A stretch of 64,000 nucleotides of DNA from Diadema antillarum (taxonomy: Eukaryota). The notes beneath the pieces were generated by a model, which was not told the origin of the DNA, ran no database searches, and saw only the letters and a program-made list of their open reading frames with translations. Made by a program: the position numbers and the translations under genes. The DNA is taken from positions 930,001 to 994,000 of the forward strand of contig NW_027271622.1 in assembly GCF_040938485.1 (NCBI RefSeq), written 5' to 3'. Below, in pieces: positions 1-64,000 of this stretch (position 1 is its first letter; each line of letters opens with the position of its first letter).

Positions 1-213
1 GATTATGAATGATTAATACAAAATAAAGAAATGGTAGATTTCCCAAATGTTTATTTGACGGACTATTCTGGTCACTTGGTGTTTATACTAAATTCATCCT
101 TTGTTTAAACGTGATTGATGAATTCCATAAATCGTGACATCTTATTCATTATGTCGCTTTGAAAAAGAGTGAAGTACCTAACCAAGTGAGAATTTAAAGA
201 GAATGGTCATTAA

Positions 214-589
214 AGGTACTGTTTACCATTAGGAGCAGTGATTTAAAAAAAAACTGTTCGAGTTATTACATTTGATGCATATGTGTAGGTAAGCTTTATC
301 ACAAAACATCCTACCATATAAAACTTTCGCAATAAAGCCTAGAGTACAAGGAGATATCAATAATTTTCTCAATAAACCACAACTGTGGACGGTTTATTCC
401 AGAAACAATTTCATTATAACTATTGTTCACATTTTGCATATTCAACAATACGTAACATATCTTATTATACTGATCAACACTAAAATTGTCTTTTACATTG
501 GGTGTTTCTATCCCTAATTCACATTTTAGAACTATTTTGAAGTGCTAAAGCTGGATTTTAATTTCACCTGCATATGGTAAATAATGCCT
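214..589. mobile_element. ~375-bp TTAA-flanked MITE (Kolobok-like family 1)
   Basis: Starts TTAA|AGGTACTGTTTACC and ends GGTAAATAATGCCT (imperfect TIR). Homologous copies lie at 14021-14360, 34628-35010 (inverted), 42463-42803 and 45804-46147. Confidence 0.7.
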
Positions 590-678
590 CTGATTTTACG
601 TATATGGAAATGAGCTAACTCTGAACTGGTTTGCTATAAGTATGATGACTTCTTGAATCTTTCCTTATCGCATCCCAG

Positions 679-868
679 CACTATTCTGAGTAGCGCCCTC
701 TGTAGTCTGCTGTCGCGTTGGGGAATACCCTCCTTCAACTTGGCGTTCAACGTGGTAGTTGTCTCGTTCGTCGCTGCCACTGGGCCGGATAATCACCACT
801 TCCCCCAGAAAGGAGGGGCGTCCCCTTTGCCGACGTCATGGGGAGTTGAACCTCTAGACTGGTTACAG
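679..868 (+). CDS. SLC14A: Urea transporter (SLC14/UT family), internal coding exon; upstream exons lie outside the window
   Basis: Acceptor ...catcccAG|, donor CAG|GTAGGC. Translates STILSSALCSLLSRWGIPSFNLAFNVVVVSFVAATGPDNHHFP...DWLQ, matching UT segment [23 protein letters not shown]. Joins in phase 0 to the 1523 exon. Confidence 0.93.
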
Positions 869-1522
869 GTAGGCCTTTTGCGTTCAGTAATTTTGTATAT
901 CTGATCAAATTCCCTCGAAATTTCACCACGCATGACACAATAGTTATTGTAAACAAATCTCTTTGGTCAAGATAGAATGTTTCATTCCTCACCAAGTGTC
1001 GTTGAAAGGTATTTCAAAAGTGGAGATTTGTTGTGCAGCTTAATGGAAAAAAAAAAAAACTTGGGGGCGATGATATCTTCACCTCAGGTATGTTCATATG
1101 TGGTTACGTTTGATATCAATTTTTAGTAAAAACATGAATTCATAATCGATAAAATGTCTACCTTTTGTCCCATTTTGATGAATTCTGTGTGCTTCATTCT
1201 TCATTCGTTTAACCCAACTTAATACGATATGAGGACTTATTGCACTCAAATAGAGATATGTTTATAAATGCATACATACATTTTTTTTTTCGCAAAACGG
1301 GGTAAAGCCATTTAAAAACATTTTAGGGTAACAAAGTCCATCATCAAATAGAGCAAAATAAGGCCTTTTCGGTGATACTTCACTTGTAATATAACAAGGA
1401 ACATTCTTGTAGTTTTGATTAAGAATATCCCATATTTTCTTATTGTTTATCTTGTTTTAATCGTATTATCTAAAATCAACAAAAATGGAGATAACTCGTT
1501 TTTGCGATCAAACTCTTGATAG

Positions 1523-1670
1523 ATCCTGGCGAGCATACCGAGAGGGATAGCCCAGTGCTATGGCAGCGACAACCTCGTCACCGGGTGCCTGATGAGCGTC
1601 GGAATGTTGGTTTGTTCCCCGATCGTCTGTTGTCACTGCATTCTCGGCTCCATGATGGGATCCCTAACCG
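1523..1670 (+). CDS. SLC14A: Urea transporter internal coding exon
   Basis: ttgatAG|ATC...ACCG|GTAATG. ILASIPRGIAQCYGSDNLVTGCLMSVGMLVCSPIVCCHCILGSMMGSLT aligns with UT [21 protein letters not shown]...SPLMCLHAAIGS. Length 148 nt, phase 0 to 1. Not in the supplied ORF track. Confidence 0.93.
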
Positions 1671-2934
1671 GTAATGAATAATACAGTTTCCTACCAGCTG
1701 TGTACATATCCAATATACACATTACCCGTTCCCTGCGGGATCCTGGAATACCAGGTTCCCAAAATGTACCAGGTTCCCAAGAGTGTCTGCATTCGTGGAT
1801 TAAATTTACGTTTCTTAATTTTGTGTTGTGCCAACTAGAATAGTGACTTTAAATTGACCGATTAGAGTTTCTTTTGTCAATATCTTCTCTTTTTCTTTAT
1901 CAAAACTGCTTGTATTTTTGTCTGTGTTACCATTTTCAACACAGAAATGCGCTTAATTTCGTATAAAACTCGTATTAAGACGTATGTAGCAAACGAGGCT
2001 GAGCTCACTAGATCTTGACTTTCGCTGACCCCGGCGTTCGGATGCCTTTATAATGTACAAAAACAGAGTTTGCGATCCCATCAGAGTTCGTTCTATTCAT
2101 AATCTCACGTCCGGTCGATATTTCCCATTGTTTCAATGGCACGTGCAGCTGACTGTGAAAATAGGAGTGCATAGCTGCACTACTTGACTACTTTCGCATA
2201 GGCGGATTATCAACCTGCCCGCGTTCTTTGTCAACAGGCAAAATGAATCTCGTTTGGGGGCTGCCATTATCAATGCTGCCATGACATTGAAGCCATTTTG
2301 CTCTGCTTTAAAAAAAGAAAAGAACAGAAAGATGTAGCCTTCACAGTCGCATCGGCAGAATTACACTGCATCTCTTTAAAACGTGCCATCACTTCGCAGC
2401 CCCTAACTAATTCTACTTTCCTTCTTTTTTAAATCATGCAGACTTTATCTGAGAGGTACGTTTTAAATTCCCAATAGGCTTACCTAATGGGCGCCTACAC
2501 TAAGTACAGTCTTGTCCTTCAGGTAATTTCATTATTTGATTACGAAGCCTTTTAGATCCTGTAAGCATGATGCGTCTGGAAGGAGGACCAAGATAAAAAC
2601 GTTCCCGCAAGTCTTGCAGGGACATACCGGTAAACAAGTCACAACTAAGTTAAAAAGTATTAACGTATTTCGTCACTCAAAGTCGTATTCTAATGCGGCA
2701 AATTGCCCTTGACCTAGAAATGCTTCTTTGTGGTTAACATATGATCCTACTTTAAGACCACAAGAACGTATTACTGCCGACCATTTAAGCTAGCACTTGC
2801 AAAAAACAAAACAAAACAAAACAAAACAAAGCAAAACAAGGTAAAACCACTACATTTTGAGTTTCTTCAACGCTTCGTGCGAAATGATGAGATGTCTATC
2901 CCCGAAAGGTTAAATCACCACTATGAACATCTCG

Positions 2935-3540
2935 ATCAATTCATTTCAATTCAATTCATTTACTTTCATTCTTCTTTTTCCAACAAAACATAACACAGAA
3001 TAAGTCAGGAATTACATCATAAACATAATCATACATTCGATTTTGCAAAGGATAAATGATACAGATAAACATAAGAATGCAAACTGGCAAAAATACAAAG
3101 TTATGCTTCAGTTGAGAAAAAAAAAAGAATTGAGAGGTCCACTAAAAAGCAAGCTTGTATGTTGTGAACCACTCAAACAAATTTTATGAAATACTTATTT
3201 GCAAATACCTAGCAGAAGTATAATATTGCTTTATTTATTTAATCAGTTGATTAAATAGGCAATATTTAATGTACTTTTTAAACGTAACGGCTTGTCTCTT
3301 AGCCTTTTACATTATTGAGTTGAGGTTATTCCCATCATGCTAATTTCTTTTGCAATGAAACAAATACATCAGGATAAAAAATAAATTTGATATTCGGCAC
3401 TGAATAACATAGATAAGTTGAATTTTTCGAATTTTTATTTACTCTTACGATGTACAATGTTGAAAGTATCCTTTAAAAAATACCATTATGTTGGAAACCC
3501 ATTCAACTGCAAATGTTGTAAAGTCCAATAATTATTATCA
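2935..3540 (-). mobile_element. Degenerate 3' end of a LINE (CR1/L2-like)
   Basis: Minus strand gives a broken WNNLNSIM*KAK...TFKKYIKYCL, resembling the RT C-terminal WNxLPxxI...FKxxLK motif. It is followed by an AT-rich 3' UTR and a (TGAAT)-like simple-repeat tail. Confidence 0.35.
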
Positions 3541-5478
3541 AAATAACTTTGGAGGAAAACTTACACCATAATGAATTCCAAAACACTCAAACGAACAGTC
3601 AAACAAACAGACGGACAATCAAACAAACAGACAAAAAACAGTCGAACAAATATGAACAGGCAAAAAGGGGGAAAGGGAATATATATATGTTGAGGCATGG
3701 TAGTGAACTGGGCTATGTCAGAAAACAGACCAGAGAGAGAGAGAGAGAGAAAGAAAGAAAGAGGGAGAGAAGGGGAGAGAGCAATGCAAAGAATGATAAG
3801 GTACCACTTACTTTGGTTTGTCTATCGAATCCGTAAATATTTATGTGTTGGAAGAAAGAAAATGGTCCATAAATTGATTTATGCGTCATTCGTAATACCA
3901 CCATTCGTTACGCATCTGGACCGATGGGATAGTCAAGAGTAGGAGTCCTACTATTAATGCTTGATTATAAATCTTCCTAGTAAAGAAAAAAGGAAGGACA
4001 AAGTCAATCACAAGCAGAGAGAGATAGATGGGGGGGGGGGGGAGTGAGAGAGAGAGAGGGGGAGAGGGAGAGAGGGAGGAAGTGTGTATGTGCGCGCGCG
4101 TGTGCGTGTGTGATGAAGCGAATTGGAGGAACGCCTAATGGACTTCAGCTCTTTGCCTGGCACTCTAATCACTCCTAATCGGATTTGAACCAGATATTTG
4201 TCAGAACTGGGCACTATCGACGACAACGAAGAAAAACTCTGACTCTGTATCATACACTAAATTTCATTTTTATCAAAAAATAAGAGCAAAAAAATATCGG
4301 CTCGCGGGAAATGAATTGTGGGCAGCGGCGCGCGTCAGAATTGGATTGCAAGCGACTGTAAACAAGCACGCCTTATTCGATTACGAAGAGGTTTGCACGT
4401 TCACACGAGACATTTAACACCATCTAATCACATTACGGAACAAAATAGAAAGGATGTGCACGGCGACTCTTAAAAAAAAATTAAGGATTCTGACGTACGG
4501 AGAGGACTGACTATTGCTATTCTCCGTAACGCTACCTAGGGAGGTCAATCAAAACAAAACAAAAGGTTGTCGCTTCAAATGCACCATCTTTCCTTGTAAG
4601 AATACGAGGTCTCCCTTTAATTCAAGATGACATTGCGCTAACATTCTCTCGCATGAAAAAAAAAACAAAAAAAAACAAAAAGAAAATCCAACAGAAACCA
4701 TTGTGGTGTTGATTTGTGGTTTCTTTAATTTCATCTAATCAGAATTGTCTATTAAATCAAACTGACAACCACCAGTCAGATCACTGCATAGAGTGTTCAT
4801 GTAATTTGCGATCTGAATTTCAGTCTTGTTCCTATAATTGTTTCATGGTTGTTTCCACCTGCATAAACGTTTTATCAAACATTGCATGAACAGCTTGAAT
4901 GGATATCTCACAACACAACCGACTCTGTCTTTTTCTCTCTCACATGTGTAAATCCTTTGTGCTTTTTGAGTCAATTATGTTTAGTACTTTCGGATAGCTT
5001 TGAATTTACCTTTACAGATATATCTTTTAATTTTATGATTTCTGTTTCAGTTACTTCGGTCTATCTTTCGCCACAATTTAATTTACCGCTTTCATAAACA
5101 ATGTCCATATCTTTGTAATTTTACGAGTATTTACTTCCTTTTTTTTCGGATACAAAAGAACAGAATCCTTCATCTAAAAAGAGAGAACATGTCCTCTTAA
5201 TTAACCCAATCTACTAACCTGTGATATGTATTTTTCCTATATATTCGTTTTAACGGTTATCAAATGACTAGCAATGATTTATTACGACTCCATAATATCG
5301 CTATCGTTCAATGAAGAAAATCATTAAAACTGAACCATAACTCCTCATATTCATACATCTTTTCTTTTTTCATTCATATCTAATAAATATTCATTTCATG
5401 TTTTTCTTTCATTCATGTATTCTTATGTTTCTTGCATTTTTTTTTTAATTTATTTTTTATTTTTTATTACTCCCGAAG

Positions 5479-5613
5479 GTCTGGCGCTCGCTGCCACGCC
5501 CACAGAAATCTACAATGGCAGCTGGAGCTATAACTCGGCATTGGCATGCGGGGCGATAGGGGGCGTCTTCTACGTACTGAATTGGTCTTCGCATATCATG
5601 GGTCTTCTGGCGG
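5479..5613 (+). CDS. SLC14A: Urea transporter internal coding exon
   Basis: Long pyrimidine tract, then ...cccgaAG|GT; donor GCGG|GTAAGA. (G)LALAATPTEIYNGSWSYNSALACGAIGGVFYVLNWSSHIMGLLA matches UT [31 protein letters not shown]. Length 135 nt, phase 1 to 1. Confidence 0.93.
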
Positions 5614-6556
5614 GTAAGAGCTAATCCTTCTACACTGGGAATGTATATTCAGTGCTATTCTTTGCGATACAACATGTCACACTTTTCTTTCGCAATCAGC
5701 TGGCAATGTGGTTGCTCCGAAAGGAACGAGGAAAACGGAGTTTAAAGGAAGAGTGTGAGAAAGAGGAAGGGAGGGATGAGGAAAGATGATAATAATTACG
5801 TGGAGGGAAAGAAGATTGTGGAAGAAAAAGGGAAGAAAAAAATAGAACAACAACAAAGAGGATTGAACTTTGGCACCTGGTGAAAAATCGAAAGCTTTCC
5901 TATTTTACCTATAATCGTCTGTCCGATTTTGCAATTGTAAATTTTCCGATTTTTCTCCTTTTGAACCATAGATTTTTTTAAAAACTGGGCAGAATAGATT
6001 ATGATTAACACAGACACACACACATTTTTTTTAAATGATATTCTTTATTTGAATTTCATTCAATATCAGCCAGCATCATGTTTGCAATGAAACGAATATA
6101 AACAAAACTAAGCAGCTATATTCAGCTCACTTGTGCTGCTAAATCACATTTTGTTCTTTTTTTTCTTTCAATCTTTTTCCGTTGTATATTCTATAGAGTG
6201 TATCGATGTTAACCTATGTTAGAGAGTATAGTCCAAAAATGAATCAGACGTCTCTTATCTTTACTGTCATTGAATGCTGTTAAGAATGTTTGTTTATGTG
6301 ATGTCAAAGCTTTATACGCCATATGACTTATGAAAAAGACAATGTTTTGTTCTGATCAATAAAATCCAGAAATACCAAAAAAAAAAATGCTTAATTGGAC
6401 AAAATGCACACTTGAAAATAAAGCATTTCTGAAAATTGAAAATACAGACACACACAGTGACACATAACCCTATATGAATGTATATAAAACATAGGATACT
6501 TGTGTATGACATGGATGTGTACATGAATCATGCTCCATTTTTTTCTCTCTCCTCAG

Positions 6557-6789
6557 CCGTTTTTGCAGCATGTGTACGTGGAGCCATGGCGACCTTCTTT
6601 GCGCACGTCCACTGTCCAGTCGTAGCCTTCCCCTTCTGCATCGTGGCGGGTCTCTTTCTCCTCGTGGACAGCAACAGCAAGCAGCTACTGCGCGTGCCCG
6701 CTGACCGCGTGACCTGCCCGGAAGAACACCGCAGACTCTTCAAACAGAATAATGTCGCCGTGTCGAATGCGGACGACGATCCAACGTAG
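6557..6789 (+). CDS. SLC14A: Urea transporter terminal coding exon
   Basis: ttctctctcctcAG|CC, phase 1. (A)VFAACVRGAMATFFAHVHCPVVAFPFCIVAGLFLLVDSNSKQLLRVPADRVTCPEEHRRLF...DPT* matches the UT C-terminus LPACTWPFCLATLLFL...VTYPEENR. Confidence 0.93.
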
Positions 6790-8272
6790 ACCGATCGGCC
6801 ACCGTAAACAGTTTCCGTACGGTTTATACTGAATTTTGAGGTCTCCCATTTTCATATCAAGAGACTAATTTATGGACAGAAATATTAGTGACTATACTCA
6901 TGGCGGTAAACTTTAATACATACTCGTCATCAATTCGCTAAATTCACTCAATCGGATACTTCGAGAAAAAAAGAAAAAAAATCACTAAAAGGCTACAAAG
7001 TAATTATCTTTCATGTTCATTACGTTTCACATTTTGTGTACTATGTGTTTTGATGCAATTGGATTTCATGATTTAGGACACAACATTTGATTGTCAAATC
7101 AAGACGGTCCTAGTTGACATTAATTAATTGAATTACGACATATGCATGAGATAATTATGAGATTTAAAAGTCTTTCCTACCGGCTTGAATTTAAACCAAT
7201 GCAAAATGATGAATCTCGACTTTTGAAGTTTACGCAGTTAAAACATTTTCCATGTATCTTAAGCTTTTATCTAATTCGTTGATATTATCCCCAATTTCAT
7301 TCTCATGACGACGCAGTTAGAGTTTTATCGATTATTGTTATTTTGATGCGTGGGTATAGATTGTGTATTTTCCAGATATGATAATTTAGTGTAATCTGAT
7401 CTGTATAGTGAGTGTGTGGATGTATGATCATCAGCGAAATTTACGTGATAATAATGATGTCACAACATAACATCCACTACTTCTGTTTGACACCAATACG
7501 CAGTTGGGTAATGCGAGTAGTTTGAAGCTTTAACGAACTCGATAAACATTGCCAAGCATCGTAGTTAACGCAATGTTTCAGGAAATACCTTATGCCGGAA
7601 TTGTAAAAAATCAGGTAACTGCACGTATAGGTAAAACTCCATTTTCAACATGTTTAATGTTTTTAGTTTAACAATTATGAATACAAAACAACACTTTAGG
7701 ATAAAGACCTTTGAAATACGAACATGTACAACAACCATGATAATGCAGAAATGTCCATAAAAAGAAATATGAAATGCAAGAAATATTAAGCTTTAAAAAA
7801 CTGAGGATATAAAACATAACGTTAGAAGTCAAACAAGCAGGTAATTTAAAATTGAAAGGAAATGAGAATTTGTCTCAGGTTCTTTACATACGTTTTAAAT
7901 GTAAATGGAATAGATGAATAAAACAAAACATCAAGCGCAACTTTCAATTAAGACGAATTCATGTTCACTTCAATAATATCCCATTCTTTAAAACACTAAA
8001 TCATCATGATTTAACTTATTACAAAATTAGTTCATGATTATCAGGGATCACCATTAATATGACAAACATTTCCTACCGTGTAAAAGGCTAGCAAATTTTG
8101 AAGAAATTAATTTCTGCGTCGAGTCCTTTTTTTTATTGCAACTGATTGAAAAGTCAGTTGAAGGGCAATTTCTCAATCAGCAGCAATGGAAACAACTCAA
8201 CGCTATAGAATTCATATGACTAAATACGCAGTGACGGCTGCTATGCGAGATAAGAACCAGCACTGGGCTGTC

Positions 8273-8470
8273 GGGCGAAAGCTCGGTAGTCTTGTGGATA
8301 CGACGCCTGTCTAGTGATCTGGAGATCGCTGGTTCGAGTCCAACCTGAGTATGTATGCCAATGATTTCTTATCATCATGGCTACTTCTGAAACACTGAAT
8401 AAAATACGTGCTTATCTATTTCGACGTGTTTGATGAAGGGCGATTTGTCAATCAATTGCAATAAAAACAG
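8273..8470 (+). mobile_element. tRNA-derived SINE-like element / tRNA pseudogene (tRNA-Thr(AGT)-like head)
   Basis: A box TAGTCTTGTGG and B box GGTTCGAGTCC. The middle GCCTGTCTAGTGATCTGGAGATC resembles eukaryotic tRNA-Thr-AGT GCCTGTCTAGTAAACAGGAGATC. Stems are broken, and the 3' body is shared with the copy at 8742. Confidence 0.65.
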
Positions 8471-8741
8471 CTCAATTCATTAGTGAAACTCAATAGGCAG
8501 TATCCTCTGCTATCACATGTATAAGGGATAAGAAACAGCACTGGCTGATAGTTCATTCTCAGATTCCAACCTTCATAGATCGACCACTATGTTCTATAAT
8601 ATGTTTGCATTATTATATAATGCCTCCTATATAGCTGGATATCATGTATTATTTAAGTTTGTTATATTTGGTGTATTTTTTCATCGAGAAATATGAAAAT
8701 AAAATAAAATTGAAATTGAAATTGAAATTGAAATTGAAATA

Positions 8742-8950
8742 GGGCGAATGCTCGGTAATCTTGTGGACAGGACGCCTGTCTTATAATCAGGAGATCGTTG
8801 GTTGGAATCCAATTTGAGTACGGTATGTTATATGTCCATGATTTTGCCTATCATGGCTATTCTTATAAAACACCGAATGACCGGTGCTTATCTACGTCAA
8901 TAAAGGGCAGTTTATCCATCAGGTGCAGTTAGCAAATTTTGTGTCACTGA
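8742..8950 (+). mobile_element. Second tandem copy of the tRNA-derived SINE-like element
   Basis: GGGCGAATGCTCGGTAATCTTGTGG...GCCTGTCTTATAATCAGGAGATCGTTGGTTGGAATCC, with a body homologous to 8350-8470. Confidence 0.6.
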
Positions 8951-9497
8951 ACAGCCATCATCTCCAAGCTGGTAAACAAGAAATGGTGTTTAGGATGTTT
9001 TCTTATGACTTTGTTTCAAAGTTTTCTGTCAGTAATTTAACACAAATTAGTCCTTACTGAAGTCAATGGCTCATAACGATCAAAACGTTTGCATTCAACT
9101 ACAATTTGTATGATACCTGTCTCTCACAGGGTGACAATTAACAAAAATTGCCGTTGGAATCATACAGTATTCAGAGGAGTTAGTTGTTGTTTTTTTATTA
9201 AAAGATGCGCTAACATCCTCCAAACATATATCTAGATTCAATCACACGCCTAAGACGTAGGCTAATGGTCAGAATCAAGGTACTTTTTATGATATCCATG
9301 TGCACTCTTGACAGTGCTATTTGTTCTTTTCAGTTTCAAATACGAATTCAATACATATCATATTTCATATTTCTTATTTGAAATAATTGATCAAATAAAA
9401 AAAATACAGGCGTAGATTTCTCTACACTTTCAGTAGGTATGTTTCAGCTTGTATCTCTCTCTCTTTCCGTCTTTCTCTTTATGTATATTAATTTGTC

Positions 9498-9533
<36 letters not shown>

Positions 9534-9988
9534 CTTCAACCAGGGTTCCTCTCGAGTAGGTTAGGAGATTTTATTTCAACATACCGCCTGTTGTATCTGA
9601 TCAGATTGTATATTGTTGCCCCCCGGTTGGTATAAAGTTGCAATGAATAAACATTCAAACATGTTAATATTCAACAATATAAATCATATAGTAAGGTCTC
9701 ACAAATACCTAGTTTGGTTCTCCGTGATCGTGATACCATAAGCCGCAGACCGTCAAGTACAGCAATATTCTGTTGAGCATTTTGAGTCTGGAGAAATTCA
9801 TTTACGCATTAAAAGTGAACGAAAAAAATCTTTATTATCAACTTGTGAATGACAAAGTGAACAGAATTAAACTGACACATCACTACTAAGCAATAGCTAA
9901 CACACGAAAGTTGTTAAATCAACTCTTTGATATTTCATAGTACATCGCCTGAAGTATGGTGGATCAAAGGTAGATAAAACGGTGTGAA

Positions 9989-10123
9989 NNNNNNNNNNNN
10001 NNNNNNNNNNNNNNNNNNNNNNNNNNNNNNNNNNNNNNNNNNNNNNNNNNNNNNNNNNNNNNNNNNNNNNNNNNNNNNNNNNNNNNNNNNNNNNNNNNNN
10101 NNNNNNNNNNNNNNNNNNNNNNN
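9989..10123. other. Assembly gap (135 N)
   Basis: Run of N. Confidence 1.
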
Positions 10124-11179
10124 AGAAACTATGTCCATATATTCTACTGCGCTTCAAGAGCTCTTAAATTCCTATGTTGCATAATGCTGCATGGGAAGTA
10201 AAAAAGAAATAGGCCTACGCTAAAAACATCATCTCATCACAAATATTCAGGACCCCATTACCTCCAACTGTACACCATCCTATTACATTTAAATATTTCA
10301 TTTATTTCAAAGCACAAAAGCTCTTCTGAAATTACTACTGATAACATGGAAACAGTAAAAAGAAATAGAAAAAAGGTAATATGAATATTTATGCTCTCTC
10401 CTAGAAAATACGTCAAAATCTCACCACAACTGCGAATGTCAAAATGTTATGTTTACGTCGACCAGTGGCGACTAGTAGAACTGTCATCTGCCTGTTTTTG
10501 CAAATCGCAATCTGCGATGAAGGCCTAAACGAAATGCAAGAAATATCTGTACTAAGCAACTCTTGGGTAACATGACTATACAATGCTCACTTGCAGTTAC
10601 ATGTATATATTGTAGAATTATCCCATTTTCTTTAGAGTCTTTGCATAAATTTCATAAAAGATGTACTTTTTACACGACTGCAAACAGAAGAAAGAATTCA
10701 GCAGCTGAGAACATCCACGTTGCTGCCATGGTAACTAATTATCGCCCCTTACAATTCCAAACATCTTTATCATGTTTATCGAAGAAAAAAAAAAGGCTCC
10801 ACAGCATATACAATTTTGTAAAGACAAATGTAATGATCACAACGTTAATAACTTGAATCTCAAGCAAAAGTGATGGACATATAGATAGAATGTACAATAG
10901 TTATGATGATAATGACCGTCGAGCTGGGATGAAAAAGGATGAAACGCTGAATATGACATTACAGATAAAATACATTCCGCTTCATCTGCCAGCAATCGAA
11001 TTTTAGCTGCGCACGAGAAAATGGATTTCTTTCTTCTTTTAAATAAGCTGCACCGATTAAAGGCAGAAAGGCTCTGATTAAAGACGGACTACTCTGATTA
11101 AGGGCAGTAAAGGGCGCCATCTATAGATCAAAATAACTTATAATATTTCTCATTCTTTTCTCATATCTCATATATACAA

Positions 11180-11214
<35 letters not shown>

Positions 11215-11217
<3 letters not shown>

Positions 11218-11646
11218 GGCTCGACACTAACGGTGGCCCGGTGGCCCGGGGCCACCAAAAATGAAAGTCGGGCCACCAAATTTCAAAAAAGGGCAAATTT
11301 GGTGGCCCGCCTCGGGCCACCAAAATTTTTTGAAAAGTAAGTCAATGAATTCGTAACTTTTTGCGCCGGGAATTAGCAGTTAAATTTGTTCAAAGGATGG
11401 ATGAAAAGAACTGAATGAATGCCTGAGAGTGAGTGTTGCAAGTTTGTTGAAGTTTATTTATGAGTAGATATGTCCAACTTCTAATTCTTACTATCATAAA
11501 TCTTAAATATTTGACTCATTTAAAAAAAAAAAGGACTTTTAATGTTTTTTATTGTTGTTTTTTTCGGGACACCAAATTTTTCTCTCGGGCCACCAAAAAT
11601 TTGAAATTTAGGATTTTGGTGGCCCGAAAGTTAGTGTCGAGCCATG
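11215..11646. mobile_element. 432-bp hAT-like MITE inserted in a (TA)n microsatellite
   Basis: TIR CAGGGCTCGACACTAAC ... GTTAGTGTCGAGCCATG (1 mismatch), with multiple subterminal GGTGGCCCG/CGGGCCACC motifs. TSD cannot be resolved within (TA)n. Confidence 0.8.
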
Positions 11647-11691
<45 letters not shown>

Positions 11692-14020
11692 TATAATATA
11701 TATATATAATATATTAACTCAGTACGTGTTGATGACAAACTCGGATATATGTACTCTGCGTTTAAGTTGTCTGTTGTTTGAGGCTTCGACTTGTTTTTCT
11801 TTTTCATTTCTGTTTAAAGATGATGTGCGATTCAATGAGAATATACAAGCCTGTACCAAGTTGTCATCCCGTGAAATGATGGTCCAATAGCGCCATCTCT
11901 AGCCGATGCTACTAATACATGAAAAGAAATTACTTCCATTTGCGTTGATTGCTTGTTGTTTGCCAGAAAGAGGACAAAAGCATTGTGTTAACATAAAATA
12001 TGAAAAAGAAAAGATGTAAACAAATCACATTACCGGGTAAAATAAATGTACGTACCTAAATATAGGCACGTGTGAATAGTGATCGTATAAAAAACAAACA
12101 AACAAATGTAGTTCTAAATGGAATGCATTGTCAAGAGCTTGCTGGAGTTTGATAGTCCTCTACGACTGTTAAGCACGTATACAGTCAGTCCGCAGCGCGA
12201 GCGAAAACGCACGTATTTATTCAAGTCGTATGCACGGCTGAGCGGTGCTTGCATACGTAATGAGCAGATACATGGTCACGAATAAATCCGTGTAGAACGA
12301 GTATTTCTCGTCAGTTTTCGACATTTTTAGTATCGACTGAAAGAGAAAACATAAGTTAATATGCTCATGATCAAAATAAACGGAAAAGAAGAATAAAGAA
12401 TATCAAAATCCCTCTCGAAGTTCGGTATTGTATTCAAAGATATTCCTTCACGTTTGACGCCAAAAAATTAACCTGAAATATTTCATGCCCCTCTAAAATA
12501 TGGTGAAGACTATGTCCGCTAAGGTATATAGTATCACAATAAGGGCACGTTTTCCCATCTTCATTTCAATACGGGTCAGGAACTAGCAAAATTCAGAGAC
12601 ATGTCTAGCGTCGAGTTTAAAAAGATTATCCTCGCATTCGCACCGGAATTCCGGGTCTGTGATTGGTCGAAATCTGTCGCAAGACGCGGCGTGTCGCATT
12701 GCGTAGTATCCATTGGCTGCTGACTCAATGCTGTGAGTTTTAAATGTTAGGTTCCAGATTGTGATCGAATTTTCACTCTCTACACAAAACTTGAACTTTA
12801 CACAGGAACCAATGATGTGTATGTGAGTGTGCACTTACAATGACCCTGAACAATGGACCTGGCTGCCACCTGTCCCGAGCTCTGCTGCAAGGCACATGAA
12901 TGCTTAATCAATTATTCATGTGGATTGCCCCGAGCACTGCTAGTCTGAATTCTTGACACAGGGTGAAATGCATGCACATGAAAGAAGTAAGCACATGTTT
13001 CCATGTGCTTGCACACACCACATTTCAGAATGAACAAAGACTAGCTGCGATAGTGGAATTCCTCATGAAACATTCCAATCCTGGCCATTGTCCACGACCA
13101 TTAGCCGGGTTCACATACAAATCTCGAGATTTGTATCCCGCTAATTGGTGTACGTGTGAACCCGGCTATTGTCTGGGTATCAACAACACATTCCACGCGT
13201 GTTCATTCACTACCCCACTTCCAGTAAGAAAACATAATTTGCCTTGTTTTCAACAGGAAAATTCACAACCTTAAAAATGGTGCCCCTCTTCGTTTTTTAA
13301 TTGATCACACTCGCTCAAGTTTCACGATTGTGAAATCGAAGAAATTACGGAGATCTATTTTCAATACCAGTCAGGAACTAGGAAAACATCAAACTATGAT
13401 CTAAAAGCTTCTTGAACATTGGCAAAATAATCGTTTACTTTGATGCTAAAATGGACTACTATATTGACATCAAAAATAGGGAAATTAGGTATCAAATTAA
13501 TGAGCATAATCAGCTCTATAAGTTACCTAACCATCGTGGGTCAAACAATGCACTGCGAAAGCTATGAAAGCTGTTGATGCGACCTCTGCAAAAACTCTCG
13601 CAAAGTATCGCGAAATCTCGTCAGTCTCAAGGGCACAAACTGCGTAAACGTGATTCTGAATAAAATTGACGTTCGTGCCTCATTATCGCACACGCTGCGG
13701 ACTGACTGTATAATTCATTGTTTCATTGTTTAAGTTTCAAGGTAAGGTTTACCAATGACATTGTGAGCAGGGATTTTGTTTTTACGTTCGAGTTATCACA
13801 TTTTGATGTTTATGTGTAGACTAGTTGTATAAAAGAAGTAAAGATTTACATTAGCGGAGAAACTAAATGTACGTACCTAAATATAGGCACGTGTGAATAG
13901 TGATCACATTAAAAAAATGCTGATTTAAAATGGGATGCATTTTCAAGGGCATACTGATCTGCGATAGGCCTCTAGGACTGTTCAGCACGTAAAATTCATT
14001 GTTTGATTGTTAAAGATGAA

Positions 14021-14360
14021 AGATATTGTTTACCACTGGGAGCAGTAGTGATTGAAAAGAAAATGTTCGAGTTATCACATTTGATGCATATGTGTAGGTC
14101 AACTGTATCAGAAAAAAAATCCTACCATATAAAAATTACGCAACAAAGTCTGGAATATAAAGAGGAATCACGTTTTCCTACTGAGTAAACCAAAACTGTA
14201 GACTGTTTATTCTAAAAACATTTTGTATATTAACATTACTAATTATACTGATTAACATATTTATATTCGGTGTTTAATCTATTCTTAACTCACATTCTAA
14301 GGACTATTTTGAAGCACTAAAGCTGAGTTTTGTTTCTTCTGCAAATGGTAGATAATACCT
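14021..14360. mobile_element. Kolobok-like MITE family 1 copy
   Basis: Homologous to 214-589; ends GGTAGATAATACCT|TTAA. Confidence 0.65.
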
Positions 14361-14823
14361 TTAACTACATCGCTTGCTACCAAATTACATCACCGATCGA
14401 TAATGCTCTCACAACATTTTAAAATGACTATAATATATATTACTGTAAGGTATAGCCATGTACGACAAAAGATTCTTATTTTGATAATGTGAAAAGAGAA
14501 ATCCCATATTCATTATAATTTACATAACATATTTGACAGCTCACTATTAAAGAAAAGCTCACTATTAAAGAAAACCTCCCAAGAAAAAGAAAAATAGAAC
14601 AGCCTCAATTTGATAATAATGTTTACCTTTTACATTCTCAATTTTTGAGCATCCAGACTTCTGTCAGATAACAACCAGTCATGACAGAACATTTTTGAGA
14701 CTTCCGGAATGGGGTGTGCATTGTTGATCCAGATTAATGAGAATAGATAATAATTTTCCTTTGCTTTTTAAACCTGAAAGTGTAATACGGACCTTCAGTA
14801 GTGGCCATCGACAACTATAACTT

Positions 14824-14990
14824 ACCACTACCACCACTACTACTACTACTACTACTACAATTTCTGCTGCTACTACTACTGCTACTACTATTATTTCTAC
14901 TGCTCGTAGTAGTAGTGGTAGTAATACTACCCACTTCTACCACTACCACTACTATTATCACTACTATAATGCTACTACTTGTACTAGAAT
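14824..14990. repeat. Imperfect (CTA/CCA)n trinucleotide microsatellite
   Basis: ctactactactactac... array; source of the poly-Leu ORF 14801-15046. Confidence 0.9.
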
Positions 14991-15231
14991 ACTATAGGCC
15001 TACTACGATACAGCACAACAGCATAATTTGTTACAGTGTTCGATGAATATAGCCAACTGAGAACACGGAAGTGCAGTCTTACCACGGAGCTACTAGCTCC
15101 ATGTTTTTACACATTATAATACTCCAATGCTGACAGTCCACATGACAAAGATTGAATAACGGACGCAAACTATAACCTAATTAACCAGAGCAAAGATTAC
15201 GTTAGAATTTGGTTGCCTGTACCTGTGAGTT

Positions 15232-16410
15232 TTATTTGATGTTAACGAAGAAAATCCTGGTTTTACCACGGTCCTTTTGATCCGCTTTGGCCTTCTGGTC
15301 TTGCGACTCGCTGTTCTCATCGAACTTTTGTCCGAACACTGGCGCCCTGGTACCCTCCCTGCACGACAAGAAGCTCTTGAGGGCGTCACGGAACTTTTTG
15401 TGTTGCACAGTGTAGATGATTGGGTTGGCACAGGAGTTGCAGAAAGCGAGAACCACGAGCACTCGGTCTACGGGACCGTACAAATACTTCGGCGAGAGGA
15501 GGCCTAGGTTGAACGCCAGGTAGGCCGACTGGTTCGGGGCCCAGCAGACGATGAATGTGAGTACAACGACAAAGAGCAACCGGATTACCCGCTTCTTGGC
15601 CCTGAGTATGCGGACTGATGGGTGCGAGACATCCACCTTTCCCGCGCTTTCTTGTAAAAACTTCCTCGATTGTCGATGTAGAATGTACACCGTCAATGCC
15701 TGAGCTAGGAGCATCACGATGATGGGGACGACGAGAACGAGCAAGAACGACGTAAGTCCCAAGACTTGTGAACCACTTGGGGTGGGAAATCGGATGTAGC
15801 AAACGTGCTTGACGCTGTCGACAAAGAAGACGAAAAACGCAAAGCTGTTCAGGACGAATGCAGCCGCCCATATCGCCGCGATGCAGAGCAAAGTGTGCCG
15901 ATGAGAGAAGATACGCTTGGAACGGAACGGGAACGCTACGGCCACAAACCGCTCAACCGAAATGACCGCCAGGGTGAAGATCGACGCACTCACAGAGATC
16001 CACATCGGCCGAGAGGTGAAGATGAACTTGCAGTAGAATTGCCCCAACCAGGATGGAGGGACACGCAGGATGTCCGGAATCGGGATGAGAAACACCGAGG
16101 TGAGGAAATCCGCTACGGCCAGGGCTCCGATGAGGGTGTCGGTGGATCTTCTGACAACTTTCGGCCGGAAAATGACGCACATGACCAATAAATTCCCGAC
16201 TGTTCCCACGATCGCCGACACCAACTGCAGAATCGCCCACCACTCCCAAGAAATTGAAGCCCAAAGCCACGGGTCGCCATCATTAAGATCTTCCGGACTT
16301 TTGTTATCCATTGTTCGTAAGTCTAGAGTTGTGAAAACTTCAAGCTCAATCCCTGAAGAAAGAGAAGTCTCCATAGTGCAAAGGGCCTTGTGCTGTTTGC
16401 ATGAAAACAT
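15232..16410 (-). CDS. Class A GPCR 'A', galanin/allatostatin-A receptor-like, single coding exon
   Basis: 392-aa ORF with 7 hydrophobic segments and the motifs GNLLV (TM1), LAVADF (TM2), TM3 Cys YCK, SVERF, CWAP (TM6) and NSCANPIIY (TM7). The true start may be the in-frame ATG at 16374, downstream of a candidate acceptor at 16393. Confidence 0.92.
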   Translation of the reverse strand: MFSCKQHKALCTMETSLSSGIELEVFTTLDLRTMDNKSPEDLNDGDPWLWASISWEWWAILQLVSAIVGTVGNLLVMCVIFRPKVVRRSTDTLIGALAVADFLTSVFLIPIPDILRVPPSWLGQFYCKFIFTSRPMWISVSASIFTLAVISVERFVAVAFPFRSKRIFSHRHTLLCIAAIWAAAFVLNSFAFFVFFVDSVKHVCYIRFPTPSGSQVLGLTSFLLVLVVPIIVMLLAQALTVYILHRQSRKFLQESAGKVDVSHPSVRILRAKKRVIRLLFVVVLTFIVCWAPNQSAYLAFNLGLLSPKYLYGPVDRVLVVLAFCNSCANPIIYTVQHKKFRDALKSFLSCREGTRAPVFGQKFDENSESQDQKAKADQKDRGKTRIFFVNIK

Positions 16411-18665
16411 CCAGGATAAGTATGTTTAGAACAAAACAACCCATTTGACAAATTTAACGATAAAAGAAATTGGCCATCACGTGAGATGCCGAGCCTTGTC
16501 TCGACTCCCTCCTTCGCCTTTCTCTCTTTGCTGTACACGTAAAAATGACACTCGAAATAATCGTAGCTTCAGCTTAATTTATTTATCTATTGCAATTCTT
16601 TATCCAGAGTAGCCTGATCAGCATGAGATATATAAACAGTTGTCAACATATTCACCATGAAAAATTAGTTTCATTTCCGAATTCATATTCACTCTACGAT
16701 GTTTTGTCAGTCCTTACGTTTTTCCTGAAACTACTGAAAGAATATTAACATCAATATCATACAAAATAGATCAATCTTTTGAATTCCAGCAGTTTTCGTT
16801 AAAGATGAAAAAAAAAAATCCATCGGACACTCTATCATTTTCGTAATACATTGTAGCACACACTCTAATGGACCCCGGCCCAAATCTAGACTGAAAGATT
16901 CGACGGACTATGGCCTTCTAGAGAGACCCAACTATTCCTCCCAAGAAAGATTATAAATACTGAAGCCAGGACAACGGCCGGCCTCCCCTTCCCAAGAAAA
17001 CCAACACGAAGTAAATACTCTAGAGCTGTATGCTTGCCTGGTAAACTATTGGACCATTGGCCAAATACAAATTTTGTGGACCGGTAAAGTTTACTAGACG
17101 AGCAAAAGTCGAAACGTAACAGATCTGCTGTGCTCAAAATTGACTAAAAAAGTTGACCGATGAAATAAAAAAAAAAAAAAAATAATGGCTTTAAATTGGC
17201 CATGTCAGCCACCAATTCTATCAAGTGCTCTGCGAAGAGCAATCACAATTATGGCCTTGAATAAGATTTCATAAAAGAGACATTTAAGATATTGCATTTA
17301 TTAGGTAGATATGGAACAACCATAAGCACAAATCGCAGAAATATTTACCAGAAATGATTAATGTACGGCAAACCAATTCCTACCTCAACAGTCCTTCAGA
17401 ATGCCGGACACGTTGCAGGTTTACCGTCGAAGAATTGTCTTTGGACTTTCTTCTCGACTGGTGATCAGTTTTTATAGCAAGTCGGCCCTATTCTGGCATA
17501 AGTTGCTTCTTTAGTGATATGAGATACACAAGTCTACATTGCAAAATCAAGCGGCCAGGATATATTCTGACGGAGCCTGAATGGGACAGTCACAATTGAT
17601 AGCAATGCTTAAAATCGATTGACGCTTTCTATGTGGGGGAGATGTCGTCTGCGTTCCGACTGTTGGGTGGCTGTCCAATCATGAGCTGAGTGACGTCATC
17701 ATTCTAAACGCAGATTATTACAGGCAGCACCAGCGTCTCTACCACCTCTTTAAAATTAACTATTCTCAAGGATCACTCTTCTTCTGAGAGAGTTGCGCTG
17801 GCCTCCGATCGCCAACGAATATCATGAAAGATCTTAATAATTATTATCTTTATATCAGATGCGCTCATCGGTCAGGTCCTTGCAGTTACATTTCTAAACT
17901 AAAAATTAGTATTTACATCTGCACAAGCATAGTCATAATCTGCGCAGTGTTAAAGACACTCTTCCTTTACAAAATCCCAACATCCTGATGCAAGACGAAA
18001 AAAAAAAAAATATTAGGAGACCGGGAATTTGTCTGTGCAGCTCCCATAAACCTTGGAATAACTTACCGTGAGAAAACAGGAGAAAACACCAACAGCAAAA
18101 GTCTTAAAATCAAGACTCAAGACACGTTTTATTAATATCTTAAGTATGCATCATTGTGAAATATATCAGAAGCTGTACAGTGCAGATGAATTGTAATAAT
18201 TGATCATTTACACAGCCTCTATACTTTACATATTGGTATAGTTATTGTTCTTATGTCTTGTACAGGTTTCTCTTTTCTTGATAAGTGTGTAACTAACGAT
18301 GTGATGTTGGTTTATCACGGGTCAGGAACATTTTAGCCCTCGTCAGTTAACTGATAATCGGACCATGTATAATTCAAAAACGTGGGGGGGGGGGGGGAAT
18401 CAATTGTGATGCAAACTATTTCAAAACTGTTTTCTCGACACACCATACCTCATGAACAAGGGTAAATGGACGCGGTGGGATAATTGCATCAAGTGATAAG
18501 TGATTTGATATTCATCCATCGAGTTTTTCCCCTCCGTAGTTAATATATATTCTCATTTTATTTGTGTCGTTTATGAAGAAATAGATGACCTCCATCAATC
18601 ATCGCGAAAACTCATTAGCATTTTCATTTTCACGAGTGTTTGTTTGTTTGTTTTTATGTGTGTAT

Positions 18666-18696
<31 letters not shown>

Positions 18697-18766
18697 CGTG
18701 CGCGTATGTATGGATGCAGGGGTCATCAAAATACCTTGAGCAGGGTGGAAGATCCAGAGATTTTAA

Positions 18767-19148
18767 AGGGATAGTACAGTATTGGTGGAGATGAGAATTG
18801 GGTTTTTAACTTTTTGCGAGATACCAAGAAAACACTTATGATATAGTACAGAGCATACCATTTTAAGAGGAATTCAAAGTTTATTTGATGAAAATTGGGT
18901 TTGGAATGAATGAAACATCAAAAAACAAAGTAAAACAAAGCGATCGTAATAAAGTGTGGGTCCCACACTTTATTAGAATCGCTCTTTTTTGGATATCTCA
19001 GCCATTTTAAAACCAATTTTCATCAAATAAATGTTGAATTCATCAAATAATTAAATGCTCTTTCATATTTCATAAGAGGTTTCTCATTATTTCAACAAAA
19101 AATGTTAGAAACCTGAAATTAGGTCTCAACCCAAACTGTACGATCCCT
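18767..19148. mobile_element. 382-bp TTAA-flanked MITE (Kolobok-like family 2)
   Basis: TTAA|AGGGATAGTACAGTATTGG ... CCAAACTGTACGATCCCT|TTAA; inverted copy of the same length at 27969-28350. Confidence 0.88.
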
Positions 19149-20239
19149 TTAAGCTTACGCGTTTGCCCCCAAAGCGGATTCATTATAGATTTGTTTTCGA
19201 TTCCACCATACAATCCTCAATAAAACATTGTTGTTGCCTGCAAATTCAAAGCAAGCTCGTAGGTCCACTCTGCGCATGATCAGAAAAAAGGGCAATTTGT
19301 GTAAATGGGTATGTTGTTTTTTTCTTTCTTTTTTTTTGATTTACCACGAAGAGGAGCATCTACGTTGTAATGATTATATATTCATGTAAACCTTGCAAAC
19401 GATGTTTATAATCAGCTAGCTTCACAGTCTTCACCAAGGGATCAATATCAAAAAAGTATCAAATTGTACATGGCTTTTCTTGACAGCTTTTCATTGAAAA
19501 ATACAAAAAGAAACAATTCTGCGAGGGAGGTTATGTGACTTTAATCTTCGTCAGACAGACAAGCAGTGGATGATGGAAAACATCGTGCCTTGCATCTGAT
19601 ACAGATATGAGATGTATACGTGGCATGAATGAAACATGCTTTCTGTTTAATAATTAGGTATAGACTCGGCTAAATAGATTGGGTTGGAATGCCCTGCCCG
19701 ACACTACCTGATCACGCAAAGACAAGGGCGCGAAGAAAGAGAATAATGTGAAAAGAGAGACGGGGGGGGGGGGGTGACACTAAGAAAATTGTTCGCACAC
19801 GTCAAACCCTATGTAAAATGCAGTGTCTGGCAAGGTTGACGGAATAAAGCACTCGTGGATCGTGACTGCCACCCATTCGTGGTCACACAGAATAATGTAC
19901 GTGGTTGTATGTAACCTTGCGTCAACAAGAGGATAGAGTATGATTATATAGGTTTTCCCGGCCAATATCGCGCTTTTTTCAGTCCATTTGATAGAAGGTT
20001 CATTCAATTTAGCAAAACCCCTCGTTATCGCACAATCTGTCTTTCAAAACTTTTGCGTTCAATTTAACATTTTGATCAATGAAATTTGCACATGTGGCTT
20101 TCGAATTTGTAAAAAGAGCTTTCAAATTGGCTGGTACTCCACGTTCATTCCAATTCACCACCACTCGCCGAAAAGGATAATTGAGTCATTCAATTTCGCG
20201 AATGGGCAGTCAAATTCAAATCATTTTCATTCAAATTAA

Positions 20240-20618
20240 AGGGGATGGCTAGTAACTGATCAGTGGGAATCAGAGGGAATGCTGGGGGATGATTGTTCCG
20301 ATCCTTAATTGTGGGATTAATTTAAGAGTACATTATATATTTATTGTTGTGTGAAAATTATTTGCTTCAGAATGGTCTCATATTTAAGTAATGTGCAGAT
20401 AATCGTTCACGATCGCCCAGTCACTGTACAGGCATGCTAACCTGAAAACATTAACCTGCACATTATTTGAATATGAGACCATTCTCAAGCAAATAATTTT
20501 CACACAATTATAGATATATAATGTACTCTTAATTTCTTAAATGAATCCCACAAGAATTGGAACAATCATCTCCCAGCATTCCCACTGATTCCCACTCATC
20601 ACTTACTAGCCATCCCCT
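20240..20618. mobile_element. 379-bp TTAA-flanked foldback MITE (Kolobok-like family 3)
   Basis: TTAA|AGGGGATGGCTAGTAA ... TTACTAGCCATCCCCT|TTAA; the inverted repeat extends >60 bp inward. Confidence 0.88.
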
Positions 20619-21409
20619 TTAACGTCATATATTTCTCTCTTTTTTCGAAAAGGTGAGAGCATTTAGATATGTGTATTTCAGTGTGACTTATTTTTTATCC
20701 ACACACTATTAAGCAGTTAAAGTATCATTTTTTGACCGATATAACTCGAGTTTGTTGTTCTGTGACGCCCCTTTTCTTTCATACATATAGGCCGATGTAC
20801 CAATACTACAGAATCTGATTAATTTCATCTTCTTACAGTCATGACAGCACAAGTTAGATACAGATGTATATCTCAAGAAGACAGAGAAATAATTATAGGA
20901 ATATTTGATGATCATAACCTTGACTTCCTAGAACTGGCCGACACACTTTGAATATATCGCTCAACGAGCAGATAAGTTGTGGCCACATGTACTATCTCCT
21001 GACTGGAAGATTCAATAAGCACATTAAAAAAAAAAAGAAAATTGTTGCCAAAATATTTAAAATGAATACGAAAATATGAAGTGTAATGATTCTTTCAAAA
21101 CAATAACTACTGTATGTTGAAAAAAAAAGTAAAGAAAGAACCAAAGCTTAAACATGTGTGCTGAATTGACTGCAAAGATGTTAAATTGAATGTCCCAATA
21201 TGAATTCGTATGAACGGGTGCAGCATATAAATGTAATCACGTGACCATATCATTCTAAATTGAATAAACGAATAACGAATTTAAATTGAAAAAAGTGTTA
21301 ATTACAATGGGGTTAAAGGTAATTTGAATGCTCCAATATGAATTTGAATGAGGAGATCATAAAACTGAAATACCGAACAAGTCATCTACGCTAAATTTTG
21401 CGAAATTGA

Positions 21410-22972
21410 AGGCCCCCTCACACCTGAGCGAATTGCCTGAAATATGATTTGCTATGGCTGGCGAAAGGCATTTTTGGAAAAATCGTTTTCAATGGTAATT
21501 GATAGTAAATCATATTTACCCTTCGTACACCTTCTGAACTAACAGTTGCGATTATTCAAATTCGCACGGGATTTTTGAACATGTTTAAAATTTCCCGACG
21601 AATTGAAAAATCGTCTGTCATTTGCTTGAATTTGCATCTCTTATGTATATAGTCTGAGGTAATCGTTCGTTCATCGTTCGTGTGCTATTGTCACGCATAG
21701 TCCCTCATCGCGCTTTTGCCAAGGTGGACCGATCTCGAAAGAACCCTAAACGAAGCAACACGATGACTAAATATGACTTGCCCATAGAAACGAAGATACT
21801 ATGACAAACGTATTTTCGCTTGCCATCTTCTATGCGAAGGGAAACCAAGATTGACTTTTACTAAATTTGAATAGCGATGCATACACGAAGGCAAGTCTAA
21901 AGAGATACTCTGACAAACTATGGATTGCGAAGTGATACGAATACGAGCGAATGACCTGACGGAAAAATTGGCGAATGCTGAGCTGCTCTCTGTGACCAGC
22001 CACTCACCACGCTACTCATATATAAACATTCCACCCGAAAGTCTCAAACCCCCACGAGTGACTTGAAGGGTACTTTTAGTAAAACTGTACATTTAAACTT
22101 GCTTAACAATGATATACCATAATTTAGTCATTTATAATGTTATTGAACAAATTAGAATAATAATTAGTGGCCTTTTTATTGATGGAAAATGAACCCACAT
22201 GGACTTGGGTCGTTCTTTTATTCATATACTCAATAATAAACAGTTAAACACAACACAAATTCAAATACAAACACAACTTTATTTGTAACATCCCCCCCTT
22301 AGTTTCTGGCATTTGACTTGGTTTGACATCTAGGGGACCATTCTGTCCTGCCATGGAACACTGTATGCTTCAGAGTTGCACCAGTGTTGTTTCACTAGGT
22401 TCACTTCTTCCTTTCATGTTGCGTGGATGATTTTTCTGGCCGCACTGAAATCTGGGGGGCGTTTCATCAACGAGTTCGTCGGAGGTTTTCACCGACAAAT
22501 TTGCAATCAGCCAATCAGACGCAAGGATTTCAGTAGCTTTTCAAATTTGTCGGTGAAAACCTCCGACGAACTAGTTGATGAAACACCCCCCTGGACGGAC
22601 CTGGTCGCTTTTATACTCCCGAGGAGCGCACACACACACGTACGAGAACGCCTGATCCATTCTTTCGTCTTCGTTTCCAATCGCACGCCATATCAAACCA
22701 TTGCTCATTGTTCGTTCGTGTTATCGGGTCATATCAACCCTTTGCTCGCCTTCGGCCGCAATTTACTCAAAGAAGTGAACCGAAAAATCGTTATCCTTCG
22801 CATGTCATATTTATCCTTCGCTTACCGTTCGTTAATCATATTTGATTTTAGTCTATAATCGGATGATTTGAAGGCAATTTCATTTGAAATTGTTGAATTC
22901 GCGCGCATTTCGTGCGTTTTTTTCCCATTCGTCCCCCTTCGTCCCCCTACATTCCCTCAGGTGTGAGGGGCT
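21410..22972. mobile_element. ~1.56-kb non-autonomous Harbinger-like DNA transposon
   Basis: Imperfect TIR AGGCCCCCTCACACCTGAG ... CTCAGGTGTGAGGGGCT; flanks are only loosely TWA-like; no transposase ORF. Confidence 0.55.
22455..22590. mobile_element. 136-bp hairpin MITE with 3-bp TSD CTG (Harbinger-like)
   Basis: CTG|GGGGGCGTTTCATCAAC...CCGACAAATTTG and its near-perfect inverse ...GTTGATGAAACACCCCC|CTG; arms about 49 bp. Confidence 0.88.
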
Positions 22973-23171
22973 TTAAGTAATTCGACTGACAGTGAAATTG
23001 ACCAGGAAAACCTATGTTATGTACCTGGCTGTTTATAAAGTTGGAAAGGCCTATTTTAATAGGCATGGAGGAATATTGTGTAATCACGATAACGACTTCC
23101 AAAGCATAATTTCAGTGGAAACTGCATATGATTATAATGTTATGTCCGCCATCCATCCTCGTGTGTCGGTT

Positions 23172-24598
23172 TAGTCTGGGTGCCAAAGCCACTTTTTGGG
23201 CCTAACCTTGTTTTACCGTCCACCCAATGTTTTTTGATAGTTTTACCCTATTTCGAGGGTGCTGAATCCGAATCTGGATGATGCAACTCTTGCATCCTTG
23301 AGGGTTTTGAGATATTCAAGATGGCCGCCAAAATGGCCGCCCAAACCGGAAATTCTCACGTATTTCATTCTCAATGGTGAAAAATTGAAAACACTTGATG
23401 GTTTTACCCTATTTCGAGGGTGCTGAATCCGAATCTGGATGATGCAACTCTTGCATCATTGAAGGTTTTGAGAGATTCAAGATGGCCGCCAAAGTGGCCG
23501 CCGAAATAACCGCCAATTAAAACCAGAAATCCCGATGTATTTCCTTCTAAATGGTGAGAAATTCAAAATGATCGATGGTTTTACCCTGTTTGGATGGTGC
23601 TGAATCCGAATCTGGATGATGCAACTCCTGCATCCTCGAGGATATTGAGATATTCAAGATGGCCGCCAAAATGGCCGCCAAAACCGGAAATTCTCACGTA
23701 TTTCCTTATAAATGGTGAGAAATTGAAAACAAGTGATGGTTTTACTCTGTTTGGAGGGTGCTGAATTCGAATCTGGATGATACAACTCTTGCATCCTTGA
23801 GGATTTTGAGATATTCAAGATGGCCGCCAAAATGGCCGCCGAAACCGGAAATTCTCACGTATTTCATTCTCAATGGTTCAAAATTGAGAACAATTGATGG
23901 TTCTATTCTATTCCGATTTCAAAATGGCCGCCAAAACCGGAAATTTCAATTTTAATATTTCGCAATTGAGAACAATTTTATCGATGATTCCACCCTATTT
24001 TGATCACTGTGCTGAATGCGAATCTGGACGAAACCACCCTTGCATCATTGAGAGTTTGGAGATATTCAAGATAGCCGCCAAAATGCTCGCCAGAATGGTG
24101 AGAAATTGATAACATTTTGATGGTTTTACCCTATTTCAGGTTTTCGTCAATGGCAAAATCTAAACCCAACCATACTCTGCTGATAAACGAATGCATATTG
24201 TACATCCCAGTTTGAACTTGCTGTACAGTGAAACCAGCTTTACCGGATATCTTGGAGTTTGTAAGATACAGCTGTGCCAGGAATGAATCCTGCAAGACTA
24301 TAGATGCGGTTGAATATATGAAAGATTACACTGTTTCATCTACATATCATGGATATGTTTTGAACACTAACAATCAGCGGACAAGACATACCCATCTCGA
24401 TCGTATTGTGATAGTGATGTAGAGAAGTTTACTGAGATTCCCAATATTACCTGTTTTAATCCATGAAAAGTTTTAATCGTTTCATCCATGAACACTCACA
24501 TTGGTTAATTGGTTTATATTGGTGGTCTTGATGACATTGTCCAAGACAAGAGTTGGACATTTTTATACTTCTGCTTCAAATTTTTCTTCAACATGATG

Positions 24599-24643
<45 letters not shown>

Positions 24644-26981
24644 GGCGACAAACCTCGCATATACATAATGTCACATGTTCAGGAGAGAAAAACAAAAACA
24701 GAAACAAAAAGCAAACAAACATGGCAGCCAAAGCACTATAACAAATGAGAGAACCTTTCCTTTGACATGCCATGGTAGCTTCATTTTTTGGGTGAAGACA
24801 GCAAAGGTTTGGACAGGACATCATTAACTGATTATCTGTTTATTCAAAAATGTCATTTTCACCAAAATTTCAGATACACAGGGTCTTGTCGCCCAAGCGA
24901 CGATATCATACACACGAGGGGATGGAAAAATCACAGGTAACGCGCAGTAAAACAAACAAACAAACAACAACATGTAAGGTAATAGTTGATAGTCCAGTAC
25001 TTACGAATATCATAATCACGCAGAGTGCTTTTGAAACTACCTTTGTATTGATATCTACTATAGTGGTCATGGATGCAACCATTTCTAGTGACGTAATCAG
25101 AATATGCCACAAGTTTCATAAGAGTACGCGGCGAGACTCACAAGAATACAAGACAAATTTGAACACCAAATACCAGCAGGCCATAATTTAATATTACTCT
25201 TATAACCAAAAAGGATTAACTTCACATCAGTCTGCGGAGCCCTTATTGGCTACCACAGGCATTACTCAATAACAATTATTGTGCATAAAGAAATTTTCAG
25301 TCTTATCTTTGTGTTTGTACGTTTCAGTATATGATGTCAATATCATTTTCTTTCCATTACGTGTTAAAGTTCCGTTTGAGACACAGCGGAATATCTCAGT
25401 ATATTACAATACCATTGTGACATTCATTTTGGATGCCACTAATTGTTGGCTGATTTGACAATTTTGCTCAACCGAGTTGAATTCAAGAATACGGATTATT
25501 GCTTTTAATCACTCGCTTCACTTTATAGCACAATATTTCACAATTTATAAGAAAATATCAAGGAATTTCCGTTTATACAGGACATTTGTAAATATCTCAA
25601 AACCTTCAGCATTCTCGAAATGGGGTGAGACCATCAATTTATTTTCAAATTTTTACCATTTAGAAAAAAAAAATATTAACATTGGAATTTCAATTTCTGC
25701 CAATTAATTTGGCGGTCATCTTGGACATCTCAAAACCCTAAGGAACGCAAAAATGGCAACAACAAAATGTCGAGGGTGCTGAATAGGGTCTCAAAAATTT
25801 CAATATTGACAGTTATTTTGGCGGTCATCTTGGAATTCTCAAAACCCCCCAAAACACAAGAGTTGCATCAACCAGGTTCGGATTCAACACCTTCTAAATA
25901 GCGTAAAACCACCAATTGTTTTCAATTTTACACCATTTAGACCGAATTAGGGGGCCTAAATTGGAATTTCCGTTTTTGACGGCCATTTGGGGCCATTTTG
26001 GTGGCCATCTTTATCATCTCAAAACCATTAAGGATGCAAGAGCTGGATCCTGCAGCTTGAAATTCAGCAAACTCAAAATAGGGTAAAACCATCAGTTTGT
26101 TTTCAATTTTACACCATTTAGAAGGAAAAAGGGGGTCTCTACTCTACATGTGAGTTTCCATTTTTGGCGGTCATTTTGGTGGCCATCTTTATTATCTCAA
26201 AACCCTTAAGGATGCAAGAGTTTTATCAAGACTCTGATTCAGCACCCTCGAACTAGGGTAAAACCATCAATAGTTTTTCAATTTCTCACCATTAAGAAGG
26301 AAATACAGGGGAATTTCCGGTTTTGGCGGCCATTTTGGCGGCCATTTCGGCGGCCATCTTGAATATCTCAAAATCCTCAATGATGCAAGAGTCGCATCAG
26401 CAAGATTCGGATTCAGCATCCTCGAAATAGCTTAGAACCATAAATTGTTTTGAACTTCTTACCATTTAGAAGGAAATACATAGGAATTTCCGGGTAATTT
26501 GGCTGCCATTTTGGCGGCCATCTTGAATGTCTCAATATCCTCAAGGATGCAAGAGTCGCATCAGCCAGATTCGGGTTCAGCACCCTCGAAATAGCTTAGA
26601 ACCATAAATTGTTTTCAATTTCTAACCATTCAGAAGGAAATACATGGGAATTTCCGATTTTGGCGGCCATTTTGGCGGCCATCTTAAATATCTCAAAATA
26701 TTCAAGGATGCAAGAGTTGCATCATCCAGATTTGGATTCAGCACCCTCGAAATAGGGTAAAACCGTGAATTGTTTTCAATTTCTCACCATTTAGAAGGAA
26801 ATACATGGGAATTTCCGGTTTGGGCGGCCATTTTGGCGGCCATCTTGAATATCTCAAAACCCTCAAGGATGCAAGAGTTGCATCATGCAGATTCGGATTC
26901 AGCACCCCCAAAATAGGGTAAAACCATCAAAATACATTGGGTGGACGGCAAAACAAGGTTCAGCCTTTGGCACCCAGACTA
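23172..26981. mobile_element. 3.81-kb non-autonomous Academ-like foldback element with minisatellite arms
   Basis: Termini TAGTCTGGGTGCCAAAG ... CTTTGGCACCCAGACTA with a perfect 3-bp TSD GTT. Arms (about 23.2-24.1 kb and 25.7-26.95 kb) are inverted arrays of a ~160-180-bp repeat. Superfamily inferred from TAG..CTA termini plus 3-bp TSD. Confidence 0.85.
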
Positions 26982-27968
26982 GTTATATCGGTGCAGTGTG
27001 CATGTTATTTTTTTGGAATATTTACCTAGCAGAGCTATATTGTCATCATTGAAAAGAAAATTGTGTTTGATTAAGAGGAAAACAAAAGACTACTTGTTAT
27101 ATAAAAGCTAATCTCAAGCATCCCTTTTTATTTTTGAAATGGAAATACTTCTGCCGACGAATCTGGCGGCATTTCAACCTCATAGAAGATGTAAGGGCAA
27201 ACGTTTACAGTGCATACCAACGCAGAAATTGTATTTCTAGGAATGGAAAAGCTGAAGCAGGAAAGACAGTTATTTTTCCTTTAGAGAATAGTGAAACACG
27301 AAAGATCGCTTATTTCATTTGTCCGTTTGTTGCTGTTATTGTGATTGCGTGTCAGAGCTTAAACATTCCCCCCCCCCCCCCCCGGAACTCGGATTTGTTT
27401 TACTCGGTGCACAAAACACGCACACACCAACACGCACACACACACACACACACACAAGCCCACAAACATGAACACACACACATACAAACGCACAGACACA
27501 TATACTCTCTCTACGTAGGCCCTAATTCTATTCAATCTGATTCATTTTATTTTCCTCTTCCTCAGAACCCAACATAACACAACAATAATTGACAATATGA
27601 TGATGAAACATAGAAGTGATTAACGAAATAAAAATGTCTGTACATATATAGTTTTAAAACAAACCTGTTAATTATCCACGTTCTGAGAGAAAAAAATTGA
27701 GGGGTTTGCTAATAAACAGACCGTTTGTTTATATATATACATATTATATTATGCTGTCATTTATATTTCACATGTATAGATATTTGTCTATTATGTGAAT
27801 AAGCATGAACAGTGAACTTGCTTCTTGCGTTTAAACACGAAGTTCCGTGTGATTTGGGGAACCAGCGTTTGAATTTTTTGAGCTCCAAGTTTCTAGCAGT
27901 GCTCTGAATATTACAAAATGAATCCAGCAAATATCATAGTAAGGCAAGCGAGTTTCTATTCCCTTTAA

Positions 27969-28350
27969 AGGGATCGTACAGTTTTGGTTGAGACCTAATT
28001 TCAGGTTTCTAACATTTTTTGGTGAAATAATGAGAAACCTCATATGAAATATAAAAGAGCATGTGATTCTATGAGAAATTCAACGTTTATTTGATGAAAA
28101 TTGGTTTTGAAATGGCTGAGATATCTAAAAAAGAGCGATTCTAAGAAAGTGTGGGACCCACACTTTGTTACGATCGCTTTGTTTTACTTTGTTTTTGGAT
28201 GTTTTAGCCATTCCAAACCCGATTTTCATCAAATAAACTTTGAATTCCTCTTAAGATGGTATGCTCTGTACTATATCATAAATGTTTTCTTGGTATCTTG
28301 CAAAAAGTTAAAAGCCCAATTTTCATCTCCACCAATACTGTACCATCCCT
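27969..28350. mobile_element. Inverted copy of Kolobok-like MITE family 2
   Basis: TTAA|AGGGATCGTACAG ... CTGTACCATCCCT|TTAA; reverse complement of 18767-19148. Confidence 0.88.
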
Positions 28351-28482
28351 TTAATCTATATCGTCGGTCGGCCTTGATGAAACCTTTGCATAAATGATAT
28401 AGGTTTCAAATAGGTATCATGGGCCCTATTTATGGGATCCAAGGTTATAGATTATCACCTAGTACTCTGCACCTGACATGAC

Positions 28483-28534
<52 letters not shown>

Positions 28535-28553
28535 CGATCGATATTGATTGATT
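28483..28553. repeat. (GATT)n microsatellite
   Basis: Direct reading. Confidence 0.9.
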
Positions 28554-29421
28554 AATTCGGCAAACTAAAGCAAAAGTGTAAAATATACATCATAAAATAG
28601 GCAATTCAATAACAACCAGGCCAGCCTGTAAGCATCACGTGTTTCAGACATCTCGAGCTTATTAGGTTGTTCATTTACAAAGGAGCTGAATTTTCACAAT
28701 CGCAAAATTACAAATGATTTTGTGTGAAGTCAAGTAAATAAACTAAACACCCTTGCACGAGCACATGCACATCAGATACACCCATACACAACACACACAT
28801 ATACTCAGTAGACATGCTGCGGTAGATAGGAATAGAAGAAAGAATAGAGAAATAGAGCTTGTCAAATAAGCCATGGTTAACTTCTCGACGACGACGACAA
28901 CAACAACAACAACAACAACAAAGAGCGCTTCCTAAACATTATCACTTTGTTAAGCTCCACTTAAAAGCAGTTTTACTTACCACATTCCATTCATTTACAC
29001 CAGTAACCCAAATAGAGTATAGATCGTAGACAGTCAATTTGAGTGAAAATTATTCAGAGAATGAGTTAAATACATGTAAAAAATGAATGGGAATTTGCTT
29101 GGAACATCAAAGTTATTTTCAAATGCACAAGGGAACATGCCTTCACCATGTACAAATTAGAATATTCAGTCTGACATGTTCTCGTAATGGCAAAATCTTA
29201 AATGTGATAAACCGTGTTGAAAAGATTCAAAAGGCTGGATGTGTGGAATTCTATTCTGGTATATGTTTGTTTGTTGTTTGCCATGATTTTTCTTATCTGT
29301 TGTCATGTTTGAACATGTGTTATTTTTCATTTTTTTGAAGCGCCATGAGCACTGAAAGGTGGATCTGTAGGCTAAAGTATGCATTGTCATTCTTGTCATT
29401 CATTGTTATTCTTGTTATCAT

Positions 29422-31166
29422 CAGTGGCGTATCTAGTGAAAACGGCGCCCGGGGCAAGCGCGAAAATTGCGCCCCTAATTTCTGAAAAAGTGTTCAACCC
29501 CAACCCCATCCCGGTAGGGACTTTAAACAAAGTGCACATGATATGCTTTTTCAAGCACTTAAAGGGGTCTTTTGAGAGTGTAAATGTAATGTTTAAATGT
29601 AATGAATTTTGATAAATTTTGGCGAGCGAGCGCAGCGAGCGAGCCGAAAATTTTTGTATTTAAGCTTCCAAAACATGGAATTCTTGTCATTTTTTGCTTA
29701 TCAAATCTTACAATTCTAATCAAGATATAGTGACGGCCTTATAGATAACGATTTCTACCAACAAACTGAGGACTTTAAAAAATACTCTAGATTAGTACAC
29801 GCGAGTGAGCCGAATTTGTATATTTCCGCGTCATTATCACGTTTTGTTCTTATCTCTTTTTTTTTCTGATAAATTTTGGCGAGCGAGCGCAGCGAGCGAG
29901 CCGAAAATTTTTGTATTTCAGCTTACAAAACATGGAATTCTTGTCATTTTTTGCTTATTAAATCTTACAATCAAGATATAGTGACGACCTTATAGATAAC
30001 GATTTATACCAACAAACTGAGGACTTGAAAAAATAACTATGTTTTATAGTACGAGCGAGTGAGCCGAAGTTTGTATATTTCCCCGTCATGATTACGTTTT
30101 CTTCTTATCTTTTTTGGTTTTTTTTTTGGCGCCCCCCCCCCCCCGTATGTTCGAAACCGTTGGCGTCCGTTGGCGTCCTCTTTTGATCCAATCGGCGATC
30201 GCTTAAGAACGAATGAAATTGCAGCCGCGTTCCGAGTAACATTTTTCCTGCTAAATATGAAATGACATGTGTGAACACAATAGACATTGTCATTTTGTCC
30301 GCGTCATCGTCACGTTTGTTTGTTTGGTTGGTTTTTTTTTTTGATAAATTTTGGCGAGCGAGCGCAGCGAGCGAGCCGAAAATTTTTGTATTTCAGCTTA
30401 CAAAACATGAAACTCTTGTCATTTTTTGCCTATTAAATCTTACAATTCTAATCAAGATAATTATATAGTGACGGCCGTATAGATAACGATTTATACCAAC
30501 AAACTGAGGACTTGAAAAAAATACTCTAAATTGTACGAGCGAGTGAGCCGAAATTTGTATATTTCCGCGTCATCATTACGTTTTGTTCTTATCTTGTTTG
30601 ATTTGTGTGTTTTTTGCGCCCCTCCCCCTCCCCCATGTTCAAAACCGTTGGCGGTTTCTTTTGATCCAATTGGCGATCGCTTCAGAACGAAAGAAATTGC
30701 AGCCAATGCTCCGTGAAACATTTTTCCTGCTTAATATAAAATGACATGTGTGAACACAATAGACATTGTCATTTTGTCCGCGTCATCATCACGTTTTGTT
30801 CTTACCTTCTTTTTTCATATAAATTTTGGCGATCAAGCCGAAAATTTTTGTTTTTCAGCTTACAGAACATGGAATTCTTGTGTGAACACAATAAACATTG
30901 TCATTTTGTCCGCGTCATCATCATGTTTTGTTTTTATCTTGTTTGATTTGGTTTTCTACCCCCCTCCCCACCATTCTCCCTCCCCCCCCCCCCCCCTTTC
31001 CGGGCGTGTTTTTTTTCCTTCTTCTTCTTCTTCTTCTTTTTTTTTCCTTCTTCTTCTTCGTTTTTTCCTTTTTTTTCTTCTCCTTCGTTTTTTTTCGTTT
31101 TTTGCGCCCCCTAGGAGTGGCGCCCGGGGCACGTGCCCCCCTTGCCCCCCCCTAGATACGCCACTG
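29422..31166. mobile_element. 1745-bp non-autonomous hAT element with internal minisatellite
   Basis: Perfect 15-bp TIR CAGTGGCGTATCTAG / CTAGATACGCCACTG and perfect 8-bp TSD GTTATCAT (29414-29421, 31167-31174). Internal repeat units start at 29612, 29869, 30344 and 30819. Confidence 0.93.
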
Positions 31167-31189
31167 GTTATCATTGTTACTATCATCAA

Positions 31190-31546
31190 GGGCGGTGAGT
31201 TGGCTCAGTCGGTAGCGCGTCTGCCTCACGATCACGCGGCCCGACTTCGAACCCGAGTCTCTACTGAGCAATGTTGTGTGTAAGCATACCGTCCCCTCTA
31301 GCAAGAGGCAAAACACTCTGTTCCTCGGATAGGACATTAATATGGAGGTCCCGTGTATGAGAGAGTAACAACTCATGCACGTAAAAGATCCCGCTTCATT
31401 CATTCATCGCAAAGAGCAGGTTGTTTACCCGATGAAGTGGTCCCACCTCAAATCCTATACTGGACCCCATGGAAGACCAGCTTTACGTAGTTGAATATGG
31501 GCTATCCAACCATCTTCTCAGATGGAAATTGAACAAATAAACAAAC
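31190..31546 (+). mobile_element. tRNA-headed SINE with Deu/Nin-like central domain
   Basis: A box TGGCTCAGTCGG and degenerate B box CTTCGAACCC. The body GGATAGGACATTAATATGGAGGTCC...GTAAAAGATCCC...ATCGCAAAGAGCAGG resembles the Deu domain as recalled from DeuSINE consensus sequences. (AAAC)-type tail. Confidence 0.72.
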
Positions 31547-33094
31547 ATCTTTGTGATCGTCATGATTATTTCTATTACCACTATTATCATTATTACTGTT
31601 ATTACTATCATTATTATTATAATTATTACTATTATCGTCATTATTATAAATAAACATATAGTTTCGTTTTTGAAGGAAAAAGCTAAACATGATGTGCTAT
31701 TATGATGTGTTACTTAACATCAAACAAGTAAAGCAATTACTGAGGCTAAATACCGATATCAATTACTGAGTCCAACAATGAGACGCCCCCACCCCAAGTC
31801 AAAAAGCTTTTATCCTATGAACCCATTGGACAATTGGGAAATAACTATAGTCATTATGGGCATGTTTGTCCATGAGCCAAGCAATCAAATTATGATACAT
31901 ATTATGTTCTCCGGGGTCTCTTTTGCAATCAAATTGCGTAAATATAAAATCCTTGACTAGCCATATCGAAGAGCGGAGAAACTGTGTGGTCATCCTTGAT
32001 ATGGATTGTATTCATAACCCAATTTCTTCTATCAGGAACAAAAATCATACACGGTATTTTCAGCATACGTACTATTTGCTTACAATTGCTTCGATGGATA
32101 ATTGAGCCTTACGCGCTGTAGAATATATTCGGAAACTAAAGTCAGGACTCGTGCCACTGCTGATGTATACGAGAGCATTGCCAGTGTTGTTTGTCATATT
32201 TGCGTTTCATAGAGAGGCGCACACATTGTGGTAGTGAAAACAAAATATACATAGGCATGGATACTTTACCCATTTTACATTCTGCCCTGTAGGCTGAGAC
32301 ACATGTTGATTTTGACAGGGTGCCATGCATCGCTTATCTCCTACTGACCACTAGTTTGTTTGTATTGTCTGTTTTAGTGTTACATATTCCACGTTTCAAC
32401 AAATAAACCATAAACATAACAATAAAAGAGTATGTGAATTGTAGAATACAACAATTAAGACAATTGAACATACTAAATATATAAAGAATCTAAATAGAAC
32501 ATAGAAGCATTGCTTGTATTTTGAGGGAGTAGATTACTATAGATGCCGATATGAGATGGATTCTTACTTGAAATTTAAAATTGAAAGGAATGGCAATTGA
32601 TAAATTAGAGAAATATTGACGTCGAAGAATTAAAATCATGTATCGTTACGTAAAAAAACATATCTGTGACACAAAACTTCCAGAGAGTGGCGTGATCACC
32701 GTCCCGGTGTGGAACCTTGTATCATTGGTAATAATACGTTGTCATGAGAACTGAAGTGATAAAGACAAAATAACAATACTTTTTGTTTAAATGACTTTTA
32801 AGATTGAGACCGTATTATTTCTCTTTCCCGATCATTCCAGTATTTAGGTCCTGTCAAGCCTTTGGTAGTCATTGTTTCTAGCGCAGATAAAGTCCGTACA
32901 GGAGAAAAATGAAAATAATCTTTTTATCTTGTAGGGTAAGAGACTGAAGTGATAAAGACGAAATGACAATACTGTTATATTCAAATGAATTAAAACATTG
33001 AGACGGTATATTATTTCTCATCATTCAAGAATTTATGTTCTGTCAAGCCTGTGGTAGTTATTGTTTCTCTACATACTAACATAATACATACTGG

Positions 33095-34440
33095 CTAATT
33101 TCGTGTTACTATCGCATACTAATATTGAAATATGACATTGCTGTCCAATACGTCGTGCTCATAAAATTCCTATTCAACGGGTGAATATGGAGACAAACAA
33201 ACGTGTGATTTCTGACGTGGTTACCCGTTGTAATTTACCAACTCAATAATGATGTATTTGTATCTAGCAAATTTAAAAAAAAAGAAGAAACCAACCTTTT
33301 GGTATCCATACATTATATACTTACATTTACTTTCGGGCATATGAATATTGTGACTTAGGACTTGTTAATACACACTAACAGTGAAATATCACGAAATTGC
33401 AGTTCAATACGTTGTGTTCATAAAATTCCTATTCAACAGGTGAATATGGAGACAAACAAACGTGTGATTTCTGACGTGGTTACCCGTTATAATTAACCAC
33501 TCAACAATGATGTATTTCACTGTAAAAACAGATTTAACACCATGGGTGTTAAATTTAACACCGATCAAGTGTTAATAGAGGACCACACCCACAGGTGTGG
33601 AAAATGCACTGTGATGGAGTTGAAAAGTGTTCACCTGACACTTCGTGGTGTTAATATGACACTGTACTTGGTGATATTTTGACACCGTACTGGTGTTAAT
33701 TCAAAAATGACACCACATGGTGTTGATTTGATATTTGTTGGTGTTAATATCAATGGTTTAACACCCGTCCAGCTTCAATAAGAGACCACACCAGCTGGTG
33801 TTACAGTGGTGTAAATTTATTTTCAAATTTTTTTCAAAAATCTAGTCTTTTAATGTAAAATTCTAGATCGTCTTGTTTAAATTAAAAATCAACAAGAAGT
33901 GCAGTTACTAAGAAACTCTTCAAAAAACAGTTTTATATTTGGAAATGACACCCGGAGGTGTTAATTTAACACCATGAATGAGCACCGAAAATTTAACACC
34001 AGCTCGGTGTTTACTATTTAACACCGAACTTTTTGCAGTGTTGTATCTAGCAAACTTAAAAAAGAAGAAGAAACCAACCTTTTGGTATCCATACATTATA
34101 TACTTATATAGACGTACGGGCATATATTGTGACTTATATCTTGTTACCACACACTAATAGCGAAATGTTATGATATTGAAGTTCAATCTAATTCGATTCA
34201 TAGTTTATTTCATTTTTCGACAAAACATACATATTTCACTTCCTTTGATGACATCGAATGAGGTAAAAAGAACATAAGAGAATGAACAGACTATACACCA
34301 ACTGAGGAACCTTATAGCAATTATACATTGTAGTAAAAAAGAAACAGAAGTAGTAGAAATAAAGTTCAATACGTTGTGTCTATAAAATCACTGCTCACCA
34401 TGCAGGTTAATATGGAAACAAAATGTGTAATTTCTGACGT
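33095..34440. repeat. ~260-bp tandem repeat (about 3 copies) interrupted by insertions
   Basis: CAATACGT..CATAAAATTCCTATTCAAC..GTGAATATGGAGACAAACAAACGTGTG recurs at 33146 and 33405 and, more diverged, at 34367. Confidence 0.75.
33518..34040. mobile_element. 523-bp CACTA/EnSpm-type MITE
   Basis: TIR CACTGTAAAAA ... TTTTTGCAGTG and dense subterminal (TTA)ACACC/GGTGT motifs. The 2-bp TSD TT is confirmed by the empty site GATGTATTTGTATCTAGC in the neighbouring repeat unit (~33250). Confidence 0.88.
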
Positions 34441-34627
34441 ACGACGAAGCCATATTTCCGTGATAATTATTTGCTTTCAGCGAGATCATGCTTGACGTTC
34501 ATCAATAAAGGCTTTTAATGAAAATCTACCACTTCTCGGAGCAACCTCCCTCCCCCTCCCCCAACCCCCCCCCCCCCCCCCCCCCCCTCCCTCCGGAGAG
34601 GGAGCAAATAACACATATGCTTTTTAA

Positions 34628-35010
34628 AGGCATAATTTACCATTTGCAGATGAAACACACACACAAAAAAACAGCATTAGTGCTTTAAAGTAGTTCTAAA
34701 ATGTGAGTTAGGGATAGAAACAATCACTGTAAAAATTTGAATCCGTATAGTCGATGTTAAGTGTTGTTGAATACACAAAATGTGCACAATAGTTATAATA
34801 AAAATGTTTCCAGACTAAACCGTCTACAGTTATGGTTTATTGAAAAACAAAACAAACATTGATATCTCCTTATATTTTAGGCTTTATTTCGAAAATGCTA
34901 TAAAGGTATGGTGGGATGTTTTGTGATGCAACGAACCTACACAAATGCATCAAAATGTGATATCTTGAACATTTTTGAAATCACTGCTCCCAAAGGTATA
35001 AACTGGACCT
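34628..35010. mobile_element. Kolobok-like MITE family 1, inverted copy
   Basis: TTAA|AGGCATAATTTACC ... AAACTGGACCT|TTAA; homologous to 214-589. Confidence 0.75.
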
Positions 35011-36029
35011 TTAATTATCATTATTATTGCTGCTCTGTGCGTGTTCGAACGTGTAATTGGTGACCACAGACCTACTTTCAGATAGAGTGACAGGTTAGCA
35101 GTGACTCGGGTAAATCTTGACAAATGGCAAACCTCAGCATAAAATGATTATTTAATACAGTTTATACCCCAATTAAAGCATTATGGCAGTTGATAAAAAA
35201 ATGGGAGAAACGTATAAATCCGGTTTTGAATTGAATGAATGACTGTATGAATGAAGGAATGAATGATGGAAATTAGATTGAGTGAACAAATTATATAGTG
35301 CAATAACAACCATAGCGTACGTTTACAGCCACGTCCAGTTGCACAGAAAAAACAAGGATTATAGGAACGAGAAAATAAGCATGTGTGCTAGTCATGTCTG
35401 GTTCTATGCACTTTAGGCAGTTAAAAAGTATTATGTCATAATGTGTTCCTGGTTAGTGATATGTTACTGTGATGTAAATATCAGTTAGCAATAAGATACT
35501 CTGGTGCTGAGAAACAAACACGAAAATAAGATTAAATGAACAATATATCATGTAATGAATCTACCGATAATAATCTGTAATACATACGTCATTGTCATGA
35601 ACAATGTCTACATCTAACAAAAACAAAAAGGTATTTACATTTCATTCGGGTGAATAATGTTAACGAAATCTCATGAGAATCTGAACTTTCTAACAAAAGT
35701 TCCTCTACAGCTTTACGAAAGCTTGACCATGTTGATTTCTACGTAATTTTGATTGGTAGGTCATTCCAAAAAGTTATACCTATAAGGAAAGATTAACACT
35801 CTTTTCCCAAGCTCGTCTTTTCGACAGGACTTCTCAATGATTCACTAGAATCGTAAGAAAATCAAGGGAGCTCGTTCACTCCTTATCGGTAGTTTTAACA
35901 CTTGCCTTTCAAATAAGAAGTATGATCTGGAGGTATGGGTTTCTTCAATTTATGTGCCTCTGCATAAATGAAATATGTAAGATCGCAACTGCTGATCTAC
36001 ATTCTAACAAACATGTCGGGAAAAAAAAA

Positions 36030-36099
36030 GAAGCAGTGGGAATCGAACCTGTTATCTACTGCTTTCCGCGCAGCGACACTACCAACAGGCTATCACTTG
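36030..36099 (-). other. Degenerate tRNA-like Pol III head (SINE remnant or tRNA pseudogene)
   Basis: Minus strand: A box TAGCCTGTTGG, intact stem-loop GCTGC-GCGGAAA-GCAGT, B box GGTTCGATTCC; acceptor and T stems do not pair. Confidence 0.5.
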
Positions 36100-36955
36100 T
36101 TGCCGGCAGTGACAGGATGAAATTGGAACAAATAGCCAAGCTCCGAAATTCCAACATTGATAAGTTAAGTTGTCCATGGTGGACAAGGCATTTTAAATGA
36201 AAGGAAGAAATCATGAACGAACAGTAGATGACAGTATAAGTTAAGTTGTCCATGGTGGACAAGGCATTTTAAATGAAAGGAAGAAATCATGAACGAACAG
36301 TAGATGACAGGTTCCTTTTTCCCCGACATGTTTGTTAAAAATGTGGATCAGCAGTTACAATCTGTAAATTTCATATATACAGATGGCAGACAAATAGAAG
36401 AAGCTCCTACCTCATATCTTCACCTCTCTGCTTAATGATCTTTTGCTTTCAAATATAATATTCACTGCTGATGGCAGGGTGTATTGAATAGATACTGACC
36501 TTTCGGAATTGAAATTCTGGTAATATATCATGATTTGAGAATAAAAAAGTATCATGAAAATGTGCTAATATATGACAGCCTGTTAAGATTTTTCCATGTA
36601 CCCTAAAGAATGAACAATAACGTTATTTAGGTTTTTATTTCACCTTGAAATTTTCCATGGTTTACATGGTCAAATGCCATCCTAGTGTGTTAGTCCCCTT
36701 AAGGTGTGTATTGTAAATGTGTTGAGAATAATAATCAGAAATTCTTTGAAGGCAACGGCGAAATTCGTCTTATTTACGTCATAAATTTATTATGTAATGG
36801 ATCTAGATTTGTTTTTCTTATGTAAAATTATGTTTATCAAGTTTTGTATAGAAAAAAAATGCTACAGAACCGATAATTCAACTGAAATGAAGTTACATGG
36901 TTATTGAATAAGGAACGATCTTATACTGCAGATTTATCCTTTTATACGTCTGAGT

Positions 36956-38125
36956 CTAGATGTTAATCGTCTTTTGCTGCTCATGAGTTGTTTCAATGTC
37001 GAAAAGACTTTTCTGAGAGGCGCGAGCACCTATAAAAATGTTTCTGATGGCTTCACGAAATTGCGGATATCGGATGGTATAGATGATCGGGTTGGCGCAC
37101 GAGTTGATGAAGGCCAAAATGACCAACACTCGGTAAACGGTCCCAAAGGCTAGCGAGTGGGAGACGAGGTTAAGGTGAAGTGCGAGGAACATTGTCTGAT
37201 CAGGACCCCAGCAGATGATGAAGACTGTCACGACCATGATGAGCATTTGAAGGATCCTCTTCCTCGCGACGACGTGACTCAGAGTGGGCTTCGAACGGTT
37301 CGTGTTCGTTTTACTTTCAGAAAACTTTGTCGTCTGTTTCTGGAGAACGATAACCATTTTGATTTGGGCTAGGATCATAATGACAGCCGGAGCTACAAAT
37401 TCGATTGTAAAGATGAAGATGCCTACGGCCTTGTGAGCAAGAGCTGTGGAAAATCCAACCATGCACGTATTGCTGGAAGAATATCCCACAACGAACTGAT
37501 AGCCGTTGGCGGCCAAGGCTGCAACCCAGATCAAGATAATGTAGATTCTGGTGCGGGTTGCGCTGAAAGTCCTCCTGAAGTAGAGCGGATAAGCGATGGC
37601 GATATATCGCTCTATCGATATGGCTGCCAATATGAATATCGAAGCAACCACAGATACCCACATCAGAAGCGAAGTGTGGACTACTTTGCAGTAGAGACCT
37701 GCGAGCATGGAGTTGCTTGGTAGTGATTTGATGATGGGGATCGGTAGTAGAAACACAGACGTGGCAAAATCAGCGATAGCTAGTGCGCCGATCAACGTGT
37801 CTGTGGAGCGTCGAACACGATTCCGATGGAATAGGACGACCATCACCAGCAGGTTACCGACGATTCCTAGCAGGGCAAAGATGAGTTGGAGGATCACCCA
37901 CCAGGTCCACTGAAACGGGATCCAAGACCACTCAGCAGGTGCATTCTTGGGTCCGGCCACTTCAAGAATTTCGGAGAAGAACTCTGTCCTGTTGGAGACT
38001 TCATCGCCATATTGGGACAAAGACCACTCAGTTCCCACAACAGTGTCTCCGTAGCCTTCGGAAAAAGAATTCTTGATCCGGTATTCGTCTACTTCACAAC
38101 CAGATGGGAGTGTTGAGGGACTCAT
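36956..38125 (-). CDS. Class A GPCR 'B', galanin/allatostatin-A receptor-like, 389 aa
   Basis: 7TM with GNLLV, LAIADF, YCK, SIERY, CWGP and NSCANPIIY. The ORF track start at 38137 is a TTG; the first ATG is at 38125. Confidence 0.93.
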   Translation of the reverse strand: MSPSTLPSGCEVDEYRIKNSFSEGYGDTVVGTEWSLSQYGDEVSNRTEFFSEILEVAGPKNAPAEWSWIPFQWTWWVILQLIFALLGIVGNLLVMVVLFHRNRVRRSTDTLIGALAIADFATSVFLLPIPIIKSLPSNSMLAGLYCKVVHTSLLMWVSVVASIFILAAISIERYIAIAYPLYFRRTFSATRTRIYIILIWVAALAANGYQFVVGYSSSNTCMVGFSTALAHKAVGIFIFTIEFVAPAVIMILAQIKMVIVLQKQTTKFSESKTNTNRSKPTLSHVVARKRILQMLIMVVTVFIICWGPDQTMFLALHLNLVSHSLAFGTVYRVLVILAFINSCANPIIYTIRYPQFREAIRNIFIGARASQKSLFDIETTHEQQKTINI

Positions 38126-39516
38126 GTCTAACAGCAATATCAGTGACTAAAACATTCAGTAATGATTGTAACTTTTGCAGAGCGTATGATATTTAGCGTT
38201 GAGATTGTACTTCCAGCATGACATGACATGTACAGACCTAAGTCTGTAACTCCGGAGTGCACCTAGAAGGCTTTCTAAATGGGAGTTTCACTTAACCGTC
38301 GTATTTATGGTATTGAGAGCTGTAGAATTTATCGGCTAATTCCACACATGGGAAGGACGCGCAACATTCACAAAAAGGGCGAACGTAAAAAAAAAAGCAT
38401 GCATTTTAGTACTGAAGGAGGTGTTTATTTCGCGTCGCATAATATGAAATGGAATACCATTGTGACCACCAATCACAACCACAGTAGCTGTGAAATAAAT
38501 CGATAAGTGCTTACTTCTGGTGTATTTCTCTCGAGTGGACCTTTTGTGAAGAAATTCTGCGTAAAGTCAACTCGGAAATGAAAACATATTACGTGTTTTT
38601 GAATGCTCATTATAATTCATGAATCGACTCTGTGCTGAATACGAAGCATTTCTGCTCATAGAGTAGATGGATGAATGGAAGGAATTATCAGGTTAAAATT
38701 CGATTGATAGACATCAATGAGGGTATAGGTATTAGAAGTAACCATATGAAGTACCTTTGGAATAGTCTTTGAAGGATTCAAACACACACACATACACACA
38801 CGCACACACACACACACACACACACGCGCATACCACCACCACCACCACCTTAACCACCAATATCTGAAATATCTGAAATATCGAATATAATCAATTTGAT
38901 AATGGCAAGAAAGATCTCTTCTTCCCCTCTATCTTTCGAAGTGTATTTTTCAAAACCATTATTCACAAATTCACAAAGATGAATAACACGCTACACGTGA
39001 TTGAGGAATAACGGGAAAAAAATAATGTGTGTACCTGTTCGTAGGTTTTCTCCTGTGTATTTTTAGACTTTAGGAAAAAAAAACCAACACTAACATTTGT
39101 TTCACTGTTTCCTTGAAAAGTGGAAATATGCATTTTGAATTTTAGTATATTTCATATTGTTGTTTGTGTGTGTATTCATTTCAAGGATAGAAGTGTTGTC
39201 TTTTTCTCTTTCCTCTTCTTTTCTCTTTCTTTACCTTATTTGTTTTTAAGCATTTTTTTACACTTTCTAAGGACAAAATTTAAACATATCTACAATATCT
39301 AATGATAACAAATTATCTGATTTCATGATGCAAAGTCATAGCCATTTTTTAACCCTTCCCTTGAACCTCAAACTCACTTACTTCAAGCAGTAGAAAGTCG
39401 ACATCTTCACATATTAACGTGCTTCTGATTTTGATTTGGAATGTGAGTCGACCCCCCCCCCCTTGTTTGTTAGCTATAGCTATTATTAGCTTACACAGAC
39501 ACACAGACACACACAG

Positions 39517-39567
<51 letters not shown>

Positions 39568-40336
39568 CTTGAATAGAATCAGTTTGAAGAAAGAGAGATA
39601 ACATGATTTTGATTTTAAGGTTAATTCTCCACATTCAAACAATTTAAAATAAATAGCAGAAATTCAATGGATTTTTTGTTCTTTTTCAATACAAGGTATA
39701 CGACTGCGTCGATATTACATCCAAGCATTCCTTTTGAAACGTTTTACACCATAAAGGCTTCGGAATTTTGTTGCAAATATGTGGTTTTGTGTTTGGGTGT
39801 TATCAAAAAATTGAAAAAGAAATATTTAGAAGTAGGCAATTTAAGCATTCAAGACGAAAGTTTTATTTACCATCTCGACACAAATAACAATATCGAATCT
39901 TTACTTTAAATCTAAAACCATTGAATGTCTTGAGTGTTGATTGGCATAGAAACTCTTATAGCGTTGCATACACTGTCCAAAGTCCCCAGCACAAGAAGAA
40001 CATAATGTTTCTGTTGTAAGGAAGTTTTTAAATGAAACTTCCTTATAGTTTTATTTAGTTCATACATCACATTATTTTCACCTAACTAAGACATACCACG
40101 ATGAATAAGTAAACTCTTGATTCCCAGACCTCGATTATGTGGTTTAGTATACAAATACAACTCTAATATACTTTTCAGAGGTAGTTATGCATAGGCAGAT
40201 TGGCAAGAATACCATTTTGCTGTCTCTGCAAAGATTATTTTTCTCACAGAAGTTGCACAAATTTGACACAGCACAAGGTATCACTCAGTGTTGTTGAATA
40301 TTATGTCACAAAGACTAATTTATCTACAATTCAGTA

Positions 40337-43300
40337 TAACCGGAGGGCCAAACCCCAAAAAGTCGCTTACTTAACGAGTGAGTTGCACTCTCTCTACAAA
40401 CTAAGTAGACCATGCTTATTTTCAAGTTTTTATTGTATCAAACAACATTCCACTGGTCTACCTCAAAAAATTTGTTGCGAAAGCCTCCAAATCCAAGATG
40501 GCGTCCAAGATGGCCGCCATATTTACTGAATTTGTTATTTGAAAGATAGAATTTGATTGAAAAATCAGATTTCAACAAATTTGATGTCATGTGAAAGAAA
40601 ATAAAATTTTCTACAAGTTGATACCATTTTTGTGGGTTATTGTGATAATTGGATTGAGATTTTAAGGAAAAAACACTCATTTTTTGATATGTTTCTGAAA
40701 AAAGGAAAATCATGAAAATGCTTGATTCAGCATAAATCAGAGAAAGACTGAAGGATTATCTTGAAACGTTTCAAGAATTTTGTTTGACATATAATTAATA
40801 TTTGAAGAAAATAAGGGGGCAGTACCATTTTCGGTTCAGGAGTTATAATGTCTCAAACTTGAAAACTCACTATGTAAAAATGGCCACTTGAGTTGTGACA
40901 AGACCTTGTTGGTCGTAAAAAAAGCCTGCGCGCGCCAAGACTACTACACGCACCACTGGCACTGGCGCTTGTAGCAGTGCCAGTGGTGCGTGTAGTAGTC
41001 TTGGCAAACGCAGACTTTTTCTTTGACAAACGCGGGTTTGTGCCTGCAAACTAACTTTTCATACCAAGTGGTAGATCAGGTGACGCTGATTGCTATTATT
41101 TCAAAGTAGATTGTTCTGAAGCAGATGAAATGAAGCAAAAAATATCTTTCAAATAGAGGTAGAAGCTTGAAACAACCTTGCTATAGAAAGTTTAAAACAA
41201 AATTTGGATCAATCACTCAAAAACTTCAAGATTGCAGGCCATCAAAGCTGACATAGTGTATTGCGCCAAAGTAAATATATCATTTCGATTTTGATACAAT
41301 TTTGTCTGTTTTGCTGTCTATTCATTATGGTTTTTATTATTCTCAACATTTTAATGCCATTTCAAACCATCTTAGGTTTTTATGGAGACATTTTTCAGAA
41401 TGCACCATGAATATTTCTCTAAAAAGTTTTAAAAAATAAAACTAAAAATGTTTATGAAAACCATGCAGAAATTAACATTTTTTCCATATAATCAATATTT
41501 GGAGAAAATCAGAGGTCAGTATTGTATTTGGTTCAGGAGTTATAATGTCTCAAACTTGAAATCCCATTTTACATAATATGTTATTTACACGCATCTGTTC
41601 CCAAAGACGTCACAGAGTGTCAAATCCAAGATCGTGCTTACTTTTCGAGTTCCACTCTCTCTATAAACAGGACCATACATAATATTAAGCATACTAAGCA
41701 ATGTTCCGTAAGTACACCTCAGTAGATTTGTTGCAAAGTACAGATGCGGTCCAACGGGGCCGCCATTTTATTGAAATTAACATTTCAAACATAAAATTTG
41801 ATAGAGACATTGGATTGCAACAAATTTGATGTCATATGAAGGAGAGTAAAACTTTCTAAAAGTTGATACCACTTTAGCTGTGTATTGTGATAAATTGGGG
41901 GGGGGGGGATTGTTTGCTTCTCTTTTTTTTGGGGGGGGGGGATCCATACTTTTATATTGTTTTGAAAAAAGGAAGACATGTAAAAATGCATGATTTAGTA
42001 TTTATCAAAGAAGAACTGAAGAATTATTTTGAAACCTGCGATTGAGATTGAGATTTACTGAGATTGAGACATAATTCATATTATTTTCTGGAATTACACG
42101 CAATATCATACACTGTTGACAAGTTAACATCTAAAACTTAAAAAAAATTATATATATGCATTATAAGTTTTGCTTACAACGTGTTTACATGGTCACACGT
42201 AATACTGTCATGGTCTAGTGACTTGCAAGTACCTGCAAACTAATTTTTCATGCCAAGTGGTAGGTGACGCTGGTCGCTATTACTGTAGCATTTCATCATA
42301 GTAGATTGTTCTGAGGCAGATAAAATTGAACAGAAAGTATTTTCCAAAAAGAGATAGGCGCTTACAATTTGGCACAAATTTTGCCAATGTGTAATATTTA
42401 GCGATAAAAATAGTATCCACACAAAATTCAAGATGGCGGTAATTAATCGAGGTTGTCGTTCAAGGCATTATTTACCATTAGTGCACGTAAAACAAAAACC
42501 CAGCTTTACTTAATTCCTCAAACTAGTTCTAAACTGTGAGTTAGGGATTAATGTACAAACTTAAATCAGTATGATTAATGCTAAATATTGTTAGATATAC
42601 TAAATAGATCTGATAAGAATTTTTTTTTTTATGTCAACAGTTATCATGGTTATGGTTTCTTGAAAAGAAAAAATTATAATGGTGATATCTCCGTATATTC
42701 TAGGCTTTATCATAATTTTTTTACATGGTAGAATGTTTTGTAATACAACTAACCTGCACATACAAATCGAATGTGATGTCTCTCCCAATGGTAAACAATA
42801 CCTTTAGTGTGTTGCGTCAAAGTTATCTCAACTTATAACTTATAATTTGATATGTTTGTTTGAATCTTCTTATATTGCCGTCTATTACATGTTTCTATAC
42901 ATCCGAACGATATTGTACTGGTGTAAACCATATTGAGGGTCTTTTTTTTTTTGGGGGGGGGGGGTGGAGCTCATTCCAGTGTTTGGGTAAGGCACAATCT
43001 TTAATAAAAAAGAAATGCTTCTGTATCAAAGATATGCTTTTTTACTTGTATGTTACTCTGCTGCTGTAGAAACGTAAATGATGATGGTATATGTGTAATA
43101 ATGTCTGATCCGTAGATGTCCTTGAAAGCCCTTCTGATCCGAACCCCCCCCCCAAAAAAAAAAAAAAAAAAAAAATCCAACATGGCGGCAATTTCTCAAC
43201 TTTGCTCTTAAATGTGTTGTGCGAAATTACTTTTCAGTATATTGTTCGAATAAAATTGTCCAAATTGATTATTCGTGCTGTAGGCCTATATTCACATTTA

Positions 43301-46300
43301 CAAATAAGCATGCTGAAACTGTATTTTCCGTTATCAGATTTCTCTTACATTGTTTTTAGGCTGATTTCATGTGGGTTATAGTGTCACAATTGATCTGAAC
43401 TTATGCCATTGGTAGATGCTTTCCTGTATTAGATATCAGGATCACTCGAGAGTGAAAATGTTCATTTTCATTCATTTTAGAGTGACCTCGGGGATCACTC
43501 GAAGAGTGACGAGTGATCCCTAAGGCAGGGCTCGACACTAACGGTGGTCCGGTGGCCCGGGCCACAAAAAACGCACGTCGGGCCACCAAAATGTCAGAAA
43601 TGAAGAATTTGGTGGCCTGATCGGGCCACCAAAAAAGGTCGGATATTTGCCTAGTGTGGAGCTCTGCCTAGGTCACTCTAAAATGAGTGAAAATGAACAT
43701 TTTCACTCTAAAGTCACTCCAAGTTCACTCTACATATACCGTTTTCTGTTTTTCACTCCTCACATCAAAAGTAAAAACTTCCACTCGCTTTGTTTTTTCT
43801 TTTTCGGAGAGTAGAATATCACTGGTTTAAAAAATGTGTCCATAAGAACTTAAGGCGGTTTAAGATAGCACAACAGACAAATTTGTATCAAAAACGAAAT
43901 AATACATTTAATTTGGCGCAATACACTATGTCAACTTTGATGGCTGTCATCTTGATTTTTTTTTTTTGAGCGGTTTTTGATCTAAATTCTGTCTTAAACT
44001 ATCTATAACAAGATTGGTGCCAAGTTTCAAGCTACTACCTCTATTTGAATTTTTTTTTTGCTTCATCTCATCTGCTTCAGAACAATCTACTTTGAAATAA
44101 TAGCGATCAGTATCACCTGAGCTACCACTTGGTATGAAAAGTTAGTTTGCAGGCACAAACCCGCGTTTGTCAAAGCAAAAGTCTGCATTTGTCAAGACTA
44201 CTACACGCACTACTGGCACTGCCAAAAGCGCCAGTGCCAGTGGTGCATGTAGTAGTATTGGCGCGCGCAGACTTTTTTACGACCAACAAGGTCTTGGTCA
44301 CAACTAAAGTGGCCATTTTTACGTAGTGAGTTTTCAAGTTTGAGACATTATAACTCCTGAACCAAAATTGGTACTGACCCCTAATTTTCTCCAAATATTA
44401 ATTATATGTCAAACAAAATTCTTGAAACGTTTCAAGATAATCCTTCAGTCTTTCTCTGATTTATGCTGAATCAAGCATTTTCATGATTTTCCTTTTTTCA
44501 GAAAAATATCAAAAAATGAGTGTTTTTTCCTTAAAATATCAATCCAATTATCACAATAACCCACAAAAATGGTATCAACTTGTAAAAAAATTTATTCTCT
44601 TTCATATGACATCACATTTGTTGAAATCTGATGTTTCTATCGAATTCTATCATTTAAATAACAAATTCAGTAAATATGGCGGCCATCTTGGACGCCATCT
44701 TGGATTTGGAGGCTTTCGCAACAAATTTTTTGAGGTAGACCAGTGGAATGTTGTTTGTTACATTAAAAACTTGAAAATAAGCATGGTCTACTTAGTTTGT
44801 AGAGAGAGTGCAACTCGACCTCTGTTTTTAGCTTTTGGCCCCCCGGTTAACCGGAGGGCCAAACCCCAAAAAGTCGCTTACTTAACGAGTGAGTTGCACT
44901 CCCATTTTACATAATATGTTATTTACACGCATCTGTTCCCAAAGACGTCACAGAGTGTCAAATCCAAGATCGTGCTTACTTTTCGAGTTCCACTCTCTCT
45001 ATAAACAGGACCATACATAATATTAAGCATACTAAGCAATGTTCCGTAAGTACACCTCAGTAGATTTGTTGCAAAGTACAGATGCGGTCCAACGGGGCCG
45101 CCATTTTATTGAAAAACAACATTTCAAACATAAAATTTGATAGAGACATTGGATTGCAACAAATTTGATGTCATATGAAGGAGAGTAAAACTTTCTAAAA
45201 GTTGGTACCACTTTAGCTGTGTATTGTGATAAATTGGGGGGGGGGGGATTGTTTGCTTCTCTTTTTTTTTTGGGGGGGGGATCCATACTTTTATATTGTT
45301 TTGAAAAAAGGAAGACATGTAAAAATGCATGATTTAGTATTTATCAAAGAAGAACTGAAGAATTATTTTGAAACCTGCGATTGAGATTGAGATTTACTGA
45401 GATTGAGACATAATTCATATTATTTTCTGGAATTACACGCAATATCATACACTGTTGACAAGTTAACATCTAAAACTTAAAAAAAAATTATATATATGCA
45501 TTATAAGTTTTTGCTTACAACGTGTTTACATGGTCACACGTAATACTGTCATGGTCTAGTGACTTGCAAGTACCTGCAAACTAATTTTTCATGCCAAGTG
45601 GTAGGTGACGCTGGTCGCTATTACTGTAGCATTTCATCATAGTAGATTGTTCTGAGGCAGATAAAATTGAACAGAAAGTATTTTCCAAAAAGAGATAGGC
45701 GCTTACAATTTGGCACAAATTTTGCCAATGTGTAATATTTAGCGATAAAAATAGTATCCACACAAAATTCAAGATGGCGGTAATTAATCGAGGTTGTCGT
45801 TCAAGGCATTATTTTACCATTAGTGCACGTAAAACAAAAAACCCAGCTTTACTTAATTCCTCAAACTAGTTCTAAACTGTGAGTTAGGGATTAATGTACA
45901 AACTTAAATCAGTATGATTAATGCTAAATATTGTTAGATATACTAAATAGATCTGATAAGAATTTTTTTTTTTATGTCAACAGTTATCATGGTTATGGTT
46001 TCTTGAAAAGAAAAAAATTATAATGGTGATATCTCCGTATATTCTAGGCTTTATCATAATTTTTTTACATGGTAGAATGTTTTGTAATACAACTAACCTG
46101 CACATACAAATCGAATGTGATGTCTCTCCCAATGGTAAACAATACCTTTAGTGTGTTGCGTCAAAGTTATCTCAACTTATAACTTATAATTTGATATGTT
46201 TGTTTGAATCTTCTTATATTGCCGTCTATTACATGTTTCTATACATCCGAACGATATTGTACTGGTGTAAACCATATTGAGGGTCTTTTTTTTTGGGGGG

Positions 46301-48193
46301 GGGGGGGTGGAGCTCATTCCAGTGTTTGGGTAAGGCACAATCTTTAATAAAAAAGAAATGCTTCTGTATCAAAGATATGCTTTTTTACTTGTATGTTACT
46401 CTGCTGCTGTAGAAACGTAAATGATGATGGTATATGTGTAATAATGTCTGATCCGTAGATGTCCTTGAAAGCCCTTCTGATCCGAACCCCCCCCCCCAAA
46501 AAAAAAAAAAAAAAAAAAAATCCAACATGGCGGCAATTTCTCAACTTTGCTCTTAAATGTGTTGTGCGAAATTACTTTTCAGTATATTGTTCGAATAAAA
46601 TTGTCCAAATTGATTATTCGTGCTGTAGGCCTATATTCACATTTACAAATAAGCATGCTGAAACTGTATTTTCCGTTATCAGATTTCTCTTACATTGTTT
46701 TTAGGCTGATTTCATGTGGGTTATAGTGTCACAATTGATCTGAACTTATGCCATTGGTAGATGCTTTCCTGTATTAGATATCAGGATCACTCGAGAGTGA
46801 AAATGTTCATTTTCATTCATTTTAGAGTGACCTCGGGGATCACTCGAAGAGTGACGAGTGATCCCTAAGGCAGGGCTCGACACTAACGGTGGTCCGGTGG
46901 CCCGGGCCACAAAAAACGCACGTCGGGCCACCAAAATGTCAGAAATGAAGAATTTGGTGGCCTGATCGGGCCACCAAAAAAGGTCGGATATTTGCCTAGT
47001 GTGGAGCTCTGCCTAGGTCACTCTAAAATGAGTGAAAATGAACATTTTCACTCTAAAGTCACTCCAAGTTCACTCTACATATACCGTTTTCTGTTTTTCA
47101 CTCCTCACATCAAAAGTAAAAACTTCCACTCGCTTTGTTTTTTCTTTTTCGGAGAGTAGAATATCACTGGTTTAAAAAATGTGTCCATAAGAACTTAAGG
47201 CGGTTTAAGATAGCACAACAGACAAATTTGTATCAAAAACGAAATAATACATTTAATTTGGCGCAATACACTATGTCAACTTTGATGGCTGTCATCTTGA
47301 TTTTTTTTTTTGAGCGGTTTTTGATCTAAATTCTGTCTTAAACTATCTATAACAAGATTGGTGCCAAGTTTCAAGCTACTACCTCTATTTGAATTTTTTT
47401 TTTGCTTCATCTCATCTGCTTCAGAACAATCTACTTTGAAATAATAGCGATCAGTATCACCTGAGCTACCACTTGGTATGAAAAGTTAGTTTGCAGGCAC
47501 AAACCCGCGTTTGTCAAAGCAAAAGTCTGCATTTGTCAAGACTACTACACGCACTACTGGCACTGCCAAAAGCGCCAGTGCCAGTGGTGCATGTAGTAGT
47601 ATTGGCGCGCGCAGACTTTTTTACGACCAACAAGGTCTTGGTCACAACTAAAGTGGCCATTTTTACGTAGTGAGTTTTCAAGTTTGAGACATTATAACTC
47701 CTGAACCAAAATTGGTACTGACCCCTAATTTTCTCCAAATATTAATTATATGTCAAACAAAATTCTTGAAACGTTTCAAGATAATCCTTCAGTCTTTCTC
47801 TGATTTATGCTGAATCAAGCATTTTCATGATTTTCCTTTTTTCAGAAAAATATCAAAAAATGAGTGTTTTTTCCTTAAAATATCAATCCAATTATCACAA
47901 TAACCCACAAAAATGGTATCAACTTGTAAAAAAATTTATTCTCTTTCATATGACATCACATTTGTTGAAATCTGATGTTTCTATCGAATTCTATCATTTA
48001 AATAACAAATTCAGTAAATATGGCGGCCATCTTGGACGCCATCTTGGATTTGGAGGCTTTCGCAACAAATTTTTTGAGGTAGACCAGTGGAATGTTGTTT
48101 GTTACATTAAAAACTTGAAAATAAGCATGGTCTACTTAGTTTGTAGAGAGAGTGCAACTCGACCTCTGTTTTTAGCTTTTGGCCCCCCGGTTA
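40337..48193. mobile_element. 7857-bp head-to-tail dimer of a non-autonomous Academ-like DNA transposon (units 40337-44849 and 44848-48193)
   Basis: Termini TAACCGG(A/G)GGGCCAAA inverted. The 3-bp TSD GTA is proven by the empty site TTCAGTA|CTTGTG at 56820/56821. Unit 1 has ~950-bp subterminal inverted repeats; unit 2 lacks 40390-41562. No transposase ORF. Confidence 0.88.
43526..43640. mobile_element. 5' fragment of the 11215 hAT-like MITE family nested in the dimer (second copy at 46871-46985)
   Basis: CAGGGCTCGACACTAACGGTGG...; enclosed by a 40-bp inverted repeat (43449-43488 / 43670-43709). Confidence 0.75.
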
Positions 48194-48526
48194 GTACTTG
48201 TGTGATTGACCACAGCATTTGTGCCTTCAAAAGGAAATGTTAAAAGATTAAACATGAAACCTTTTTTGTCTATTTGTACACAATGCGTAATTTTTACTTT
48301 TTACAATAAAGACATCTCATGTTTTTTTTTAAGACAGCTTTACATCAAAGCGTTTCAAAAGTCGCTACTTTTTTCACATATGGAGAAAACCCTTTGACAC
48401 AAGTTAATAGCTTGAAATGACTACAGCTGTAAAGGCAAATTACAAAAGCGCGCACGCACAGCAAACCTATATGCATAATAAGGACATGAGCAGTCCTTGT
48501 TTCTAGTAAAAGGACATGTGCAATAT

Positions 48527-49825
48527 TATACAGATATTGACTGGTACGGGGTGGAATATAACATTCTTTGGACCGCCAGGGAGTTATATTTTCCCAAGGG
48601 ATTATATTTTCCCGAAGCGCGCAGCGCTGAGGGAAAATATGATCACGAGGGAAAATATAACTCCCTGGCGGTCCAAAGATTGTTACATTCCACCCCCTAC
48701 CAGTCGATATCTGTTAGATTAGATGGCCTTGCCCTCCATTGTGCTTTGCAGAAGAGCCTACACTAACGACGTATAGCCTAATCGTTTATACGCTCATGTC
48801 AGCCCGACCAGACGCTGTATGCGCGCAGACTGTCGCGATTTGGTAGTTGTAAAGCGGCGACTGGACTGTGTAGTTGCTAGGCTCATGTCCTCTATAAACG
48901 ACAGGAGGCCCTAGGGTCTACTAACGTTAACGTTAGGCTCAAAGTAACGACGCTTTAGGGCCCTATGATATGATATAGTTAAATTAGGCTCAGGTCCAAA
49001 AGATGTTTTAGGGTCTACTCACAAAACAAATCTAACTTTAGGCCTTAAACGTTATGGCCTACTGGCCAATCTTTATCATTTGACATTTTGTTTCTACAGG
49101 TAAGCCCTAACGTTATCTATGTCTAGATTCTAACGTTAATTAGCTCTGAGTCACACATAGAACCTTCTAGACAACTAGGCTCTACATGTTTGTTAAATGT
49201 TATAGGGCCCACTAGATAGACTCTATTATAACTGTAATAGAGTAGGCCTAACGTTACCTTCTGTCATCAGGAATCTGCAGCAATTTCAAAATCAGTCTAT
49301 TTCCCCTCTGTTGCAGAGATGAACATTGTAGAAACACAGTGTAGAAACACAGTCTGCCCGGTGTCGTACAGTTTATAGTCCTCCACAACCGTGGTTTGTT
49401 CGGTGTAACGTTAGGCCTGGATCTAACGTAGGCCTACCCGGTAAGTCTAACTCGTCGTTAAGTTACGTCAATACAAAGATGCATGAATTGCCCTCGTTCT
49501 ACGAACTGAACTGAACAAAATGTCTCTAGACTATTAACTCGCTTGGTTTGGGCCATGTTTTCCTTATCCTCCAAAATCCTCGTCGTCGTTTATTACAGAC
49601 AAAACGGGGCTCCATTTTGAAGTGTGAATCCAAACTTCGCGGGCCGAATGATACGTGCATACGTAAACGGTACATTGGGTAGCCTACTATGTAGCATGTA
49701 TTTATACACTGTACGTAACGTTTAGCTTCCCGAATTCCATCCACACGTACGTATACCAGGCAGGCCTAGTGATAGCGCATGACGCTACTCCGCGCCGCGC
49801 CGTCTAGTCTACTCTCTCACGCATC

Positions 49826-49856
<31 letters not shown>

Positions 49857-50149
49857 GTGGTGGGGGAGGGGGGGGGGGGTGAGTGGGAGAAGATTATATC
49901 GATCCAGACTGCAGTTATCGATAATAATCGTTTGCTCCTCCTAGTTACCGACGTGGTCCCACATCCTTATATTGGTGTAATTGTTTGTTTTTCAACCGTA
50001 AGAGGGCGACACACATGGAAAAAATATATTCAGTTGACCAGTTGGTCAATATAACGAGCTGGGAAAATATAACAGTTGCGATCCTCGCAAACAGCATCAC
50101 GTGATGAGCTCTCGACCAATCACGTACCAGACACTGTCTAAGCCATCTA
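48527..50149. mobile_element. 1.62-kb insertion specific to duplication copy 1
   Basis: Absent at the paralogous site GTGCAATAC|AATGCATT (57150). Flanked by ATAT (or AATAT) direct repeats; inner ends TAGATGGC (48720) ... GCCATCTA (50149). Confidence 0.75.
48530..48714. mobile_element. 185-bp near-perfect hairpin MITE
   Basis: ACAGATATTGACTGGTACGGGGTGGAAT...GGGAGTTATATTTTCCC is inverted as GGGAAAATATAACTCCC...ATTCCACCCCCTACCAGTCGATATCTGT. Confidence 0.82.
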
Positions 50150-51196
50150 ATATAATGCATTTTGACCTGTATTGATGTACAATACCTTGATCATCACAAA
50201 AATGTGGTTAAATGAAAATCTATCTATATGCAATACTTTATTTTCGGTAGTTTTTTTTTTCTACATATTGCTTAGCTACTCAAATAAATGGTCTTCTCAA
50301 CCAGATTCTGTGAATGACATTATCTGCCAATCATAGCTAAACTAAAAAATATGATTAACAAAATATATTAGAATATAATTTGTACTTTCCCCTAGACTAA
50401 GCAGAATTTCCATTTTTCAACGCTATGACTTTAACATGATAAACTCAAGATGATGAATCGGGAATAATAATGATTAGGCCTACTACAATTTGCAATTGAC
50501 TGACTGAAAAATATCAACATTCTTTAAATAAACACGAAAAAAGAGAGAAAGAATACCTGACAACCGAAAAGTAATAGTGTTAAAAAAAAAGAAGAGATTT
50601 TGTATTTAGTTTTCGAATCTCATTTTCCTTATGGAACCAGATGTTACAAATGCGTGTATGAGTTGTTAGGCTAACTTGTCTAAATAATGATAACCAACAA
50701 CCCGGTGCATCATATGTTTGCCATTTGGCTAAAGCACAGATGAATCTGGTCCTGTGAGGCATCTAGAGGAACTGATATCGCAGGTTTATATTCAACAAGA
50801 TTAGGTCCACTTATTTCTTCTTCTTTTTTTTTTTTGCCGGTGGCTAACTAGAGCTTATATATGATGGAAAAGAAAAAGGCACATCTTGATATGGTAAGTA
50901 GTGGCACACCGTGAAATTATGCCGACATGAACACCAGTGAGCGAATAATTAGAAAAGTCAAAGTCTGAAACTCTTAAACTATTAGTTTCATTGAAATCAA
51001 TTGATCCGTTTCATTGATGTTTGTTACAACAGCTATTAGACCAACTCAATGTTTCGAAATGGAGAGTGTTTACTGAACCGTGTTGCTTTCATGGAACTTA
51101 GTTGAGCTCAGTATGCAATACATGTATTTAGAGTTTTTATAACATAATAGATAACGTGCAATGGCATAAAAATGAATCGTGACCAATTAGAACATT

Positions 51197-52354
51197 CTAA
51201 GCAGCTAGAGTAGATGCAGTCTCAGCAGCAGAGGGAGAAATCCCGAAGACGGAAACATTCTCTTTCTTTTCGCGAGTCAGAATGCTCTTCACCGCCGACC
51301 GAAAGGTGACATTGCGCACGGTGTAAATGATAGGATTGGCACAGGAATTGTAGAAACCGAGGACAGTGAAGATCCTGTTGAGAGGGCTGTAGACGTAAGA
51401 CGGGCTGATGATGTGGAGGTTGAACAGGAGGAAGGCGCACTGGCTTGGACCCCAGCAGATCACGAAGATAATGACCACGATCAAAAGCATCTCGATGACG
51501 CGTTGCCTAGCAACGTGGAGGTGAAGAGAAGCCTTGTTCTTCCCTTCTGCAGAGTTCATGAAGATCCTGGACTGGCGCTGGAGTGTTATCGCCGTCATGG
51601 TCTGACTTGCGACCATGATCAGGAACGGGCAAAAGAACTTGATGATGACGGATGACAAGCCGTTAAACATCTGGAAACCAGGAGAGCCGCGCTGGAGGAC
51701 ACAGGAGTGGGAGGCGGCGTCGATCTTCTTGAAGAAAATATGGAACGGTATGTAAATGGCGAAACTCACCAACCAAATTGCAAGGATGTAGGCGATGGTG
51801 CGACGCTTGCTGAAGAGGCGACGAAACTGGAACGGGTAGACCACGGCAGCAAATCGTTCAAGCGAGATAGTGGTTAAGGTGAAAACGGATGCTGCTACAC
51901 AGCACCACATGAAAGCGCTTGTATCAATCATCCTGCAATAGAATTCGCCCAGTGGCGTGAGGGGCATCCGACGTATTTGTGGAAGTGGGATGATGAACAC
52001 GGAGGAAAAGAAATCAGCGATAGCCAGAGCTCCGATGAGGATATCCGTCGAGTTTCTGTCGACTCGCCTGTTGAAAACGACGACGATGACGAGCCCATTT
52101 CCGATGATGCCGATGATTGCCGAGATCAGCTGGAGAATGACGTTCCATGACCATCTGATCGGATGCCATGACCACGCCGGCCAAAGATCTCCCTCTTCTG
52201 CGGTTGTTTCTAACTCGAGGGTGGTGATTATTCCCTCAAGTTCTTCTGTAAAGGGCGCCGGGGAGGGCGTGACATTTTGTGCGAAATTAAAAGGCACAAA
52301 GAGGTAGACAAAGACGAAAAGGATGCAGTTCATGCGAGTTGCACAAATCGCCAT
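51197..52354 (-). CDS. Class A GPCR 'C', galanin/allatostatin-A receptor-like, 385 aa, with candidate signal peptide
   Basis: 7TM with GNGLV, LAIADF, YCR, SLERF, CWGP and NSCANPIIY; hydrophobic N-terminus ILFVFVYLFVPFNFA-Q. Confidence 0.93.
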   Translation of the reverse strand: MAICATRMNCILFVFVYLFVPFNFAQNVTPSPAPFTEELEGIITTLELETTAEEGDLWPAWSWHPIRWSWNVILQLISAIIGIIGNGLVIVVVFNRRVDRNSTDILIGALAIADFFSSVFIIPLPQIRRMPLTPLGEFYCRMIDTSAFMWCCVAASVFTLTTISLERFAAVVYPFQFRRLFSKRRTIAYILAIWLVSFAIYIPFHIFFKKIDAASHSCVLQRGSPGFQMFNGLSSVIIKFFCPFLIMVASQTMTAITLQRQSRIFMNSAEGKNKASLHLHVARQRVIEMLLIVVIIFVICWGPSQCAFLLFNLHIISPSYVYSPLNRIFTVLGFYNSCANPIIYTVRNVTFRSAVKSILTREKKENVSVFGISPSAAETASTLAA

Positions 52355-53420
52355 TACTGACTAAGAAAAATAGAATAAGAAAGTAACACCCGAAAAGTTA
52401 CGTGATGAGAGCACACACCCGTCTTACCGGGACGTCTTGCTATAAATGTTGTTAATTTGAGAAGGAGAGGTCTGGAAAACGTGCAAGTGTCTATTCAGCT
52501 TCGGTAAAGAATTTTCATTATTTGAGTGGAGAAGTGGAAGAGGGTGGTTTTTGTACAGATGTCCCCCTTTAAACTGCAATTCACACATTCCTTGGAGTTA
52601 CTAAATAATCAATGACCTTTACCATTAAAAATTGCTGCAGGTAACGCGTCAGACAACCCATTAAAGGACGTTTTAATTTTTCCCCGTTTCACGCTAGTGG
52701 AGTGATTCCTTTCAGTGCCCGCGAAATCTGCTAGGGTTGGAAACTAAAAGCTTTGTCGCCTCACTCTCAAACAGATATGAAGATATTATCTTGTCTGCAG
52801 TGATGAAATTGGGAATTCATGCTAATGGACATAAACTGAAAGCATATTTTTTGATGGCATAAGAATTCGATTTATATTTTTTCTTACATTCTTAGATCGG
52901 AAATATGATTGACAGAATCTGATTTTTTTTCTTCATTTTTTCTTCACTCTTTCACCACGTTTTGTTTTCCTTCTTATGGAGTGCGTGGAGTAGTGGTGGT
53001 GTTAATATCTAAAAAGCCCTGTAAAGTTCATATTGCAATGTGCAAGGGAGGAATACCCATTTCGAAGTGGATTTGTGCCTGACATACGTTCTGCTTTGAA
53101 GGACTTTTATCAAATATCATTTGGTGTATAAGTGCTCTGGTGTTATTATTCCTCATGCGTGCCAACAACAAACGGTGTGAATGTGTTGAGAATACAACGT
53201 ATCAGAAATTCTTTAAAGGCAACGGAGAAATTCGTCTTATTTACGTCATAAATTTGTTATGTAATGGATCTAGATTTGTTTTTCTTATGTATATGTTTAT
53301 CAAGTTTTGTATAGAAAAAAAAAATGCTACAGAACCGATAATTCAACTGAAATGAAGTTACATGGTTATTGAATAAGGAACGATCTTATACAGTAGATTT
53401 ATCCTTTTCTATGTCTGAGT

Positions 53421-54590
53421 CTAGATGTTAATCGTCTTTTGCTGCTCATGAGTTGTTTCAATGTCGAAAAGACTCTTCTGAGAGGCGCGAGGACCTTTAA
53501 AAATGTTTCTGATGGCTTCACGAAATTGCGGATAGCGGATGGTATAGATGATCGGGTTGGCGCAGGAGTTGATGAAGGCCAAAATGACCAAAACACGGTA
53601 AACGGTCCCAAAGGCTAGTGAGTGGGAGACGAGGTTAAGGTGAAGTGCGAGGAACATTGTCTGATCAGGACCCCAGCAGATGATGAAGACTGTCACGACC
53701 ATGATGAGCATTTGAAGGATCCTCTTCCTCGCGACGACGTGACTCAGAGTGGGGTTCGAACGGTTCGTGTTCGTTTTACTTTCAGAAAACTTTGTCGTCT
53801 GTTTCTGGAGAACGATAACCATTTTGATTTGGGCTAGGATCATGATGACAGCCGGAGCAACAAATTCGATTGTAAAGATGAAGATGCCTACGGCCTTGTG
53901 AGCAAGAGCTGTGGAAAATCCAACCATGCACGTATTGCTGGAAGAATATCCCACAACGAACTGATAGCCGTTGGCGGCCAAGGCTGCAACCCAGATCAAG
54001 ATAATGTAGATTCTGGTTCGGGTTGCGCTGAAAGTCCTCCTGAACTAGAGCGGATAAGCGATGGCGATATATCGCTCTATCGATATGGCTGCCAATATGA
54101 ATATCGAAGCAACCACAGATACCCACATCAGAAGCGAAGTGTGGACTACTTTGCAGTAGAGACCTGCGAGCATGGAGTTGCTTGGTAGTGATTTGATGAT
54201 GGGGATCGGTAGTAGAAACACAGACGTGGCAAAATCAGCGATAGCAAGTGCGCCGATCAACGTGTCTGTGGAGCGTCGAACACGATTCCGATGGAATAGG
54301 ACGACCATCACCAGCAGGTTACCGACGATTCCTAGCAGGGCAAAGATGAGTTGGAGGATCACCCACCAGGTCCACTGAAACGGGAACCAAGACCACTCAG
54401 CAGGTGCATTCTTGGGTCCGGCCACTTCAAGAATTTCGGAGAAGAACTCTGTCCTGTTGGAGACTTCATTGCCATATTGGGACAAAGACCACTCAGTTCC
54501 CACAACAGTGTCTCCGTAGCCTTCGGGAAAAGAATTCTTGATCCGGTATTCGTCTACTTCACAACCAGATGGGAGTGTTGAGGGACTCAT
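53421..54590 (-). pseudogene. GPCR B' with one premature in-frame stop after the ERY motif
   Basis: Offset from B is exactly 16465 at both ends, so there is no frameshift. Codon 54045-54047 is TAG where B has TAC (Tyr; 37580-37582); the rest of the frame is open. Confidence 0.8.
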
Positions 54591-55271
54591 GTCTAACAGC
54601 AATATCAGTGACTAAAACATTCAGTAATGATTGTAACTTTTGCAGAGCGTATGATATTTAGCGTTGAGATTGTACTTCCAGCATGACATGACATGTGAAA
54701 CGTAGAGACCTAAGTCTGTAACTCCGGAGTGCACCTGGATGTCTTTCTAAATGGGAGTTTCACTTAACCGTCGTATTTATGGTATTGAGAGCTGTAGATT
54801 TATCGGCTAATTCCGCACATGGGAAGGACGCGCAACATTCACAAAAAGGGCGAACGTAAAAAAAAAAAAAAGCATGCATTTTAGTACTGAAGGAGGTGTT
54901 TATTTCGCGTCGCATAATATGAAATGGAATACCATTGTGACCACCAATCACATCACAGTAGCTGTGAAATGAATCGATAAGTGCTTACTTCTGGTGTATT
55001 TCTCTCGAGTGGACCTTTTGTGAAGAAATCCTGCGTAAAGTCAACTCGGAAATGAAAACATATTACGTGTTTTTGAATGCTCATTATAATTCATGAATCG
55101 ACTCTGTGCTGAATACGAAGCATTTCTGCTCACAGAGTAGATGGATGAATGGAAGGAATTATCAGGTTAATATTCGATTGATAGACATCAATGAGGGTAT
55201 AGGTATTAGAAGTAACCATATGGAGTACCTTTGGAATAGTCTTTGAAGGATTCAAACACACACACATACAC

Positions 55272-55303
<32 letters not shown>

Positions 55304-55989
55304 GCGCATACCACCACCACCACCACCTTAACCACCAATATCTGAATCTAAGTCATCGAATATAATCAATTTGATAATGGCAAGAAAGATCTCTTCTTCC
55401 CCTCTATCTTTCGAAGTGTATTTTTCAAAACCATTATTCACAAATTCACAAAGATGAATAACACGCTACACGTGATTGAGGAATAACGGGAAAAAAATAA
55501 TGTGTGTACCTGTTCGTAGGTTTTCTCCTGTGTATTTTTAGACTTTAGGAAAAAAAAAACAAACACTAACATTTGTTTCACTGTTTCCTTGAAAAGTGGA
55601 AATATGCATTTTGAATTTTAGTATATTTCATATTGTTGTTTGTGTGTGTATTCATTTCAAGGAGAGAAGTGTTGTCTTTTTCTCTTTCTTCTTCTTTTCT
55701 CTTTCTTTACCTTATTTGTTTTTAAGCATTTTTTACACTTTCTAAGGACAAAATTTAAACATATCTACAATATCTTATGATAACAAATTATCTGATTTCA
55801 TGATGCAAAGTCATAGCCATTTTTTAACCCTTCCCTTGAACCTCAAACTCACTTACTTCAAGCAGTAGAAAGTCGACATCTTCACATATTAACGTGCTTC
55901 TGATTTTGATTTGGAATGTGAGTCGACCCCCCCCCCTGTATGTTAGCTATAGCTATTATTAGCTTACACAGACACACAGACACACACAG

Positions 55990-56053
<64 letters not shown>

Positions 56054-58078
56054 TTGAATAGAATCAGTTTGAAGAAAGAGAGATAACATGATTTTGATTT
56101 TAAGGTTAATTCTCCACATTCAAACAATTTAAAATAAGTAGCAGAAATTAAATGGATTTTTTGTTCTTTTTCAATACAAGGTATACGACTGTGTCGATAT
56201 TACATCCAAGCATTCCTTTTGAAACGTTTTACACCATAAAGGCTTCGGAATTTTGTTGCAAATATGTGGTTTTGTGTTTGGGTGTTATCAAAAAATTGAA
56301 AAAGAAATATTTAGAAGTAGGCAATTTAAGCATTCAAGACGAAAGTTTTATTTACCATCTCGACACAAATAACAATATCGAATCTTTACTTTAAATCTAA
56401 AACCATTGAATGTCTTGAGTGTTGATTGGCATAGAAACTCTTATAGCGTTGCATACACTGTCCAAAGTCCCCAGCACAAGAAGAACATAATGTTTCTGTT
56501 GTAAGGAAGTTTGTAAATGAAACTTCCTTATAGTTTTATTTAGTTCATACATCACATTATTTTCACCTAACTAAGACATACCACGATGAATAAGTAAACT
56601 CTTGATTCCCAGACCTCGATTATGTGGTTTAGTATACAAATACAACTCTAACATACTCTTCAGAGGTAGTTATGCATAGGCAGTTTGGCAAGAATACCAT
56701 TTTGCTGTCTTTGCAAAGATTATTTTCTCACAGAAGTTGCACAAATTTGACACAGCACAAGGTATCACTCAGTGTTGTTGAATATTATGTCACAAAAACT
56801 AATTTATCTACAATTCAGTACTTGTGTGATTGACCACAGCATTTGTGCCTTCAAATGGAAATGTTAAAAATTAAACATGAAACCTTTTTTATCTATTTGT
56901 ACACAATGCGTAATATCTAATTTTTACAATAAAGGACATCTCATGTTTTTTTAAAGACAGCTTTACATCAAAGCGTTTCAAAAGTCGCTACTTTTTTCAC
57001 ATATAGAGAAAACCCTTTGACTTAAGTTTAATTGCTTGAAATGACTACAGCTGTAAAGGCAAATTAAAAAAGCGCGCACGCACAGCAAACCTACATGCAT
57101 AATGAGGACATGAGCAGTCCTTGTTTCTAGTAAAAGGACATGTGCAATACAATGCATTTTGACCTGTATTGCTTTACAATACCTTGATCATCACAAAAAT
57201 ATGGCCAAATGAAAATCTAGCTATATGCAATACTTTTTTTTCGGTATTTTCTTTCTACAGATTGCTTAGCTACTCAAATGAAATGGTCTTCTCAACCAGA
57301 TTCTGTGAATGCCATTATCTGCCAATCATAGCTATATTAAAAAGAAATTATTAACAAAATACTTTAGAATATAATCTATACTTCCCCAAGACTGAGGAGA
57401 ACTTCCATTTTTCAACGCTATGACTTTAACATGATGAATTCAAGATGATAAATTGGGAATAATAATGATTAGGCCTACTGCAATTTGTAATTGACTGACT
57501 GAAAAATATCAACATTCTTTAAATAAACACGAAAAAAAAAGAGAAAAAATACCTGAAAAATCGTAAAGTAATCGTGTTTAAAAAAAAAGGAGATTTTGTA
57601 TTCAGTTTTCGAAGCTCATATTTCTTACGCAACCAGATGTTACAAAAGCGTGCATGAGTTGTTATGCTAACTTGTCGAAAATGACAACCAACAACCCGGT
57701 GAATCACATGTTCTCCATTTTGCGAAAGCTCAGATGAATCTGGCCTTGTGAGACATCTATAGAGGAACTGATATTGCAGGGCTTGTAGGTTTATATTCAA
57801 CAAGATCAGGTCCACTTTCTTCATGGACACCAATTAGAAAACAATTAGAAAAGTCAATTTCAAAGTATAAAACTCTTAAACTATTAGTTTCATTGAATGA
57901 ATTAATTAATCCCTTTCATTGATGTGGGGCACAACTTATATCACACCTATTCTATGATTCATAAAGAAGTATTTTTGACTGAAGCATGATGCTTTCAGGT
58001 GGAGTTTTTATGAAATCAAAGATAACGTGTAACGAAGAGACATAAAAACACTTATGAACCCTAGCCAGGTTTAACATT

Positions 58079-59272
58079 CTAAGCAGCCAGAGTAGATGCA
58101 GTCTCCGCGGCAGAGGGAGAAATCCCGAAGACGGAAACATTCTCTTTTGTTTCGCGAGTCAGAATGCTCTTCACCGCCGACCGAAAGGTGACATTGCGCA
58201 CGGTGTAAATGATAGGATTGGCACAGGAATTATAGAAACCCAGAACAGTGAAGATCCTGTTGAGAGGGCTGTAGACGTAAGACGGGCCGATGATGTGGAG
58301 GTTGAACAGGAGGAAGGCGCACTGGCTTGGACCCCAGCAGATCACGAAGATGATGACCACGATCAATAGCATCTCGATGACGCGTCGCCTAGCAACGTGG
58401 AGGTGAAGAGAAGCCTTGTTCTTACCTTCTGCAGAGTTCATGAAAATCCTGGACTGCCGCTGGAGTGTTATCGCCGTCATGGTCTGACTGGCGACCATGA
58501 TCAGGAACGGGCAAAAGAACTTGATGATGACGGACGACAAGCCGTTAAACATTTGGAAACCAGGAGAGCCGCGCTGCAGGACACAGAAGTGGGAGGCAGC
58601 GTCGATCTCCTTGAAGAAAATATGGAACGGTATGTAAATGGCGAAACTCACCAACCAAATTGCAAGGATGTAGGCGATGGTGCGACGCTTGCTGAAGAGG
58701 CGACGAAACTGGAACGGGTAGACCACGGCAGCAAATCGTTCCAGCGAGATAGTGGTTAAGGTGAAAACGGATGCTGCTACACAGCACCACATGAAAGCGC
58801 TTGTATCAATCATCCTGCAATAGAATTCGCCCAGTGGCGTGAGGGGCATCCGACGTACTTGTGGAAGTGGGATGATGAACACGGAGGAAAAGAAATCCGC
58901 GATGGCCAGAGCTCCGATGAGGATATCCGTCGAGTTTCTGTCGACTCGCCCGTTGAAAACGACGACGATGACGAGCCCATTTCCGATGATGCCGATGATT
59001 GCCGAGATCAGCTGGAGAATGACGTTCCATGACCATCTGATCGGATGCCATGACCACACCGGCCGAAGATCTCCTTCTTCTGCGGTTGTTTCTAACTCGA
59101 GGGTGGTGATTATTCCTTCAAGTTCTTCTGTAAAGGGCGCCGGGGATGGCGTGAAATTTTGTGCAAAACTAAAAGGCACAAACAGGCAAGCAAAGACAAT
59201 AAGAATGCAGTTCGTTCGAGTTGCGCAAATCTCCATTACAGAATAAAAAAATAGAATAAGAAAGTAACACAT
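58079..59272 (-). CDS. Class A GPCR C' (paralogue of C); start equivalent to C is the ATG at 59236
   Basis: About 96% identical to C (16 of 385 aa differ by eye); all 7TM motifs are intact. Confidence 0.92.
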   Translation of the reverse strand: MCYFLILFFYSVMEICATRTNCILIVFACLFVPFSFAQNFTPSPAPFTEELEGIITTLELETTAEEGDLRPVWSWHPIRWSWNVILQLISAIIGIIGNGLVIVVVFNGRVDRNSTDILIGALAIADFFSSVFIIPLPQVRRMPLTPLGEFYCRMIDTSAFMWCCVAASVFTLTTISLERFAAVVYPFQFRRLFSKRRTIAYILAIWLVSFAIYIPFHIFFKEIDAASHFCVLQRGSPGFQMFNGLSSVIIKFFCPFLIMVASQTMTAITLQRQSRIFMNSAEGKNKASLHLHVARRRVIEMLLIVVIIFVICWGPSQCAFLLFNLHIIGPSYVYSPLNRIFTVLGFYNSCANPIIYTVRNVTFRSAVKSILTRETKENVSVFGISPSAAETASTLAA

Positions 59273-60448
59273 GGAGGGTTACGTAATGAGAGCATACACC
59301 TGTCTTACCGGACGTCTTGTTATCAATGTTTTTGATTTGAGAAGGAGTGGTCAGCGAAACATGCAGGCGTCTGTCCGACTTCGGTAAAGAATTTTCAGCA
59401 TTTGACTGGAGAAGTGAAAGAGGGTGGTTTTTGTACAGATTACTCCCTTTAAACTGCAATTCACACATTCCTTGAGGTTACTGAATAATCGACGACCTTC
59501 ACCATTAAGAATTGCTGCAGGTAACGCGTCAGACAACCCATTCCAGGACGTTTTTAATCTTTCCGCGTGTAGCGCTAATGGCAATAATCCTTTGAGTGCC
59601 AACGAAATCTTCTAGAGTTGGAAACTGAAAGCTTTGTCGCCTAACTCTCAAACAGATATGAGATATTATTTTCTCTGCAGTTATGAAGTTGGGAATTCTT
59701 GCTAATGGACATAAAATGAAAGCACATTTTTTGTGTGCAAAGAATTCGATTTATATTTTTTCTTACTTGTTCAAAACGAACACACGATTGACAGAATCTG
59801 AGTTTTCTTGATTTTCTCTTCACTCCTTCACTACTTTTTGTTTTCCTTTTTATGGAGGGCGTGGAGTAGTAGTGGTGTTAATATCTAAAAAGCCCTACAA
59901 AGTTCATATTGCTAAGTATAAGGGAGGAATATCCATTTCGAAGTGGATTTGTGCCTGAGATACATTCTGCTTTCAAGGACTTTTATCAAATATAATTTGG
60001 TGTATAAGTGCTCTGGTGCTATTATTCCTCATGCCTGCCAACAACAAACGACGTCGATACTTGAAGGTGGAAAAAAAGTGACATTGAAAGTTACTTTTTG
60101 CGATCTGATGTAATTTGCTCTCTGTTTAAGGCATCTATCATTGGACAGGAGGTAAGGCGGTGGATTGTTACTTAGGAGTAAAATCAGGTTCTTGGAAAAC
60201 AAATTTTATATTTCTTTTCAGCGGCAATAGTAGAGCCTTGTAAACTCTGCTCTGTGAGCGAGGAACTTCATATTTTGTTCTCTTTGGGTATTAAATGATT
60301 GAGATAAAATATTGCTTTACTTGTTATCAGAAAGGATTTCGTGCAGCATCAATGAAAAAAAAATTAAAATGAAAAAAAAATGAGAAGTGTATTTCCTTTG
60401 TGTGAATCAGTCACTCGGCTTTTTGTTCACTCCATCTTCAGAACCAGT

Positions 60449-61591
60449 CTATTTTTCGGATGGCGTCTCCATTTCAAACAAAGCCTTTTGAGAATCTCGA
60501 ATACCCGTGAAAATGTCTTTCAACGCCGAGCGGAACTGCGGGTATCGGATCGTGTATATTATCGGATTGGCGCAAGAGTTGACAAATGCCAGCACGACAA
60601 GCACTCGATATGCGATTCCGTAGAGAACAGCCGGTGAAACGAGTCCGAGATTGAATGCCAAGAAGAACGTCTGATCGGGACCCCAGCAGATGATGAAGAC
60701 CGTCGCCACCATGAAGAGCATTTGCAGAATCCTCTTCCTTGCCACGACATGACTCACAGTTGGATTCGACCGGTTCCCGTTCGTTTTGCTCTCTGAAAAC
60801 TTTGCCGTCTGCTGTTGGAGAATGACAGCGGTCGCTATCTGAGCCGAAATCATGATGACAGCTGGAACCACGAACTCGATGGCGAAGACGAAGACGCCAA
60901 CGCACTTCTGCGTCAGTGTCGACGGAAACATCACGACGCACGTGTTGCCGGCGGCAAACCCAGCCACGAACTGGTAGCTGTTGACGGCAACGGCTGTAAC
61001 CCAGATCAAGATGATGTAGATTCTGGTGCGGGTGATACTGAAGGTCCTTCTGAAGTATAGCGGGTAAGCGATCGCGATATATCGTTCCACCGATATGGCC
61101 GTCAATGTAAAAATCGAAGCAACCACGGATACCCACATAAGAAGTGAGGGATAGATGACTTTGCAGTAGACATCAGCAAGCCAAGACTCGCTTGGTAGAG
61201 AGTTGATTTGTGGTATTGGTAGGAGACAAATAGATGTTGCAAAGTCTGCAGAAGCAAGGGCTCCGATCAGTGTGTCAGTGGTTCGCCTTACGCGACGTCC
61301 ATTGAACAGGACCACCATCACCAGCAGGTTACCGACGATTCCAAGGAGGGCAAAGATGAGTTGGAGGATTACCCACCAACTCCACTCAAATGGGAACCAG
61401 GACCACTGAACGGATACACTTGATGAGTCGCCATCGTATACGACAGACCAGTCTGGATCAATCACCATGTCCGCAGCACCAGAGGAGGATTTAGAATACT
61501 GCTCTGTTGCGACGTTAAAATTCGATGTAGATTGATTCCAAACATTGTTTGCTGACGGATTGGGTGAGGAATGAAGTGGGGTAGAAGTCAT
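60449..61591 (-). CDS. Class A GPCR 'D', galanin/allatostatin-A receptor-like, 380 aa, closest to B
   Basis: 7TM with GNLLV, LASADF, YCK, SVERY, CWGP and NSCANPIIY. The ORF track start at 61723 is GTG; the first ATG is at 61591, 30 nt below a candidate acceptor TACCATTTCAG. Confidence 0.92.
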   Translation of the reverse strand: MTSTPLHSSPNPSANNVWNQSTSNFNVATEQYSKSSSGAADMVIDPDWSVVYDGDSSSVSVQWSWFPFEWSWWVILQLIFALLGIVGNLLVMVVLFNGRRVRRTTDTLIGALASADFATSICLLPIPQINSLPSESWLADVYCKVIYPSLLMWVSVVASIFTLTAISVERYIAIAYPLYFRRTFSITRTRIYIILIWVTAVAVNSYQFVAGFAAGNTCVVMFPSTLTQKCVGVFVFAIEFVVPAVIMISAQIATAVILQQQTAKFSESKTNGNRSNPTVSHVVARKRILQMLFMVATVFIICWGPDQTFFLAFNLGLVSPAVLYGIAYRVLVVLAFVNSCANPIIYTIRYPQFRSALKDIFTGIRDSQKALFEMETPSEK

Positions 61592-62612
61592 TCTGTCAAG
61601 ATTCCTTTGGGTGCACAGTGTCTGAAATGGTAGATACACCACCAGCCGATGTTTAACAATATGGGAACGGTAACTGGTGAATATCAATGTTGTCCAACGA
61701 GGAATGGGAAGATTTCGTGCCACAGCGTTCTGCCTTGTTCAAGCCTTGATGTTGAAAGTGAATCCACTGAATAATTATGTGAGATGAGGGAGCTAATTAT
61801 TGTTTGGTCCCGCTTGTGAATAAGTAACTTAGCCGGTAAGGTTGAGCTCATCAGTCGCAGTGGTTAGAATGCGAATCTGTCCTTCTGCTATATATATCTA
61901 CACCCCACAAATAATAAAAAAAGAAAGCCAAGTCAGTGAGACTACGCATGCGCAATAGTTCATAATACATTTTAAGTACAGCTATTGAGCGATTGCTCAA
62001 TTCTAACTGATTGGAGTCTTTTGATGCCATGAGCTAGCGTTATCTTCATTTGTCATTAGAAAGAAATCAATAAAACTCCAGAAGACATGCTCTGCCATCT
62101 TTTGGTTGCCTTTATTAGGATTAAAAGACCGGCATAGTTTACTGCCTTAGTGACTTGTGGTATGATCGACTTTCATCCCGCCCTTCCTGTAGACATTGAT
62201 GTGAATGGCTTCTATATGAGATGTGCGCTTAACATTTCTCAGTGATGACACTTGTTGCTTGTATTGACAATTATTGGTAACAGTTTGCTTAGCATGTTTT
62301 ACATCAGTTTGAAGTGAAAGGTGTAACAATACTGTATTTTCTGAGGCAAGTATTTTTTTTGCAAGTATTTCATACATAAGGCATTTTTTTTTTTCGGGGG
62401 GGGGGGGTTAAACGCATCCTCGTTTTTTGTTATTACTGGAGCTCAAGGCAGTTGCTATCTGTGCGTGATATGCCTGATGAATTATCGATTGGTAAATCAA
62501 TAAAACATACTAAAAACCTGCTCTGATACGAACGATTCATTAACAGATGAAAAGACAAGGTCATTGTGAAGGGGGTGCCCATTATAAGTATTTGGCACGT
62601 GAAAGCTGAGGT

Positions 62613-62657
<45 letters not shown>

Positions 62658-64000
62658 TGTATATGTATACATGTATATGTTTATCTTTATTTACAAATAG
62701 TTGAAGATCAGTGCGCTGATCTTCAACTATGAAGGATGCACTTCTACAGAAGAAGAAGAATGATGATGATAAATATCATTATCATCATTAGAAGTAGTTA
62801 GAGTAGTAGTAGTAGTAGTAGTAGTTTCATTTTAACACATACCAAAAATAACGTCATGAATATTATTTGACTTTTAAGTTAGCACGTTTCATATGCGAAG
62901 TATTGTCGCTTAAACTACATCCAATCAAAGTTTTAAAGCTCATCAAGGTTTTGAAACGATTTGGATCTTGGAACCTTTTTTTTTCTGAGACATATTGCCG
63001 TAGTGATGTTTTAAATTGGCCTGCAGTTCTTTGTGCTTAACTCCTTGATGTTGCTTAACGGCTTCAGAAATTGATATCTTCTATATACAAACTATGTATT
63101 CTTTTTGCTTTGGCTTTTTTTTAATCAACAGCTTTATTACCATCTTATATTACGTTATTGTGAACAAAGTTGTAAAGAACATTAAAGCAATCAAATTTTA
63201 AAGGCTTTGAAAGGTACTAACAATAAAATTATCTAGATGTTTAGACAATAGTAGAGTTGTGTATATTAAGCATTTCTGTTTTAACATATTTGCGGAATCC
63301 GAGAAGAAACAATAAAGTCATAATGTTTAACGTGACTGCTAGAGGTGTATCATCAATTTTGATAGTTCCAACGGGAACTGTGAAAACTATACTTGGGAAG
63401 GCTCCTATTTGGAGATAAAGGGAATTGATTTGATACGGTATAGGATAAATTCATTAATGAAACATGTGATTCAAGGATGTGTAGGCCTACATAGTCTGTC
63501 ATAAAGGTGATCAACTTTTTCAACGAAACCGGATTGATATCATCTGTTTTATAGCGCCACATACAGTCTTTAAACGATTGAACTTGTTATCAATCAATGT
63601 CAGTATGTGCATAAGCCTTGAAGTTGTAATCTTTAAACTGCCCATATTTCATAATAGGAATCCACAAGGTCATGTGACCTGTCATAACACAATTATAAAG
63701 CCACAGATATAAACTTCAGAAAACTCCAACAAAATCTTTTCATTTGAAGATTCGAAGAAGAATTCGTAGAAAATTCGAACAATTGATATGGTAAATACTA
63801 GGTGTTACAACAACGTTACCCACGTTTGATCCTTAATAATTCGAAAATTTTTTATCAGATAACACTGTCATTGATATGAGTAATAGCAGAATAGTGTACA
63901 ATTTGGTTGGAAGTATTTTGATTGTGAGAGCATGAATTAGTATAGTTAAATCCATGATTAATTTGAAGTGAAGTTCCAGATTTTGGTCAAATTTGAACCC

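What the first reader, a model, noticed from the sequence alone, without database searches (positions are those of the whole stretch)
40337..48196. Head-to-tail transposon dimer with overlapping ends, inserted as one unit under a single TSD
Seen: GTA|TAACCGGAGGGCCAAA ... TTTGGCCCCCCGG-TTAA-CCGGAGGGCCAAA ... TTTGGCCCCCCGGTTA|GTA. The empty site CAGTA|CTTG in the duplicate (56820) proves one 3-bp TSD around the whole 7857 bp. At 44848-44849 the right end of unit 1 and the left end of unit 2 share the terminal TA with no target DNA between them, forming a ~30-bp near-perfect palindrome. The units differ almost only in homopolymer length, but unit 2 keeps just 53 bp of its left end and lacks 1173 bp (TC microhomology), so it is not a simple assembly echo. 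Established: YR..YR termini, 3-4-bp TSDs and long TIRs are Academ hallmarks, and ordinary cut-and-paste gives monomers. Inference: an end-to-end joined (circular or concatemeric) intermediate, or end-targeted reinsertion, in a poorly characterised superfamily.
Basis: partly seen in the sequence, partly recalled or inferred. Interest (0 to 1): 0.72.

Follow-up and report, generated by a model that had tools for sequence, protein, structure and literature searches.

The report
One-off head-to-tail transposon dimer
Two near-identical copies of a gene-less jumping element sit joined end to end inside one target duplication, but this is the only such joint among about 550 copies in the genome, so it looks like a single repair accident and not a normal step in how the element moves.

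Summary
Unit 1 (40337-44849, 4513 bp) and unit 2 (44848-48193) are joined head to tail and share TA. A single GTA duplication flanks the pair, and a paralogous copy has a clean empty site at 56818-56820. Unit 2 lacks 1173 bp, with TC microhomology at the deletion.

The element is a non-coding, non-autonomous DNA transposon with TAACCGG...CCGGTTA ends and about 940-bp TIRs. It has about 1,100 exact ends in this 1.75-Gb genome. Sixteen other complete copies are all monomers, and 15 of them have perfect 3-bp TSDs.

The two units are 99.8% identical. The next closest copy in the genome is 97%. Both new junctions are unique genome-wide, and no other pair of ends lies within 14 bp of each other.

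My reading is a one-off local event. Transposase-cut ends of two sister copies of a single insertion were joined by host repair. The resulting 1.9-kb quasi-palindrome then lost one arm.

"Inserted as one unit" is possible but not proven. A regular circular or concatemer intermediate has no support. Academ membership is untested, because no autonomous partner was found. Public reads were too thin to confirm the junction independently. Tandem dimers of DNA transposons are already documented in Drosophila. Earlier notes of this scan cover other transposons in this genome, but no other dimer.

The parts
40334..40336 (+). Left copy of the 3-bp target-site duplication (GTA)
   Evidence: The empty paralogous site reads cagta|cttg at 56818-56820.
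40337..44849 (+). Unit 1: full-length 4513-bp non-autonomous element, TAACCGG...CCGGTTA
   Evidence: No ORF exceeds 143 aa and there is no credible Pfam match. It has the same length class as 16 monomer copies elsewhere.
40337..41319 (+). Left TIR of unit 1. A 16-nt terminal match is followed by 27 nt specific to the left end, then a homologous arm at 40380-41319.
   Evidence: 40380-41319 matches 44816-43863 at 91.7% over 957 bp.
43863..44849 (-). Right TIR of unit 1
44834..44863 (.). End-to-end junction. It is a 30-nt palindrome with one mismatched pair, and TA at 44848-44849 is shared by both ends. It is unique in the genome.
44848..48193 (+). Unit 2: the same element, 99.8% identical to unit 1, lacking 1173 bp
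44899..44902 (+). Private deletion junction in unit 2. Unit positions 53-1225 are lost, with TC microhomology at 44900-44901. The deletion removes the whole homologous arm of unit 2's left TIR.
   Evidence: The junction 30-mer is unique in the genome.
48194..48196 (+). Right copy of the TSD (GTA)
56818..56820 (+). Unoccupied target (GTA) in the paralogous segment
   Evidence: 36712-40336 matches 53176-56820 at 97%, and 48193-48525 matches 56817-57149 at 95%. Two further empty sites lie on contig C431.

Best explanation
This is a real but singular rearrangement of an ordinary cut-and-paste DNA transposon.

The family:
- It is a 4.5-kb non-coding family with TAACCGG...CCGGTTA ends and about 940-bp TIRs.
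- It makes 3-bp TSDs that lean towards T-[T/A/G]-A.
- It normally exists as monomers.

Proposed sequence of events:
1. One monomer inserted at GTA in the spacer of a GPCR gene cluster.
2. Later, most likely after replication, the transposase cut the right end of one sister copy and the left end of the other. Alternatively it excised one sister copy completely.
3. Host end joining sealed a right end to a left end through their terminal TA. The two ends could belong to the two chromatids directly, or an excised copy could have closed into a circle that then recombined into the resident copy.
4. Either route gives two near-identical units head to tail inside the original single TSD, with no target DNA between them.
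5. The joint placed two about 940-bp inverted arms back to back, forming a 1.9-kb quasi-palindrome. A 1173-bp microhomology (TC) deletion then removed exactly the arm belonging to unit 2.

What is shown: the structure, the uniqueness of the joint, the sister relationship of the units and the 3-bp TSD rule.

What is inferred: transposase cutting, host end joining, formation in place, and palindrome instability as the cause of the deletion.

The sealed joint keeps both complete 3' strands (...GGTTA-3' on each strand). Simple ligation of ends carrying 2-nt TA-3' overhangs would give exactly this, as when the other strand is cut 2 nt inside the element. One junction cannot distinguish that from TA-microhomology joining of blunt ends.
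For: - Exact ends, the shared TA and the single outer GTA are in the sequence.
- The sequence after the joint is a true left end: position 8 is A, and nt 17-43 are left-specific. It is not a fold-back of the right end.
- The units are 99.82% identical in substitutions. Twenty other copies are 94-97%, and the best other copy genome-wide is 97%.
- The end-to-end joint, the deletion joint and the left flank junction each occur once in 1.75 Gb.
- There are 546+552 exact family ends. All 16 complete copies examined are monomers, and 15 of 16 have perfect 3-bp TSDs.
- No second pair of ends lies 0-14 bp apart.
- The deletion spans unit positions 53-1225, and the TIR arm is positions 44-983.
- Literature: DNA-transposon head-to-tail dimers, deletions at their junctions and the palindrome explanation are described in PMC5932611. 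Sealed circles occur as dead-end by-products of cut-and-paste excision (PMC6943129). Transposase can use ends on sister chromatids (PMC3744419 and PMC4270019, listed).
Against: - No independent read support. The four public runs laid were low-coverage contig sets. They showed only monomer-type ends and the undeleted sequence at 44900.
- No monomer allele at this site was found, so formation in place has not been separated from insertion of a ready-made dimer.
- The transposase is unknown, so its cutting chemistry is conjecture.
- The deletion could equally be abortive gap repair.
- Only 40 candidates were scored, so a closer donor copy could have been missed or could have been excised.
Confidence: 0.55

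Rival explanations
1. One reading: the dimer was formed elsewhere, or outside the chromosome by ligation of two excised copies or a concatemer. It was then integrated as one 7.9-9 kb unit using only its outer ends, which created the single GTA duplication.
For: A single TSD surrounds the whole structure and clean empty sites exist in paralogues. Cut-and-paste removes the donor, so the absence of a donor dimer is not decisive.
Against: It needs every step of the local model plus an extra transposition in which the transposase ignores two intact inner ends. No other dimer exists among about 550 elements. No copy 99% or more identical exists elsewhere.
Confidence: 0.15
2. Double insertion: a second copy, hopped from the sister chromatid, landed in one TSD copy of the first. 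This gives ...TTA-GTA-TAA.... The 5 bp between TA repeats were lost later, for example when the transposase cut both inner ends and the ends were rejoined.
For: Double insertion is the main route to P-element dimers in Drosophila (PMC5932611). TA...TA microhomology would allow the 5-bp loss, by direct inspection of the sequence. The element's preferred target resembles T-W-A.
Against: No TSD is left in the junction. No example in this genome has two ends separated by 3 bp, or by any spacer up to 14 bp. The model needs more steps.
Confidence: 0.1
3. Assembly artefact: only one copy, or a heterozygous full/deleted pair, exists, and the assembler chained them together.
For: The units differ mainly by homopolymer length, which is typical consensus noise. 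No public contig bridges the joint. The assembly contains haplotig-like duplicates.
Against: False joins need shared sequence. A right end and a left end on the same strand share none, yet the joint falls exactly on both termini. The 52 nt after the joint are left-end specific, which excludes a fold-back read. The private deletion shows that two distinct molecules of sequence were assembled.
Confidence: 0.1
4. The family regularly transposes through an end-joined circle or tandem dimer whose abutted ends are the active substrate, as in the bacterial IS3 and IS30 families. This locus is a trapped intermediate.
For: The joint preserves both complete 3' transferred strands, so staggered nicks could regenerate two full ends. 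This is inference. Abutted-end junctions are known substrates in IS elements (PMC3299598, listed).
Against: The joint is unique in the genome. No bridging contig appears in four runs. Insertions show standard 3-bp TSD monomers. In eukaryotic cut-and-paste systems, circles are dead ends (PMC6943129).
Confidence: 0.05

Closest known systems
Tandem dimers of DNA transposons in Drosophila melanogaster populations: P element, hobo and the Bari1 arrays (McGurk and Barbash 2018, PMC5932611)
   Same: Complete cut-and-paste elements are arranged head to tail. Deletions next to or across the junction are frequent (24 of 36 hobo dimers). The authors suggest that the palindrome made by the TIRs at the joint is prone to deletion. 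Bari1 junctions also lack a TSD.
   Different: P and hobo dimers keep an 8-bp TSD in the joint, which indicates double insertion. Here there is none, and the ends overlap by 2 nt. Bari1 junctions have lost TIR sequence, whereas here both termini are complete at the joint. Here the TIRs are about 940 bp, so the palindrome would be far longer. Only a single case is seen.
Sealed extrachromosomal circles of excised cut-and-paste transposons (Sleeping Beauty, PMC6943129; Oxytricha TBE as cited there)
   Same: The two transposase-cut ends of an element are joined by host repair, with no flanking DNA between them.
   Different: Those are free circles and dead-end products. Here the joint is chromosomal, lies between two copies, and would need a recombination or sister-chromatid step. 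No circles were observed here.
Alternative (sister-chromatid or reversed-ends) transposition of maize Ac/Ds (PMC3744419, PMC4270019)
   Same: The transposase acts on ends that belong to two different copies or chromatids and produces local duplications.
   Different: In Ac/Ds the cut ends integrate into a new target and duplicate flanking host DNA. Here the ends appear to have been joined to each other, and only the element is duplicated.
IS3/IS30/IS21-type minicircles and (IS)2 tandem dimers of bacteria (PMC3299598)
   Same: Left and right ends are abutted head to tail.
   Different: Those junctions carry a short spacer, are obligatory and highly reactive intermediates, and recur. Here there is a 2-nt overlap, a single occurrence, and a eukaryotic host.
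AcademX transposons (3-4-bp TSD; PMC10045372 citing Kojima 2020)
   Same: The TSD is 3 bp. By unchecked notes of this scan, young AcademX elements occur in this genome.
   Different: No Academ transposase, XPG remnant or shared terminus was shown for this family.

Membership tests
Academ (AcademX lineage) | 3- or 4-bp target-site duplication | tested here: met
   15 of 16 other complete copies have perfect 3-bp TSDs, and this locus has GTA. The rule is taken from PMC10045372.
Academ (AcademX lineage) | An autonomous relative with the same termini that encodes the Academ DDE transposase fused to or next to an XPG-type nuclease | not tested
   No partner was found. The XPG_I scan of the genome gave only 7 short matches, whose identity I did not examine and none of which I could link to this family. 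The element's ORFs have no credible Pfam match.
Academ (AcademX lineage) | Terminal sequence similarity to described Academ families | not testable with these tools
   No Repbase-like library was available, and the Kojima 2020 paper is not held.
PIF/Harbinger | TSD almost always TAA or TTA | tested here: not met
   Only 10 of 29 unique left flanks end in TTA or TAA. The others include TGA, TAC, GTA, CTT and ATG.
CACTA/EnSpm | CACTA-type termini with a 3-bp TSD | tested here: not met
   The termini are TAACCGG...CCGGTTA.
Tc1/mariner and piggyBac | TA or TTAA target duplication | tested here: not met
   The TSDs are 3 bp and variable. The TTAA at the joint is made from the two element ends, not from target DNA.
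Transposon dimer by double insertion (McGurk and Barbash model) | One TSD-length copy of the target inside the tandem junction | tested here: not met
   The junction has no spacer and a 2-nt overlap. No family ends lie 1-14 bp apart anywhere in the genome.
Circle or tandem-dimer transposition intermediate (IS3/IS30-like) | Recurrent abutted-end junctions, free or chromosomal | tested here: not met
   There is one junction in 1.75 Gb among about 1,100 ends. None appears in four public contig sets, though their coverage is too low to prove absence.

The most novel reading that the evidence does not exclude
The joint is not an accident. It is a trapped transposition intermediate, and this long-TIR, 3-bp-TSD family (possibly Academ) moves through an end-joined circle or dimer. 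The TA-overlapping junction would still carry both complete transferred strands, so staggered nicks could release two full ends. That would be an IS30-like pathway in an animal transposon.
Probability: 0.05. Interest if true: 0.75.

Novelty: new member of a known kind. Interest (0 to 1): 0.27.

Why it matters
This is a clean natural example of two transposase-defined ends sealed to each other inside a chromosome. The repair scar next to the joint shows what happens when long TIRs are placed back to back. It gives one data point on end structure (TA overlap, both 3' strands intact) for a family whose enzyme is unknown. Dimers of this kind are the raw material from which transposon-derived satellites grow. 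Because it is a single event and the phenomenon is documented in Drosophila, it does not change what is known about transposition.

Tried and rejected
- Autonomous partner. An XPG_I (PF00867) scan of the genome gave only 7 short matches, which I could not link to this family. Terminus variants with G or T at position 17 gave 14 places; the one I could pair with a nearby end (contig C37) is a mutated ordinary copy. The first 100 listed ends pair at 3.5-6.5 kb only. Nine ORFs of unit 1 have no credible Pfam match.
- Read support. The run search sampled only 5 words. The best holders had 2 of 5, and all runs were small contig sets. Laying four of them showed family ends running into many different flanks and the undeleted sequence at 44900. 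No bridging contig was found, so the test is inconclusive.
- Allelic haplotig. Contig C431 has both equivalent sites empty, but it is only 86-93% identical to the flank. It is a more distant paralogue or a very divergent haplotype, so I do not claim the insertion is heterozygous.
- piggyBac-like TTAA reading of the joint. Rejected, because the outer flanks are not TTAA.
- Fold-back read artefact. Rejected, because the 52 nt after the joint are of the left-end type.
- Replication template switching (MMBIR) without transposase. Rejected as the main cause, because both breakpoints coincide with the exact termini.
- Earlier notes of this scan. Searches by sequence and by the terminal motif were blank.
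- Kojima 2020 (AcademH paper). It is not held in the library.
Full report
**Observation**

The sequence is as described.
- The left boundary reads cagta|TAACCGGAGGGCCAAA at 40337.
- The internal joint reads TTTGGCCCCCCGGTTAACCGGAGGGCCAAA. TA at 44848-44849 serves both as the last two bases of unit 1 and as the first two bases of unit 2.
- The right boundary reads CCGGTTA|gtacttg. The element ends at 48193 and the second GTA is at 48194-48196.
- The paralogous segment has an uninterrupted ttcaGTActtg at 56818-56820.

A self-comparison of the window adds four points.
- The flanks belong to an older tandem segmental duplication: 36712-40336 matches 53176-56820 at 97%, and 48193-48525 matches 56817-57149 at 95%.
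- Unit 1 has TIRs of about 940 bp at 91.7% identity.
- 41556-44849 matches 44894-48193 at 99.46%.
- The window is otherwise rich in other repeats.

A base-level alignment shows one 1173-bp deletion in unit 2, covering unit positions 53-1225. Reading searches shows TC microhomology at that deletion. Beyond it there are 15 small differences, most of them at homopolymer runs or their edges.

**The element**

Unit 1 has no ORF above 143 aa, and its ORFs have no credible Pfam match. It is therefore non-autonomous.

The genome is 1.75 Gb in 2,963 contigs. Other notes of this scan name it as the sea urchin Diadema antillarum. I did not check this.

The left 200 bp has 1,381 first-look candidates. All 40 that were scored are 100% identical. 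An exact 20-mer covering both end types occurs 546+552 times, which suggests roughly 550 elements with intact ends.

I fetched 20 copies. Sixteen had both exact ends within 8 kb. All sixteen are monomers of 4.3-5.7 kb, and fifteen have perfect 3-bp TSDs of varied sequence. The other four also align as single copies of about 3.4-4.9 kb with slightly mutated ends.

Across 29 unique left flanks the TSD leans to T (20/29), not-C (29/29) and A (17/29). C is enriched just outside the TSD.

This pattern excludes the following:
- TA targets (Tc1/mariner);
- TTAA targets (piggyBac);
- a strict TWA target (PIF/Harbinger);
- CACTA termini.

It is compatible with AcademX, for which 3-4-bp TSDs are reported (PMC10045372). 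TSD length alone does not establish membership, and I found no autonomous partner.

**How unusual is the dimer?**
- The 24-mer across the joint, with up to 2 mismatches, occurs only here.
- A degenerate pattern that accepts any combination of family ends separated by 0-14 nt occurs only here.
- The deletion joint and the left flank junction are also unique.
- In substitutions, unit 1 is 99.82% identical to unit 2 but only 94-97% identical to 20 other copies.
- The best other copy in the genome is 97% identical, among the 40 best of 6,515 candidates.

So the two units are sister copies of one another. They are not two independent arrivals.

**Real or artefact?**

An assembler can only make a false join through shared sequence. 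On one strand a right end and a left end share nothing, yet the joint lies exactly on both termini.

The 52 nt after the joint carry the left-end signature: A at position 8 and a left-specific stretch at nt 17-43. This rules out a fold-back read.

I could not obtain independent confirmation.
- The run search sampled only five words and returned small contig sets.
- In the four runs I laid, contigs stop at 44847-44850 and continue into many different flanks.
- All of those runs show the undeleted sequence at 44900.
- None was seen to bridge the joint.

Each of those runs holds fewer letters than the genome itself, and they may come from other individuals or species, so this neither supports nor refutes the structure.

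**Mechanism**

Both breakpoints of the joint coincide with the exact termini. Ends made by the transposase were therefore involved. Template switching alone would hit both termini with a probability of about 1e-6, by my estimate.

The joint has no TSD copy, so the double-insertion route that explains most P-element dimers (PMC5932611) does not fit without a further 5-bp loss.

The simplest account is that one monomer inserted at GTA. Later a right end of one sister copy and a left end of the other were cut and joined by host repair through TA. This could have happened in either of two ways:
- directly between the chromatids, comparable in logic to Ac/Ds alternative transposition (PMC3744419 and PMC4270019);
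- through a sealed circle, a known by-product of cut-and-paste excision (PMC6943129), that recombined into the resident copy.

Both routes leave the original single TSD around two near-identical units.

The joint retains ...GGTTA-3' on each strand. This fits ligation of ends with 2-nt TA-3' overhangs, but it fits microhomology joining equally well.

The joint would place two 940-bp arms back to back. The 1173-bp deletion removes positions 53-1225, which is the whole homologous arm (44-983) of unit 2. This matches the idea that such palindromes are deletion-prone (PMC5932611). By my estimate, a random deletion of that length would cover the arm in about 3% of placements. All of this mechanism is inference.

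Insertion of a ready-made dimer as one unit is not excluded. It needs an extra step, has no donor and has no parallel among about 550 elements.

A free circular intermediate would not necessarily leave chromosomal dimers, so only circle-seq could exclude it fully.

**Context**

The dimer lies in the spacer of a tandem cluster of intronless rhodopsin-type GPCR genes on the minus strand (36956-38137, 51197-52354, 58079-59272 and 60449-61723). It is about 2.2 kb upstream of the first of these genes.

Contig C431 holds a related cluster with both equivalent sites empty. That contig is only 86-93% identical to the flank, so I do not call the insertion heterozygous.

**Verdict**

The structure is a one-off rearrangement of a kind already documented for DNA transposons in Drosophila.

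What is new:
- an instance in a long-TIR family of a sea urchin;
- an unusually clean joint;
- a tell-tale arm deletion next to it.

Interest is low to moderate.

Noticed in passing
window 36956-38137, 51197-52354, 58079-59272, 60449-61723 (all minus strand): A tandem cluster of intronless rhodopsin-family GPCR genes of 385-424 aa (7tm_1, E about 1e-40 to 1e-43). The transposon dimer sits in the spacer between two of them.
   Followed up: partly
window 53421-54602 (minus strand): The paralogue of the GPCR at 36956-38137 is split into two ORFs of 192 and 185 aa. It is either a young pseudogene or a homopolymer error of the assembly.
   Followed up: no
window 48526-50148: About 1.6 kb is present in this copy of the segmental duplication but absent from the paralogue at about 57149. 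I saw no obvious TIR or TSD at the edges. Its origin is unknown.
   Followed up: partly
window 18762-19152 and 27965-28354; 23204-23916 and 25815-26960: A 390-bp inverted repeat pair (93% identical) brackets about 9 kb. That stretch contains two oppositely oriented arrays, in which self-matches recur at offsets of roughly 160-180 bp. It may be a large foldback-type element.
   Followed up: no
Genome G000, e.g. C6:139354-142877, C11:1898483-1902726, C22:255948-260134: A sister sub-family has the left-type terminus (...GGCCAAACCCT) at both ends and is mostly about 4.2 kb long (3.5-5.0 kb among the listed pairs). This suggests one arm was copied onto the other.
   Followed up: no
L023 (C157:1938820) and L029 (C72:206461): The same insertion, with an identical flank, appears on two contigs. 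This is either haplotig redundancy or a recent segmental duplication in the assembly.
   Followed up: no
Public runs X1-X4 (coded organisms A and B): The family is present at very high word depth in runs labelled as two different organisms, so it is shared by at least two taxa or labels.
   Followed up: no
G000:C431:1562786-1573741: A related GPCR-spacer cluster, 86-93% identical, has both equivalent target sites empty, 8.88 kb apart.
   Followed up: partly
window 9989-10123: A run of 135 N (assembly gap or mask). I left it untouched.
   Followed up: no
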